DNA of 52,291 nucleotides, counting the filler, from Jimgerdemannia flammicorona (taxonomy: Eukaryota), in the NCBI GenBank assembly GCA_003990765.1. It is 2 parts of 2 records of this genome, joined end to end, with 100 filler letters (N's around TTAATTAATTAA, not from the genome) between each part and the next. Parts side by side here need not be neighbours in the genome. Positions count along the whole stretch, not along the records: positions 1 to 26,099 come from RBNJ01000762.1; 1 more part is not named here. The stretch is one strand, 5' to 3'. The position numbers were made by a program, and so were the translations under genes. The notes under the pieces were generated by a model, which saw nothing but the letters and a program-made list of their open reading frames with translations, did not search any database and was not told where the DNA came from. Positions 1 through 52,291 of the stretch are shown piece after piece; the stretch's first letter is position 1; the number at the start of each line of letters is the position of its first letter.

Positions 1-33
<33 letters not shown>
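1..33 (+). repeat. poly(A) run, probably the tail of a retroelement lying upstream of the window
   Basis: 33 consecutive A directly abutting internal LINE ORF2 sequence. Confidence 0.6.
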
Positions 34-38
<5 letters not shown>

Positions 39-2703
39 AGGAGAGCAGTCCTCATAGTTCTCACAAGAGCCCTTCAGGCAAGAAGGGTACAATAAAGGTG
101 AGAGGAGGTGCTTAATGCTGATGGTATATTGGTGCATGGTGTACAAGACATTCTTGGATCATTAAAGGAGTATTGGAGTGGATTGTGGAGTGAGGAGGAG
201 GGTGGGGCAGATACTGAGGCCATTGACTAAGCATTAGAGGATTGGTACCCTACACAAACAGATGGGCTGGGTGACTTAGTACTGCCAGTGCAAGAGGAGG
301 AGATCTGCCAGGTTCTTGCCATGACAACCTTGGGTACAGTGCTGGGGAGGATGGTCTGCTCTGGGACTTCTGGAAAAAGATGGTGGGAGTCCTAGGAGTA
401 CTGGGAGAGATGATAACACTGTGTGATTAGATCCTACAGATGGGGAGATGGGTGGGGGAACAGGATCTGGGGCTGGTGACATTGCTTTATAAGAACAAAG
501 GAAGGCAAGAGGACTGGAAGAACTGGAGGCCGATTATGTTACTGAATATGGACAGAAAGTTGGTTACCAAGGTGGTGGTTGCAAGGTTGCAAAAGGTGGC
601 CCAGCAAGTCTTGGGTGATGAGCAGAGGGGCTTTATAGGAGACTGTCTCATTAGGGATAGTACAGTATGGGTTCATGGAGTTATTAAAGGGGTGTGAGCC
701 AGTGGACTAGATGGGCATCTGGTCTTTCTGGACCAGGAGAAGGCTTATGACCAAGTGTGATGGGTCTGGCTGGTGAAAGTATGGGATAGGATTGGGGTCC
801 TACACCAGTTCAGGTCAGCCATGGTCAGCCTACTGGAAGGAAGTAGGGCTGCACTCATGTATAATAGATACAGAGGGGTAGCATTTCCCCTAGGTAGGGG
901 GGTGCTCCAGGGGGACCCACTGTCCCCCATTTTGTATGCTCTTTCTCTGGAGTCCTTCATGGACAGAATTAGGCAGAAGATAGTGGGGCTCTCTATCTTT
1001 GGTATTGGATGGAAAGTAGGGGCATTTGCAGATGACATAGTGGTTGGCCTGGGATCAATTGCAGATGTTGAGAAGCTCAAGAAAACAGTGGAGTGGTATG
1101 AGGCGAACTCCGGGGCTAGGCTTAATTGGCATAAGTGTGAAACAATAGTGTTAGGCAATGGTCTGATGGGAGGGGAGATTATTGGTACCATTGTCCCTGC
1201 TGGTGAGGCAGTATAGTACTTGGGTATTTATCTGTTAGTATATGGGTCAGTTTTGCCCAGACTTTGGTGGGAGCAGTGGGTTGGCATCTGAGAGGAGGCC
1301 CTGTAGAGTTGGGGGGGCCACTAATTGTCTCTGGCAGGACATGTTTTGATTCTGAACATCTATTGGCTGTTGAAGTTGTGGTATCTGGCTTATCATCTGG
1401 ATTTCCCAGCTTGGGTGGTGAAGTGATTGATGAAGCTGGCCAAGGGGTGGATCTGGGCTGAAAGGTGGAGTCAGATCAGCTGGGAGGTCTTGTCCTTACC
1501 AGTGACAAGTGGGGGACTTGGGCTGGTTGACTTTCCTAAGAGGCTGTACTGCTTGAGAGCATGGTGGCTAAAGAGAGCAGTGGATTTGAGAGGGGGTAGT
1601 TGGGTCCCCCTATTGTAGAAAGTCTGGGAGATGAGGTCCTCTCTGAGGGGTTCAACTGGTGATCTCCTAGCACTTGTTGGCCTTCAGAACACTGAACAAT
1701 TGTGATACAAAGGTTTCTGGTAGGGAGTAGTAGAGGGGGTGTACCACATTGGAATTAGGTAGTAGGGAAATGAAGGAGAGACAGCTTGGGACCCAGTGAT
1801 ATAGAGATGGGACTGAGTGTTACTGGGTGGCATTCTCTTAATTGAGTTTGATATTGGTGATGGGATTGAATGCCAATAGAGACCAGGCCAGGACCTGTGG
1901 CCTAGCAGTTAGTAAGGAGTAGGAATCAGCAAGGAGTGGAACTGGCATAGCATTTGGGCCTGGAGTGCTGAGGTGAGGAGGTGGCTACTGCCAAAGTACT
2001 AGGTGGTCTGGTGGTGTATGCTGAGGTGAGGAGGTGGCTGCCACCGAAGTACTGGGTGGTCTGGTGGTGTATGCTGAGGTGGAATATTATGCTCAACTTC
2101 TGCTCAGGTCACCTTATTGAGGGAGGTTGCTTCAACTGTGAAGAGTGTTATAATGTAGAGCAGGAAGGGGGATATATGCAGACACCTGAACATTGGCTAG
2201 GAGAGTGTGAGGTACTTAGTACCTTTTAGTAGACTATTAGAGATTATTTGGGGGTAGTGTGTAGGGGAGCTGGCATGTGGGGGTGATGGGAGGATTTAAG
2301 GGATAGATTGGAGAGGGGGGTGGGGAAGAAATGGCTTACATTAGGCTGGGCTTTGGCCATTTGAGTGGGGCTGGCCAGTCACTGGTTATTTGTTTTTGAG
2401 AATGGGAGGAGACTTGGCTCAGAGGTCAGGCTGCTGAGGTGGCGTAGCCTTATAGAAGACACCTTGACAGACTGGTGGCTTGGTTGGGGGGTTGCAGGGG
2501 GGTCGAAGGCATCATTTGGTGGAGAAAATCTGTAGGCAGAGTGGGGGGAGGTTTGGAGTTGTGGGTGAGAAAGTGGTCTTTATTCATATAAGTGGAGGGA
2601 GTGGCACCCCTATGGGGATCAGGTAGTGGGAGGGTATACTGTAAACTTATTAATAGATGGGTAATAAATGACAGAGTCCAAGTGACTATAAAAAAAAAAA
2701 AAA
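34..2703 (+). mobile_element. L1/Tx1-type non-LTR retrotransposon (LINE-A), 3' part of ORF2 (RT plus C-terminal region), degenerate
   Basis: Fragments KNWRPIMLLNMDRKLVTK, GVLQGDPLSPILY, GAFADDIVV, SGARLNWHKCE, LPVTSGGLGLVDF and C-terminal CEEC..TPEHWLGEC; many stops; ends AATAAA..AGTCCAAGTGACTAT + poly(A) 2690-2703. Confidence 0.93.
1967..2072 (+). repeat. 53-bp tandem duplication inside LINE-A
   Basis: gctgaggtgaggaggtggct...tggtggtgtat present at 1967-2019 and 2020-2072; copies differ only by transitions. Confidence 0.9.
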
Positions 2704-3112
2704 TAGAGTTATCTGACCCTCTACCAGTCCTTGGTCTAGCTCTATACTTATCATACCAAAGAAAAGAGAATGGAGACTCTTCATAGACTACAGGAAACTC
2801 AATTCAGTCACTGAAAAAGATACTTATCCTTTATTCAGAATTGATGATCTCTTGGACTAGTTATAAGATATCAAATACTTCAGCAGTATAGACCTTTTTG
2901 TAGAATTCCATAAGATCTCCATGAATCTCAAAGACATTCAGAAAACAGCCTTTCTTACTTTAGAAAAACTATTTGAATACCTCCAAATATCTTTTGGACT
3001 TTGTAATATATATATCTCCTACCTTCCAAAGAATGATGAACTCAGTTTATGGTCTATTAATCCACTACTGTCTGATTTTATATATGAATGACTCTAATAT
3101 GTACTTTCTATT
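2704..3112 (+). pseudogene. Ty3/Gypsy reverse transcriptase fragment (family distinct from A/B/C)
   Basis: Degenerate frame PSTSPWSS..WRLFIDYRKLNSVTEKDTYPL.RIDDLL..KTAF..FGLCN..PTFQRMMN..LYMND (decayed YxDD). Confidence 0.85.
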
Positions 3113-4481
3113 CATAGTATCCAAGTCTATTAGTGCTGGACCAACTGTCTTTGGTTGGTTTCTATAGCAGTTCTTGAAGTGGTTCTTCTTGCAGTATTCT
3201 GGTTTGAAGCAGTTGCCAAAGTTGATAACATCAAACCTATCAGCAATCCTCATAGCTTCATCATGGCTTTGTGGCTCTTCTAGCTTGACCTTGACTTGTG
3301 TGTTTCCCTTCAGACCTTGAACATAGTGGTCTATCTTTTCATCCTCAGCTATCACTGGTAGTTTGAGTAGAATTAATGGGAATTATACATTGTAGCTTTG
3401 CACAGACTTAAGTTACTTGATATTTGCTAGCTTGTCTCTGGCTAGCTTAGTAGTATTAGCAGACTTGAACTGCCTATAAAGGACTCTCTTGAAAGCTTCC
3501 CAATCTTTAATTCATACATATGAGTGTATAGATATAGTTATAATATAGTTACATTACCAAATGGCTGCATTTTCTCAGAGGAGTATAGTGGCAAATTAGA
3601 CTTGCATGTCTTCTTCCATTCTTGTAAGCTCAAAGTATTTATCCAATTGGAAGGTCCATGCATCTGTAGATAGTTCTCCTCAGTAACTATCAAAGATATC
3701 TAACTTGAGTGACTTGAAACTGACTGGTACTATAGCAGAATGTGATGTACTTACAGTTCTTGTTTTCTGCTATTCTAGTTGTACTTGAAGTACTTGAATT
3801 TGGTGGGCTATAGCAGTGATCATATCCTCTACACTGACTTGTAGTTCTCCTACTTCTCCTATAGCAGAGGTCTGGCTGATAGGCTGACTCTTCACAGCTC
3901 ATTTTGGGTTCATGTAACTAGTTGTGACTGGTTTTCAAATTTTTATAAGATTTCTTAATAAGGCAAGATGTAACAATACTGCTGCTACCAAGTATAGTAG
4001 TTCTAGTTTCTTTATGAGGAAGTGGCTAAGTCTGGAAGTTCTAGTTGGCCTAAAGTAACTCAAAGAGATACTTAAAGATTCAAGTATTCTTAAAGGATTT
4101 CTGGGGAAAAATATTCTGAGCTTTATTCAGACAGAGAATAAGGATATTTATACATAATCTGAAAGAAAGATTCAGAAGAATCTTGGAAAGAAATAGAAAT
4201 GCCAAGAAATAGGTTCTTGGTAAAGCTAACTAATACTGTTCTACAATATTCTGAAAGATTCTATGACTAGCTAAGACAAGATACTTGGTATCAAGAAAAG
4301 ACAAGATACTTGATACTAAGGAAAGACAAGAATGTTCTAGTAGTGTCTGGGTACCAAGAGAAGGTTTCTAAGAAAGTAGAATGTGGTAGAACATAGTAGA
4401 ATATTCAAGAAATAACAAGAAAAGACTAACTAAAAGATTTAAAAATGTACTAAGACTAAATATGACTGTGAAATTATTATA
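3113..4481 (-). mobile_element. 5' part of a minus-strand Ty3/Gypsy element: LTR (~3993-4481), PBS (3980-3990), gag remnant; abuts the truncated 5' LTR of Gypsy-A
   Basis: Minus-strand gag-like EKIDHYVQGLKGNTQVKVKLEEPQSHDEAMRIADRFD..GPALIDLD; PBS-like TGGTAGCAGCA resembling an initiator tRNA-Met complement; Gypsy-A LTR sequence begins abruptly at 4482. Confidence 0.75.
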
Positions 4482-5311
4482 CTTAAGGATAATCTAGATC
4501 AATTCCTGCAAGGATTAATCTCAGTATTCCAAGGCCCCAGTATCTAGATCAGACCCCCTCAAGATCTCACCTTTGTTTCCTACTTTGTAGAGAAAAACAT
4601 CATAGATTGGAGAGCCTCTGATCTCTTTCCTACCTTCATTGAACATGATGATGTTATTGGTAATGATATCATCCCACTAATCAATATATATAAAACAAAT
4701 GAAACAGAAACATTCACTGATCTTATTTTCTTTGAAGACATTCTGTTCCCAACCTCTAGCCTTAATAATAGTGATGAAGATAAAGTCCCTAGGATTTTGA
4801 ACATTCTACTCTAATTTGTTTATATAACTATTTATTTGAATACTTGAATATTCTGATACTCTGACTTTGTGCAACTCTCAGAAATTATTCTAGCATTCTG
4901 ATCTTATATAATTAATTGTATAGGTAGTTAAATTGGTACTTATAATCTGAAGTTTTCTGGGTTCAAATATCTTATTTGGTTATTGGATTTTATATTTAGC
5001 TTTATATCTTAGTAACTATTGAATTATATTTTGTATAAATACCCTTCTCATTTTCTTTGAAATAAAGTCAGTATTAAAACACTCAAGCATTCAAGTATCC
5101 AACTACTCAAGAGCACAAAAGTTCTAGTTCTCTACTCAATTTTATACAAGAAAATCCAAGAGATAATAGAATAGTTTAAAGATAAGAAGTTTGAGGACTA
5201 TAAGACCTTGAGAAAGTACTCCAATAGAACTTGTTTATAAGAAACGGTCTAAGAGATATATCTTGAAGAGAATCTGATATACTTAGAGAACTCAGCACCC
5301 ACTATGTAACA
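4482..5311 (+). repeat. Gypsy-A 5' LTR (3' portion only)
   Basis: Matches 18843-19680; followed by acttggtacctattagctgg, the same PBS-position motif as in B and C. Confidence 0.88.
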
Positions 5312-7105
5312 ACTTGGTACCTATTAGCTGGTGATACCATTAGGATCTCTCATTTTCAAGCTAAATAATGAATAACTACCACAATAACTACCCTGACTAT
5401 AAGAGTCACTCTTGCAAGAATTTAAGACAAAATAGAAATATATTACTCACATTCTATAGATTTATTACTGAAGAGTTAATTCTGATCTTTATTGAAGACT
5501 TTGAACAATTTGCCACTATATGAGCTCTTAATATTAAAACACAATTAGCCCTCCTATCTGTCAGCCTCAGAGGACCTACCAGAGACAAGTTCAATATAGC
5601 CACCATTGCCAACAATAGTCCAGCCAAACTCATCAATATGAAGAACTTCTTCAGAACTACATACTATACTGAAGACATCAAGCAAGCTCTTAAAGATCAA
5701 CTCAATACTATCTGCTAAAGACTCAATGAAGATCCCAACTTATTCTATACTCAAATCTACTACCAGATTGTCTTGGCTAGCTATAATGATACTCTCACAA
5801 AACAGATAGCTGATTTAATCTTCTTAAAAGGAGTCTACCATAAAATCACCCTAGCAATCTAGTCTACTCCAGCTGCTCTAACTCTTGACCAGAAAGTGGT
5901 CTTTGCACAGAGATATTGGACAGCCAGATACCTTACTGAATACTCAATTAAAAGAATACCTGGCATCAAAATGGAGCCACCAAAACCAACCAGTATCATA
6001 TATACCATAGCTCTCAACAGATAACTATCCCCACCTATTCCCAAGATGGTCAAAGCTGACCTAGTGGAGGAACTTACTCAGTAGTTTGCTAAGATGACTA
6101 CACATCTTGGTGATGTTATTTAAGTATGAAGTGCTAACAGGAGATCAGTATAGAGGTTTGTAGCTACTATAGAGAAATATACCATCACATGCTTCAAATA
6201 TAGAGAAGAAGACCACTATATAAAGAATTATATGACTAAAACACAGTACAGAGCCCAACTAAGTAATACTATCAGAACATAAGAACAAACCAATACAGTA
6301 GTTATCAAGGAGATTTGTGATACTGATGATGAAGATTACTATGAGGAGTCTGAATTCTACCCTGTTACTGAAGATACCAGAACCCAGTCCAAGCCCTACG
6401 ATAAAAAGGACAATAGCAAGCCAGTTGGAAGACCAAAAAAGACCCCAACTATCACTATTCAAAATAAGACTCAATCTGAGGAGATTGATCAAGATATAGA
6501 ATTAGATGAAGCTGCCAACTAAATTATTAAAGGCACTACTTCAGTCTCAGAAGAAAGTGAAAGCAAGAAAGAACAGAAGCTGTGTAAGACCAAGATCTAT
6601 CAGTATGATGTCTATAAGGATCTTAAGGAATAGAAAATTAATTCTAATTTTGGACAACTAGTAGAAGTCTCTGCCTTTAGACAGTAGTTGAGAGCAAGAC
6701 TTGCAACTACTATCAAGAACCAAGAGTACAAGATCATAGAAGCTCACAATACATAAGAAGACTTAGGTAAAGAATCTGAAGATCAGTATAAGATCTCAGT
6801 CTATATCTAATGTCAGATTAAAGATTGTATCTTTAATACTATCATTGATACCAGTACTAAAGGATATCTTATAAGCAAGAAGACAATTGACTGCTTAGGC
6901 TAGGATATTGAAGAATCTATCAAAATAGTCTATATCACAGCAGATAGTACACAAGCTACCCCCCTAGGCAAGATTCAAGAAGTCCCCATCAAGATCAGAG
7001 AAGCTACTATCTCAGTAGATGTAATCATTACAAGTACCACTAACTATGACATCCTCATTGATAACCAATGGCTTCATAAGGCCAAAGCTGTCATTGACCT
7101 CAATA

Positions 7106-7186
7106 CCCACCAATCATCATCTGATAATACTTCTCGGCATCGCGCACTACCATCGTATTCATTTCCGTGGTGAAGACTTTGTTGGG
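7106..7186. other. 81-bp CpG-rich insertion in the Gypsy-A protease region with short imperfect terminal inverted repeats
   Basis: Absent from B (caatgtccagaag) and C (cagtgtccagaag); ends CCCACCAA..TTGTTGGG (7/8 inverted match); 5 CpG in 81 bp. Confidence 0.75.
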
Positions 7187-10100
7187 CTCAGAAGATACAG
7201 ATCAACTATAGAGGAAGAAAGATACAAGTTTCTATTAATGTCTACAAAGAAGTACTATCAGACACAGAGGAAGGAGATAAATAGAACACAGAAGTCTTTA
7301 TGTACTTAGTATACAAGAATAAAGCAAGACAACTAAGCTCACAAATGAGCAGTAGTAGAGTAAGATCATCAATGGCTATGCCCCTTAAGGAAGATGCCCC
7401 TATGATTCTAGGATGTACTGCTCTGAATACCTAAATAACTGCTGGTCCTATATCAGTAAAGTTAGAAAAATCTATCAACAAAAGTACAAACAAGAAGCTA
7501 CAGAAGCAAAAAAGAAAGCTGAAGAAGATGACCAGCCCCCAGAGCTTCAAGCTGATAGTGATGATGAGGAGGAATAAGAACCAGACATCACTCTTAAGGT
7601 CAAGAAGTTTTATCTCAAAGCCAAGATCTCAGAATATAAGACTAAAGAAACTATAGAAATGAACCTTATCAGTATTCAAGATACTATCCTTAAACCACAG
7701 ACCACTACTCTACTTGACACTAGAATTGGAGTCAAGCTATCAGAGAACTATATCAGAATTATCAAGACCAGGAGTAGTCTGGCTAAGAGTAAAATCTCAG
7801 TTGAAGGAAGAGTTGTTGACTCTGATTATACTGGTGAGATCTTTCTTATAGTCAGGAATCACAACTCTACCACTCTATTTAAAGTCAAGAAGTATGACAG
7901 AATTGGCCAGATGCTGATCCATGAAGTTAAGAAGTCTAAGATCACTGAAGCCATTGAACTCATCAAGACTAAGAGATAAGAATAAGGCTTGGGATCTACT
8001 GGAAGAGGAGCCTATGCTGTCACTACGATTATCAAACTCTAGCACAAGAAAGAGAAGGACCAGAACAAGCACACATATATCATTGGAGAAAACATTTCTC
8101 TAGAAGAACAACTTCTCAAGATTCTGCACCAGAATGGAGAAGTACTTGCTACAGACTTTAGGGATATCCACAACCAAGAATTCAAGTACTACTATAAAGT
8201 TAACACTAGTGATACTAAGCCTATATACCATATAGTCTGACCTATACCATCTGTCTACAGAGAATGACTGTGAGCAGAACTCAAAGAAATGGAAGAAGCT
8301 AGTATTATTAAGCAAGCTATCAGTTCCTGGACTTTACTTATTGTCCTTGCTTCAAAGAAAAGAAACAAGTCTGGAGAGTTTTCCCCAAGACTCTGTATTA
8401 ATTATAGGAAGCTCAATGCAATTATCAAGAAGGATAGATAGCTCTTGCCAAATATTTAAGAAATCCTTACCACTCTTGGAAGTGAAGCCAAATACTATAC
8501 TACCTTAGATCTGTTCTCAGGCTTCTATCAGATTGGTCTCACTCAAGATACTAGTAATCAATAAGCCTTTATTATACCTGATACCACTTATGTCTATCTA
8601 TAAATACTATTTAGAATGTGTAATTCTCTAGCAAATTTTCAACAAATGATAAATAGAGTCTTTGATAATAAAATTAGAAAATAGCTCTTTGTCTATATTG
8701 ATAATGTGATCATCTTCAGTAATACTGTAAGGGAATATATCAACCATATATAGCTAGCTCTCAAGAAGCTCAAGGAGCATGCCCTCTATATCAAGCCCAA
8801 GAAGTATAAGTTTGAAGCTCAAGAAATCACCTACCTAGAACATATCATCAATCAGACTAGAATTCATATGAACTCCATGAAGATTGAGGCTGTCACAGCC
8901 TACCCAAGACTAAGAAAAACTATAGAAGTCTATGTCTTTCTTGGACTGGCCTCCTACTACAGAAGATTTATCAAAGGATACTCTAACATTGCAATATCTA
9001 TCTATGAGCTATGGAAGAAGGAGATCAAGTTTGAATAGACTAAGAAATATCAAGAAACCTTCAATAAACTCAAGACTAAATTGACCCAAGCACCCATTCT
9101 TAGAAGACCAGATTGGAACCTAGAGTTCATCCTGCAGATAGATATAAGTACTATAGAACTTAGAGCAGTGCTAGCTCAGAAGAAAGATAGACATAAATAT
9201 ATCATCTCTTATATAAGCCAAGATACCCATAAAGCAGAACAGAACTATGAGTTATGTAAGCTTGAATACTTAGCAGTAGTCTAGACAGTAGACAAGTTCC
9301 ACTACTATCTAGCTGAGAAATACTTCTCTATTCAAACAGACCATTCTGCTCTTGCCTGACTATTCCACACTCTAAACTCCAAAGAAGTATATGCTAGATA
9401 GATCTACAGATTGTAAGAGTATAACTATACTATAAAATACTACTTAGGAAGAACCAATGCCAATGCTGATACACTTTTAAGAATACTCTGAAATATCCCT
9501 ATCAAGACTATTCAATATAAATAAGAAGCTATACTATGGATTAATTAGCTATCTTGGGTAGTAGAAGATATTCAATCACCTTGAACCCTGAACTATTACT
9601 ATCAAACCAGACTTGGAAACAATTTGAACTAGATAACACTATACTTAAAAAAGGAGAAAAACTTATCATACCCAAATACAAGAAGTATCAAATAATGAAG
9701 AAAGTACATGAATAAGGATACTTAGGAGGAACCAATATATACAATAAGGCAAGAAGAACTATGTAGTGGTCTAAGATGGAAGAAGACTTGTGCTAATTTG
9801 TCAAAGAGTATAATAAGTACCAAAAACAAAAATAAGATCAGTAAGACCAAGCACTTAGATTATCAAGAATCAAATCTATCCTCTTCTATTATATCACAAT
9901 AGATATCATTGAACCACTATCAGTAACTATACTATATTTTAGTTATTGTAAATCTCTTTATTAAATAGATAGAAGCAAGAGTATTACAAAAAGCCAATAC
10001 TCTCTCTATTGCTGACTTTCTGTACTAAGAAATCATCTGCTACTATAAGATATGTACTAAGACAAATTACTACAGACTGTGATAGAGAATTTTTCAACAG

Positions 10101-10707
10101 ATTCCATGAGATAATGTATCAGAAATGAAATATAAGATTCAGTATATCAAAACTACTATATATCACCCTTAAGAAAATAGACAGACAAAAAGAACAAATA
10201 AGACCCTTAAGAATATTTTGGTCAAAATCTCAGTAATATATGAGAATTGAGATAACTACCTCCCAACTGCTCTCTCTATCCTATAAGATATATAGTTACA
10301 GAGTATATACTTTACTCCAAGAGAACTGCTCTTTAGAGAAGAAGATTCTGATAGAACCTCAGCTACAAATCTAGATCTAACTTGGTGATAGATTGACTCA
10401 GAAATCCAGAGACTATACCAAATCAGGAAGAAGGCAGAAGATTACATCATCAAGTCACAAGTACTAATAAAGAAGAATACAGAAAAGAATTGCAAGACCC
10501 TAGAATCCATTCAAATTAGAGAAAAGGTCCTACTGTATCAAAATATGATAGAAGTCTCATAGTTACAAAACCTAGAGCTCAAATAGAAAGGACCCTTCTA
10601 TATATAAGATATTAAGAGAACTACCTTCTGGTAGGCACACCTTTCACCAGTAACATTCAGGTGATACAAGACTCAGATAACACTTTTTACAATGTTTTTG
10701 GTGATAG

Positions 10708-12669
10708 ATGACTATCGATATAGATGGCAATGATCGCACTGGTGAGCATGCTGGCCAGGGGGGTGGTGGTGCCTTTGGCTGGCAACAAGTGGGGAGGTGG
10801 AGAGATGGTTTGGGGATGCCAGGGGCTGCAATGGCTGGTTGAGGTACTGGGGGTGGAGGGAGGGGAGGCCTGAGGCAATATAGAGGGGAGAGGTTGACAT
10901 TTGCTGACAAGGTCAAGATGGGGAGAATGGCTGCTAGTCTGGATAGTTGGCTGGGCCTGGGGAAGGCATTATTGGCTACTGCTGGGGGACAGGAAGTAGT
11001 GCCCAGAGGAGTGTCTGGTGGTAGGGGAGGGGGGGGAGTAGGGGCTAGAGATGTGACTGTTGATGGGGCTGTGACTGAAGATCTGGAAAAAAATCCAGAT
11101 ATGATGGCAGTTGATGGTTCAGGACAAGGGGTGGGCATGAGGCCTGGGGACCTGGCAGATGGGGTGATGGGCATGGTGTTGGTACCATTACTCAAGAAAT
11201 TGAGGTCGGAATTTGCTGTCACATTATGTTTCAGGAGCTTGGTAGTGACTGCAAGGATGATCTTGGGGCTGGTGGTGCAGGAGGTGAAAGGGGCAGCATC
11301 AGGGAAGTTTTTGAAGGGGAAGGAAGGGGTTGAGGTGGGGTTTGAGAAGGAGGAGGCATTGCTGGCTGCTATGGAGAAGGGGGTAACAGTGAGTGAGGTT
11401 GTGGTCTCTATGGCCAGGTGTATGTACTGGGACCCCTGTGTGGTACAGTTGATAGTGTTGGATCTTCCTACAGTATTGAGGGAGAGGGCCAGGGAGTTGA
11501 TTGTGGGAGCAGTCAAGGAGTATGGAGAGATTGTGGACATTGGGTTCAAGGTCTGAGAGGGTATGGAGCTATGGACTGGTGATATTGATGTCTGGGTGAG
11601 GCTGGCTAGAAAGGAGAACATGGGAAAGATGAGGGATTGGCTGGCAACTCTGAAGTGGGGACAGGTGGAGTACAAGGTCATGAGGGTGAAGGAGACTCAG
11701 AAAGAGAAAGAAGATTAGCTTGAGGCTCTAGAGGATCTGGCTGGTGTGGTTGAGAGGAGGAGATTGGCTTGGAAGAAGTATGAAGCCAGGACAGTTGTGG
11801 AAGTTGTCAATGGGAAGAGGATCAGGATGAATCAGATGACCTGGGAGAAGATACAGGAGAGGAGAATTCAGAAGGAACTGCTGGCGAAGTTGGGTAATAG
11901 TGGGGCTGGCAGTAGAGCTGAGGATGGGGGAGTGGGATTGTGTGAGAGTGTCTGGGCTGGGGAACAAGAGATGGTCCAAGGTGGGGCCCAGAATGGACCA
12001 AGGGAGGAGAGGGAGGGTGGTGTAGAGGTGGATGCAGAAATGAGTAAAGGAGTTCACCCTCAGTATAGTGTCCTGGGTGGGGCAGGGGGTGAGGAGGAGT
12101 TACTGGATATCCTAGATGAGGAGTGGGATGAGTCAGTGAGGAGGAGTGCCTTGATGGACCCAGGGGTGGGGGGTGATCAGGTTGCCCAGAGTATGGCAGG
12201 GGTGGTGGATGAGGAGAAGTGGCTGTGGAAGACTCTGGAAGGGGTAGCAGTGGAAGAGTTGGGGGGTGAGGACTTCTGGATTATGGAGGAGAGGTATTTA
12301 GAGGAAATCCTTTATAGTGAGGAGGTACTAAGAAAGGTGTAAAATGAGATCCTGGCAGTCCTCTTAGAATCAGTAGAATACCAGGTCGATGATCAGCAAG
12401 AGGAGAAATTTAGGGAGATTGCAAGTAACTGGGCAGCTTACTTGTGGGGCTCAAGGAAGGGATTGGAGAAGTGGAGAGTGGTCTGCACAGACTATCAGTC
12501 AGAGATAGAGGTGGTGGATGGGGTGAAATATCAAGAAATCTTGGAAGCATTGGATACTCAGACTGTCACAGAGGGTGACTTGGAAAGAGCAGTGCTTGGA
12601 TCTGACTGGGGATGAGATGAGCATGGAATACTAGGTGGGGGTTGCAAATCTAAACATTATTCAATATGA
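10708..12669 (+). pseudogene. LINE-B ORF1 (gag-like), interrupted by point stops
   Basis: ORFs 10894-11556 and 11746-12342 are in the same frame as ATG 10708; internal stops are TGA/TAA explainable by C->T; last in-frame TGA overlaps the ORF2 ATG. Confidence 0.8.
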
Positions 12670-15600
12670 ACAGTACAACTAGAATATTCTCTTTAAACCT
12701 AAATAGGTTATGGGGGGCAGCTAGGAGAAAGTATATATTTGGATGGCTAAAGAGTCTGGATGCAGATCTATTTTTACTGCAGGATGTCCATTATGAGGTG
12801 GATGTGGACTTACAGGATTGGACTAAGGAATGGGGGGGGACTGCAGTGTGGATGGGGAGAGTAGGTATCCTAGTTCGAAAGGGGATGGGGGACATTGGGG
12901 ACATTGGAAATTGGGGGACTTGGTTGGTGTGGGGAGTGTGGAAGAGGCCTGGATGGAGCCCATTGATGGTGGGGTCATGTTACTGCCTGGTAGAGAGAGG
13001 GGAACAGGTGGATTGGATTCAAGGTTTGAAAGAGATCAGTGTCTTGGGTGAGGTTGAGTTTGACTGCCTGAGGGGTGACTTCAACATGGTGTGGGATAAG
13101 GGGTTGGACAGGACAGACAGTGGGAGAGGAATGAGGAGCAGGAGTGGTAGATTGGATGATTGGTTGGAGATGGAGAGGTTGAGGTCTTTGGTTGATTCAG
13201 AGAGACAGTTTTGAGATAATCATCAAATTTATACTTACTGGGTGATGGGGCTGGGCTCAAGAATCAACTGGATATTGATGGTGAAATGCTGGGGAGTGGA
13301 TGTCTGGACAATGCTAGAGGTGGTTTGGTGTCCATGGTCAGATCACTGGGGTCTGTTAGGAGGGGGGAGGTTTGGGGGTAGTGGAGATGGGCCTGGACAT
13401 TAGCATCTGAATTCTTCTTTATTGGAGGATGGGGTCTTATGGGTGGATTGGGAGAAGGAGGTTGTTGGGAAAATTGGGAGGTGGCAGGAACAGGGCCTGA
13501 TGATTGGGGATTACTGGAGGAGGCTGAAAGTGAGTGCTCAGGGGTATTGGAGGGAAGCAGAGAAAGGGAGGTATACTCAGTGGCAGAGGAGGGTGCTGTG
13601 GGCCTCACAGTGATTGGCAGCAATTATGGAGAGATGGGCAGGGGTGCTAGAAGACTGGGAGGCAGCCAACTGGCATATTGTGAGGATTAAGAAGGAAGTT
13701 GAGGAGCTTCAGGAAGTGTAATGAAGAGAGGAAGAGATTAGGCTGAAGGGAATGATGGCCTGGCTGAGATGGCAGGGGCTTGAGGAGAGAGAGAGACCCA
13801 CTAGGTTTTTATTGTGGATGTTGCAAGTGCAGCAAACTAAGCAGCAGTTGGATAGGCTTCTAGATGAGGATGGAGAGATGGTGGTGGGGACTCCAGTGAT
13901 TCTGGAATTACTGAGAACTCATTAGGAGGATTTGTGAAGTAAGGAGGTATGGGGGGAGGATGCTTTGAACATTGAAAGGCAGTTGGAGGATTGGTATCCA
14001 GACCCTGCAATGGGCCTGGAGACTCTGGGAGATCTAGTAAAGGGTGAGGAAATTTGCAAAGTCTTGGCTATGACAAGTAGGGAGACAGCTCTGGGTGAGG
14101 ATAGACTACTCTGGGATTTTTGGAAGAAGATGGTGGGGGTGACAGAAGTATTGGAGGAAATGATGGCAATGTGTGGTGAGGTTCTTTGGTCTGGAACTTA
14201 GATTGGGGGCCAGTGTCTGAGACTGGTCTCCTTGCTCTACAAAGATAAGGGGTGATAGGAAGATTGGAAGAACTGGCAGCCAATCATGCTACTTAACATG
14301 AACTGCAAACTAGTGATAAAGATATTAGTGACAAGGCTGCAGAGAATCACTCAGCAAGTACTGGGTATGGAGTAATGAGGATTTGTCAGTGGCTGGTTGA
14401 TCCAAGATGAGATGGCTTGGGTACATAGTTTGATTGAAGGGACTCGGGCTGCAGGGGTAGATGACAGATTGGTTTTTTTGGATTAGGAGAAGGCATATGA
14501 TAGAGTGAGGAGGATCTGGCTGAAGGGGGTGTTGAAATGGGTTGGTATTCCCCCAGGGTTCCAAAGGTCACTAATTGGTCTCCTGGAAAATAGTCAGGCT
14601 GCATTGGTTGTCAATGGTCACAGGAGTGTAACATTTTCTCTTAGTCGTGGGATACTGCAAGGAGATCCTTTGTCACCCATCTTATATCTCCCCCTGGAGC
14701 CCCTACTAGACAGGATCCAGCATCAAATTGGGGGTTTGGACATTCTAGGGATTAATTGGAAGGTGGAGGCCTTTGCTGATAACATGGTGATTAGACTGGA
14801 CTCATTAGCAGATGTGGGGGAGTTAAGGAGATCTGTTGAATAGTATGAGAGGGGCTCTGGTGCTAAACTCAATTGACATAAATGTGAGACTCTGGTGCTA
14901 GGTGGCAGAATCATTGGTGGTGACATAATTGGGATGGTGGTGCCAGCAGGAGAGCCAGTTCATTACCTGGAGATCTACTTTTTGGTATTTGGGTCCCTTC
15001 TGCCCTGTGCTTGGTGAGATCAATGACTCCTGGAGTGGGGAAATGTGCTTTTGTGATAGGGTGGTCAGCATATATCTTTGGCAGAAAGGGTGATAGTGCT
15101 GAATATGTATTGGATGCTGAAGCTGTGGTATGTGGGGTATCATCTAGACTTCCCAGTTTGGGTGGTCAAGAGACTGTTGAAAATGGCAAGATCATAGATC
15201 TGGGCAGAGCAGCAGAGTCAGATAGATTGGGAGATTCTGACCCTCCCAGTGGAAAGGGGTGGGCTGGAATTAGTGGACTTTCCCAAATGACTTCATTGCT
15301 TGAGAGTATGGTGGCTGAGGAGAGTGAGCAAGCTGAGGGGTCAGAAGTGGGTACTACTTATACAGAGGGTGTGGAAGGCTCAGTACTCCCCTCATGGAGC
15401 TTCTGGTGATCTTTTTGCATTGGTGGCCATAGATGAGAGCAAGAGAATGTAGTATAAGGGCTTTTGGTATAGGGTAGTAGATAGTGCTAGGTGAATTGGA
15501 CTTTGGTGGCAGAGTGATCAGAGAGAGGAGGATTGGAGACTGCAGATGTGGAGATGGGACAGACTACTGCTGGGCAGTGTTTTGGTGGAGGACTTTCAGC

Positions 15601-16300
15601 TTGGCAATGGAATAGAGTGTTTGTGGGGCTTAGGGGGGGACCTTTGGCCTGAAGTCTGGCAGAGGGTTGGGATTGGCAAGGAGTGGGACTGGAATGGTCT
15701 CTGGCTTTGGAGCAAGCAGGTGATGCAGTGGCTACCCTCTAAGTTCTGAGTGGTTTGGTGGTGAGTCCTATGGTGAAATGTGATGTTGAACTATCAGTCT
15801 GGGCATTTGGTGGCCAGTGGCATATTTGAGTGTGAGGAATGTTTAGATGTTGGACAGAAAGGGGGAGTGATACAAACACCTGAACATTGGCTTGGCGAAT
15901 GTGATGTTTTGGGGGTATTTTGGCATTATATTGCAGACTAGTTAGGGCTGCAAGCCCTGGAAGAAGGGGAAGGGGGGAGATGGGGAGAGCTCTGCCATAG
16001 GCTGGTGGGAGGGGTTGGGAATGAGTAGCTGACCCTCAGTTGGGCTTTGGCCATATGGATCAGACTGGTTGGGCATTAGGTACATGTATTTGAGGAGGGC
16101 CAGTGGGTCAGGGTAGGAGATAGGGTGGTACATTGAGAATGGTTATTACTGGATATTTTGAATGGCTGGGGCGAGGGTAGGGGCTGGGTGGGGGGAGTTG
16201 CAGGGGATTGATACAGTGTATCTCTCAGAAAAGTAGTAGAAGGATTCAGGTGGTGGATGACTGGGTTGTTCTCCAGCAGAAGGGAGAAGAGGGTGGAAGA
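12666..16300 (+). pseudogene. LINE-B ORF2: apurinic-type endonuclease plus reverse transcriptase, degenerate (end approximate)
   Basis: RIFSLNLNRL..ADLFLLQDVH..GDFNMV (APE); GILQGDPLSPILY..AFADNMV (RT). Confidence 0.92.
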
Positions 16301-16875
16301 GTGGATCTGAGGGATATCAGTTGAAGAGAGGGAGTGATATTGTATTATTATTATTATAGATAGCCATAATAAAGGGAAGTCTAAGTGACTATAAAAAAAA
16401 AAAAAAAAAAAAAAAAAACTACCTTCTGGCTTAGAAAACTCTCAGAGACTATACTGCCTACCATAGTACACAGAAACAGGCTCAAGAAGTACTATGAACT
16501 TATAGTATAAGAAAAGTAAAATATGATGACTGCCTGTAAGATTCTAATCTGCAAATTATAATAGCATGTCCTGTGATCAGCAGACAATCTGTCTGGACCA
16601 TTCTCTAAAAGATACAGTTCTAATAACTACTTATCTATAAGACTTTCAAAGCTAGAGAAATTCAAACTATTAACTAATTGGTCAAAATAAAAATTAAGCA
16701 CTTGCTTTATATAAAGAGAGCTACTCTTCATCATTATGCCAAAATATATAAAGAAGATGCTAGCTTATAAATATTACTTTTTGACCCCCTGCCAGAGGTT
16801 GTGAGATTAGAAAATTTTTCAGACTAGATCAATAAATAAGAATGTTCAAGAGAAGATCCTTATTTAGGAAGAAGA

Positions 16876-19680
16876 TATAATGGTAATCTCAGAATAGTGA
16901 CATCATCACAAGAGATAGTCTTTCCTTACAAGTTATTAGATCAGAGTATAAGAAGATCATATGATATAACTCACTCAGGCTACAAGATAAGTAATAATGA
17001 AAAACTATAAGTTATGATAACTACAAGATAGATATCTTAAGAAATATAAAGAAGAACCAAGAAACTGCAGCAGTAGTAACTCAAACAAGACTCATAAAAT
17101 TCTGAAATAGTTCAAAAGATTCACTATAAACAAAATGCCTACTGCTCACTAAACTGTAAGGTTCAGAAACCACTAAGACTCAGTCTAAGAAAGAATGTTT
17201 CAAGACATCAGGAGAGCTATGAGGACTCACACCAGAAGGATTCCTAGCCTCAACCTGGGTACTAGTGACTCTTACCAATTTACTCTTTACTATTGTAAAA
17301 TAGAGACAAGGATCACTACTACTACCAAATGTCTCTAAATATAGCTGGAATATAAAATAGAAAATCTTCTCTACTGAGAATTCTCTCAGACAAGCCTCTA
17401 ATAGATATAAGATAATACCTCTATAGATATATATAAATTGAGGATAGCCAAAAAGATCCATCAGGTCTTCAGACATACATTTTTATTTTTATTTTTATTT
17501 TTTTATTTTATAGACTCAGAGTTCTGCAGATTTTTATTAGAAGGGAACCTAGACTATATAGGCCAAAACCCTCCTCTACCATCCATCAAGCACTGCTCTC
17601 TTATTAAACCTAGGCTAGCTATTGTCCAGTAGCTTGACCATACTAGGTGCAGCAGGGCCTTAGTGGCTTATATGTATCTCATTCTGTATACTATATTCTC
17701 CATACTATTAGAGATTACTCAGCCATATATCAATGACTAAAAGCATATGTCTAAAACTCCAATAAATATATAAGACCATACCTGAGCTGAATAGAATAGC
17801 TCCTGCCATACTAAAAAGAATAACAGGTAAAGAAAAAACTCTCATCAAAGTATATTATAGTAGATAGGATCTGGTTCTCTCAGATGAGATGAGTAAAAAA
17901 CTTATATATAAAGTGAGAGAAGACCTCCAATATTCTACTACTCAAGCCTATAGGCCTCAATCACATTGCTGTGTCAACTCTTAGTTCCAGTTCAGTGTAG
18001 CTAAGATATCTGAAATAGATAGTCTCAGGCCCCCTGACTCCCCCTAATGACTGGGGCCCAACTCTATAAATTATCAAAAGAAGCCAAAAGTGACACCTAC
18101 TATCTAACTGCTCCACACCAATCAAAAGACTCCACCAAAGTAGCACTGATGACCACTTCTAGCCTGACACCCTACTAGTTCACTATTATTACTCTTCTTC
18201 TTATCTGTGATGGCCATCTCTCCTTCCATCTCAACATCACTCAAAAAACAGTCACTTATACCAGAACTACACTCACTGAGAAGCTTGCCAGAGCCAAAGG
18301 GCCCCACTATAGGTACCAAGAACCTACAGGTAATCTACACTGAGCACTTGATGCCCAAGGTTGGCCAACTCCCTATGTAACTCATAATATACTGAGATGA
18401 TATCTTATTAGTAATGCTAAAAGGAAGAAGGTACTACACCAAAACAGGTATACTCTAGATATAGCTGAAGGAATCAGAAACTATAAAAAAGTAGAGAAGA
18501 CACTAATCAGATACCAATAAAGAGGCAACTTATCACTATTACCTCTCTCCTACTGTCCTGTAATAAATATAGCAAACTAACCTGAGATAGAAAGAGTATT
18601 AGTTAGAGAAGTAAACTTGGAAGATTATCTATCAAACTATTATAATTGGTAAGATAGTGGAGAAAAGAGTATTCATCAGATATATATCTTAGTCAATCTT
18701 CAACTTGGAGTATACTAGAGTCTCAGATATCAAGGAATTGTTAGCCTGCTATATGGATATACTAGAAGCCATAGTGGCCACAGAAGCCCAATTCACTATC
18801 ACTCTCAAAAGTAATAAGATAAAAGAGTTCTAGAATCCTATTCTTAAGGATAATCTAGATCAATTCCTATAAGAATTAATCTCAGTATTTTAAGGCCCCA
18901 GTATTCAGGTCAAACCTCCTCAAGATCCCACCTTTGTCTCCTACTTTATAGAGAAAAATATCATAGATTAGAGAGCCCCTGATCTCCTTTCTACCTTTAT
19001 TAAACATGATGATATCACTGGCAATAATATCATTCCACTAATTAATATATATGAAATAAATAAAACAGAAATATTTGCTGATCTTATTTCCTTTGAAGGC
19101 ATTCTGTCTCCAACCTCTAGCCTTGATGATAGTGATAAAGATGAAGCTTCTAGGATTTTGAAGATTCTACTCCAATTTATTTATATAACTAGTTGTTTGA
19201 ACACTTGAATATTCTAGTACTCTAACTTTGTACAACTATCAGAAATTATTCCAGCATTCTGATCTTATATAATCAATTGTATGAGTACTTGAATTTGTAC
19301 TTACAATCTGAAGTTTTCTTTATTCAAATATCTTATTTGGTTATTGGATTTTATATTTAGCTTTATATCTTAGTAATTATTGAAATTACATTTTGTATAA
19401 ATATCCTTCTTATTTCCTTTGAAATAAGTCAGTATTAAAATACTCAAGCATTTAAGTACCCAACTACTCAAGAGCACAAAAGTTTCAGTCCTCTACTCAA
19501 TTTCACACAAGGAAATCCAAGAGACAACAGAACAGTTTAAAGATAAGAAGTTTGAGGACTATAAGACCTTGGGAAGATACTCCAATAGAACTTGCTTATA
19601 AGAAACTTATAGTTGGTCTAAGAAATATACCTTGAAGAGAATCTGATGTACTTGGAGAACTCAGTGCCCACTATGTGACA
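16876..19680 (+). repeat. Gypsy-A 3' LTR, interrupted by LINE-D
   Basis: Starts tataatggtaatc (decayed TGTAATGGTGACC) after purine tract aggaagaaga; ends TGACA at 19680. Confidence 0.88.
17481..18675 (-). mobile_element. 5'-truncated minus-strand non-LTR retroelement (LINE-D), degenerate
   Basis: T-rich tail at 17481-17510 with a minus-strand AATAAA nearby; flanked by TSD tcagacatacat (17469-17480) / tcagatatatat (18676-18687); LTR homology resumes after it. Confidence 0.75.
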
Positions 19681-20087
19681 ATGTATATTTGTATTGAAAT
19701 TCTTGCCTATCATATGTTAGTGAACTATATTTAACTTAGGGCAGGGGCAGGTAAACGGGCCTTGTGCAATTTGCGGAGGCTTGTGTTTGGCCTGTGTAAC
19801 TTGATTCCGAATGACGTCCACTTTGACAGCCGAAATCCATCACCACGTGTTTCCACTTAGCACTTTGACAGGACCGCGTGCCTTGCCCAATAAACTCCAG
19901 CAAACCGAAGGTTTTTTTTCCGATGCCAAAGAATTAAACGCCGATGGTTGTAGAGGTGAGATTTTGATGTGTAAATGTAAGAAATATTTTCCCCACGACA
20001 TGCGGAGAGGCCGCAGCTGATGTGACAGCCGGAAATTAAACTGCCGTCTGTATTGATCCTGCTCAAAGAACATATACCGACTCCTCA

Positions 20088-20210
20088 ATGCCTCCGATAA
20101 CAAAAACCCCTAAAAAACCGCGCTGCAATAACTGCAAATTCTGGATTTCTTGCGACAAAAATGATCCCTGTTCAAGATGTCGCCGGCTGCGAAAGGATTG
20201 CTCGTATGCC
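20088..20210 (+). other. Zn(II)2Cys6 (GAL4-type) binuclear cluster-like domain
   Basis: KKPR-CNNC-KFWIS-C-DKNDP-C-SR-C-RRLRKD-C-SY; C2-C3 spacing is 5 rather than the canonical 6. Confidence 0.75.
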
Positions 20211-23200
20211 GGCTACAGCATGCGAAGAACTTTGACAATGGAAGAATTTGTCGCAAATACGGAAAATCCCATCATCTCGCTGCCAACGACCCTCCCCCCA
20301 GTAAGGTCATCACCTACACAAAGTAAGTTTCTACATCGTCTGTGAACACGATCTCAATCGAACCATTAAATGACACGCTACTAATAATATCTCGTAATAC
20401 CTAGACATGTCACAACTAATCACAACGGAAGATGGCGTCGCAAATACGGAAAATCCGATCAACTTGCCACTGACGACCTTCCTCCCAGTAGGGTCATCAC
20501 TAACATCAAGTAAGTCTCTAGGCCTCTGGGAACACGATCTCATTCGAACCATCAAACAACCCCTGCTGACAATGCCTCACAATACCTAGACATGCAACGA
20601 CCAAAGTCAACAGAAAATAGCGTCGCAAAAACTGAAAATCTGATCAACACGCCGCTGAAGACCCTACCCCCAGTAGGATCATCACTAACAACAAGTAAGT
20701 TTCTACAGCCGATGTCATTCGATCCATTAAATGTCCCGCTACTAACAATATCTCTCAATACCTAGGCATGTCACCACCAATTACAACGGAGGATAGCGTC
20801 GCAAATACGGAAAATCCTATCAACTTGCCACTGACAACCCTCCCCCCAGTAAGGTCATCACCAACATCAAGTAGGTTTCCACAGCCTCTGTGAACACGAT
20901 CTCATTCGAACAATTAAATGACACGCTACTAACAATATCTCACAATACCTAGACATGTCTTCTAACTATAATTACGTGACCGTCGACGACAGGGGGACTA
21001 TACCATTCAGTCAACAAATCATGCGTGTATCATTGTTGAAAGGCCCTGACAACTCTACTGAAATCCGAGTCCAAGTATCTGCTGAACACAACGCAGAGCT
21101 CGAATACAGCCATTCCTTCTTCTTTGAAGCTATTGAGGACAGACGCATTGCCATTGAGGTCTTCGACAAAAAACCTAGGTCACACCTACTCGTGAGATAT
21201 GGCATAAAGTAAGTCGAAACATCCAGCCTCATCGAACATTATCGTAAAATCCTACCTTAACTCACATATAATGATAACTCAGATTGTTCAAAGCCCTCTT
21301 CAAGGACGATTCTCCCGCCAAGCGGCTAATTCAGAGAATACCACCGTGCGCAGTCCTGCTCGAGCTCAACGGCGACCAAGCCCTTGATGACATTCCTTGG
21401 GAATATGCATATGTATCGTCCAGCGACATGTACCTAGTTCACGAACGCGCGTTCACCCGCATGTTCATGCCCACGAGAAAGGAGGAAGAGCTTCAGTTGC
21501 AGAAACGTATGCTACGCGTTGTTGTTGTTGCACCGGACCCCGTCAATGCAAACCTTCCAGATTTGCATTTGAGCGAGCAGTTCCAGAGCTTCATTAACGA
21601 ATATTCTAAAAATATTAAAAAAGTATTAATGGAGTACGTGTTTCCGCCCACCGTCCATCGGATGGACGAGTTGCTCATGAAGGAGCCCGACACAGCCACA
21701 GTGCTTCATTTCATGGGACACTGCGAGTTGTTGAAGGGCAATGCGAGGGGCCTCATCTTCGAAACAGAGACGGGGGAATGCGAATATGTTGACAAGCTTC
21801 TCTTCACCGGTGTGCCCAAAAACCTGCGACTCGCATTTTTGTCGGCTTGCAATACCCGCGACGTCGCCCGTGCCCTGCTCCAGTACGGCGTTCCGTACAC
21901 CATTGGTTCATATTGCGCCATACCGGACGACCTTGTCCGCAAGTTCGAATCCACGTTCTACCAATGTCTTACCAGTGGCTACACCGTCGAGAAGGCGATG
22001 TGGAAGGCGCGTCTATTTCTCCAACAAAAAGACCTCCGGGAATGCCACTATTTCCCTGGTGCCATGGTACTCTACTCGTCCGCGCTTCGGGAAGATGACG
22101 GCGCGTTCAAGTGCGAGGAGGGCATACCCGTGATCGATACCCACATGCCTCGCAATAACCTCGAGGTATTCACCGACACACGCAATTTCTGTGGACGCAA
22201 GAAAGATCTGATTAAGATTGCCGGCATTTTACGGCGTATGGTGAAACAAGGGGAAAAAACTTATCCCATATATACCATTGAAGGCATCACTGGTCAGGGC
22301 AAAACTAGGTTGGCCGAGAAGGCGGTCAGGCGGACGGCGCATCTCTTTCCCGGTGGGATATTCGCTTGGCAATTCGATCGCATGGGGGTGTCGGTTGCTA
22401 AATATCTCTCAAATCTGGTTGAGGTCATATTTCCGGATGATGTTCAGTCGCGCTTGAAGATTCGGAGTGCTGGGGGCAACGATGTTGAGCGCTTGGAGAA
22501 AGCCGTCATTAAGGAATTTGTGGATTATCCTACTTGTTTGTTAATCCTCGATCATGCCGAGAACCTGGAACACGCCAAAGCTGGTGATAAGGATGCTGTG
22601 GCGTTGGGAAAATGGCTTCGGAAAATTACATCAACATCGAATGGCGCTGTCAAAATTCTTGCAACGTCGAGTGAGCCTCTGCGGTGGACAGGTGAGGACA
22701 GGATGCATCTCGATGGTTTGGATATTGACAGTGGCGTTGAGTTGTTCATTCGAAATCTCGACGCTGAAGTAAAGCAGACGTTGGAGAATGAGAAAAATAC
22801 TACGCAGTTGCTGCAGGACCTCGTCAGGCTCGTAGACGGACATCCACTGTGCCTGAAATCCCTAGCTCATATAGTCGGCTTACCACAACATCGCAATGTT
22901 TCGCTTGAGCAATTGGTTCAAGAACACTGCAGTATATTGCTGGCGAATGGCTTGCATGAAAGTACAAACCTCGGCACTCTTTTAGGACCATCGATCAACA
23001 TGCTTACACCACTGGAACGCGAGTTACTGTACATTTGTTCTCTCTTCACCGGATCAATCACAGAAGGAGTGCTCGAATTCGTTCGCTATTTTGTTGAGTG
23101 CGTCAATGGGCCCAAAAGTGGGATCAATTCCAGTGAGACAATCGCGACCAATCTTCAACAACTATACCGTCGCGGATTATTGTCTAAACAAGATGAAGAA

Positions 23201-26099
23201 TACAGGATGCAATTCGCACTTAGGGAAGGCACGAGACTGTGTAATTCCATGTTGAAGTTCCGTCTGCGTTTGCCTATCCCTGGCTTGTGCGATGATACAT
23301 TTGTAATCGGCGTGGTCGGACCACACCCACACGGTAAGTGAAATAGTGAAAAGAGATGGTGTTGCTATCTCCTTTTTATTTTCTCTAACTCTATCGATCT
23401 TCATTCAGAGAGATCTATTGTGCTGGAATGGCAACTCCGAAGATTTCAAGCCCACGCCCAAAGGGAGCTGAAAACCGGGGTTTTCGGCATAGACTACTAC
23501 TCCATAGGAAATGCGGGTCTTCGAATCCTAAATATTCCCGGCATAAACGAGAAAGGCGCCAAAGCTGCCCAACAGCCGCATGCATCCTTCCGTGGGTTAG
23601 TTGTATTCGTATACAACATATCCGAAGGCAATCACAACAGCTTCCAACAGGTCTGCACAAAGCAAATTGTACCACTTGCACAAGAAAAACAAATTACCTT
23701 TATTCTTTGCTTAAACCATACCGACGAGACGTTTGAAAGACGGACTGCTTCATTTCTGTCGAAGAAAGCTGCCGAAATTCTTCGAGACAATCTTGAGAAG
23801 TCGCACTGGATCATTAGGACAGAGGCACCACCCAGTAGGTTTAAATTGTATACCCATCCCAATGATCTCTATTGTATACATCAAAATGGTTTTACTTATG
23901 TTATTGTTATATCTATTTAACTTATTATCCAAAATATATTTTCTGGAAGGCATTGTGCAAGCAAGGGGGGAAGAGTATGTGAACTCAGGTGGGAGAACTT
24001 TCTGTATTACAGAGTAAACAGATGCGATTCATTGGAGTTCTGGACTGACCGAGATACTTTCAATCCGCCTACAGTTTCGAATGAAAATCTCAATCTCGAC
24101 AACAAAACCGTAGAGACGATTTACCGTAAACGTAACGACAACGTCCACATGGAAGGACCTTTCATTGGGCGCAAAGGAGATCTCGAAAAATTGGACAAAC
24201 TTCTCCAAGGCTCTGAACGCTACATCACCATCAAAGGATTCGGCGGAGTGGGCAAAACGTCGTTAGCGCTTCAGGCTTTCGGAAACTTCAACTCCGGTAG
24301 CGCTCTTGCGCTTTCTCTTGCTGGAGCTCCAAGGGCAAGCCAAGTGATCCTGAAAATGGCAGAGTTTTTCGCGATTGACACTAAGTGCTTAAACGATCAA
24401 GACCAGCAGAATGAAGTCCTCGGGAAAATGGAAAGTAAAGAGTCAATTTTGCTCTATCTCGACAACATGGAAGACGTCAAAATAGCGATGGAAAGTAGTG
24501 TTCCTGGGACGAAAGAGGAAGCAAGGACATTAATAAATTTTTTCAAGAGGTTACCAGCCAATGTCCAAATTCTCGCAACCTCAAGAATCGCATTAGGTTG
24601 GCCTAAAGAACGTTTGTTCGATCTGGCTGGCTTGGAGCCACGTGAAGGCATGCTTGTTTTTCAACAGTGGACCCCTCAACGCTCGGAAGCGGGCGATACA
24701 GATGACCAAAGCGGAATGGATCTCAGCCGCGTAACCGACGGTCATCCATTGTCGCTGCGCCTTCTTGGAGGCATGTTTGACAATTGTAAGGATCCTATCC
24801 ATCAATTCGTCAAAGAGGTCTGTGATCGGCTAACGGTGGCCGTGAATCCCGAATCCTTTGACAAGCGACACGAATCGATAGACGACTGCATCAAGTACAG
24901 CTTCGAATACCTGAATGATGAGTTGGGGACATTCCTTGGTGGGTTGAGGGCGTGGAGCATTCCATTTACATCAACTCTTGTCATGCGCGCTTTGATGAAT
25001 GAACCTTCAGCTCCATCAGCATCGCTTGTGTCAACCAATTTGCACAAACTTTGGCAAAGAAGCTGGCTAAACCGACGAAAATACGAGGTCGACCCAATGC
25101 TCGGTGACTGGCGCCCCAACATTATCTCGAATGAAACCGAGTTTTATAGCCTGCATCCACGCCTACACGACTTCCTTAACCACCGGTTTGATAACGTCGA
25201 GGCTATTCTTCCCAACGATGCAGAAATTCAATTTTACACTGCACTGTGCTACGGAGTAGGATTTGGTGTTGCAAATGATCTAGCCAAACAAATTGAGTGG
25301 TCCACTAAGGCTGCGAACAACGGTCATTTGGAAGCGCAGTTAACGCTTGCTGCTTGTTATCAGGGAGGGTGCGGTGTTAGCCGAAGTAAGCAGAAGGCAT
25401 TTGATTTGTTCTTGAAGGCTGCCGAGACCGGAAGCAAACAAGCGCAAAGCGAGATCGTGGTGTATTACCGGAAAGGCTATGGTGTTGATAAAAATGAGGA
25501 AAGAGCGACTTTTTGGGAAAAAGTTGTTAAAAGAAACAAGACGGCGCCACTTTTGATTTCATTTGACCTTTCTCTCCCGCTAATGCATCGCTTTGCATTC
25601 GGTGGTGATGTGGTAATGGTCAGATCACTCTGTTCTCGTACCAGTGACGTCAGTGTTCGAGACAGAATCGGGAGAACCTCGCTGCACGTGGCTGCACAAA
25701 TCGGTCACATTGACCTCATCGAGGAACTTTTGTATGAATGCAATGCTGATATTTCCCTCAAGGACATTTATGGTCGAACCCCAATCCACCTGTCTGCACA
25801 AACTGGTCACCACGAGGCTGTATGGTTCTTTGTGACTGCCTGTGGCGTTGACCCTAACTCGAAAATTAATTCTGGTTGCACACCCCTCCACCTCGCTGCG
25901 AATAAGGGGTCTCTCGAAGTCGTAAAAGTGCTCTTGGCCGACTCCAAGGCGGACCTCAACGCCAAGAACAACGACGGGTGGACGCCCCTTCACTTCGCTG
26001 CGCAGAACGGGCACGTCGAGGTCGTAAAGGTGCTCGTAACCGACTCCAAGGCGGACGCCAACGCCAAGTCAATCCAAGAAGCTACACCTCTACATTATG
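20088..26099 (+). CDS. Multi-exon NLR-like protein: Zn2Cys6 - 35-aa repeats - CHAT protease - STAND1 - degenerate G-domain - STAND2 - SEL1 - ankyrin; 3' end lost in gap. Exons 20088-20322, 20405-20509, 20590-20694, 20766-20870, 20953-21208, 21283-23333, 23409-~23838, ~23950/24013-26099
   Basis: Six GTA(A/G)GT...YAG introns (71-82 bp), most with CTAAY/CTGAC branch sites, join the ORFs with matching phases; the last intron (somewhere in 23835-24021, removing TAA 23918-23920) has uncertain boundaries; CpG content is normal and long frames are intact. Confidence 0.75.
20235..20957 (+). repeat. Four tandem ~176-187-bp units, each an exon segment plus intron
   Basis: Repeated gtcgcaaatacggaaaatcc..ccagtaaggtcatcac..aa|gtaagt..ctaa..aatacctag|acatg; introns 20323-20404, 20510-20589, 20695-20765, 20871-20952; internal exons are exactly 105 nt. 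Confidence 0.92.
21283..22078 (+). other. CHAT (caspase HetF-associated with TPRs) cysteine protease domain
   Basis: LDDIPWE, LRVVVVAPDP, VLHFMGHC (His 21719-21721), LAFLSACNT (Cys 21848-21850), LLQYGVP, FESTFYQCL..G.TVEKAMWKAR, GAMVLY. Confidence 0.9.
22184..23220 (+). other. STAND (NB-ARC-like) NTPase 1 with helical/winged-helix region
   Basis: FCGRKKDL, Walker A GITGQGKT (22283-22306), Walker B LLILDHAE, ILATSS, DGHPLCL, LQQLYRRGLL. Confidence 0.9.
23300..23810 (+). other. Degenerate Ras/Roc-like small GTPase domain (spans intron 23334-23408)
   Basis: After splicing: IGVVGPHPHERS (G1 position), LRILNIPG (DxxG position), VVFVYNIS..NSFQQV, FILCLNHTD (NKxD position). Confidence 0.6.
24161..25180 (+). 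other. STAND (NB-ARC-like) NTPase 2
   Basis: FIGRKGDL, Walker A GFGGVGKT (24236-24259), Walker B LLYLDNME, ILATSR, DGHPLSLRL, SFEYL, YSLHPRLHDF. Confidence 0.92.
25210..25530 (+). other. About three SEL1-like repeats
   Basis: GVGFGVANDL..WSTKAANNGH; AQLTLAACYQGGCGVSRSKQKAFDLFLKAAETG; AQSEIVVYYRKGYGVDKNEERA. Confidence 0.88.
25580..26099 (+). other. Ankyrin repeats (5 complete plus start of a 6th), truncated by gap
   Basis: GRTSLHVAAQIGH, GRTPIHLSAQTGH, GCTPLHLAANKGSLEVVKVLL, GWTPLHFAAQNGHVEVVKVL, ATPLHY. Confidence 0.95.
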
Positions 26100-26199
26100 N
26101 NNNNNNNNNNNNNNNNNNNNNNNNNNNNNNNNNNNNNNNNNNNTTAATTAATTAANNNNNNNNNNNNNNNNNNNNNNNNNNNNNNNNNNNNNNNNNNNN
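26100..26199. other. Artificial scaffold/concatenation gap with all-frame-stop linker TTAATTAATTAA (26144-26155)
   Basis: 100-nt block of N containing a palindromic six-frame stop linker; contiguity across it is unproven. Confidence 0.95.
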
Positions 26200-28294
26200 C
26201 CCCCCCTACTCCTTCCCTATGAAAGACCATCTTATCTAATACCATTTCCACCCTTCCTCCACTTTGCTCACAGATCGTCGCCACCAAACTGCACTGGCGT
26301 CCACCCTGAGGACCCCAGCCCACCCACCATCTAGTCAAAAGATCTCCCAACAGCTCCTCCTACCGTAATACCTTCTCCCGGCACCCTGCCTGCTGCCCCT
26401 CCTCAAATACAAAAAGCCAATGGCCCGCTATCCCCACCCACATTGCCAACACCCACCCTACAGTAACCCAACTGTCGCCCACCCCCCTCACCAGCCAAAA
26501 CCTCAAGTCCTCCCAGCGGCCCCCTACACCCGCCGGCCTCCGCTCCACACCCAGTCTGTTGCCTATTTCTACCCAAAAGTCCCCCAATACCTCACACTCC
26601 CCCAGCCAATGTTCCGGCATCTGCACAAATCCCCCATCTTGCCCCACATTGTAACACTCCTCACAATCAAATTGGCCACCATCCACCAGATGCCCAGTGT
26701 GGAAATTCAGCATGACATTCCTCCACAGCATTCGCCACCACACCACCCAGTACTTGGGAGGAAGCCATCTCTGCACCTCAGCACTCCAAGACCAGATACC
26801 CGCCCAGTCCCACTCCTCGCCGATCCCTGCCCCCTGCCAGCCACTTGGCCTAAGATCCTGGCCAAGACCCAGCTGACACTCCACCCCATCTCCAAGATCA
26901 AATGTTTCAATCGGAGCACCCCCCAGCAGCAGTCCATCCCATCTCCACATATCAGATCCCCACACCCCCTCCCCCTCATTGTCTTGCCAGCGCAGGCCAA
27001 TCTGGTGGGCGCCGTCCACCACACCCCACCAAAAGCCTTTAAACCGCAGCCTCCTACTTCCATTCAGCCCTACCAGAGCGAGCAGATCCCCGGAGGACTC
27101 TTGAGGGGAGGTCCTCATCTCCCACACCTTCTGCAGCAGTGGCACCCAACTCCCACCCCATAGTTCAGCAGCTCTTTTCAACCACTAGGCACGCAAGCAG
27201 TGCAACCTCTTAGGGAAATCCATGAGGCCAAGACCCCCCCTGACCACCGGTGTTGCAAGAGTATCCCAACCAATCTGGGACCTCCTCCCTGCCCAAATCC
27301 AATCTCTCACCATCTTCGTCAGCCTCTTCACCACCCAAGCTGGGAAGTCCAGGTGATAGGCCATGTACCACAGCTTGGGGAACCAGTACATATTCAAAAT
27401 CGACACCCTCCCCGCCAGAGAGATACGGTGGCCTCCCTAGCCGCGAAGGGCCTCCCCCCAAATGGTCACCCTGCTCTCCCACCACCCTCGCGGCAAGACA
27501 GAACCATAGACAGAGAGGAAGATGCCCAGGTATCTCACCACCTCACCTGTGGGGACAATTGTTCCAATGACATCTCCACCCACTAGCCCATTTCCAAGCA
27601 CCATTGTCTCACACTTATGCCAGTTGAGCTTCGCCCCTGAGTGCACCTCATACCATTCCACTGTCTCCTTGAGAGCCTCAACATCCGCCACAGACCCAAG
27701 TCCGACCACCATATCATCAGCAAAGGCCCCCACCTTCCACTCTATACCATATATAGAGAGCCCTGCCACCTTCCGGCGAATCCTATCCATCAGTGGCTCT
27801 AACGAAAGGGCATAGAGAATAGGGGACAGAGGGTCCCCCTGAGGAACTCCTCTATCCAAGGAGAACACCAGACCACGATGACCATTATACATCAGTGCCG
27901 CTCGACTACTCTCCAGCAGACTCAATATAGAAGTCCGAAATCCTGGTGGAACACCAATCCGGTCCAATACCTTACCCAGCCAAACCTGTCATACTCAGTC
28001 ATAGGCCTTCTCCTGGTCCAAAAAGACCAACCTTCCATCCAGACCACAAGCCCGGGCCCCTTCAATGACACCATGCACCCACGCAGTCTCATCTCTTATA
28101 AGTCTGTCTCCAACAAAGCCCCTCTGCTCCTCCCCCAGTACCTGTTGGGCAACTTTCTGCAGTCTTGCGACAATCACCTTAGTCACCATCTTCCTGTCCA
28201 TATCCAGCAGCATGATTGGCCTCCAATTCTTCCAATCTTCCCTCCTCCCCTTGTCTTTATACAATAAGGCCACCAGTCCGAGGTCCTGCTCTCC
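26200..28294 (-). mobile_element. L1/Tx1-type LINE (LINE-C), 5'-truncated ORF2, closely related to LINE-A but much less decayed
   Basis: GEQDLGLVALLYKDKGRREDWKNWRPIMLLDMDRK, GVPQGDPLSPILY, GAFADDMVV, GGLGLMDFPKRL, CEEC..MPEHWLGEC; retains many CpG. Confidence 0.93.
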
Positions 28295-29596
28295 AGGCAG
28301 TGGTCTCTTCCTCAAATTTTCTTTACCATATCTCCCAGGTGGGCAGTCATTTTGGCAAACCTTTTGGTGAGTTTCTCCATAGTATCACTGTTCTTTTGCT
28401 GCTCTGTAGCTTTGGGCTGAGGTGTGTTTCGATTGATCATTGTGGTGGAGATCACACTGGTTGACTTAGGTACCTCAATTCTGACTTCTATAACTCTCTC
28501 CATTATATGGTCTTATGGGTGTCTGGCTATCCAGTATCGCTGAGCATAGGTGACCTTTTGTGGCAGATCCAGAATCACTGGTAATAAGCAGATGGCCATG
28601 GCTATTTCTGGATGGACTCCTTTCATGAAGATTGCTTCAGCTACTTGATCTCAGATAGCAGCAGCATATTCTGCAAGGATTATCTGATATCAAATTCTGG
28701 TATAGAATGTGTTTGGATCCTCACTCATTCCTTGGCATGTTGTATTGAGCTGATCCTTCAGGGCTTGCTTGATCTCATCTGTATAATATGTATTTTGGAG
28801 CCAGGTCTTCTGTGCTATCAGTATAGCATCGGCATTATTTCCTGCATGGGTTGTAGCTGTAAATGCTGCTCTAGCAGGACCTTGTAGGCTAAAGAGCATG
28901 AGGGCTACTTGCTGTGCTGCTGTCAGGGTCTTTACAGTGATATACTGCTCAAAATCGTCAATGAAGGTGATGATTGATTTATCTGAGGTATATCTATGGA
29001 ATACTGATAGTCTCATATCCATCTTGTCTGGGTATTGGGGCTTGGTTTGTATGGTTGTTCGAGTAGTGGTGGTTGTTCATTGTTCAGCTTGAAAGTGAGG
29101 GATTCATCTTGAATCACCAGCCAATAGGCACTAAGTTGTAATGTAGTAGATGCTTACTCTTGAAAGCATGTCAGATTTCTGTATCTTGAAAACTTGACTA
29201 TTCTGACTCTTACAGAGTCTCTTGAAGTTGCAGGGGAGAGTGGGTGAGTTCAAAGTATATCTGCCCACAGGCTTACTAGTTCCTTTACTATCTCTTTGCT
29301 TTGGACTATTTCAATCTGAGGTTTATTCACTCGAAGATACTAGATTATTTATACAAGTTTGCTAGCTATGAGATAAGTTATATGGCTAGGTTATGAGTCA
29401 TTTAACACTTTGCAAAATATTTCACCAGATGTGAAATGCTATACTATATCAAGAAGCTCGATCTCACACTTTGTGAAATATTTAGCAAGTGGCGAAATCG
29501 AGAACTGCTAACTATGTGGCTATACTACTTTGGGACTGGGTGCAATCAAGTGTCTGTTCCCTATTTCCTTCTTCTGAATCTGGCTATACTATCACA
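28295..29596 (-). mobile_element. 5' fragment of a minus-strand Gypsy related to A/B/C: gag, PBS and a different, apparently shorter LTR (~29137-29596)
   Basis: FHRYTSDKSIITFIDDFEQY..NTYYTDEIKQALKDQLNTTCQGMSEDPNTFY matches A/B/C gag; minus strand acttagtgcctattggctggtgattcaagatgaatcc matches the B leader; far LTR end uncertain. Confidence 0.8.
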
Positions 29597-29599
29597 ATA

Positions 29600-30300
29600 G
29601 TTAGTCTATATATATAATCTAGTAAATAAGTCAATTTTGAAATTCTGCTAAAGTATATAGCTAAATATTTTTGATTAAATAGGGTTATTAATATAGAAAT
29701 AGTCAGACAATTAGATAAATGTATCTATCATAGCTTGGATATTGATTTTGTTTATTTTATATTCTTTTTGATTTTGTCAGAGTATTTGTCTTTTATATGT
29801 TAATATATATTTAAAGTTGAACCACTAAGTATTTTGAACTTCTGACTATGTAGTATATATAAAAGATTGATTATATATATATTAAACAAATTATCAGTTA
29901 TATTATAAATACATTTTTTTTTTTTTTTTTTTTTATCTACAATAATTACAAATAATATCATCTCCAGTCTTAGTATAATATTGCCATATTTTGGAATGAG
30001 GATTGTATAGAAAGTATAGAACTATTGAGAATATTTAACTTAAAGAAATATTAGTACTATGAACTATTAAAGACTGATCTATTGATATGTATATATATAT
30101 ATATATTTGCATATATATATATTATATGTAGATATGTTTAGTATATAAGTTATGTAGAGAATTCAGATTGGAGGATTCAGATTAAAGAATTCAGATTAAG
30201 TAATTCAGATTGAGTAATTTGGATTGAGTGATTTAGATTAATCTAAATTGATTTAGATTATTTCAGATTTAAGATTTGAATCAACTTATTTAAAATACTA
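29600..30300. mobile_element. AT-rich decayed sequence ending in a probable hAT-type element terminus with subterminal ATTCAGATT-type repeats; includes poly(T) and (TA)n
   Basis: End tcaacttatttaaaatacta (30281-30300) resembles the MITE end tcaacttgtttgggagtacta (51689-51709) after G->A decay. Confidence 0.45.
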
Positions 30301-30305
30301 GTTAT

Positions 30306-31860
30306 TGTAATTGTGACCCCAGAATGATGACATCAGCACAGGAGACAGTCTTTCCTTGCAAGCCACCAGATTGGAGTATAAGAAGATCATATATCATACA
30401 AGACAATGATGACCAACTGTAAGTCATTGTAACCACAGTATAGTATCTTGAGGAATATAAAAGAAGAATCAAGGAACTGCAGTAGTAGCAACCAACAAGA
30501 TCCACCAATCCCAAAATAGCTCAAAGACTTACCATAAACAAAATGTCTGCTGCTCGCCAAACCTCAAGGTCAAGGAACTACTAAGGTATCTCAGTCAAAG
30601 AAAGGATGTTCCAAGACATCAAAAGAGCTATGAGGACCTACTCAAGAAGGACTCCTAGTATCAATCTGGGTACTAGTGACCCTTATCACTATATCCTCTA
30701 CCACTGTGAAATGGAAACAAGGATCACCATTACTACTGAATGTCTCCAAATGTGACAGGAATATGAAATAGGAAATCTCCTCTGCCAAGAGTTTTCACAG
30801 GCCAGCACTCAATAGCTATAAGATGCTACTCTCATGGATATATATGAAATAAGGACAGCTAAGAAGATCCATCAGATCTTCAGGCATGCACTATGCTCAA
30901 TCTCCAACTTGGAGTATGTTAGAGTCTCAGATTTCAGAGACCTATTATCCCACTGTATCAATGCACTAGAAGCCAGGGTGGCTACAGAAGCCCAGTCCAC
31001 TATCACTCTCAATAGTGATGAAGTAGAAGACTTCTGGCATCCCATCCTCCAGGACAACCCAGACCAATTCCTGCAAGGATTGATCTCCGTATTCCAAGGC
31101 CCAAGCATCCAGGTTAGACCTCACCAAGACCTTACATTTGTCCCTTATTTTGTAGAAGAGAACCTCATAGATTGGAGAGCCCCTGATTTCTCTGCTGCTG
31201 AACATGATGATGTTATCAGTAATGATATCATCCTGCATAACATTGACATATATAAAATGTGTGACCTATATGATGAATTTGCAGACCTTATCTCTTTTAA
31301 AGATATCCTGATCTCTGACAATGAAGATGAAGTCTCCATAGTCCTGAACTTTCTGCTCTAAGTTTCTTATTATACTGAATAATGCCAGCACCGGCATTCT
31401 GAGGTGATGCAAAATTGTTCCAGTACTGGCATTTGATGTAACACTGAATAATACCAGCACCAGTATTCTGATATAATACCAAATTATACCAGCATCCTGA
31501 ACCTATACAATCATCAGTGCTGACCCTGAAACTTAGCAGTTTTTCCTGTCCTGGCATTTTATTTTAGTTATTGGAATTTATATTTAGCTTTATATCTTAG
31601 CAACCATTGAATTATATTTTGTATAAATACCCCTCTTATTTCCTCTGAAATAAAGTTAGTTCTGGTTTCACTTACACACACTTCCTTGCAAGCAATCTAA
31701 GAGATAACAAGACAGTTTAAAGATAAGAAGTTTGAGGACTATAAGATCTTGGAAAGGCTCTCTAATAAGAACTTGCTTATAACAAACTTGAGTCAGTCTA
31801 AGAGATATACCTTGAAAAGAATCTGGCATATTTTAAGGACTCAGCGACCACTACATGACA
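30306..31860 (+). repeat. Gypsy-B 5' LTR (1555 bp)
   Basis: TGTAA...TGACA; direct repeat of 37561-39123. Confidence 0.93.
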
Positions 31861-31980
31861 ACTTGGTGCCCATTGGCTGGTGATTCAAGATGAATCCCTC
31901 ACTTTCAAGCTGAAAAATAAACAATCTCCACAACAACTACCCTGACTACAAGAGTTACCCCTGCAAGAATTCAAGATAAG

Positions 31981-34900
31981 ATGGAAATACATCCCCCCAT
32001 ATTCTATAAATATACTACTAAAGAGTCAATCCTGACCTTCATTGAAGACTTTGAACAATTTGCCACTATATGAACCCTTGGTGTGGATGCTCAATTGGCC
32101 CTTCTACCAGTCAGCCTTGGAGGATCTGTCAGAGACAAGTTCAATGTAGCCACTATTGCTGATACTGGTGCAGCCAAACTTGCCAACATGAAGGCCTTCC
32201 TCAGAATAACATACTATACTGAAGAGATCAAGCAAGCTCTCAAGGATCAACTCAATACTATCTGCCAGAGACTTAGTGAAGATCCCAACTCATTCTATAT
32301 CCAAATCTGCCACCAGATTGTTCTGGCTAGCTATGATGATGCCCTCAAGGAACAAATAGCAGATTCAACCTTCCTCAAAGGTGTTCACCCTGAAATTGCC
32401 CTAGCAATCTGGTCTACCCCAGTTGCACTGACCCTTGATCAGAAAGTGGTCTTTGCACAGAGATATTGGACTGCCAGACACTCTGCTGAACACTCAATGG
32501 AGAAAATAACTGGCATCAAGATAGAGTCATCAAAGCCAACCAGCATTATACCTACCACAGTTGTAAACAGACAAACATCCCCACCTATCCCCAAGGTACC
32601 CAAAGCTGACCCAGTGGAAGAACTTGCCAAGCAGTTCACTGAGATAACTACACACCTTGGTGATGTTGTTAGAGAAGTCTGAAGTGCCAACAGGAGACCA
32701 GTGTAGAGATTTACAGCTGCTATAGAAGAATGCAATATTATATACTTCAGATGTAGAGAAGAAGACCACTATGCAAAGAATTGCATGACCAAAACAAGAT
32801 ACAAAGCTCAACCAAGCAAAGCTAGCAGAACCAGAGAACAAATCAATACAGTAGTCATCAAAGAGATTGGTGATACTGATGATGAAGAATACTACAAAGA
32901 GCTTGAATACTACTCTGCTACTGAAGGTACCAGAACCTGGTCCAAGCCCTATGACAAGAAGAGCAACAGTAAGCCAGTTGGAAGACCAAAGAAGACCCCA
33001 GCTATCACTATTCAAAGCAAGACCCAACCTGAGGAGATTGATCAAGACATGGAGCTAGATGAAGCCACCCACCAAATTATTGAAGGTACTACTCCAGTCT
33101 TAAGAAAAAGTGAAAGTAAGAAGGAACAGAAGCTGTACAAGACCAAGATCCACTAGTATGATATCTACAAGGACCTCAAGAAACAGAAGGTCAATACTAT
33201 CTTTGGACAGCTAGCTGAAGTCTCTGCCTTCAGACAGCAGTTGAGAGTAGGACTTATAACTACTATCAAGAATCAAGAGTACAAGATTGTAGAAGCTCAC
33301 AATGCATAGAAAGAATCCAAAAACTCAGGTGAAGAATCTGAAGACCAGCCCAAGACATCAGCCTATATCCTTTGTCAGATTGAAGACTGTATTTTTGATG
33401 CCATCATTGATACTGGTGCTGGAGGATGTCTCATAAGCAAGAAGACAATTGACTGCCTAGGTTGAGACATTGAAGAGTTCACCAAGATGGTCTATATTAT
33501 AGCAGATGGTATATGAGCTACCCTCTTTGGCAAAATCTGAGAAGTCCCCATTAAGATAGAAGGAGCTACCATCCCAGTAGATGTGATTGTTATAAGCACC
33601 ATGAACAATGATATCCTCATTGGCAACCAATGGCTTCACAAGGCCAAGGCCATCATTGACCTCAATGTCCAGAAGATGCAAATCAACTATAGAGAAAGAA
33701 AGGTACAAGTCTCTATCAATATCCATAAAGGAGTTCTACCAGACATGGAGGAAGGAGATGAAGAGGACACAGAGGTCTTCATGCACTCAGTAAACAAGAA
33801 CAAGAACAAGAACAAGACACTCAAGCTCACAGATGAGCAGTGGTACAATAAGATTATCGATGGGTATGCCCCTCAAGGAAGATGCCCCCATAGTACTAGG
33901 ATGTACTGCTCTGAACACCTGAATGACTGCTGGTCTTATTCAGTGAAGTTAGGAAAATCTGCCAACAGAAACATAAGCAAGAAGCTGCCAAAGCAAAAAG
34001 AAAAGTCAAAGAAGATGACTAGCCCCCCGAGCTTCAGGCTGATAGTGACAATGAGGAGGAACAAGAAATAGACATCACCCTCAAGGTTAAGAAGTTTCAC
34101 CCCAAAGCTAAGATCCCAGAATATAAGACTGAAGGAGCCATAGGAATGGACCTTACCAGTATTCAAGATGCTACCCTTGAACCATAGACCACCACCCTAC
34201 TTGGTATTAGAATTGGAGTCAAGCTGCCAGAGAACCATGCTGGAATTATCAAGACTAGGAGCAGTCTGGTCAAAAGCAAAATCTCAGTTGAAGGAGGAGT
34301 AATTGACTCTGATTACACTGGTGAGATCTTCCTTATAGTCAGGAATTACAACCCCACCACTCCATTTGAAGTCAAGAAGTATGACAGGATTGGCCAGATG
34401 CTGATCCATAAAATCAAGAAGCCCAAGATCATAGAAGCCATCAAACTCATCAAGACCAAGAGAGAAGAACAAGACTTTGGATCTACTGGAAGAGGAGCCT
34501 ATACCACCACCAAGATTACTGAACTTGAGCACAAGAAAGATCAGGACCAGAACAAGCACACATATACCATTGGAGAAAACTTTTCCCTGGAGGAACAACT
34601 TCTCAAGATCCTGCATCAGAATGAAGAGATACTTGCTACAGACTTCAGGAATATCTACAATCAAGAACCCAAGTATTACCATGAAGTTGACACTAGTGAT
34701 ATCAAGTCCATCTATCAGAAAGCCAGACCCATACCACCTGCCTACAGAGAATGGCTGTAAGCAGAACTCAAGGAAATGGAAGAAGCCAGAATCATTAAGC
34801 AAACTATCAGTCCCTGGACCTCACCCATTGTCCTTGCCCTGAAGAAAGGAAGTAAGTCTGGAGAGTTTGCACCAAGACTCTGCATTGACTACAGGAAGCT

Positions 34901-37247
34901 CAATACCATCACCAAGAAGGATAGACAGCCCTTGCCAAATATTCAAGAGATCCTTACTACTCTTGGAAGTGAAGCCAAATACTACACCACCTTGGATCTG
35001 TTCTCAGGCTTCCATCAGATTGGTCTCACTTAAGATACCAGTGAGAAATCAGCCTTCATCATATTTGATGCCACCTATATCTACCTGTGAATGCCATTTG
35101 GAATGTGCAATGCCCCAGCAAGTTTTCAGCAAATGATGAATAGAGTCTTCAGCAATGAGATTGGAAAATAGCTCTTTGTCTATGTTGAAGATGTGATCAT
35201 CTTCAGCAATTGCACAGAAACATGTCAATCACATACAGCTAGTCCTCAAGAAGCTCAAGGAGTATGGCCTCTACATCAAGCCTAAGAAATACAAGTTTGC
35301 ACCTCAAGAAATCACCTACCTAGGACACATCATCAACCAGACTAGAATCCACACAGACCCCATGAAGATCAAGGCTGTTGCAGCCTACCTGAGACCCAGA
35401 ACAATTACAGAAGTCTATGCCTTCCTTGAACTGGCTAGCTACTACAGAAAGTTTATCAAAGAATACTCCAATATTGCATCACCTATCTATGAGCTACTGA
35501 AGAAGGAGACCAAATTCGAATGGACCAAGGAATGCCAAGAAACCTTCAATGAACTCAAGACCAGGTTGACCCAAGCACCTATCCTCAGAAGACCAGATTA
35601 GAACCTAGAATTCATCCTGCAGACAGATGTGAGTGCAATAGGATTTGGAGCAGTCCTAGCTCAGAAGAAAGATAGACATGAATATGTCATCTCCTACACA
35701 AGCTAAGGTACCCATGGAGCAGAACAGAATTATAAGTCATACAAGCTCGAATGCTTAGCAGTAGTTTGGGCAGTAGATAAGTTCCACTACTATCTAGCCA
35801 GAAAATACTTCACCATTCAAATAGACTACTCTGCTCTTGCCTGGCTATTCCACACTCTGAACCCCAAAGGAATATATGTCAGATGGATCTACAGGCTGCA
35901 AGAGTATAACTGTACTGTCAAGCACTACTCAGAAAGAACCAACACCAATGCTGATACACTCTCAAGAACACTCCGAAACACCCCTATCAAGACTATTTAA
36001 TATGAATAAGGAACTATACTATGGATTAATTAGCTACCTTGGGCAGCAGAAGATGCTCAACCACCTCAAACCCTAAATAATCACCATCATCAACCAGACT
36101 TGGAAACAGTTTGAACTAGACAACACTACACTCAGAAAAGGAGGAAAGCTAGTAATATCCAAACATAAGAAGTATCAAGTAATGAAGGAAGTATGAGCAA
36201 GGATACCTAGGAGGAGCCAATACATATGACAAGACAAGAAGAACTATGTGGTGGCCCAAGATGGAAGAAGACCTATACCAATTTGTCAAAGAGTGTGATA
36301 AGTGCCAAAAACAGAAACAAGATCAGCAAGACTAGGTACTCAGGTTATCAAGAATTGAGCCTATCCCCTTCCACCACATCACAATGGATATTATTGAATT
36401 ACTACCAGTAATACTATCAGGAAACTGCTATATTATAGTTATTATAGACCTCTTCACCAAATAGATAGAGGCAGGAGCATTACAAGAAGCCAATGCCCTT
36501 TCTATAGCTGACTTCCTGCACCAAGAAATCATCTGCCACTATAAGACACTGAAGCAAATTACAACAGACTGCAGTATAGAATTTGTCAATGGATTTCATG
36601 AGATAATGTATCAGAAATACAAGATCCAGCACATCAAGACCACTGTGTACCACCCTCAAGAAAATGGACAGATAGAGAGAACTAACAAGACCCTCAAGAA
36701 CATCCTAGTAAAGATCTCAAAGACATATGAGAATTGGGATAATTATCTCTCAACTGCCCTCTCTGTCCTATAAGACATATAGTCACAGAGCACACACTTT
36801 ACCCCAAGGGAACTGCTCTTTAGAGAAGAAGATTCTGATGGAACCTCAGCCACAAATCTAGACCTAACTTGGAGATAGGTTGATGCAGAAATCCGAAGGC
36901 TATACCAAATCAGAAAGAAGGCTGAAGATTATATCATCAAGTCACAAGCACTGACAAGAAAGAATGTGGAAAAGAATTACAAGACCCTAGAACTCATCCA
37001 AATTGGAGAAAAGATTCTACTATATTGAAATATGGTAGAAGCCTTATAGTCACAAAAACTGGAGCCCAAATGGAAAGGACTCTTCTACATACAAGATATC
37101 AAGGGAACTACCTTCTAGCTTAGAAAAATCTCAAGGACCATACTGCCTACCACAGTACACAGGAACAGACTCAATAAGTACCATGAACCTATATAAGAGA
37201 AGCAAAATGTGATGACTGCCCATGAGGTTCTAGTCCATGAATTGTAA
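31981..37247 (+). pseudogene. Gypsy-B gag-pol: gag (decayed CCHC knuckle), aspartic protease, dUTPase, RT, RNase H, integrase
   Basis: YFRCREEDHYAKNC; AIIDTGAGGCLIS; SPWTSPIVL..RLCIDYRKLN..DLFSGFHQI; LTQAPILRRPD; integrase core seen clearly in copy C (PFHHIAMDI..VDLFTKWIEA..YYPQGN); gag and PR share one frame. Confidence 0.92.
34080..34490 (+). other. dUTPase domain between protease and RT (also ~7590-8005 in A and ~45000-45420 in C)
   Basis: KVKKFHPKAKIPEYKTEGAIGMDL, RSSL, VEGGVIDSDYTGEI, KYDRIGQM, KREEQDFGSTG, corresponding to trimeric dUTPase motifs 1-5. Confidence 0.92.
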
Positions 37248-37251
37248 CAGC

Positions 37252-38624
37252 ATGTCCTGTGATCAGCAGGCTATCTGTCTGGACCATTCTCTAAGAGATA
37301 TGGCACTGGCAACTACTTATCTATGAGACTTTTGAAGTCAGAAGAGTTTGAACTGTTAACTGATTGATCAAGATCAGAATCAGGTCCTTGCTCTATATGA
37401 AGGGAGTGACTCTTCACCATTATGCCAAAATACAAAGGGAAGATACTAGCCTATAAACACTACTTTTCAACCCCTTGTCAGAGGTTATGGGATTAGCAAA
37501 TTTTTCAGGACTGGACCAATGAATAAGAATACTCAAGAAAATCCTTATTCAGGAGGAAGATGTAATGGTGACCCCAGAATGATGACATTAGCACAGGAGA
37601 CAGTCTTTCCTTGTAAGCCACCAGATCAGAGCACAAGAAGATCATACAGCATACAAGATGAGCAATGATGACCAACTGTGAGTCATTGTGACCACAGTAT
37701 AGTATCTTGAGGAATATAAAAGAAGGATCAAGGAACTGCAGTAGTAGTAACCAATAAGACCCATCAATCCCAAAATAGCTCAAAGACTTACCACAAACAA
37801 AATGCCTGCTGCTCATCAAACCTCAAGGTCAAGGAACTACCAAGGCATCTCAGTCAAAGAAAGAATATTCCAAGATATCAGAAGAGCCATGAGGACCTGT
37901 TCAAGAAGGACTCCTAGTATCAACCTGAGTACTGGTGACCCTTATCACTATATTCTCTACTACCATGAAATGGAAACAAGGATCACTATTGCTACTGAAT
38001 GCCTCCAAATGTGGCAGGAATATGAAATAGGAAACCTCCTCTGCTGGGAGTTTCTACAGACCAGCACTCAAGAGCTACAAGATGCCACTTCCATGGATAT
38101 ATATATGTAAAATAAGGATAGCTAAGAAGATCTATCAGATCTTCAGGTATATACCATGGTCAATCCCCAACTTGGAGTATGTTAGAGTCTCAGATTTCAG
38201 AGACCTGTCATCCTACTGTATCAATGCATTAGAAGCCAGGGTGGCTACAGAAGCCCAGTCCACTATCACTCTCAATAGTGATGAAGTAGAAGACTTCTGG
38301 CATTCCATTCTCCAGGACAACCCAGACCAATTCCTACAAGGATTGATCTCAGTATTCCAAGACCCAAGCATCCAGATTAGACCTCCCCAAGACCCCACAT
38401 TTATCCCTTATTTTGTGGAAGAGAACCTCATAGATTGGAGAGCCCCTGATTTCTCCACTGCTGAATGTGATGACATCATTGGTAATGACATCATCCTGCA
38501 TAACATTGACATATGCGAAATGCACAATCTATATGATAAATTCATAGACCTCATCTCCTTCAAAGATATCCTGACCTCTGACGATAAAGATGAAGCCTCC
38601 ATAGTCTTGAACTTTCTGCTCTAA
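37252..38624 (+). pseudogene. Gypsy ORF3 of unknown function (~450 codons) running from just after pol into the 3' LTR
   Basis: ATG 4 nt after pol stop; segments 37802-38110 and 38082-38624; homologous open segments in the other LTRs (30834-31361, 41492-41698, 42101-42289, 48562-48900). Confidence 0.7.
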
Positions 38625-39123
38625 GTTCCTTGTTATACTGAATAATGCCAACACCAGCATTCTGAGGTGATGCAAAATTGTTCCAGCACTGGCATTTGAT
38701 GTAATACTGAATAATACCAGCACTAGTATTCTAATGTGACACCAAATTATACCAGCATTCTGAACCTATACAACCATCAGTGCCGACCCTAGAACTTAGC
38801 AGTTTTTTCTATTCTGGCATTTTATTTTAGTTATTGGAATTTATATTTAGCTTTATATCTTAGCAACCATTGAATTATATTTTGTATAAATATCTCTCTT
38901 ATTTCCTTTGAAATAAAGTCAGTTCTGGTTTCACTTATACATACTTTCTTGCAAGCAATCTAAGAGATAACAAGACAGTTTAAAGATAAGAAGTTTGAGA
39001 ACTATAAGACCTTGGGAAGACACTCCAATAAGAACTTGCTTATAACAAACTTAAGTTAGTCTAAGAGATATACCTTGAAGAGAATCTGGTATATTTGAAG
39101 GACTCAGCAACTACTACATAATA
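37561..39123 (+). repeat. Gypsy-B 3' LTR
   Basis: Starts TGTAATGGTGACCCC right after the purine tract; ends ctacataata (decayed ctacatgaca). Confidence 0.92.
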
Positions 39124-39993
39124 ATAATTAAGTCTGAGCTCAGATAATTAAGGCTTAGAAAAGACAAAAGAAGTACTATAACCAGAGGTAGAAGAATTAG
39201 AAGATCAAGATTAGAGATCAATTACTAGTCTGGAGAAGTATAATTGAAATCACTTCATCACCAAACTGAAGCCTAAATGGAAAGGATCTTATATTGTATA
39301 TAATATTAGAGAAACCAGCCTCTATTTAAAAGTATAGATAGATAAACCCTGAAGACTCCAGTAAATATCAATTGTCTCAAAATATACTTACCCCTATATA
39401 ATAATCTAGAAAATTAACCAGTATCTTCAGACTTTTATTCTCAGTTCCTTTCAAGCCCTATCTGTTCTTCTGTCTCAGTTTTATCTACTTATAAGAACCC
39501 CAATATAATTGATTCAAAAATACCAAAAAAACCTTTTTATTGTTCAGAGGTTATTATAGATCTATTACCTACAGACCTTTTACAATATCAGATAAATATT
39601 ATAAGAGTAATTATATATAAGAAGATCAGTCAGTATAACTTTCAAAGAAGTCTGAACTATAAAAAGACTCTATACTTTATATAGATAAAATCTAGGAGCT
39701 CTATCACAAGTTTGTTTTTATCTAACTTATATTTATTAGATAAATGAGATGACCTTCTAGAACACTCTCCAATAAGTAGAGATTATATTCTCTAAAGAAC
39801 AGAAAGAAGACTCAGAACTAGAATAGAGTAATTTAGATATAGAAAAAAAAAATAGTACTAATATAGATGTAAAAGATACTCATGAATATTGGAATAATAC
39901 TAAAGAATAGTCTGAGGGCAGGCTATTCTTTAGTAGAGGCTAATGTGATGAGTTAGTAAAAAATATACCAGATCACTATCTAAATTAGTTACT
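39124..39993 (+). mobile_element. Old Gypsy 3' fragment: integrase C-terminus, 3' region and probable start of a 3' LTR (~39943)
   Basis: FITKLKPKWKGSYIV..VNINCLKIY (decayed KL.PKW.GPY motif); gagggcagg..tagtagaggctaa-TGTGATG resembles a pre-LTR boundary. Confidence 0.6.
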
Positions 39994-40010
39994 ATAATTT
40001 AACTATTGTA

Positions 40011-41229
40011 CATATCCTCATACAACATCAGTAGTCCCATTCTACCCCAATCTCAACCCACTCCCAGCCTTGCACCTTTAGGGTGTGAGTTGCGACCTCA
40101 CTGTCCGAGTAACTAGATCTTCCTACCCGGCCTGCCCCACCTAGTAGGTATGGGTTGTGAGCCCCAACCACCTCAAGTACTTGGCATCTAGTGCACCTGA
40201 CCTACCCCTATTAGTGCCTCCTGTCTTTCCCATCTAGTCTGTCTTGCCCGCCCATGTTGCCTGTGTTGCTATCTTACCGTCTTGCCCATCTTGCCTGTCT
40301 TGCCCACTCATGTTGCCCATGTTGCCCATGTTGCCCGTATTGCCTGTGTTGCCCATGTTGCCCGTGTTGCCCACCCATGTTGCCTGTATTGCCCATCTTG
40401 CCCATATTGCCTGTGTTACCCATCTTGTCTGTCTTGCCTGTCTTGCCCATCTTGCCCGCCCATGTTGCCCATGTTGCCCATTTTGCCTGTTTTGCCTGTT
40501 TTGCCTGTCTTGCCCATATCGCCTGTCTTGCCATCTGCCTGTCTTGCCCATGTCGCCCATCTTGCCATCTTGTCCTTCTTGCCTGTCTTACCCGCCTGTG
40601 TTGCCTGTATTGCCTGTGTTGCCCATGTTGCTCATGTTGCCCATGTTGCCTGTGTTACCCACCCGTGTTGCCTGTGTTGCCTGTGTTGCCCGTATTGCCC
40701 GCCCATGTTGCCCATGTTGCCCGTGTTGCCTGCCCATGTTGCCAGTGTTGCCTGTGTTGCCTGTTTTGCCTGTTTTGCCTGTTTTGCCCATTTTGCCCGT
40801 TTTGCCCATTTTGCCCATCTTGCCATCTGCCTATCTTGCCCATGTCGCCATCTTGCCATCTTGCCCGTCTTGCCCGTCTTGCCCGTCTTGCCCATCTTGC
40901 CCATCTTGCCCATGTTGCCCATCTTGTCATCTTGCCATCTTGCCCATCTTGCCTGTCTTGCCCATCTTGCCCACCCGTGTTGCCCATGTTGCCCGTGTTG
41001 CCCGTGTTGCCCATATTACCCGTTTTGCCCATGTCGCCTGTCTTGCCATCTGCCCATCTTGCCCATGTCACCTGTCTTGCCATCTTGCCATCTTATCTGT
41101 CTTGCCCATCTTGCCCGTCTTGCCCGTGTTGCCCATGTTGCCTATGTTTGTTTCTCCAAGTTGTATGTAAAACCATTGCTTGAAGTTTGTGTAACGTAAA
41201 TTGTACCAGAGAGAGATGTGTCGACCATG
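40011..41229. mobile_element. 1219-bp non-autonomous insertion carrying a ~920-bp 9-mer minisatellite, flanked by a 17-bp direct repeat
   Basis: ataatttaactattgta at 39994-40010 and 41230-41246; no TIR, poly(A) or recognisable coding domain; retains CpG. Confidence 0.7.
40225..41145. repeat. Degenerate minisatellite, unit ~TTGCCCRT(G/C/T)
   Basis: Roughly 100 units such as ttgcccatg, ttgcctgtg, ttgcccgtc, ttgcccatc. Confidence 0.95.
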
Positions 41230-41242
41230 ATAATTTAACTAT

Positions 41243-42787
41243 TGTAACAGTGACCTCAGAATGATGACATTAGCATAGGAGACAGCCTTACTTATAAGCC
41301 ACTAGATCAGAAGGAGATCATATGGTATGACTCACCCAGGCTATAAGATGAGTAATAATGACCAACTGTAAGTCATTGTGACCATAGTATAGGCATCTTG
41401 AGGAATATAAAAGAAGGATTAAGAAAATAGTAGCAGTAACTCAACAAGACCCACTAATCCCAAAATAGCTCAAAGACTTACCATAAATGAAATGCCTGCT
41501 GATTACCAAACCTCAAGGTCAAGGAATCACCAAGATCCCTCAGTCAAAGAAAGGATGTTCCAAGACATCAGAAGAGCCATGAGGACCTATACAAGAAGGA
41601 CTCCTAGCCTCAACCTGAGTACTAGAGATTCTTATCACTTTATCCTCTACTATCATAAAATCAAAACAAGGATCACTATTACTACTGAATGTCTCTAAAT
41701 GTGGTAGAAGTATAAAATAGGAAACCTTTTCTATTAGGAGTTTTCATAGGCCAGCCCTCAAGAGTTACAAGATGCCACTTCCATAGATATATATGAAATA
41801 AGGATAGCTAAAAAGATTCATCAGATCTTCAGACATATATCATAATCAATTCCCAACTTTGAGTATATTAGAGTCACAGACTTCAGAGATCTGTCAGTCT
41901 ACTATATCAATGCACTAGAAGCCAGGGTAGCAACAGAAGTCTAGTCTACTATTACTCTTGATAGTGATGAGATAGAAGAGTTCTAGTATCCTATCCTCCA
42001 AAACAACTTAGATCAATTCCTGCAAGGATTGATCTCTGTATTCTAAGGCCCTAATATCTAGATCAGACCTCTTTAAGACCTCACATTTATTCCCTATTTT
42101 GTGAAAGAGAACCTCATAGTTTGGAGAGCTCCCAATTTCCCCACTGCTAAATATAATAACACTATTGGCAATGATGTCATCTCATGTGACATATGTAAAA
42201 TGTGTAATAAAACTGATCTTATCTCCTTCAAAGACATTCTGATCTCTAATGAAGATGAAGCCCCCATAGTCTTGAACATTCTGCTCTAAGTCCCTTGGTT
42301 ACACCAAATTATGCTAATATTCTTTTCCTATATAATAGCTATTCCTCTACTGGTATTCTTATCTTGTGTGACTCAGAATTATTTCAGCACTTTTTTCCTA
42401 TATTACTGAAATTATACCAGCATCCTGAACCTATTCAACCATCTGTGCTAATACTGGAATTTGGCAGTTTTCTGTGTTTCAGTATTTTATTTAGTTATTG
42501 GAATTTATATTTGGCTTTATATCTTAGTAACTATTGAATTATATTTTATACAAATACTCCTCTTATTTCCTTCAAAATAAAGTCAGTCAAATTTACTTAC
42601 TCTCAATTCCTTGCAAAGCAATCTAAGAGATAACAAGACAGTTTAAAAATAAGAAGTTTGAGGACTATAAGACCTTGGGAAGGTACTCCAATAAGAACTT
42701 ACTTATAACAAACTTGTGATTAGTCTAAGAGATATATCTTAAAGAGAATATGACATATTTAAAGGACTCAGTGACCACTATGTGATA
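41243..42787 (+). repeat. Gypsy-C 5' LTR
   Basis: TGTAACAGTGACC...ctatgtgata, followed by acttagtgcccattggct. Confidence 0.9.
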
Positions 42788-45700
42788 ACTTAGTGCCCAT
42801 TGGCTAGAGATTCAAGATAAATCCCTCACTTTCAAGCTAAAAAATGAACAATCACCACAATAACTACTCTGACTACAAGAGTCACCCCTGCAAGAATTTA
42901 AGATAAAATAGAAATATATTCTCCTATATTCTATAGATATACTACTGAAGAGTCAATCCTGACCTTCATAGAAGACTTTGAATAATTTGCCACTGTATGA
43001 GTCCTCAATGTGAATGCACAATTGACCCTTCTACTAGTCAGCCTCAGAGGACTTGCCAGAGATAAGTTCAATACAACTACTATTGCTGATACTGGTGCAG
43101 CCAGACTTGCTAATATGAAGACCTTCTTTAGAACTATATACTATACCAAAGAGATCAAGCAAGCTCTCAAGGATCAACTCAACACTATCTACCAGAGACT
43201 TAGTGAAGATTCCAACTCATTTTATATCCAAATCTATCACCAGATTATCTTGGCTAACTATGATGACTGTCTTAAGGAACAAATAGCAGATTCAACCTTC
43301 CTCAAAAGAGTTTACCCTGAAATTGTCCTAGCAATCTGGTCTACTCCAGCTATACTGACCCTTGATCAGAAAGTGGTCTTTGCACAGAGATATTGAACCA
43401 CCAGACACTATACTGAATACTCAATAGAGAAAATAACTAGCATCAAGATAGAGCCATCAAAGCCAACTAGTATCATACCCACTATAGTTGTAAACAGACA
43501 ACCATCCCCATCTATCCCTAAGACAGCCAAAGCTGACCCAGTGGAGGAACTTGCCAAGCAGTTTGCTGAGATGACTACACACTTTGATGATGTTGTTAAA
43601 GAAGTCTAAAGTACCAACAGGAGACCAGTACAGAGATTTGCAGCTGCTACAGAAGAATACAATATTATATGCTTCGGATGTGGAGAAGAAGGCCACTATA
43701 CAAAGAGTTGCATAACTGAAACAAGATACAAAGCTCAACTAAGTAATACAATCAGAACTAGAGAATAAATCAATACAGTAGTCATCAAGGAGATCAGTGA
43801 TACTGATGATGAAAAATACTATAAAGAGCTCGAATTTTACCCTGCTACTGAAGGTACCAGAACCTGGTTCAAGCCCTATGACAAGAAGAGCAACAGCAAG
43901 CCAGTTAGAAGACTAAAGAAGACCCCAGCTGTCACTATCTAAAGTAAGACCCAACCTGAGAAGATTGATCAAGATATGGAGTTAGATAAAGCTGCTCACC
44001 AAATCATTGAAGACACTACTCTAGTCTCAGAAGAAAGTAAAAGCAAGAAGGAACAGAAGCTATGTAAGACCAAGATCTACCAGTATGATATTTACAAGGA
44101 TCTCAAGGAACAGAAGGTCAATACTACTTTTGGACAGCTAGCCAAAGTTCTTGCCTTTAGACAGCAGTCAAGAGTAGGACTTGCAACTATTGCTAAGAAT
44201 CAAGAGTACAAGATTGTAGAAGCTTACAATATATAGGAAGAATTCAAAGACTCAGACAAAGAATCCAAAGACCAGCACAAGACATCAGCCTATACTCTAT
44301 ATCAGATTGAAGATTGTATCTTTGATGCCATCATTAATACTGGTGCTGGAGAATGTCTTATAAGCAAGAAGACAATTGACTGTCTAGGATGGAATATTGA
44401 AGAGTCTACCAAGATAGTCTATGTTACAGCAGATGATACATGAGCTACCCCCTTTTGAAAAATCTGAGAAGTCCCTATCAAGATAGGAGGAGCTACCATT
44501 CCAGTAGATGTGATTGTTACAAGTGCTACCAACTATGACATTCTCATTGACAACCAATGGCTTCACAAGGCCAAGGCCATCATTGACCTCAGTGTCCAGA
44601 AGATGGAGATTAACTATAGAGAAAGAAAGGTATGAGTCTCTATCAATGTCTACAAAGGAGTTCTACCAGACATGGAGGAAGTAGATAAAGAGGACACAGA
44701 AGTCTTTATGCACTTGGTGAACAAGAACAAGAACAAGACACCCAAGCTTACAGATGAGCAATAGTACAATAAGATCATTGATGACTATACCCCTTAAGAA
44801 AGATGCCTCTATGATACTAGCATGTACTGCTCTGAACACCTAAATAACTGCTAGTTCTGTATTAGTGAAGTCAGGAAAATCTGCCAACAGAAGTATGAGC
44901 AAGAAGCTACTGAAGCAAAAAAGAAAGTCAAAGAAGATGACCAGTCTCCAGAGCTTCAATCTAATAGTAATGATGAGGAGGAACAAGAACCAGACATCAC
45001 CCTCAAGATTAAGAAGTTTTACCCTAAAGCCAAGATCCTAGAATATAATACTAAAGGAGCCATAGGAATGGACCTTGCTAGTATTCAAGATGCTATCCTC
45101 AAACTACAGACCACTACTCTACTTGGCATCAGAATTAGAGTCAAGTTGCCAGAGAACTGTACCAGAATTATCAAGACCAGGAGCAGTCTGGCCAAAAGTA
45201 AAATCTCAGTTGAAGGAGGAGTAATTGACTCTGATTATACTAGCAAGATCTTTATCATAGTCAGGAATCACAATCCCATTACCTCATTCAAAGTCATGAA
45301 GTATGACAGAATTAGCCAGATGCTGATCTATGAAATCAAGAAGCCTAAGATCACTAAAGCCATTGAACTCATCAAGACCAAGAGAGGAGAACAAGACTTT
45401 AGATATACTGAAAGAGGAGCCTATACTGCTACTAAGATTACTGAACTTGAGCATAAGAAAGATAAGGATCAGAACAAGCACACATATATCATTGGAGAAA
45501 ACTTTCCTATAGAAGAACAATTTCTCAAGATCCTGCATCAGAATGAAGAAGCACTTGCTACAGACTTCAGGGATATCTACAATCAAGAACCCAAGTACTA
45601 TCATGAAGTTGACACTAGCAATACCAAGCCCATCTACCAGAAAGCCAGACCTATACCATCTGCCTACAGAGAATAGCTACAAGCAGAACTCAAGGAAATG

Positions 45701-48436
45701 GAAGAAGCCAGAATCATCAAGCAAGCTATTAGTCCCTGGGCTTCACTCATTATCCTCACTCCAAAGAAAGAAAGCAAGCCTGGAGAGTTTTCCCCAAGAC
45801 TCTACATTGACTACAGAAAGCTCAATATAATCACCAAGAAGGATAGGCAGCTCTTGCCAAATATTCAAGAAATCCTTACCACTCTTGGAAGTGAAGCCAA
45901 ATACTATACTACCTTGGATCTATTCTCAGGCTTCTATCAGATTAGTCTCACTCAAGATGCCAGTAAGTAATCAGTCTTCATCACACCTGATACCATCTAT
46001 ATCTATCTGCAAATGCTATTTGGAATATACAATGCCCCAGTAAGTTTTCAGCAAATAATGAATAGAGTCTTCAGCAATGAAATTGAAAAATAGCTCTTTG
46101 TCTATATTGATAATATGATCATCTTTAGCAATACTGCACAGAAATATATCAACTATATACAGCTAGCCCTCAAGAAGCTCAAGAAGTATGACCTCTACAT
46201 CAAGCCTAAGAAGTGCAAGTTTGCAGCTCAGGAAATTGCCTATCTAGGACACCTCATCAACCAGACCAGAATTCACACAGACCCTATGAAGATTGAGGCT
46301 GTTGCAGTCTACCCAAGACCCAGAATAACCACAGAAGTCTATACCTTCTTTGGACTGACCTCTTACTATAGAAGATTCACCAAAGGATAATCTAACATTA
46401 TAGCACCAATCTACAAGCTACTGAAGAAGGAGACCAAATTTGAATGGACCAAGAAATACCAAAAAATCTTCAATGAACTCAAGATCAGATTGAGCCAAAC
46501 ATCTATCTACAGAAGATCAAATTGGAACCTAGAGTTTATTCTGCAGACAGATATAAGTACTATAGGACTTAGAGTAGTCTTAGCTCAGAAAAAAGATGGA
46601 CATGAATATGTCATCTCTTATATAAGCTCAAATGCTTAGCAGTTTGGACAGTAGATAAGTTCCACTACTACCTAGCTAGAAAACACTTCACTATTCAAAC
46701 AGACCATTCCACTCTTGTCTGGTTATTTGACACTCTGAACCCCAAAGAAATATATACCAGATAGATCTACAGACTATAAGAGTATGACTGTACTGTCAAG
46801 CACTGCTCAGGAAGAACTAACACCAATGCTGATACACTCTCAAGGATACCCCAAAACACCCCCATCAAGACTATTCAACATGAATAAGGAGTTATACTAT
46901 GGATTAATTAGCTATCTTGAGTAGCAGAAATGCTCAACCACCTTGAACTCTGGATAATCACCATCATCAACCAGACTTGGAAACAGTTTGAACTAGACAA
47001 CACTATACTCAGAAAAGGAGGAGAGCTTATAATACCCAAATACAAGAAGTATTAAGTAATGAAGTAAGTACATGACTAAGAATATCTAGGAGAAATCAAT
47101 ACATATGATAAGACAAGAAAAACCATATGGTGGCCCAAGATGGAAGAAGATCTGCACCAATTTGTCAAAGAGTGTGACAAGTGCCAAAAACAGAAACAAG
47201 ATCAGCAAGACCAAGCACTTGGGTCATCAAGAATTGAGCCTATTCCCTTTCACCATATTGCAATGGATATCATTGAGTCACTATCAGTAATACCATCAGA
47301 AAACTACTACATTATAGTTATTGTAGACCTCTTTACCAAATGGATAGAAGCAGGAGTATTACAAGCCAATGCTCTCTCTATAGCTAACTTCCTGCACCAA
47401 GAAATCATCTGCCACTACAAGATACCAAAGCAAATCACTACAGACTATAGTATAGAATTTGTCAATAGATTCCACAAGATAATATATCAGAAATACAAGA
47501 TTCAGCACATCAAGACCACTATGTACTACCCTCAAGGAAATAAATAGACAGAGAGAACTAATAAGACCCTCAAGAACATCCTGATAAAGATCTCAGATAC
47601 ATATGAGAATTGGGATAACTACCTCCCAACTGTCCTCTCTATCTTATGAGATATATGGTCACAGAGTACACACTTTACCCCAAGAGAACTGCTCTTCAGA
47701 AAAGAAGATTCCAATGGAATCTCAGCTACAAATTTAGACCTAACTTAGAGACAAGTTGACTCAGAAATCTGGAGACTATACTAAATTAGGAAGAAGGCTG
47801 AAGATTACATCATCAAGTCACAAGCACTGATGAGAAAGAATGCAGAAAAGAATTACAAGACCCTAGAACCTATCCAAATCAGAGAAAAGATCCTACTATA
47901 TTAAAATATAGTAAAAGCCTCATGATTACAAAAACTGGAGCCCAAATAAGAAGGACCCTTCTATGTACAAAATATCAAGGGAACTATCTTCTGACTTAGA
48001 AAACTCACAGGTACTATACTGCCTACCATGGTACATAGGAACAGACTTAAGAAGTACTATGAACCTATACAAGAGAAGCAAAATATGATAACTACCCATG
48101 AGGTTCTAGTCTGCAAATCATAATAGCATGTCCCATGACTAGCAAGCAATCTGTCTAGATCATTCTCTAAGAGATATGGCACCAGTAACTACTCATTCAT
48201 GAGACATTTAAAGCCAGAGGAGTTTGAACCATCAACTGATTGATCAAGATCAGAATCAGGCCCTTACTCTATATAAAGAGAGCAACTCTTCACCATTATG
48301 CCAAAATATATAGGGAAGATGCTAGTCTATAAATACCACTTTTCAACCTCCTGCCAGAGGTTATGAGATCAGTAAATTTTTCAGAACTGGACTAATGAAT
48401 AAGAATGCTCAAAAAGATCATTATTCAGAAGAAATA

Positions 48437-49972
48437 TATAATGGTGACCTCAGAATAATGATATTAGCACAGGAGACAGCCTTCTTTATAAGTCACCAGA
48501 TCAGAAGAAGATCATATAGCATGACTCACCCAGGCTATAAGATGAGTAATGATGACCAACTATGAGTCATTGTGACTACAGTATAGATATCTTGAGGAAT
48601 ATAAAAGAAGGATCAAAGAACTATAGTAGCAGCAACTCAATAAGACCCACTAATCCCAAAATAGCTCAAAGACTTACTATAAATGAAATGCCTACTGCTT
48701 GCCAAACCTCAAGGTCAAGGAACCACCAAAGCCTCTCAGTTAAAGAAAGAATATTCCAAGACATCAGAAGAGCCAAGAGAACCTATATAAAAAGGACTTC
48801 TAGCCTCAACCTAAGTACTGGGAATCCTTATCACTTTATCCTCTACTGCTGTAAAATGGGAACAAGGATCACTATTGCTACTAAATGCCTCCAAATATGA
48901 TAGGAGTACAAAATAGGAAACCTTCTCTGCTGGGAGTTTCCACAGACCAGCCCTCAAGAGTTATAAGATACCACTTCCATGGATATATATAAAACAAGAA
49001 TAACTAAGAAGATTTATCAGATCTTCAGGCATGCACTATAGTTGATCTCCAACTTAGAGTATACTAGAGTCACAGACTTCAGAGATCTGTTAGTCTACTA
49101 TATCAATATACTAGAAGCCAGAGTGGCAACAGAAGCTCAGTTCACTATCATCCTTAATAATGATGAGATAGAAGAGTTCTGATATCCCATCCTCCAGAAT
49201 AACCCAGATTAATTTATACAAGGATTAATCTCTGCATTCCAAGACCCTAGCATTTAGGTCAGATCTCCTCAAGACCCTACATTTGTTCTTTATTTTGTAG
49301 AAGAGAACCTCATAGATTGGAGAGCCCCTGATTTCCCCACTACCAAATATGATGATGTCATTGGTAATAATGTCATCTCATGTAATATATGTGAAATATA
49401 TAATAAAACTGATCTCATCTCCATTGAAGACATTCTGATCTCTGATGAAGATAAAGCCCCCATGGTCTTGAACATTCTGCTCTAAGTTCCTTAGTTATAC
49501 TGAATTATACTGGCATTCTTTTCCTGTGTAACAGCTATTCCTCTACTGGTATTCTGACCTTATGTAACTCAGAATTATTTTTCTATATTACTAAAAGTAT
49601 ATCAGTATCCTGAACCTGTATAATCATCTATACCAACACTAGAACTTGGCAGTTTTCTATGTTCCAGTATTTTATTTGGTTATTGTAATTTATATTTAGC
49701 TTTATATCTTAGCAATTATTGAATTATATTTTGTATAAATATCTCTCTTATTTTCTTCAAAATAAAGTCAGTCAAGTTCACTTACTCTCAATTCCTTGCA
49801 AAGCAATCTAAGAGATAATAAGACAGTTTAAAAATAAGAAGTTTGAGGACTATAAGACCTTGGTAAGGTACTCCAATAAGAACTTACTTATAATAAACTT
49901 GTGGTTAGTCTAAGAGATATACCTTGAAGAGAATTTGATATATTTGAAGGACTCAGAAAATACTATATGACA
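48437..49972 (+). repeat. Gypsy-C 3' LTR
   Basis: tataatggtgacc...ctatatgaca; direct repeat of 41243-42787. Confidence 0.9.
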
Positions 49973-51286
49973 CTATATACTATATCAAGTATATCAGATA
50001 ATCAAAACTATTCTACTATACTAACTTATATAAATAATTCAGATAACTAAAGAAGAAAATATTACTGATAACCAAGATCACTCTAATCTTGAAGGTTACT
50101 TTAACTCTAAAGATTATTCTGATAGTGAAGATCTACTTCTTTCTATAAATAGTAATCTATAGTTAGCCACATAGTAACCAGATAGTAATTATAATTATAT
50201 AAAATATCTCAGAGATAAAAGTGAATAAACATTAGGTTAAAATTAAATCCAAAAGTAAAAGATAAATCTATCTACTATACTTCAAGAGATATATCTACCA
50301 AAAGCCACTTAATTCTAAAGAAAAAATATTATAGTACTTAAGAGAAATACTCTTTCTAATGCTATATTTAGGAAATTGTGAGCTCAATATCTGATTTGTA
50401 CTCTAGTCTACTTTTTATATAAAAAGTTTAGTATTTAAAAATAAATCCACTACTTAAAAAAAAGCTATCATAGAGATCTTACTATAAAACTAGTCTATTT
50501 GATATAATGTTACAGAAACTCATTCATATAAATAAAGTCAGTCTTTGATATAACTTTGTTTAAGAACTCACTATTTGAGAAATCTACTATATTTTAGTAT
50601 ACTTGCTAGATAAAGCCAGAAGCCTGTTAATTTAGAAATAATCTATACTATCTAAGCTATCCAAGTTATCTGAGTTATCTATCAAATTAAGTTATTTAAA
50701 AAGTCTGCTAATTCAGAAAAATCCATATCATCTACTAAAACTAAGTTATTTGTCAAAACTATTACTTATTATGGAAACTGTCAAATTTACTATACTATAT
50801 CAAATTACTATAATTATTATATAGAAATTATATAAAAAATTCTCTTATACTATATAGAGATCATCTATTACTTAGGACTATCTCATATAAGGAAACTTAC
50901 TCATACTATATATAAATTACTACTTACTTCTAAGAACTGTCTAAATAAGAAAATTACTAGAATTAATTACTATATCTAGATTTAACTATTATACTGCTAA
51001 ATACTAATAAAAATATTAGAAATTATAGAATATTTTGTTACTTTTGACAAAATAACTGAAAGTTTAAGTAAAACTATATAATATCCAATTTGAAGTAATA
51101 CCTTCATATTCTTCCACTCCTCACCTCTTGAGTAGAACCTAATCTTCTGATTATCTATTGCTAGCCTGCCCCAATCTCTTTCTTAGCTCTATAAGACAGT
51201 ATCTCCACCAGCCCCTAAGAGCCTTCAGCCATTACTAAAAGTCCATCAACCTCAGACTCCTATCAGTAATCTGCAGTACTAATAAC

Positions 51287-51709
51287 TAGTGCTCCCAATG
51301 AATCAAATCAAATCGAATTTGGCCCAAACTCAATTTGATTCGATCAAATCAAGGGTCTAATTCAATTCGATTCAAATCGAATCAAAGGTTCAATTTGATT
51401 CAAAGTTCGATTTAAACCTTAATTTTCAAAATGTAATAACTCAATGAAAACTCATCTAAATTTAACATATTTTAGCTTGTTAGATTTACCATATTAATGT
51501 GATTCTAACAAGCTAAAGTACATTAGATTTGGATGAGTGTATGCTGAGTTATTGCATTTTGAAAATTAGGGTTCAAATCAGACCCTCAATTCGATTCAAC
51601 TTTTAATTCAATTCAAATTGATTCGAATTGAAAAATCCACAATTTGATTGACTTATTTAACCCTCAATTCGATTTGATTCGAATTGATTCAACTTGTTTG
51701 GGAGTACTA
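51287..51709. mobile_element. hAT-superfamily MITE (423 bp)
   Basis: TIR TAGTGCTCCCAA / TTGGGAGTACTA (11/12 match), 8-bp TSD CTAATAAC (51279-51286, 51710-51717), subterminal ATTCG/CGAAT-type pentamer arrays. Confidence 0.92.
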
Positions 51710-52054
51710 CTAATAACTCTCATCCAATCTATAGCTATCTCTCTTATCAAAGCTATTATTCAATAGCCTTTTTCAACTGCCACACTACCTACTCAGGAAA
51801 GTCTAAATAATATCTCAGATATCATAACTTCAGAAATCAGTATATGTACATTTAGAACTACTACTCTTCCTATTAGAGAGAAGTTATATCCAGACCAACT
51901 CATCAATACACCCTCTTACTTCTGTACTATCCCATACCATCACTCTCTTGATAGAACTATTCTAAATACTAAAAACTAAATATTCAGATATCTGACAGTC
52001 TCTTTAGCAGATATGGCTCATCTTTGGTCTCCTAACCTAGTATCAAGCTCTAAA

Positions 52055-52291
52055 TTTTCAGGGAGCTGGGACTTTCGGCTGGCAGGAGGTGGGAAGGGGT
52101 TTTGGCCTGGGGATGGGGGCCTTTGGAGGATCGAAAGGTGGGGAGGGCTCTGGAGGTGGACCGGTGTTGGGTGGCAACAGGGGAAGGGCTGGCCCCTCTA
52201 GCTTTGCTGACAAAGTGAAGGAGAGTGGATGGCCAGTTGGAGACAGGGCTAGAGACAGGGCTGGTGCTGCTGTGGGGAAGGGCAAGGCGAG
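52055..52291 (+). mobile_element. N-terminal part of another LINE ORF1, running out of the window
   Basis: GTFGWQEVGR..SFADKVK aligns with LINE-B ORF1 GAFGWQQVGR..TFADKVK. Confidence 0.75.

Follow-up and report, generated by a model that had tools for sequence, protein, structure and literature searches.

A chain of exons on the plus strand of the 52,291-nucleotide stretch of Jimgerdemannia flammicorona DNA analysed here (the window) probably makes up, from a CHAT domain to ankyrin repeats, one spliced gene encoding a fungal-type NLR-like STAND receptor. CHAT-NOD-ankyrin NLRs are a known class in fungi; what is new is an inserted block of GTPase-like domain, second NB-ARC module and Sel1 repeats, and the doubled switch is unusual. 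To our knowledge fungal NLRs are numerous, and the mechanism is understood for very few of them. Those that bear CHAT are regarded as "contracted" versions of pyroptosis-like pathways in which the caspase-like protease is built into the receptor, and paired plant NLRs divide sensing and execution in trans. Two switches in series, linked by a decayed GTPase-type domain, raise the question of whether the NOD modules split sensing and execution between them. Such genes escape annotation in transposon-rich, fragmented assemblies.

Gene model and splice junctions

The initial annotation had proposed that separate ORFs join through short introns into one long chain, and a scripted join reproduced this chain with the frames as described there. 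The model consists of the following features.

20088-26099, plus strand: gene chain of nine exons and eight GT..AG introns, 1,782 stop-free codons
20088-20322, 20405-20509, 20590-20694, 20766-20870 and 20953-21208, plus strand: exons 1 to 5
20953-21208, plus strand: exon 5, N-terminal region shared with relatives, in-frame ATGs at 20955 and 21021
21209-21282, plus strand: intron 5, 74 nt, GTAAGT..CAG, removed in a spliced contig
21283-23333, 23409-23834, 23950-23988 and 24075-26099, plus strand: exons 6 to 9
23334-23408, plus strand: intron 6, 75 nt (a multiple of three), GTAAGT..CTAAC..CAG, holding TGA 23339-41
23835-23949 (GTAGGT..AAG) and 23989-24074 (GTGGGA..CAG), plus strand: introns flanking the micro-exon
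23950-23988, plus strand: micro-exon, 39 nt, phase 1-1, encoding 13 residues
26100-26199: linker N44-TTAATTAATTAA-N44; sequence past it need not be physically adjacent

Each of the eight introns begins with GT, ends with AG and carries a branch-like YTRAY motif 20-29 nt 5' of the acceptor. The ORFs 21278-23341, 23342-23920 and 23921-26155 lie in the same frame, TGA 23339-41 and TAA 23918-20 being their sole separators. The gene is incomplete at its 3' side, where the ankyrin exon runs into the linker at 26100 and the true end is lost; the coding length is at least 1,598 residues from ATG 20955, and 1,782 from ATG 20088.

Evidence from outside the model backs the splicing of introns 5, 6, 7 and 8; neither transcript contigs nor homologs gave any for introns 1-4. 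The contigs (set X1) were built from two sequencing runs presumed to be RNA, neither of which is on record as RNA, and both runs matched 6-7% of sampled words. Record 1 of this set (352 nt, 0 mismatches, depth 2.8) joins 21060-21208 directly to 21283-21485, and this spliced contig confirms the end of exon 5. The alignments of the homologs P0005 and P0006 begin at model residue 207, which is ATG 21021, the second of the two in-frame ATGs of this exon.

Further downstream, none of the joints listed came from this gene's own reads across 23333/23409 or 23834/24075. Paralog contigs of 90-95% likeness splice exon 7 to exon 9, and one of them does so via the micro-exon, joining 23828 (with 6 further letters), 23950-23988 and, after 19 letters, 24097. 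The relative P0094 lacks exactly the 13 residues of the micro-exon. What had been annotated as a seventh intron of uncertain ends, with the same frame on both sides, does keep the frame; it is however either two introns around the 39-nt micro-exon or one 240-nt intron (23835-24074), and the frame is kept in both forms. The acceptors suggested earlier for it, 24012 and 24021, break the frame when paired with donor 23835. If intron 6 were retained, the protein would stop after NOD1.

Domains of the predicted protein

The order of domains is a short N-terminal region, CHAT, NOD1, a degenerate GTPase-like domain, NB-ARC2, about three Sel1 repeats and ankyrin repeats, located as follows.

21332-22039, plus strand: CHAT caspase-like domain, Pfam PF12770, 58.9 bits against a 24-bit cut-off, E 7.3e-16
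21707-21724 and 21839-21856, plus strand: CHAT His motif and Cys motif, aligned with the solved CHAT chain 8tl0_A
22175-23260, plus strand: NOD1, first STAND NTPase, outer bounds estimated, Pfam NB-ARC match at 22226-22873
22292-22306, 22538-22555 and 22835-22852, plus strand: NOD1 Walker A, Walker B and GxP motifs
23297-23834, plus strand: GTPase-like domain, degenerate in the window copy, strand 1 and P-loop position at the end of exon 6
23409-23834, plus strand: exon 7, remainder of the GTPase-like domain, 142 codons, no Met in frame
24185-24907, plus strand: NB-ARC2, second STAND NTPase, Pfam NB-ARC 28.8 bits against a 23.5 cut-off
24242-24259, 24449-24466 and 24737-24754, plus strand: NB-ARC2 Walker A, Walker B and GxP motifs
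25223-25522, plus strand: about three Sel1 repeats, Pfam PF08238, 37.7 bits against a 30.7 cut-off, region conserved in P0031-P0034
25580-26099, plus strand: ankyrin repeats, Ank_2 E 3.5e-58, Ank E 5e-36, array ending at the N run at 26100

The CHAT match spans positions 22-272 of the 289 in the profile, and its His and Cys, which we take to be the catalytic residues, are invariant in 10 of the 10 rows of alignment A4. By its motifs the domain is an intact predicted protease, in agreement with the initial annotation. The same holds for the two STAND NTPases, since Walker A, Walker B and GxP-type motifs are kept in both modules. The Pfam matches of NOD1 are weak and below threshold (NB-ARC 16.5 bits, AAA_22 19.2 bits, ATPase_2 and AAA_16), and its three motifs are invariant in alignment A4. 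NB-ARC2 is 41-58% identical to P0031-P0034; between NOD1 and NB-ARC2 identity is about 27%. Sel1 and ankyrin repeats, also named earlier, are both above the Pfam threshold. NOD1 is 47-48% identical to P0005 and P0006, over 96% of the query P0002.

The domain between the two NTPases had been described as a pseudo-GTPase. Its motifs are degenerate and its best fold match is a Rag-like small GTPase, at Z 6.2; a Pfam family was matched in 0 of 37 members. The AF2 model has a pLDDT of 70-94 over the core. In VIA-align chitinases and GDSL hydrolases also scored, at Z 5.0-5.5, a Foldseek search against PDB gave no match at E<=0.001, and the nearest Atlas clusters in a feature search were GTPase families, with scores of 0.86-0.92. 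The Rag and Roc small GTPases among the best fold matches (9m28_A, 8yl2_A and 8fw5_E; LRRK1 Roc 8fac_A) have the same order of strands and helices, with 92-102 residues aligned at Z 6.2 to 5.0, values under the safe level for a shared fold, and differ from the window domain, which has no Pfam match. With a best Z of 6.2 and neither a Pfam nor a Foldseek match, the assignment to GTPases is weak. Small GTPases canonically carry the motifs G1 GK[ST], G3 DxxG and G4 [NT]KxD. At the positions read as G1, G3 and G4 the window copy has ERS, NIPG and NHTD, all three departing from these motifs, and its relatives P0160 and P0147 retain GKS where it has ERS. Lacking the P-loop Lys and the DxxG Asp, this copy is unlikely to bind GTP, judging from its sequence, and the domain is probably a structural adaptor and not an enzyme. 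It was also considered as a decayed copy of CHAT, but a profile-profile comparison of alignments A2 and A4 matched only the NB-ARC P-loop of P0094, and this reading was dropped. All five of the giant exon 7 matches that were checked were bacterial Ig/cadherin adhesins matched over many short stretches, i.e. artefacts of composition or repeats, and among 148 pattern matches obtained in metagenome contigs with alignment A5 no related locus was confirmed.

One gene, its relatives and a possible mechanism

The claim of a single spliced gene from CHAT to ankyrin, already made in the initial annotation, gains support from exon 7, from the contig spliced across intron 5 and from ORFs of relatives that bridge the junctions. 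Exon 7 cannot start a gene because its frame has no Met, and in a search with this exon 36 of the 149 matches were ORFs of 97-284 aa, most covering nearly the whole of it, as a conserved internal exon would. The bridging ORFs belong to relatives at 39-43% identity, at other loci. Residues 2-128 of P0160 align to model residues 904-1035, gap-free at junction 952/953 (intron 6), and residues 3-254 of P0106 align to 837-1091, crossing the same junction, so that both hold NOD1 and the GTPase-like domain in one ORF. P0094 holds the GTPase-like domain and NB-ARC2 in one ORF, its residues 14-225 aligning to model residues 978-1205 with a single 13-residue gap, the micro-exon. As read from these sequences, the linkage of NOD1, GTPase-like domain and NB-ARC2 recurs in relatives.

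The same DNA could instead hold two genes, a CHAT-NOD1 gene ending at TGA 23341 and an NB-ARC2-Sel1-ANK gene starting from ATG ~24149, with exon 7 as a relic or leader. We consider this unlikely. The ORFs of P0031-P0034 do begin just upstream of NB-ARC2, and the start of P0032 is the Met equivalent of 24149, which makes a stand-alone NB-ARC2-Sel1-ANK form conceivable; these starts lie at the exon 9 boundary, however, where ORF calling on DNA with its introns still in place would put them. Retention of intron 6 would bring the stop at 23339, but strand 1 of the GTPase-like domain sits in exon 6, before that intron, and exon 7 stays open for 142 codons, is conserved in the 36 database ORFs and is spliced to exon 9 in paralog contigs. 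Two genes would also agree with the single NOD of the close CHAT relatives and with the lack of a long fused protein in the databases: in word-limited searches, in which an absence counts for little, no protein of 1,204-3,720 residues turned up with the full architecture of the window gene, where P0002 gave 10 scored proteins, two of them close and both single-NOD, P0004 residues 40-560 gave 16 scored proteins and none close, and the exon 7 search gave no long true relative. Against this stand P0106 and P0160 on one side of the GTPase-like domain and P0094 on the other. It is still less probable, and in our estimate very improbable, that the gene no longer functions and is a paralog decaying amid transposons. 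The flanks are indeed transposon-rich, with degenerate Ty3/gypsy and other retroelement fragments, the P-loop of the GTPase-like domain has degenerated and the exact-match contig is of low depth. On the other hand this contig exists and is spliced, the 1,782 codons have neither stop nor frameshift, all splice signals are intact, and so are the CHAT His and Cys and, in each NTPase module, Walker A, Walker B and GxP.

One spliced gene being the preferred reading, the protein can be compared with known receptors. Fungal NLRs that combine an N-terminal CHAT effector with ankyrin repeats are a class described in three papers (PMC9815663, PMC8851545, PMC10197012), two of which propose that CHAT NLRs activate gasdermins by cleavage (PMC8851545, PMC10197012). 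The HET-Q2-like CHAT NLRs, which are associated with homologs of the gasdermin het-Q1, share with the window gene the N-terminal CHAT His and Cys, a P-loop NOD and ankyrin repeats; the window gene adds NB-ARC2, the GTPase-like domain and Sel1 between NOD1 and ankyrin. The closest CHAT relatives, P0005 and P0006, are plain CHAT-NOD-ANK and lack the inserted block. The repeat classes named for fungal NLRs are ANK, TPR and WD40, and Sel1 goes unmentioned in the passages covered (PMC8851545, PMC10197012, PMC9815663). The window gene has the P-loop NOD with Walker A/B, in two modules, and the C-terminal ankyrin repeats of a fungal NLR, and with two NTPase modules and a further domain between them it departs from the three-part, single-NOD layout. 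The architecture had been called unrecognised; this stands for the doubled STAND, as no fungal NLR-like protein with two STAND modules was found in the papers searched, and does not stand for the CHAT-NOD-ankyrin class. In plants the tandem NB-ARC NLRs (wheat WTN1, rice Pib) likewise carry two NB-ARC-type modules in one immune-receptor polypeptide; they differ in kingdom, in having CC and not CHAT as effector and LRR in place of Sel1/ANK, and the accessible descriptions name no GTPase-like domain between the modules, so the likeness does not imply common descent of the duplication. Bacterial-type CHAT-NB-ARC-TPR STAND proteins (e.g. P0018, P0019 and P0035-P0038, from metagenomes) are the next-best relatives of NB-ARC2, with 33-35% identity over 59-68% of the query. 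They align full length with CHAT-NOD1, with His, Cys, Walker A and GxP invariant, and differ in their single NOD, in TPR instead of Sel1/ANK and in the lack of a GTPase-like domain. The window DNA also differs from HET-Q2-like clusters in that no gasdermin gene was detected by Pfam in the flanking ORFs, neither in 48 ORFs (40-89 aa) in 15.3-20.2 kb nor in 75 ORFs of at least 90 aa outside 20040-26099, a scan which intron-split genes could escape; the downstream flank is absent owing to the linker at 26100. The "self-contained" receptor of the initial annotation is thereby overstated, as no gene for a substrate turned up in these ORFs.

A CHAT-NOD-ANK receptor may have gained the GTPase-like/NB-ARC/Sel1 block between its NOD and ankyrin repeats, or a second NLR may have been fused to it. 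If the protein works like the fungal CHAT NLRs described so far, a ligand would be sensed by the Sel1/ankyrin end, nucleotide exchange in one or both NB-ARC modules would lead to oligomerisation, and the CHAT domains so brought together would cleave the product of a gene located elsewhere, perhaps a pore former of the gasdermin type. It is conceivable, if rather doubtful, that the protein belongs to a lineage-specific family of fungal receptors, each a cis-linked NLR pair with a "helper" of CHAT and NOD1 fused to a "sensor" of GTPase-like adaptor, NB-ARC2 and Sel1/ANK. The cassette micro-exon and the in-frame, stop-bearing intron could then tune the receptor, and retention of intron 6 would release a sensor-less CHAT-NOD1 form.

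The Zn2Cys6-like exon and the duplicated exons

Upstream of exon 5 the model contains two further features.

20088-20322, plus strand: putative exon 1, from ATG 20088, Zn2Cys6-like Cys cluster at 20124-20207, frame joined via predicted splices only
20405-20870, plus strand: three units duplicated in tandem, each with a phase-1 exon of 105 nt and an intron of 71-82 nt

The Zn-cluster exon and the three 105-nt exons either extend the protein at its N-terminus or belong to a leader that is not translated. Translation from ATG 20088 would place a cluster of Zn2Cys6 type before CHAT, with four linker repeats of 35 residues, and if this start were used the receptor would be coupled to DNA binding or nuclear targeting; we regard it as possible, at somewhat less than even chances. 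In its favour, the frame is open for 183 codons through four splice junctions, all four repeat units retain GT, branch motif and TAG, and the four 105-nt exon copies are free of indels in alignment A3 while their introns vary between 71 and 82 nt. A lone 85-residue Zn-cluster product would be atypical for the Zn2Cys6 family. Against it, Zn_clus (PF00172) reaches 18.9 bits, under the 21-bit cut-off of Pfam. The canonical second Cys spacing of Zn2Cys6 is 6; exon 1 reads C-x2-C-x5-C-x5-C-x2-C-x6-C, with a spacing of 5 there and a loop without basic residues. P0005 and P0006, which begin at exon 5, lack the domain, and the repeat exons are conserved no better than their introns and show no codon-position bias (differences 39/51/50 by codon position). 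Of exon 1 the contigs reach no more than a 32-nt motif, and exons 2-4 are hardly covered, at a depth of 0-1 that in itself speaks neither for nor against their transcription. No transcript or homolog supporting exon 1 was found. The DNA-binding Zn2Cys6 cluster of the initial annotation was thus not upheld, and the transcriptional output proposed with it is speculation because the match is sub-threshold, absent from these relatives and without a linking transcript.

The last 105 nt of exon 1 are copy 0 of the tandem repeat unit, and TRF gave the repeat region 20405-20870 a period of 176, with 3.4 copies and 76% matches. The frame survives the skipping of all three 105-nt exons (exons 2-4). The locus illustrates cleanly how an exon-plus-intron unit, duplicated in tandem, gives rise to new exons.

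Open frames and the spliced model

The + strand from 20040 to 26155 is a series of open frames, and the three largest of them lie in a common frame with only TGA 23339-41 and TAA 23918-20 between them. Joining nine exons by script gives 1,782 codons without a stop, through eight introns which are all GT..AG, measure 71-115 nt and carry a YTRAY motif 20-29 nt upstream of the acceptor. The initial annotation had read the separate ORFs as a spliced chain of ~1,800 aa or more, and this model bears it out.

Open frames, domain matches and exons of the locus (coordinates, strand, feature)
20040-20345, +, ORF with a sub-threshold Zn_clus match (Pfam, 18.9 bits, cut-off 21)
21278-23341, +, first large ORF: CHAT (Pfam, E 7.3e-16), then a weak P-loop NTPase (AAA_22 19.2 bits; NB-ARC 16.5 bits, cut-off 23.5)
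23342-23920, +, middle large ORF: no Pfam match
23921-26155, +, last large ORF: NB-ARC (28.8 bits, above cut-off), Sel1 (37.7 bits, cut-off 30.7), ankyrin (Ank_2, E 3.5e-58), all Pfam
20088-20322, 20405-20509, 20590-20694, 20766-20870, 20953-21208, +, exons 1-5 of the script join
21283-23333, 23409-23834, 23950-23988, 24075-26099, +, exons 6-9 of the script join
23334-23408, +, intron 6, 75 nt, contains a TGA; frame kept on removal
23950-23988, +, 39-nt micro-exon between introns 23835-23949 and 23989-24074; frame kept
23835-24074, +, alternative single intron, 240 nt; frame kept
26100-26199, no strand, assembly linker N44-TTAATTAATTAA-N44

With intron 6 retained, the protein would stop after the first NTPase. 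The seventh intron, earlier described as uncertain, does have the same frame on both sides, but its ends now come down to two options, the intron pair around the micro-exon or one intron of 240 nt; acceptors 24012 and 24021 with donor 23835 lose the frame when checked by hand. The last large ORF has no natural end, and since the sequence turns into the linker at 26100 the gene is truncated. Because of this linker, whose TTAATTAATTAA has stops in all six frames, the window joins at least two contigs with linkage across it not established, and the sequence past 26199 need not be the gene's neighbour.

Continuity from CHAT to ankyrin

Two sequencing runs, X1 and X2, had small word shares and neither is on record as RNA. 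An X1 contig of 352 nt matches 21060-21208 and resumes at 21283 with 0 mismatches, i.e. intron 5 is removed as predicted, which argues that X1 contains spliced RNA of this very gene. Among the joints listed, a second X1 contig has the micro-exon form, passing from 23828 through six letters (to 23834) into 23950-23988 and, after 19 letters resembling 24075-24096, on to 24097; as contigs were accepted from 90% likeness, we read it as a paralog. Two X2 contigs, also among the joints listed, link 23829/23831 with 24072/24095 with 29 or 50 letters between, and the X2 contigs joining exon 7 to exon 9 have 12-23 mismatches per placed piece.

A full HMMER scan of the protein database with exon 7 (141 residues) gave 149 matches. 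The 113 long proteins among them, repeatedly matched within one short stretch, were treated as artefacts, all five checked being bacterial Ig/cadherin adhesins. The other 36 are ORFs of 97-284 residues, and most of the 17 inspected cover almost all of the exon, with 33-46% identity. Three of these 17 are bridging ORFs in a single frame: P0160 and P0106 hold the C-terminal part of the first NTPase module (NOD1) and the exon-7 domain, and P0094 the exon-7 domain followed by the beginning of the second module (NB-ARC2), including its P-loop. Compared with the spliced model, P0160 is gapless across junction 952/953, P0106 covers residues 837-1091, and P0094 covers 978-1205, with the micro-exon as its sole gap (13 residues). 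Many short ORFs start no more than a few residues from where the exon starts, and 8 of the 17 run on past the end of the conserved domain into Gly/Ser-Lys-Leu, the product expected from read-through of a GTAAG donor; from these starts and tails we infer that both intron positions flanking exon 7 are probably conserved in the relatives. The exon-7 frame has no Met and therefore cannot be where a separate gene starts. The exact X1 contig, the paralog contigs, the bridging ORFs and the Met-less exon 7 all favor the earlier proposal of one spliced gene, and we are fairly confident that the part from CHAT to ankyrin is a single gene.

The middle domain and the 5' end

None of the 37 members of an alignment of exon-7 relatives matches a Pfam family. 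The AlphaFold model of P0106, made with this alignment, reaches pLDDT 70-94 over residues 145-255, with the order strand, helix, three strands, helix, strand, helix, strand. Foldseek returned no match to it at E<=0.001, while the best match in the wide VIA-align comparison was 9m28_A, a Rag-like small GTPase (Z 6.2, rmsd 3.6, 98 residues aligned), followed by LRRK1 Roc, Gtr and a second Rag-like protein at Z 5.0-5.2, with chitinases and GDSL hydrolases about equal. In the Atlas feature search, GTPases (MMR_HSR1, Dynamin_N, GTP_EFTU; 0.86-0.92) were the closest of the named clusters. The P-loop position reads GKS in the relatives P0160 and P0147 and ERS in the window, where NIPG and NHTD stand at what we take, from the canonical motifs, to be G3 and G4. 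From sequence and fold model, "degenerate GTPase-like domain" seems a reasonable but unproven label. A decayed CHAT was also considered and rejected; profile comparison with CHAT-NOD proteins matched solely the NB-ARC P-loop of P0094.

At the 5' end, a unit made of a 105-nt exon and a 71-82-nt intron occurs four times, its exon copies being the last 105 nt of exon 1 and exons 2-4. Translation may begin at ATG 20088, with the Zn-cluster exon and the repeat exons coding: the frame is open in all four copies, indels are absent from the exon copies and present in their introns, and the splice signals are intact in all units. However, the repeat exons are conserved no better than the introns (0.70-0.89 vs 0.77-0.89), their differences fall 39/51/50 by codon position, and the run contigs match only a 32-nt motif in exon 1 and barely touch exons 2-4. 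We therefore hold a start at 20088 to be possible but somewhat doubtful. The Zn2Cys6 head with transcriptional output, as first proposed, is unsupported, its match being sub-threshold, its Cys spacing atypical and the cluster absent from the closest relatives, P0005 and P0006. Of this exon, the X2 contigs match only the core 20148-20179; they diverge to either side of it, and one of the flanks encodes a C-x2-C loop that is more basic. Further Zn-cluster sequences sharing a near-identical core are thus present in the source of X2.

Relatives, origin and surroundings

Among long proteins, only P0005 (1,270 aa) and P0006 (1,307 aa) are close to the CHAT-NOD1 ORF, with 47-48% identity over 96% of the query. 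Their layout is CHAT, one NOD and 13-15 ankyrin repeats, Sel1 and a second NB-ARC both being absent, and their alignment begins with the Met at 21021 (model residue 207). Four proteins, P0031-P0034, are close to the NB-ARC2-Sel1-ANK part (41-58% identity), and their ORFs start at the exon-9 boundary or just past it. Next to these come bacterial-type CHAT-NB-ARC-TPR proteins at ~33% identity, which align lengthwise with CHAT-NOD1 with His, Cys, Walker A and GxP invariant. NOD1 and NB-ARC2 of the window are ~27% identical. We infer that a canonical CHAT-NOD-ANK receptor may have gained a GTPase-like/NB-ARC/Sel1 block, by insertion or by fusion, and that the resulting gene would have subsequently multiplied. 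The double-NOD family was seen in database searches only as unannotated fragments, and the long-relative searches with both halves and the exon-7 scan, whose reach is limited, found no annotated protein that has this layout in full length. In the ankyrin repeats at 25883-26068 there is a 102-bp tandem period (82% identity), and run contigs pile up there at very high depth with numerous back-joints, as would be expected if many similar ankyrin arrays form a large family.

Excerpts of published work name CHAT as one N-terminal effector domain of fungal NLRs and give ANK, TPR and WD40 as their repeat classes, state that ~80% of fungal gasdermin genes adjoin genes for a CHAT or S8 protease, NLRs in some cases, and show that a CHAT domain processes the gasdermin next to it (PMC8851545, PMC10197012, PMC9815663). 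The excerpts found on fungal CHAT NLRs make no mention of Sel1, two NODs or a GTPase, and no paper was retrieved on Sel1 in fungal NLRs; tandem NB-ARC receptors have been reported from plants. The observation of a spliced multi-domain gene holds. Its architecture had been called unrecognised, which within the papers searched holds for the doubled NOD, GTPase-like domain and Sel1 but not of CHAT, a known fungal NLR effector, nor of the CHAT-NOD-ANK layout of P0005 and P0006. By analogy, the protein would work in the way known for CHAT NLRs. What is new is the variant in which the NOD is doubled, with a GTPase-like linker and Sel1 repeats, and a multi-copy family conserves this variant.

The flanks consist of degenerate retroelements, Ty3/gypsy pieces (dUTPase, RT, RNase H, integrase) and a second RT-bearing element, and no other cellular gene was recognised in them. 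Neither 75 ORFs of >=90 aa lying outside the locus nor 48 upstream ORFs of 40-89 aa gave a Pfam match to a gasdermin family. The RT-bearing element (RVT_1 fragments) is present in three copies, 67-68% identical, at 455-2406 (+), 14221-15923 (+) and 26396-28294 (-), and G is strongly enriched on its sense strand (GC skew +0.38 to +0.56 at 1-2 kb and 10-16 kb, -0.40 at 26-28 kb). dUTPase ORFs lie at three places, 7578-7976, 34188-34757 and 44855-45673 (+), with E 1e-17 to 1e-22; those at 33.5-36.8 kb and 44.9-47.5 kb adjoin protease, RT, RNase H and integrase fragments, which indicates degenerate Ty3/gypsy-type elements carrying dUTPase. In a minisatellite at 40220-41143 a 9-bp unit (consensus TCTTGCCCA) is repeated ~98 times; the array, for which an 18-bp period is scored as well, leaves all three + frames open over ~1 kb.

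Follow-up and report, generated by a model that had tools for sequence, protein, structure and literature searches.

The window, a stretch of 52,291 nucleotides from Jimgerdemannia flammicorona, carries on its plus strand a gene with the module order CHAT, NB-ARC, a domain of ~155 residues, NB-ARC, Sel1 and ankyrin (Table 1). The gene qualifies as NLR/STAND, with an NB-ARC-type NOD that has Walker A and Walker B motifs and with C-terminal repeats. The two NB-ARC regions are homologous to each other (27% identity, E 1.8e-10 in tblastn), and the pair matches AAA at 96% probability in hhalign. Both flanks of the central domain are NOD modules, NB-ARC1 and NB-ARC2, and its placement between two STAND modules in an earlier note on this DNA is correct. 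The winged-helix tail of NB-ARC1 continues into β1 of the central domain, while the other end of the gene is broken off within exon 3 by runs of N at 26100-26143 and 26156-26199. The earlier note had also held that this is not a standard ROCO arrangement, and indeed no COR family is matched at E ≤ 1 (Pfam) in the 726 amino acids downstream, where an NB-ARC is found instead.

Table 1. Features of the gene, in positions of the window; intron borders are putative.
Feature	Position	Strand	Remarks
Exon 1 (CHAT and NB-ARC1)	21278..23333	+	5' boundary given where the frame opens, not as a mapped exon edge
CHAT	about 21332-22039	+	Pfam E 7.2e-16
NB-ARC1	about 22226-22873	+	Pfam E 0.0053, 16.5 bits, under cut-off
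NB-ARC1 Walker A, GITGQGKT	22283-22306	+	intact
NB-ARC1 Walker B, LLILDHAE	22538-22561	+
β1 and first half of P-loop-like turn, TFVIGVVGPHPH	23297-23332	+	plus 23333, where the split Glu codon starts
Intron 1	23334..23408	+	75 nt, GTAAGT..TCAG, phase 1, in frame, one TGA
Exon 2 (body of GTPase-like domain)	23409..23834	+	single open exon
Putative G1 relic, E-R-S	23333 and 23409-23416	+	Glu codon split (23333 + 23409-23410); RS 23411-23416
α1, SIVLEWQLRRFQ	23414-23449	+
β2, FGIDYYSI	23483-23506	+
β3 with putative G3 relic, LRILNIPG	23519-23542	+
β4 and start of α3, LVVFVYNISEGNHNSF	23597-23644	+
β5 with putative G4 relic, FILCLNHTD	23699-23725	+
β6, HWIIRTE	23804-23824	+
Intron 2	23835..24074	+	240 nt, GTAGGT..ACAG, phase 1; in-frame stop at 23918-23920
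Exon 3 (linker, NB-ARC2, Sel1, ankyrin)	24075..26099	+	starts with short linker ISNENLNLDNKT..
NB-ARC2	about 24185-24907	+	Pfam 28.9 bits, cut-off 23.5
NB-ARC2 Walker A, GFGGVGKT	24236-24259	+
NB-ARC2 Walker B, LLYLDNME	24449-24472	+
Sel1 repeats	around 25331-25426	+	Pfam 2.3e-09
Ankyrin repeats	about 25784-26068	+	Pfam Ank_2 2.4e-57

The domain is encoded by the 3' end of exon 1 (12 codons) together with exon 2 (23297-23834, spliced); it had been placed at 23300..23810, a location that holds except for its end, since the domain continues slightly further, to 23834. The splice sites are assigned by comparison with homologues only. The first putative intron, already recognized in the earlier note, interrupts the P-loop-like turn, such that splicing would bring FVIGVVGPHPH onto ERSIVLEW. 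It is matched precisely by a gap of 22-25 residues when the Endogone sp. gene models P0030 and P0084 are compared with the window by tblastn, and in homologous ORF fragments everything N-terminal to this same point is an AT-rich extension without homology. The second putative intron would connect the domain exon to NB-ARC2: in tblastn the match with the gene model P0020 covers 23483-23842 and resumes at 24068-24367, and many homologous fragments terminate here in ..P.GKL, that is, in a GGTAAG donor read through. The four motif strings that had first drawn attention to the domain are all present on the plus strand in the order given, with ERSIVLEW followed in one open exon by LRILNIPG, VVFVYNISEGNHNSF and FILCLNHTD. 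β1 corresponds to a strand at residues 7-12 of the AF2 model and aligns with FVIGV/FLIGV of P0030 and P0084.

The domain is a genuine conserved family. Among the 150 matches listed for exon 2, 36 are short homologues with 27-46% identity, the only three named ones being Endogone sp. gene models, which span both introns. The hydrophobic core (LVVF, PFILCL, LEW, FGIQYY, THxII) is kept across the paralogues, and the position of the domain is fixed in all paralogues examined. The other 114 listed matches are long proteins with many repeats that align with query residues of about 45-90 only; eight of these were checked, of which seven are Big_9/Cadherin repeat proteins and one is of low complexity. 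Kinship with bacterial cadherin or Big_9 proteins was rejected as a repeat-summed match to a short motif, because the domain is predicted to be α/β and not all-β. Neither prokaryotic nor metagenomic relatives were confirmed among the 55 stretches that a nine-sequence alignment matched in metagenome contigs. A word-index search gave no match among longer proteins, with P0030 returning only itself and the alignment query six matches, and phmmer of exon 2 gave none in the PDB at E ≤ 10. PADLOC yielded six families, each matched by one member and none informative.

In the window copy the key nucleotide-binding residues are replaced, as had been noticed: after splicing, G1 reads GPHPHERS rather than GxxxxGK[ST], with Glu-Arg in place of the Walker A Gly-Lys, G3 reads NIPG (NxxG instead of DxxG) and G4 reads NHTD instead of [NT]KxD. 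Judged from these residues, canonical GTP binding and hydrolysis by this copy are therefore very unlikely. In the family alignment, the first position of the G1 triple is Gly in five, Glu in three, Pro in one and Asp in one of ten sequences, the second is Lys in six, Ile in two, Arg in one and Asn in one, and the third is Ser in 5 of 12, while β1 itself is covered by just three sequences. Two of the ten relatives, P0084 and P0071, have GKS at the β1-α1 turn. The β3/G3 segment is absent from 18 of 39 aligned sequences; among the 21 that possess it, the Asp column of DxxG holds Asp in nine, and the complete motif occurs in two. At G4 the Asp column holds Asp in 14/36 and the Lys position His in 20/38, and [NT]KxD occurs in none of 38 members.

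The similarity of this family to GTPases is weak but specific. In hhalign comparisons it scores 24.6-26.1 against 11 E. coli MMR_HSR1 G domains with all four query versions (probability 5-12%) and 19.9-31.8 against pooled GTPase alignments (probability up to 43%), while the highest score is 19.9 among 30 column-permuted versions and 17.2 among 30 block-permuted ones, and reversed sequences give 9-10. The family score against GTPase profiles thus lies above all 60 permuted versions and all controls, among them ABC (15.8-17.4), adh_short (12.1-14.4) and AAA (11.2-11.4). Given this result and the 36 homologues, the motif pattern is more than chance. The alignments to MMR_HSR1 and the pooled GTPases extend over 71-139 columns, beyond G4 alone. 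In them the family Lys falls on that of Walker A, the Asp in "iiDis" on that of DxxG, and k-h-x-d on N-K-x-D. Likewise, in hmmsearch against the PDB klPFILClkhaD pairs with GPN1 at KLPFIVVMNKTD (E 0.27) and with eIF5B at PFIVALNKID (E 1.2), so that the NHTD of the window falls on their NKTD and NKID. The parallel to G1, G3 and G4 that had been proposed is borne out in register, but the likeness is weak and Pfam stays far under threshold: GTP_EFTU reaches 12.1 bits against a cut-off of 26.5, RsgA_GTPase E 0.033 in one of 37 members, and any GTPase family E ≤ 1 in two of 37, with no match to Ras, Roc or Arf and none to MMR_HSR1 for the window copy. A likeness to the Ras family in particular, as the earlier note had it, is not upheld, since the Ras-only profile (15.9-16.3), like the EF-Tu-only profile (12.3-17.1), falls inside the null range and the signal lies with Era/Der-type and pooled GTPases. 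The best family score, 31.8, is below that of NB-ARC against MMR_HSR1 (36.8). A degenerate duplicate of the adjoining NB-ARC was considered and rejected, the score against the window's own NB-ARC pair (13.7-17.2) being noise.

The AF2 model of the window copy (pLDDT 77.9, pTM 0.73) has the predicted order β1, α1, β2, β3, α2, β4, α3, β5, α4, β6, with a turn of two residues between β2 and β3; it included the intron read-through, which gives an artefactual helix at residues 23-37. The P0030 model shows the same order without α2. The order of secondary structure elements in these predictions is that of small GTPases minus α5. Among the structural neighbours listed for the window model, 10 of the 26 that align the α/β body are GTPase entries (RagC, Gtr, LRRK1 residues 638-799, Hbs1, eRF3 and Gq), their alignments covering model residues 66-180 with β1 outside. 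In the ESM Atlas, the cluster nearest to P0030's own model is an archaeal G-domain cluster (Arf/Gtr1_RagA/MMR_HSR1), with a TM by query of 0.63 and 144 residues aligned over 107-261, and 4 of the 10 entries listed are GTPase clusters. By contrast, Foldseek against the PDB gives for both models nothing at E ≤ 0.001 and no GTPase among the matches listed, which begin at E ≥ 0.013 with TM of about 0.15-0.3. GTPases are the best structural and profile neighbours of the domain, though weak ones.

On balance we lean towards an origin of the domain from a P-loop (TRAFAC-class) GTPase domain, of which it would be a far-diverged relic with eroded motifs and a scaffold role; GTPase ancestry is favoured, not proven. 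The domain is a constant component of an NLR-like, lineage-specific family with named members from Endogone, always lies behind the winged-helix end of the first NB-ARC and immediately ahead of the second, and it may have been retained as a structural or adaptor module. There it would fill the N-terminal signalling-domain slot of an NLR, here for the NB-ARC2-Sel1-ankyrin module, and probably links this sensor module to the upstream CHAT-NB-ARC module via nucleotide-independent contacts.

The same slot could be taken by a flavodoxin-like domain, TIR-like or other, that serves for signalling at the N-terminus of the second NLR module and has no kinship with GTPases, the motif parallels being those of any β-α-β domain in which hydrophobic strands are followed by polar turns. 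We consider this rather unlikely, even though a place directly N-terminal to NB-ARC2 is the usual one for an NLR effector domain, and the 18 of 39 aligned sequences in which β3 is absent have five strands only, which fits a five-stranded flavodoxin-like domain more easily. The language-model features of P0020 in the Atlas point to TIR_2 clusters at 0.76-0.80, but a third of shuffled proteins also reach 0.80. The structure entries of the Atlas include DUF4062 and a response regulator, at TM 0.48 and 0.47 respectively, yet the GTPase clusters score higher (0.54-0.63 vs 0.41-0.48 for the others), and Foldseek, which lists no GTPase, is the remaining point on this side. In hhalign, TIR_2 (30 bacterial domains) scores 14.2-19.3, within the permutation range, and receiver domains (29 Response_reg domains) 11.3-14.6; no TIR family is matched at E ≤ 1 by any of 37 members (Pfam), and a TIR identity was set aside as unlikely, its profile being at noise. 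A tight β2-β3 hairpin is predicted where members have the segment, which also speaks against a flavodoxin-like domain. TIR, receiver or flavodoxin entries do not occur among the 50 neighbours listed per model (VIA lists), from which their absence does not follow.

A lineage-specific α/β linker domain without detectable relatives, whose GTPase signal would come from one short convergent stretch, a hydrophobic strand and then a polar x-x-D turn, appears less probable still. It would agree with the insignificance of every database match outside the family, with the Ras profile, which aligns 17 columns only, around PFILCLkh.d, and with the lack of prokaryotic or metagenomic relatives in the searches above. 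However, the 71-139-column alignments to MMR_HSR1 and pooled GTPases include the G1 Lys and the G3 Asp, the GKS relics stand precisely at the β1-α1 turn in two relatives, and G domains are the nearest neighbours for two independent structure predictors, all of which speaks against such a linker. That the domain is a non-canonical nucleotide-binding switch still working, in the window copy or in the GKS paralogues, and adds a third NTP-dependent step to the receptor, is an idea we hold to be improbable: a Walker-position Lys in 6 of 10 sequences and GKS in P0084 and P0071 speak for it, and the G4 Asp together with the frequent His at the Lys position suggests some constraint on these turns, but in the window copy Gly-Lys is replaced by Glu-Arg and the loop contains Pro/His, and no member of the family alignment combines G1, G3 and G4, P0071 lacking β3/G3 and reading KRIK at G4. 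Integrated decoys are known from plant NLRs and, to our knowledge, stay close to the protein that they mimic. That the domain is such a decoy, derived from a small GTPase of the host, now dead and serving as bait for microbial effectors as proposed in the earlier note, is scarcely credible, although an additional domain inside an NLR-like receptor would be a fitting context. The score with the Ras profile is about 16, neither Pfam (Ras, Roc, Arf) nor Foldseek finds a match, the domain differs so much from all small GTPases of today that it would make no obvious mimic, and its fixed position in all paralogues examined looks like that of a structural module.

Taken as a GTPase relic, the domain resembles class-i pseudoGTPases such as pG1/pG2 of p190RhoGAP or the N-terminal domain of AAGAB, in which, according to the accessible portions of these sources, a G-domain-like fold inside a larger protein has lost its nucleotide motifs and makes protein-protein contacts (PMC5593906, PMC12490416). 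Theirs were established by crystal structures and binding assays, while here fold and binding loss are predicted, and the host protein is a fungal NLR-like tandem STAND protein. Era/Der/EngB-type TRAFAC GTPases (MMR_HSR1) are the best profile-profile partner, over up to 139 columns and with Walker Lys and NKxD in register, but at low probability, with G1, G3 and G4 non-canonical in the window copy and no Pfam match for it; Atlas entries of MMR_HSR1 clusters stand at TM 0.54-0.63. Rag/Gtr-like small GTPases, including Asgard LokiRagM (9m28), are also among the closest known systems, whereas ROCO proteins (Roc and COR, e.g. LRRK1) differ in that the window gene has no COR, NB-ARC STAND neighbours and eroded G motifs. 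As in TIR-NB-ARC receptors, a small α/β domain lies directly N-terminal to NB-ARC and finds weak language-model TIR matches, but the TIR_2 profile is at noise and Pfam matches no TIR. The protein as a whole is closest in layout to the CHAT-NB-ARC-repeat NLR-like proteins of fungi and bacteria, with CHAT and NB-ARC first and Sel1 and ankyrin at the C-terminus, although its single polypeptide holds two NB-ARC modules that enclose a further domain. A catalogue of fungal NLRs lists 19 N-terminal Pfam domains, CHAT among them, and in the available text of this catalogue neither a GTPase-like domain (the word "GTPase" occurs 0 times) nor a tandem-NOD chain with an internal domain is seen (PMC9815663). 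In its available part, a survey reports that the Mucoromycotina proteomes it examined yielded neither NACHT nor NB-ARC proteins, in contrast to the named relatives of the window gene, which are Endogone gene models (PMC7928374). In the open-access papers searched, neither a fungal NLR with a GTPase-like domain nor any NLR from Endogonales was found described.

A bolder proposal, to which we give little credence, is that these genes form an undescribed receptor class of Endogone-like fungi, with two NOD switches in one chain and a GTPase-derived domain between them, in which a G domain would have been joined to STAND modules independently of the ROCO route. Since GKS persists at the P-loop of some paralogues, nucleotide binding may survive in part of the family, whose members would then be three-switch receptors. 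Eroded copies like that of the window may have turned into adaptors only, or into baits for bacterial factors, from associated bacteria, that target the GTPases of the host. Should the domain not descend from GTPases, it would still be a new conserved, foldable domain family in an unstudied class of fungal receptors. If the ancestry is true, the family would represent a natural series of G domains at successive stages of motif loss, which would help to ask what a pseudoGTPase retains once nucleotide binding is lost, and it would constitute a second route, besides ROCO, by which a G domain and a large signalling ATPase come to be coupled.

Splicing out intron 1 joins ..DDTFVIGVVGPHPH to E (split codon) and RSIVLEWQL.., and the remaining strings lie downstream in the same exon, so that the strings singled out in the earlier note, their order and the intron proved correct, all being located on the + strand. 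The segment between the two NB-ARC modules was likewise located, with an end slightly later than the proposed 23810, at 23834. Both introns appear to be supported by comparison with ORF fragments and with three NB-ARC-containing, NLR-like NCBI gene models of the Endogone sp. FLAS-F59071 assembly (P0030, P0084 and P0020), which tblastn aligned to the window. In P0030 and P0084 the alignment runs across intron 1 and opens a gap of 22-25 residues that coincides exactly with the intron; P0020 aligns to 23483-23842 and then to 24068-24367. Furthermore, '..P.GKL' is the end of many ORF fragments of homologues and reads through a GGTAAG donor at the position of intron 2. The in-frame stop at 23918 falls within this intron.

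Features of the receptor gene and surrounding retroelement remains
Feature	Position	Strand	Basis
Upstream exon, open frame to GTAAGT donor at 23334	21278 (start of open frame)	+	frame reading
Intron 1, 75 nt, GTAAGT..CAG, in frame, one TGA	23334-23408	+	sequence and comparison
Exon 2, frame open	up to 23834	+	frame reading
Intron 2, 240 nt, GTAGGT..ACAG	23835-24074	+	sequence and comparison
LRILNIPG	23519-23542	+	exon 2
LVVFVYNISEGNHNSF	23597-23644	+	exon 2
FILCLNHTD	23699-23725	+	exon 2
Retroelement remains	748-1227, 7578-7976, 14487-14840, 27440-28384, 33541-35598, 44855-45673, 47080-47544		domain search

Pfam identifies CHAT in the upstream exon at E 7.2e-16, together with a weak NB-ARC whose 16.5 bits fall under the cut-off, and the domain is followed by a second NB-ARC (28.9 bits, over cut-off) and by Sel1 and ankyrin repeats. 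The two NB-ARC (NOD) regions are mutually homologous (27% identity, E 1.8e-10), and both retain Walker A and Walker B. In line with the earlier note, Pfam finds no COR domain in the gene, which thereby differs from ROCO, where a G domain sits in a big signalling protein. Among the ankyrin repeats, 25883-26068 is a tandem array with a 102-nt unit (1.8 copies, 82% matches); two 44-N runs (26100-26143 and 26156-26199) interrupt the ankyrin region, so that the 3' end of the gene is unreadable, and proline-rich, retroelement-like sequence lies beyond them.

A tandem repeat at 20349-20959, just upstream of the CHAT exon, could be coding, intronic or 5' leader. Its period of 176 nt (3.4 copies, 76% matches) cannot be divided by 3, so its peptide (..VANTENPINLPLTTLPPV..) occurs in three different frames. 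Pfam matched nothing in a Cys-rich stretch at about 20090-20200. Remains of retroelements lie on all sides of the gene, among them reverse transcriptase fragments in both orientations, three ORFs that bear a dUTPase, one aspartyl protease and one integrase, placing the receptor in a transposon-rich region. Between 10000 and 16000, GC skew is strongly positive (0.40-0.56) and G+C is raised (0.46-0.49), and apart from one weak reverse-transcriptase fragment Pfam matches none of the long ORFs, which occur on both strands. A microsatellite-like array at 40220-41143 repeats TCTTGCCCA about 98 times (period 9/18 nt, 73% matches), and several of its frames, on both strands, are open.

On balance, the domain is somewhat better read as GTPase-derived, with nucleotide motifs eroded across the family, because several independent, individually weak lines add up: the order of strands and helices, including a b2-b3 hairpin; the nearest neighbours obtained with two structure predictors; a profile signal that stands out from eight kinds of control and from 60 permutations; the register of three motifs; and relics of GKS in the turn between b1 and a1. 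The AlphaFold2 model of the window copy (pLDDT 77.9, pTM 0.73; intron 1 read through by the reference) runs b1 (FVIGVV), a1, b2 and b3 with a turn of two residues between them, then a short a2, b4, a3, b5, a4 and b6, and the P0030 model has the same order minus a2; the predicted order would be that of a small GTPase minus a5. For the low-confidence ESM Atlas model of P0030 (pLDDT 0.48), the nearest cluster among the matches listed is an archaeal G-domain cluster (TM by query 0.63), aligned over 144 residues of 107-261 with b1 included, and four of the ten matches listed are GTPase clusters. The Foldseek comparison proposed in the earlier note counts against a GTPase fold: in the PDB neither model had a significant match (best E 0.013 and 0.14, TM about 0.15-0.3), and the matches listed include no GTPase.

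Profiles for hhalign were built from E. coli MMR_HSR1 G domains (11), EF-Tu-type domains (8), receivers (29), ABC (20), SDR (18) and AAA (10), from 30 bacterial TIR_2 domains and 30 bacterial Ras-family proteins, and from the window's own two NB-ARC domains. For all four query versions, the family's score against MMR_HSR1 was 24.6-26.1; against pooled GTPases it was 19.9-31.8 (best probability 43%), compared with 11-19 for all non-GTPase controls, at most 19.9 for 30 column permutations, at most 17.2 for 30 block permutations and 9-10 for reversed sequences. Other results speak against a GTPase origin. NB-ARC itself scored higher against MMR_HSR1 (36.8) than the best family score (31.8). Ras-only and EF-Tu-only profiles remained at noise (12-17), so the specific Ras-family parallel drawn earlier finds no support. 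All Pfam matches were sub-threshold: GTP_EFTU for the window copy (E 0.15) and, in one of 37 members, RsgA_GTPase (E 0.033). The main alternative, somewhat less likely overall, is an effector domain of flavodoxin-like or TIR-like kind, or else an alpha/beta domain that defies classification. When P0020 was compared by language-model features, TIR clusters came up at 0.76-0.80, but a third of shuffled proteins reach this level, and against the TIR_2 profile the family stayed at noise.

The GTPase-derived reading also draws on motif register: in the hhalign alignments the family Lys falls on the Walker A residue, the 'iiDis' Asp (in the window copy the Asn of NIPG) on the DxxG Asp, and k-h-x-d (NHTD in the window copy) on N-K-x-D. 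In an independent hmmsearch against the PDB, klPFILClkhaD aligned with GPN1 KLPFIVVMNKTD (E 0.27) and eIF5B PFIVALNKID (E 1.2). At the E-R-S triple of the window, ten relatives have G (5), E (3), P (1) or D (1) first and K (6), I (2), R (1) or N (1) second, and 5 of 12 have S third; G-K-S occurs in P0084 and in the ORF fragment P0071, there with K-S inside exon 2. Asp occupies the DxxG column in 9 of 21 sequences and the NKxD column in 14 of 36. Against the reading, b1 is covered by three sequences only, the b3/G3 segment is missing from 18 of 39 aligned sequences, and NKxD is absent from every family member aligned. Judging from the residues, the window copy probably cannot bind GTP, since Glu-Arg replaces Gly-Lys, in addition to NxxG and NHTD.

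An exhaustive phmmer search of the exon against 1.84 billion representatives yielded 150 listed matches, 36 of them short proteins (97-284 aa) that cover almost the entire exon with 27-46% identity. The other 114, long proteins repeatedly matching only residues about 45-90, were rejected as repeat-summed noise, seven of the eight checked being bacterial Big_9/cadherin repeat proteins. Most of the true relatives come from run assemblies, as ORF fragments; those with names come from Endogone, and a search of JGI metagenome contigs turned up none. Conservation falls on core hydrophobics (LEW, FGIQYY, GLVVF, SE, PFILCL, L..L..TH.II.TE). The domain is fixed after the winged-helix end of the first NOD in all three bridging relatives and occupies the slot of an N-terminal domain for the NB-ARC2-Sel1-ankyrin module; because of this slot and fixed position, it may connect the two modules, as an adaptor or spacer that works independently of nucleotide. 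That it serves as bait for microbial effectors, as suggested before, found no support, and its dissimilarity to every present-day small GTPase speaks against the idea.

The open-access literature searched yielded no account of GTPase-like domains in fungal NLRs, of tandem-NOD chains that carry an internal domain, or of NLRs in Endogonales. In earlier papers, pseudoGTPases in multidomain proteins (PMC5593906, PMC12490416) and CHAT-NB-ARC NLRs of fungi and bacteria (PMC9815663) are already known, and NACHT and NB-ARC are given as absent from the Mucoromycotina proteomes examined, which may not include Endogone (PMC7928374).
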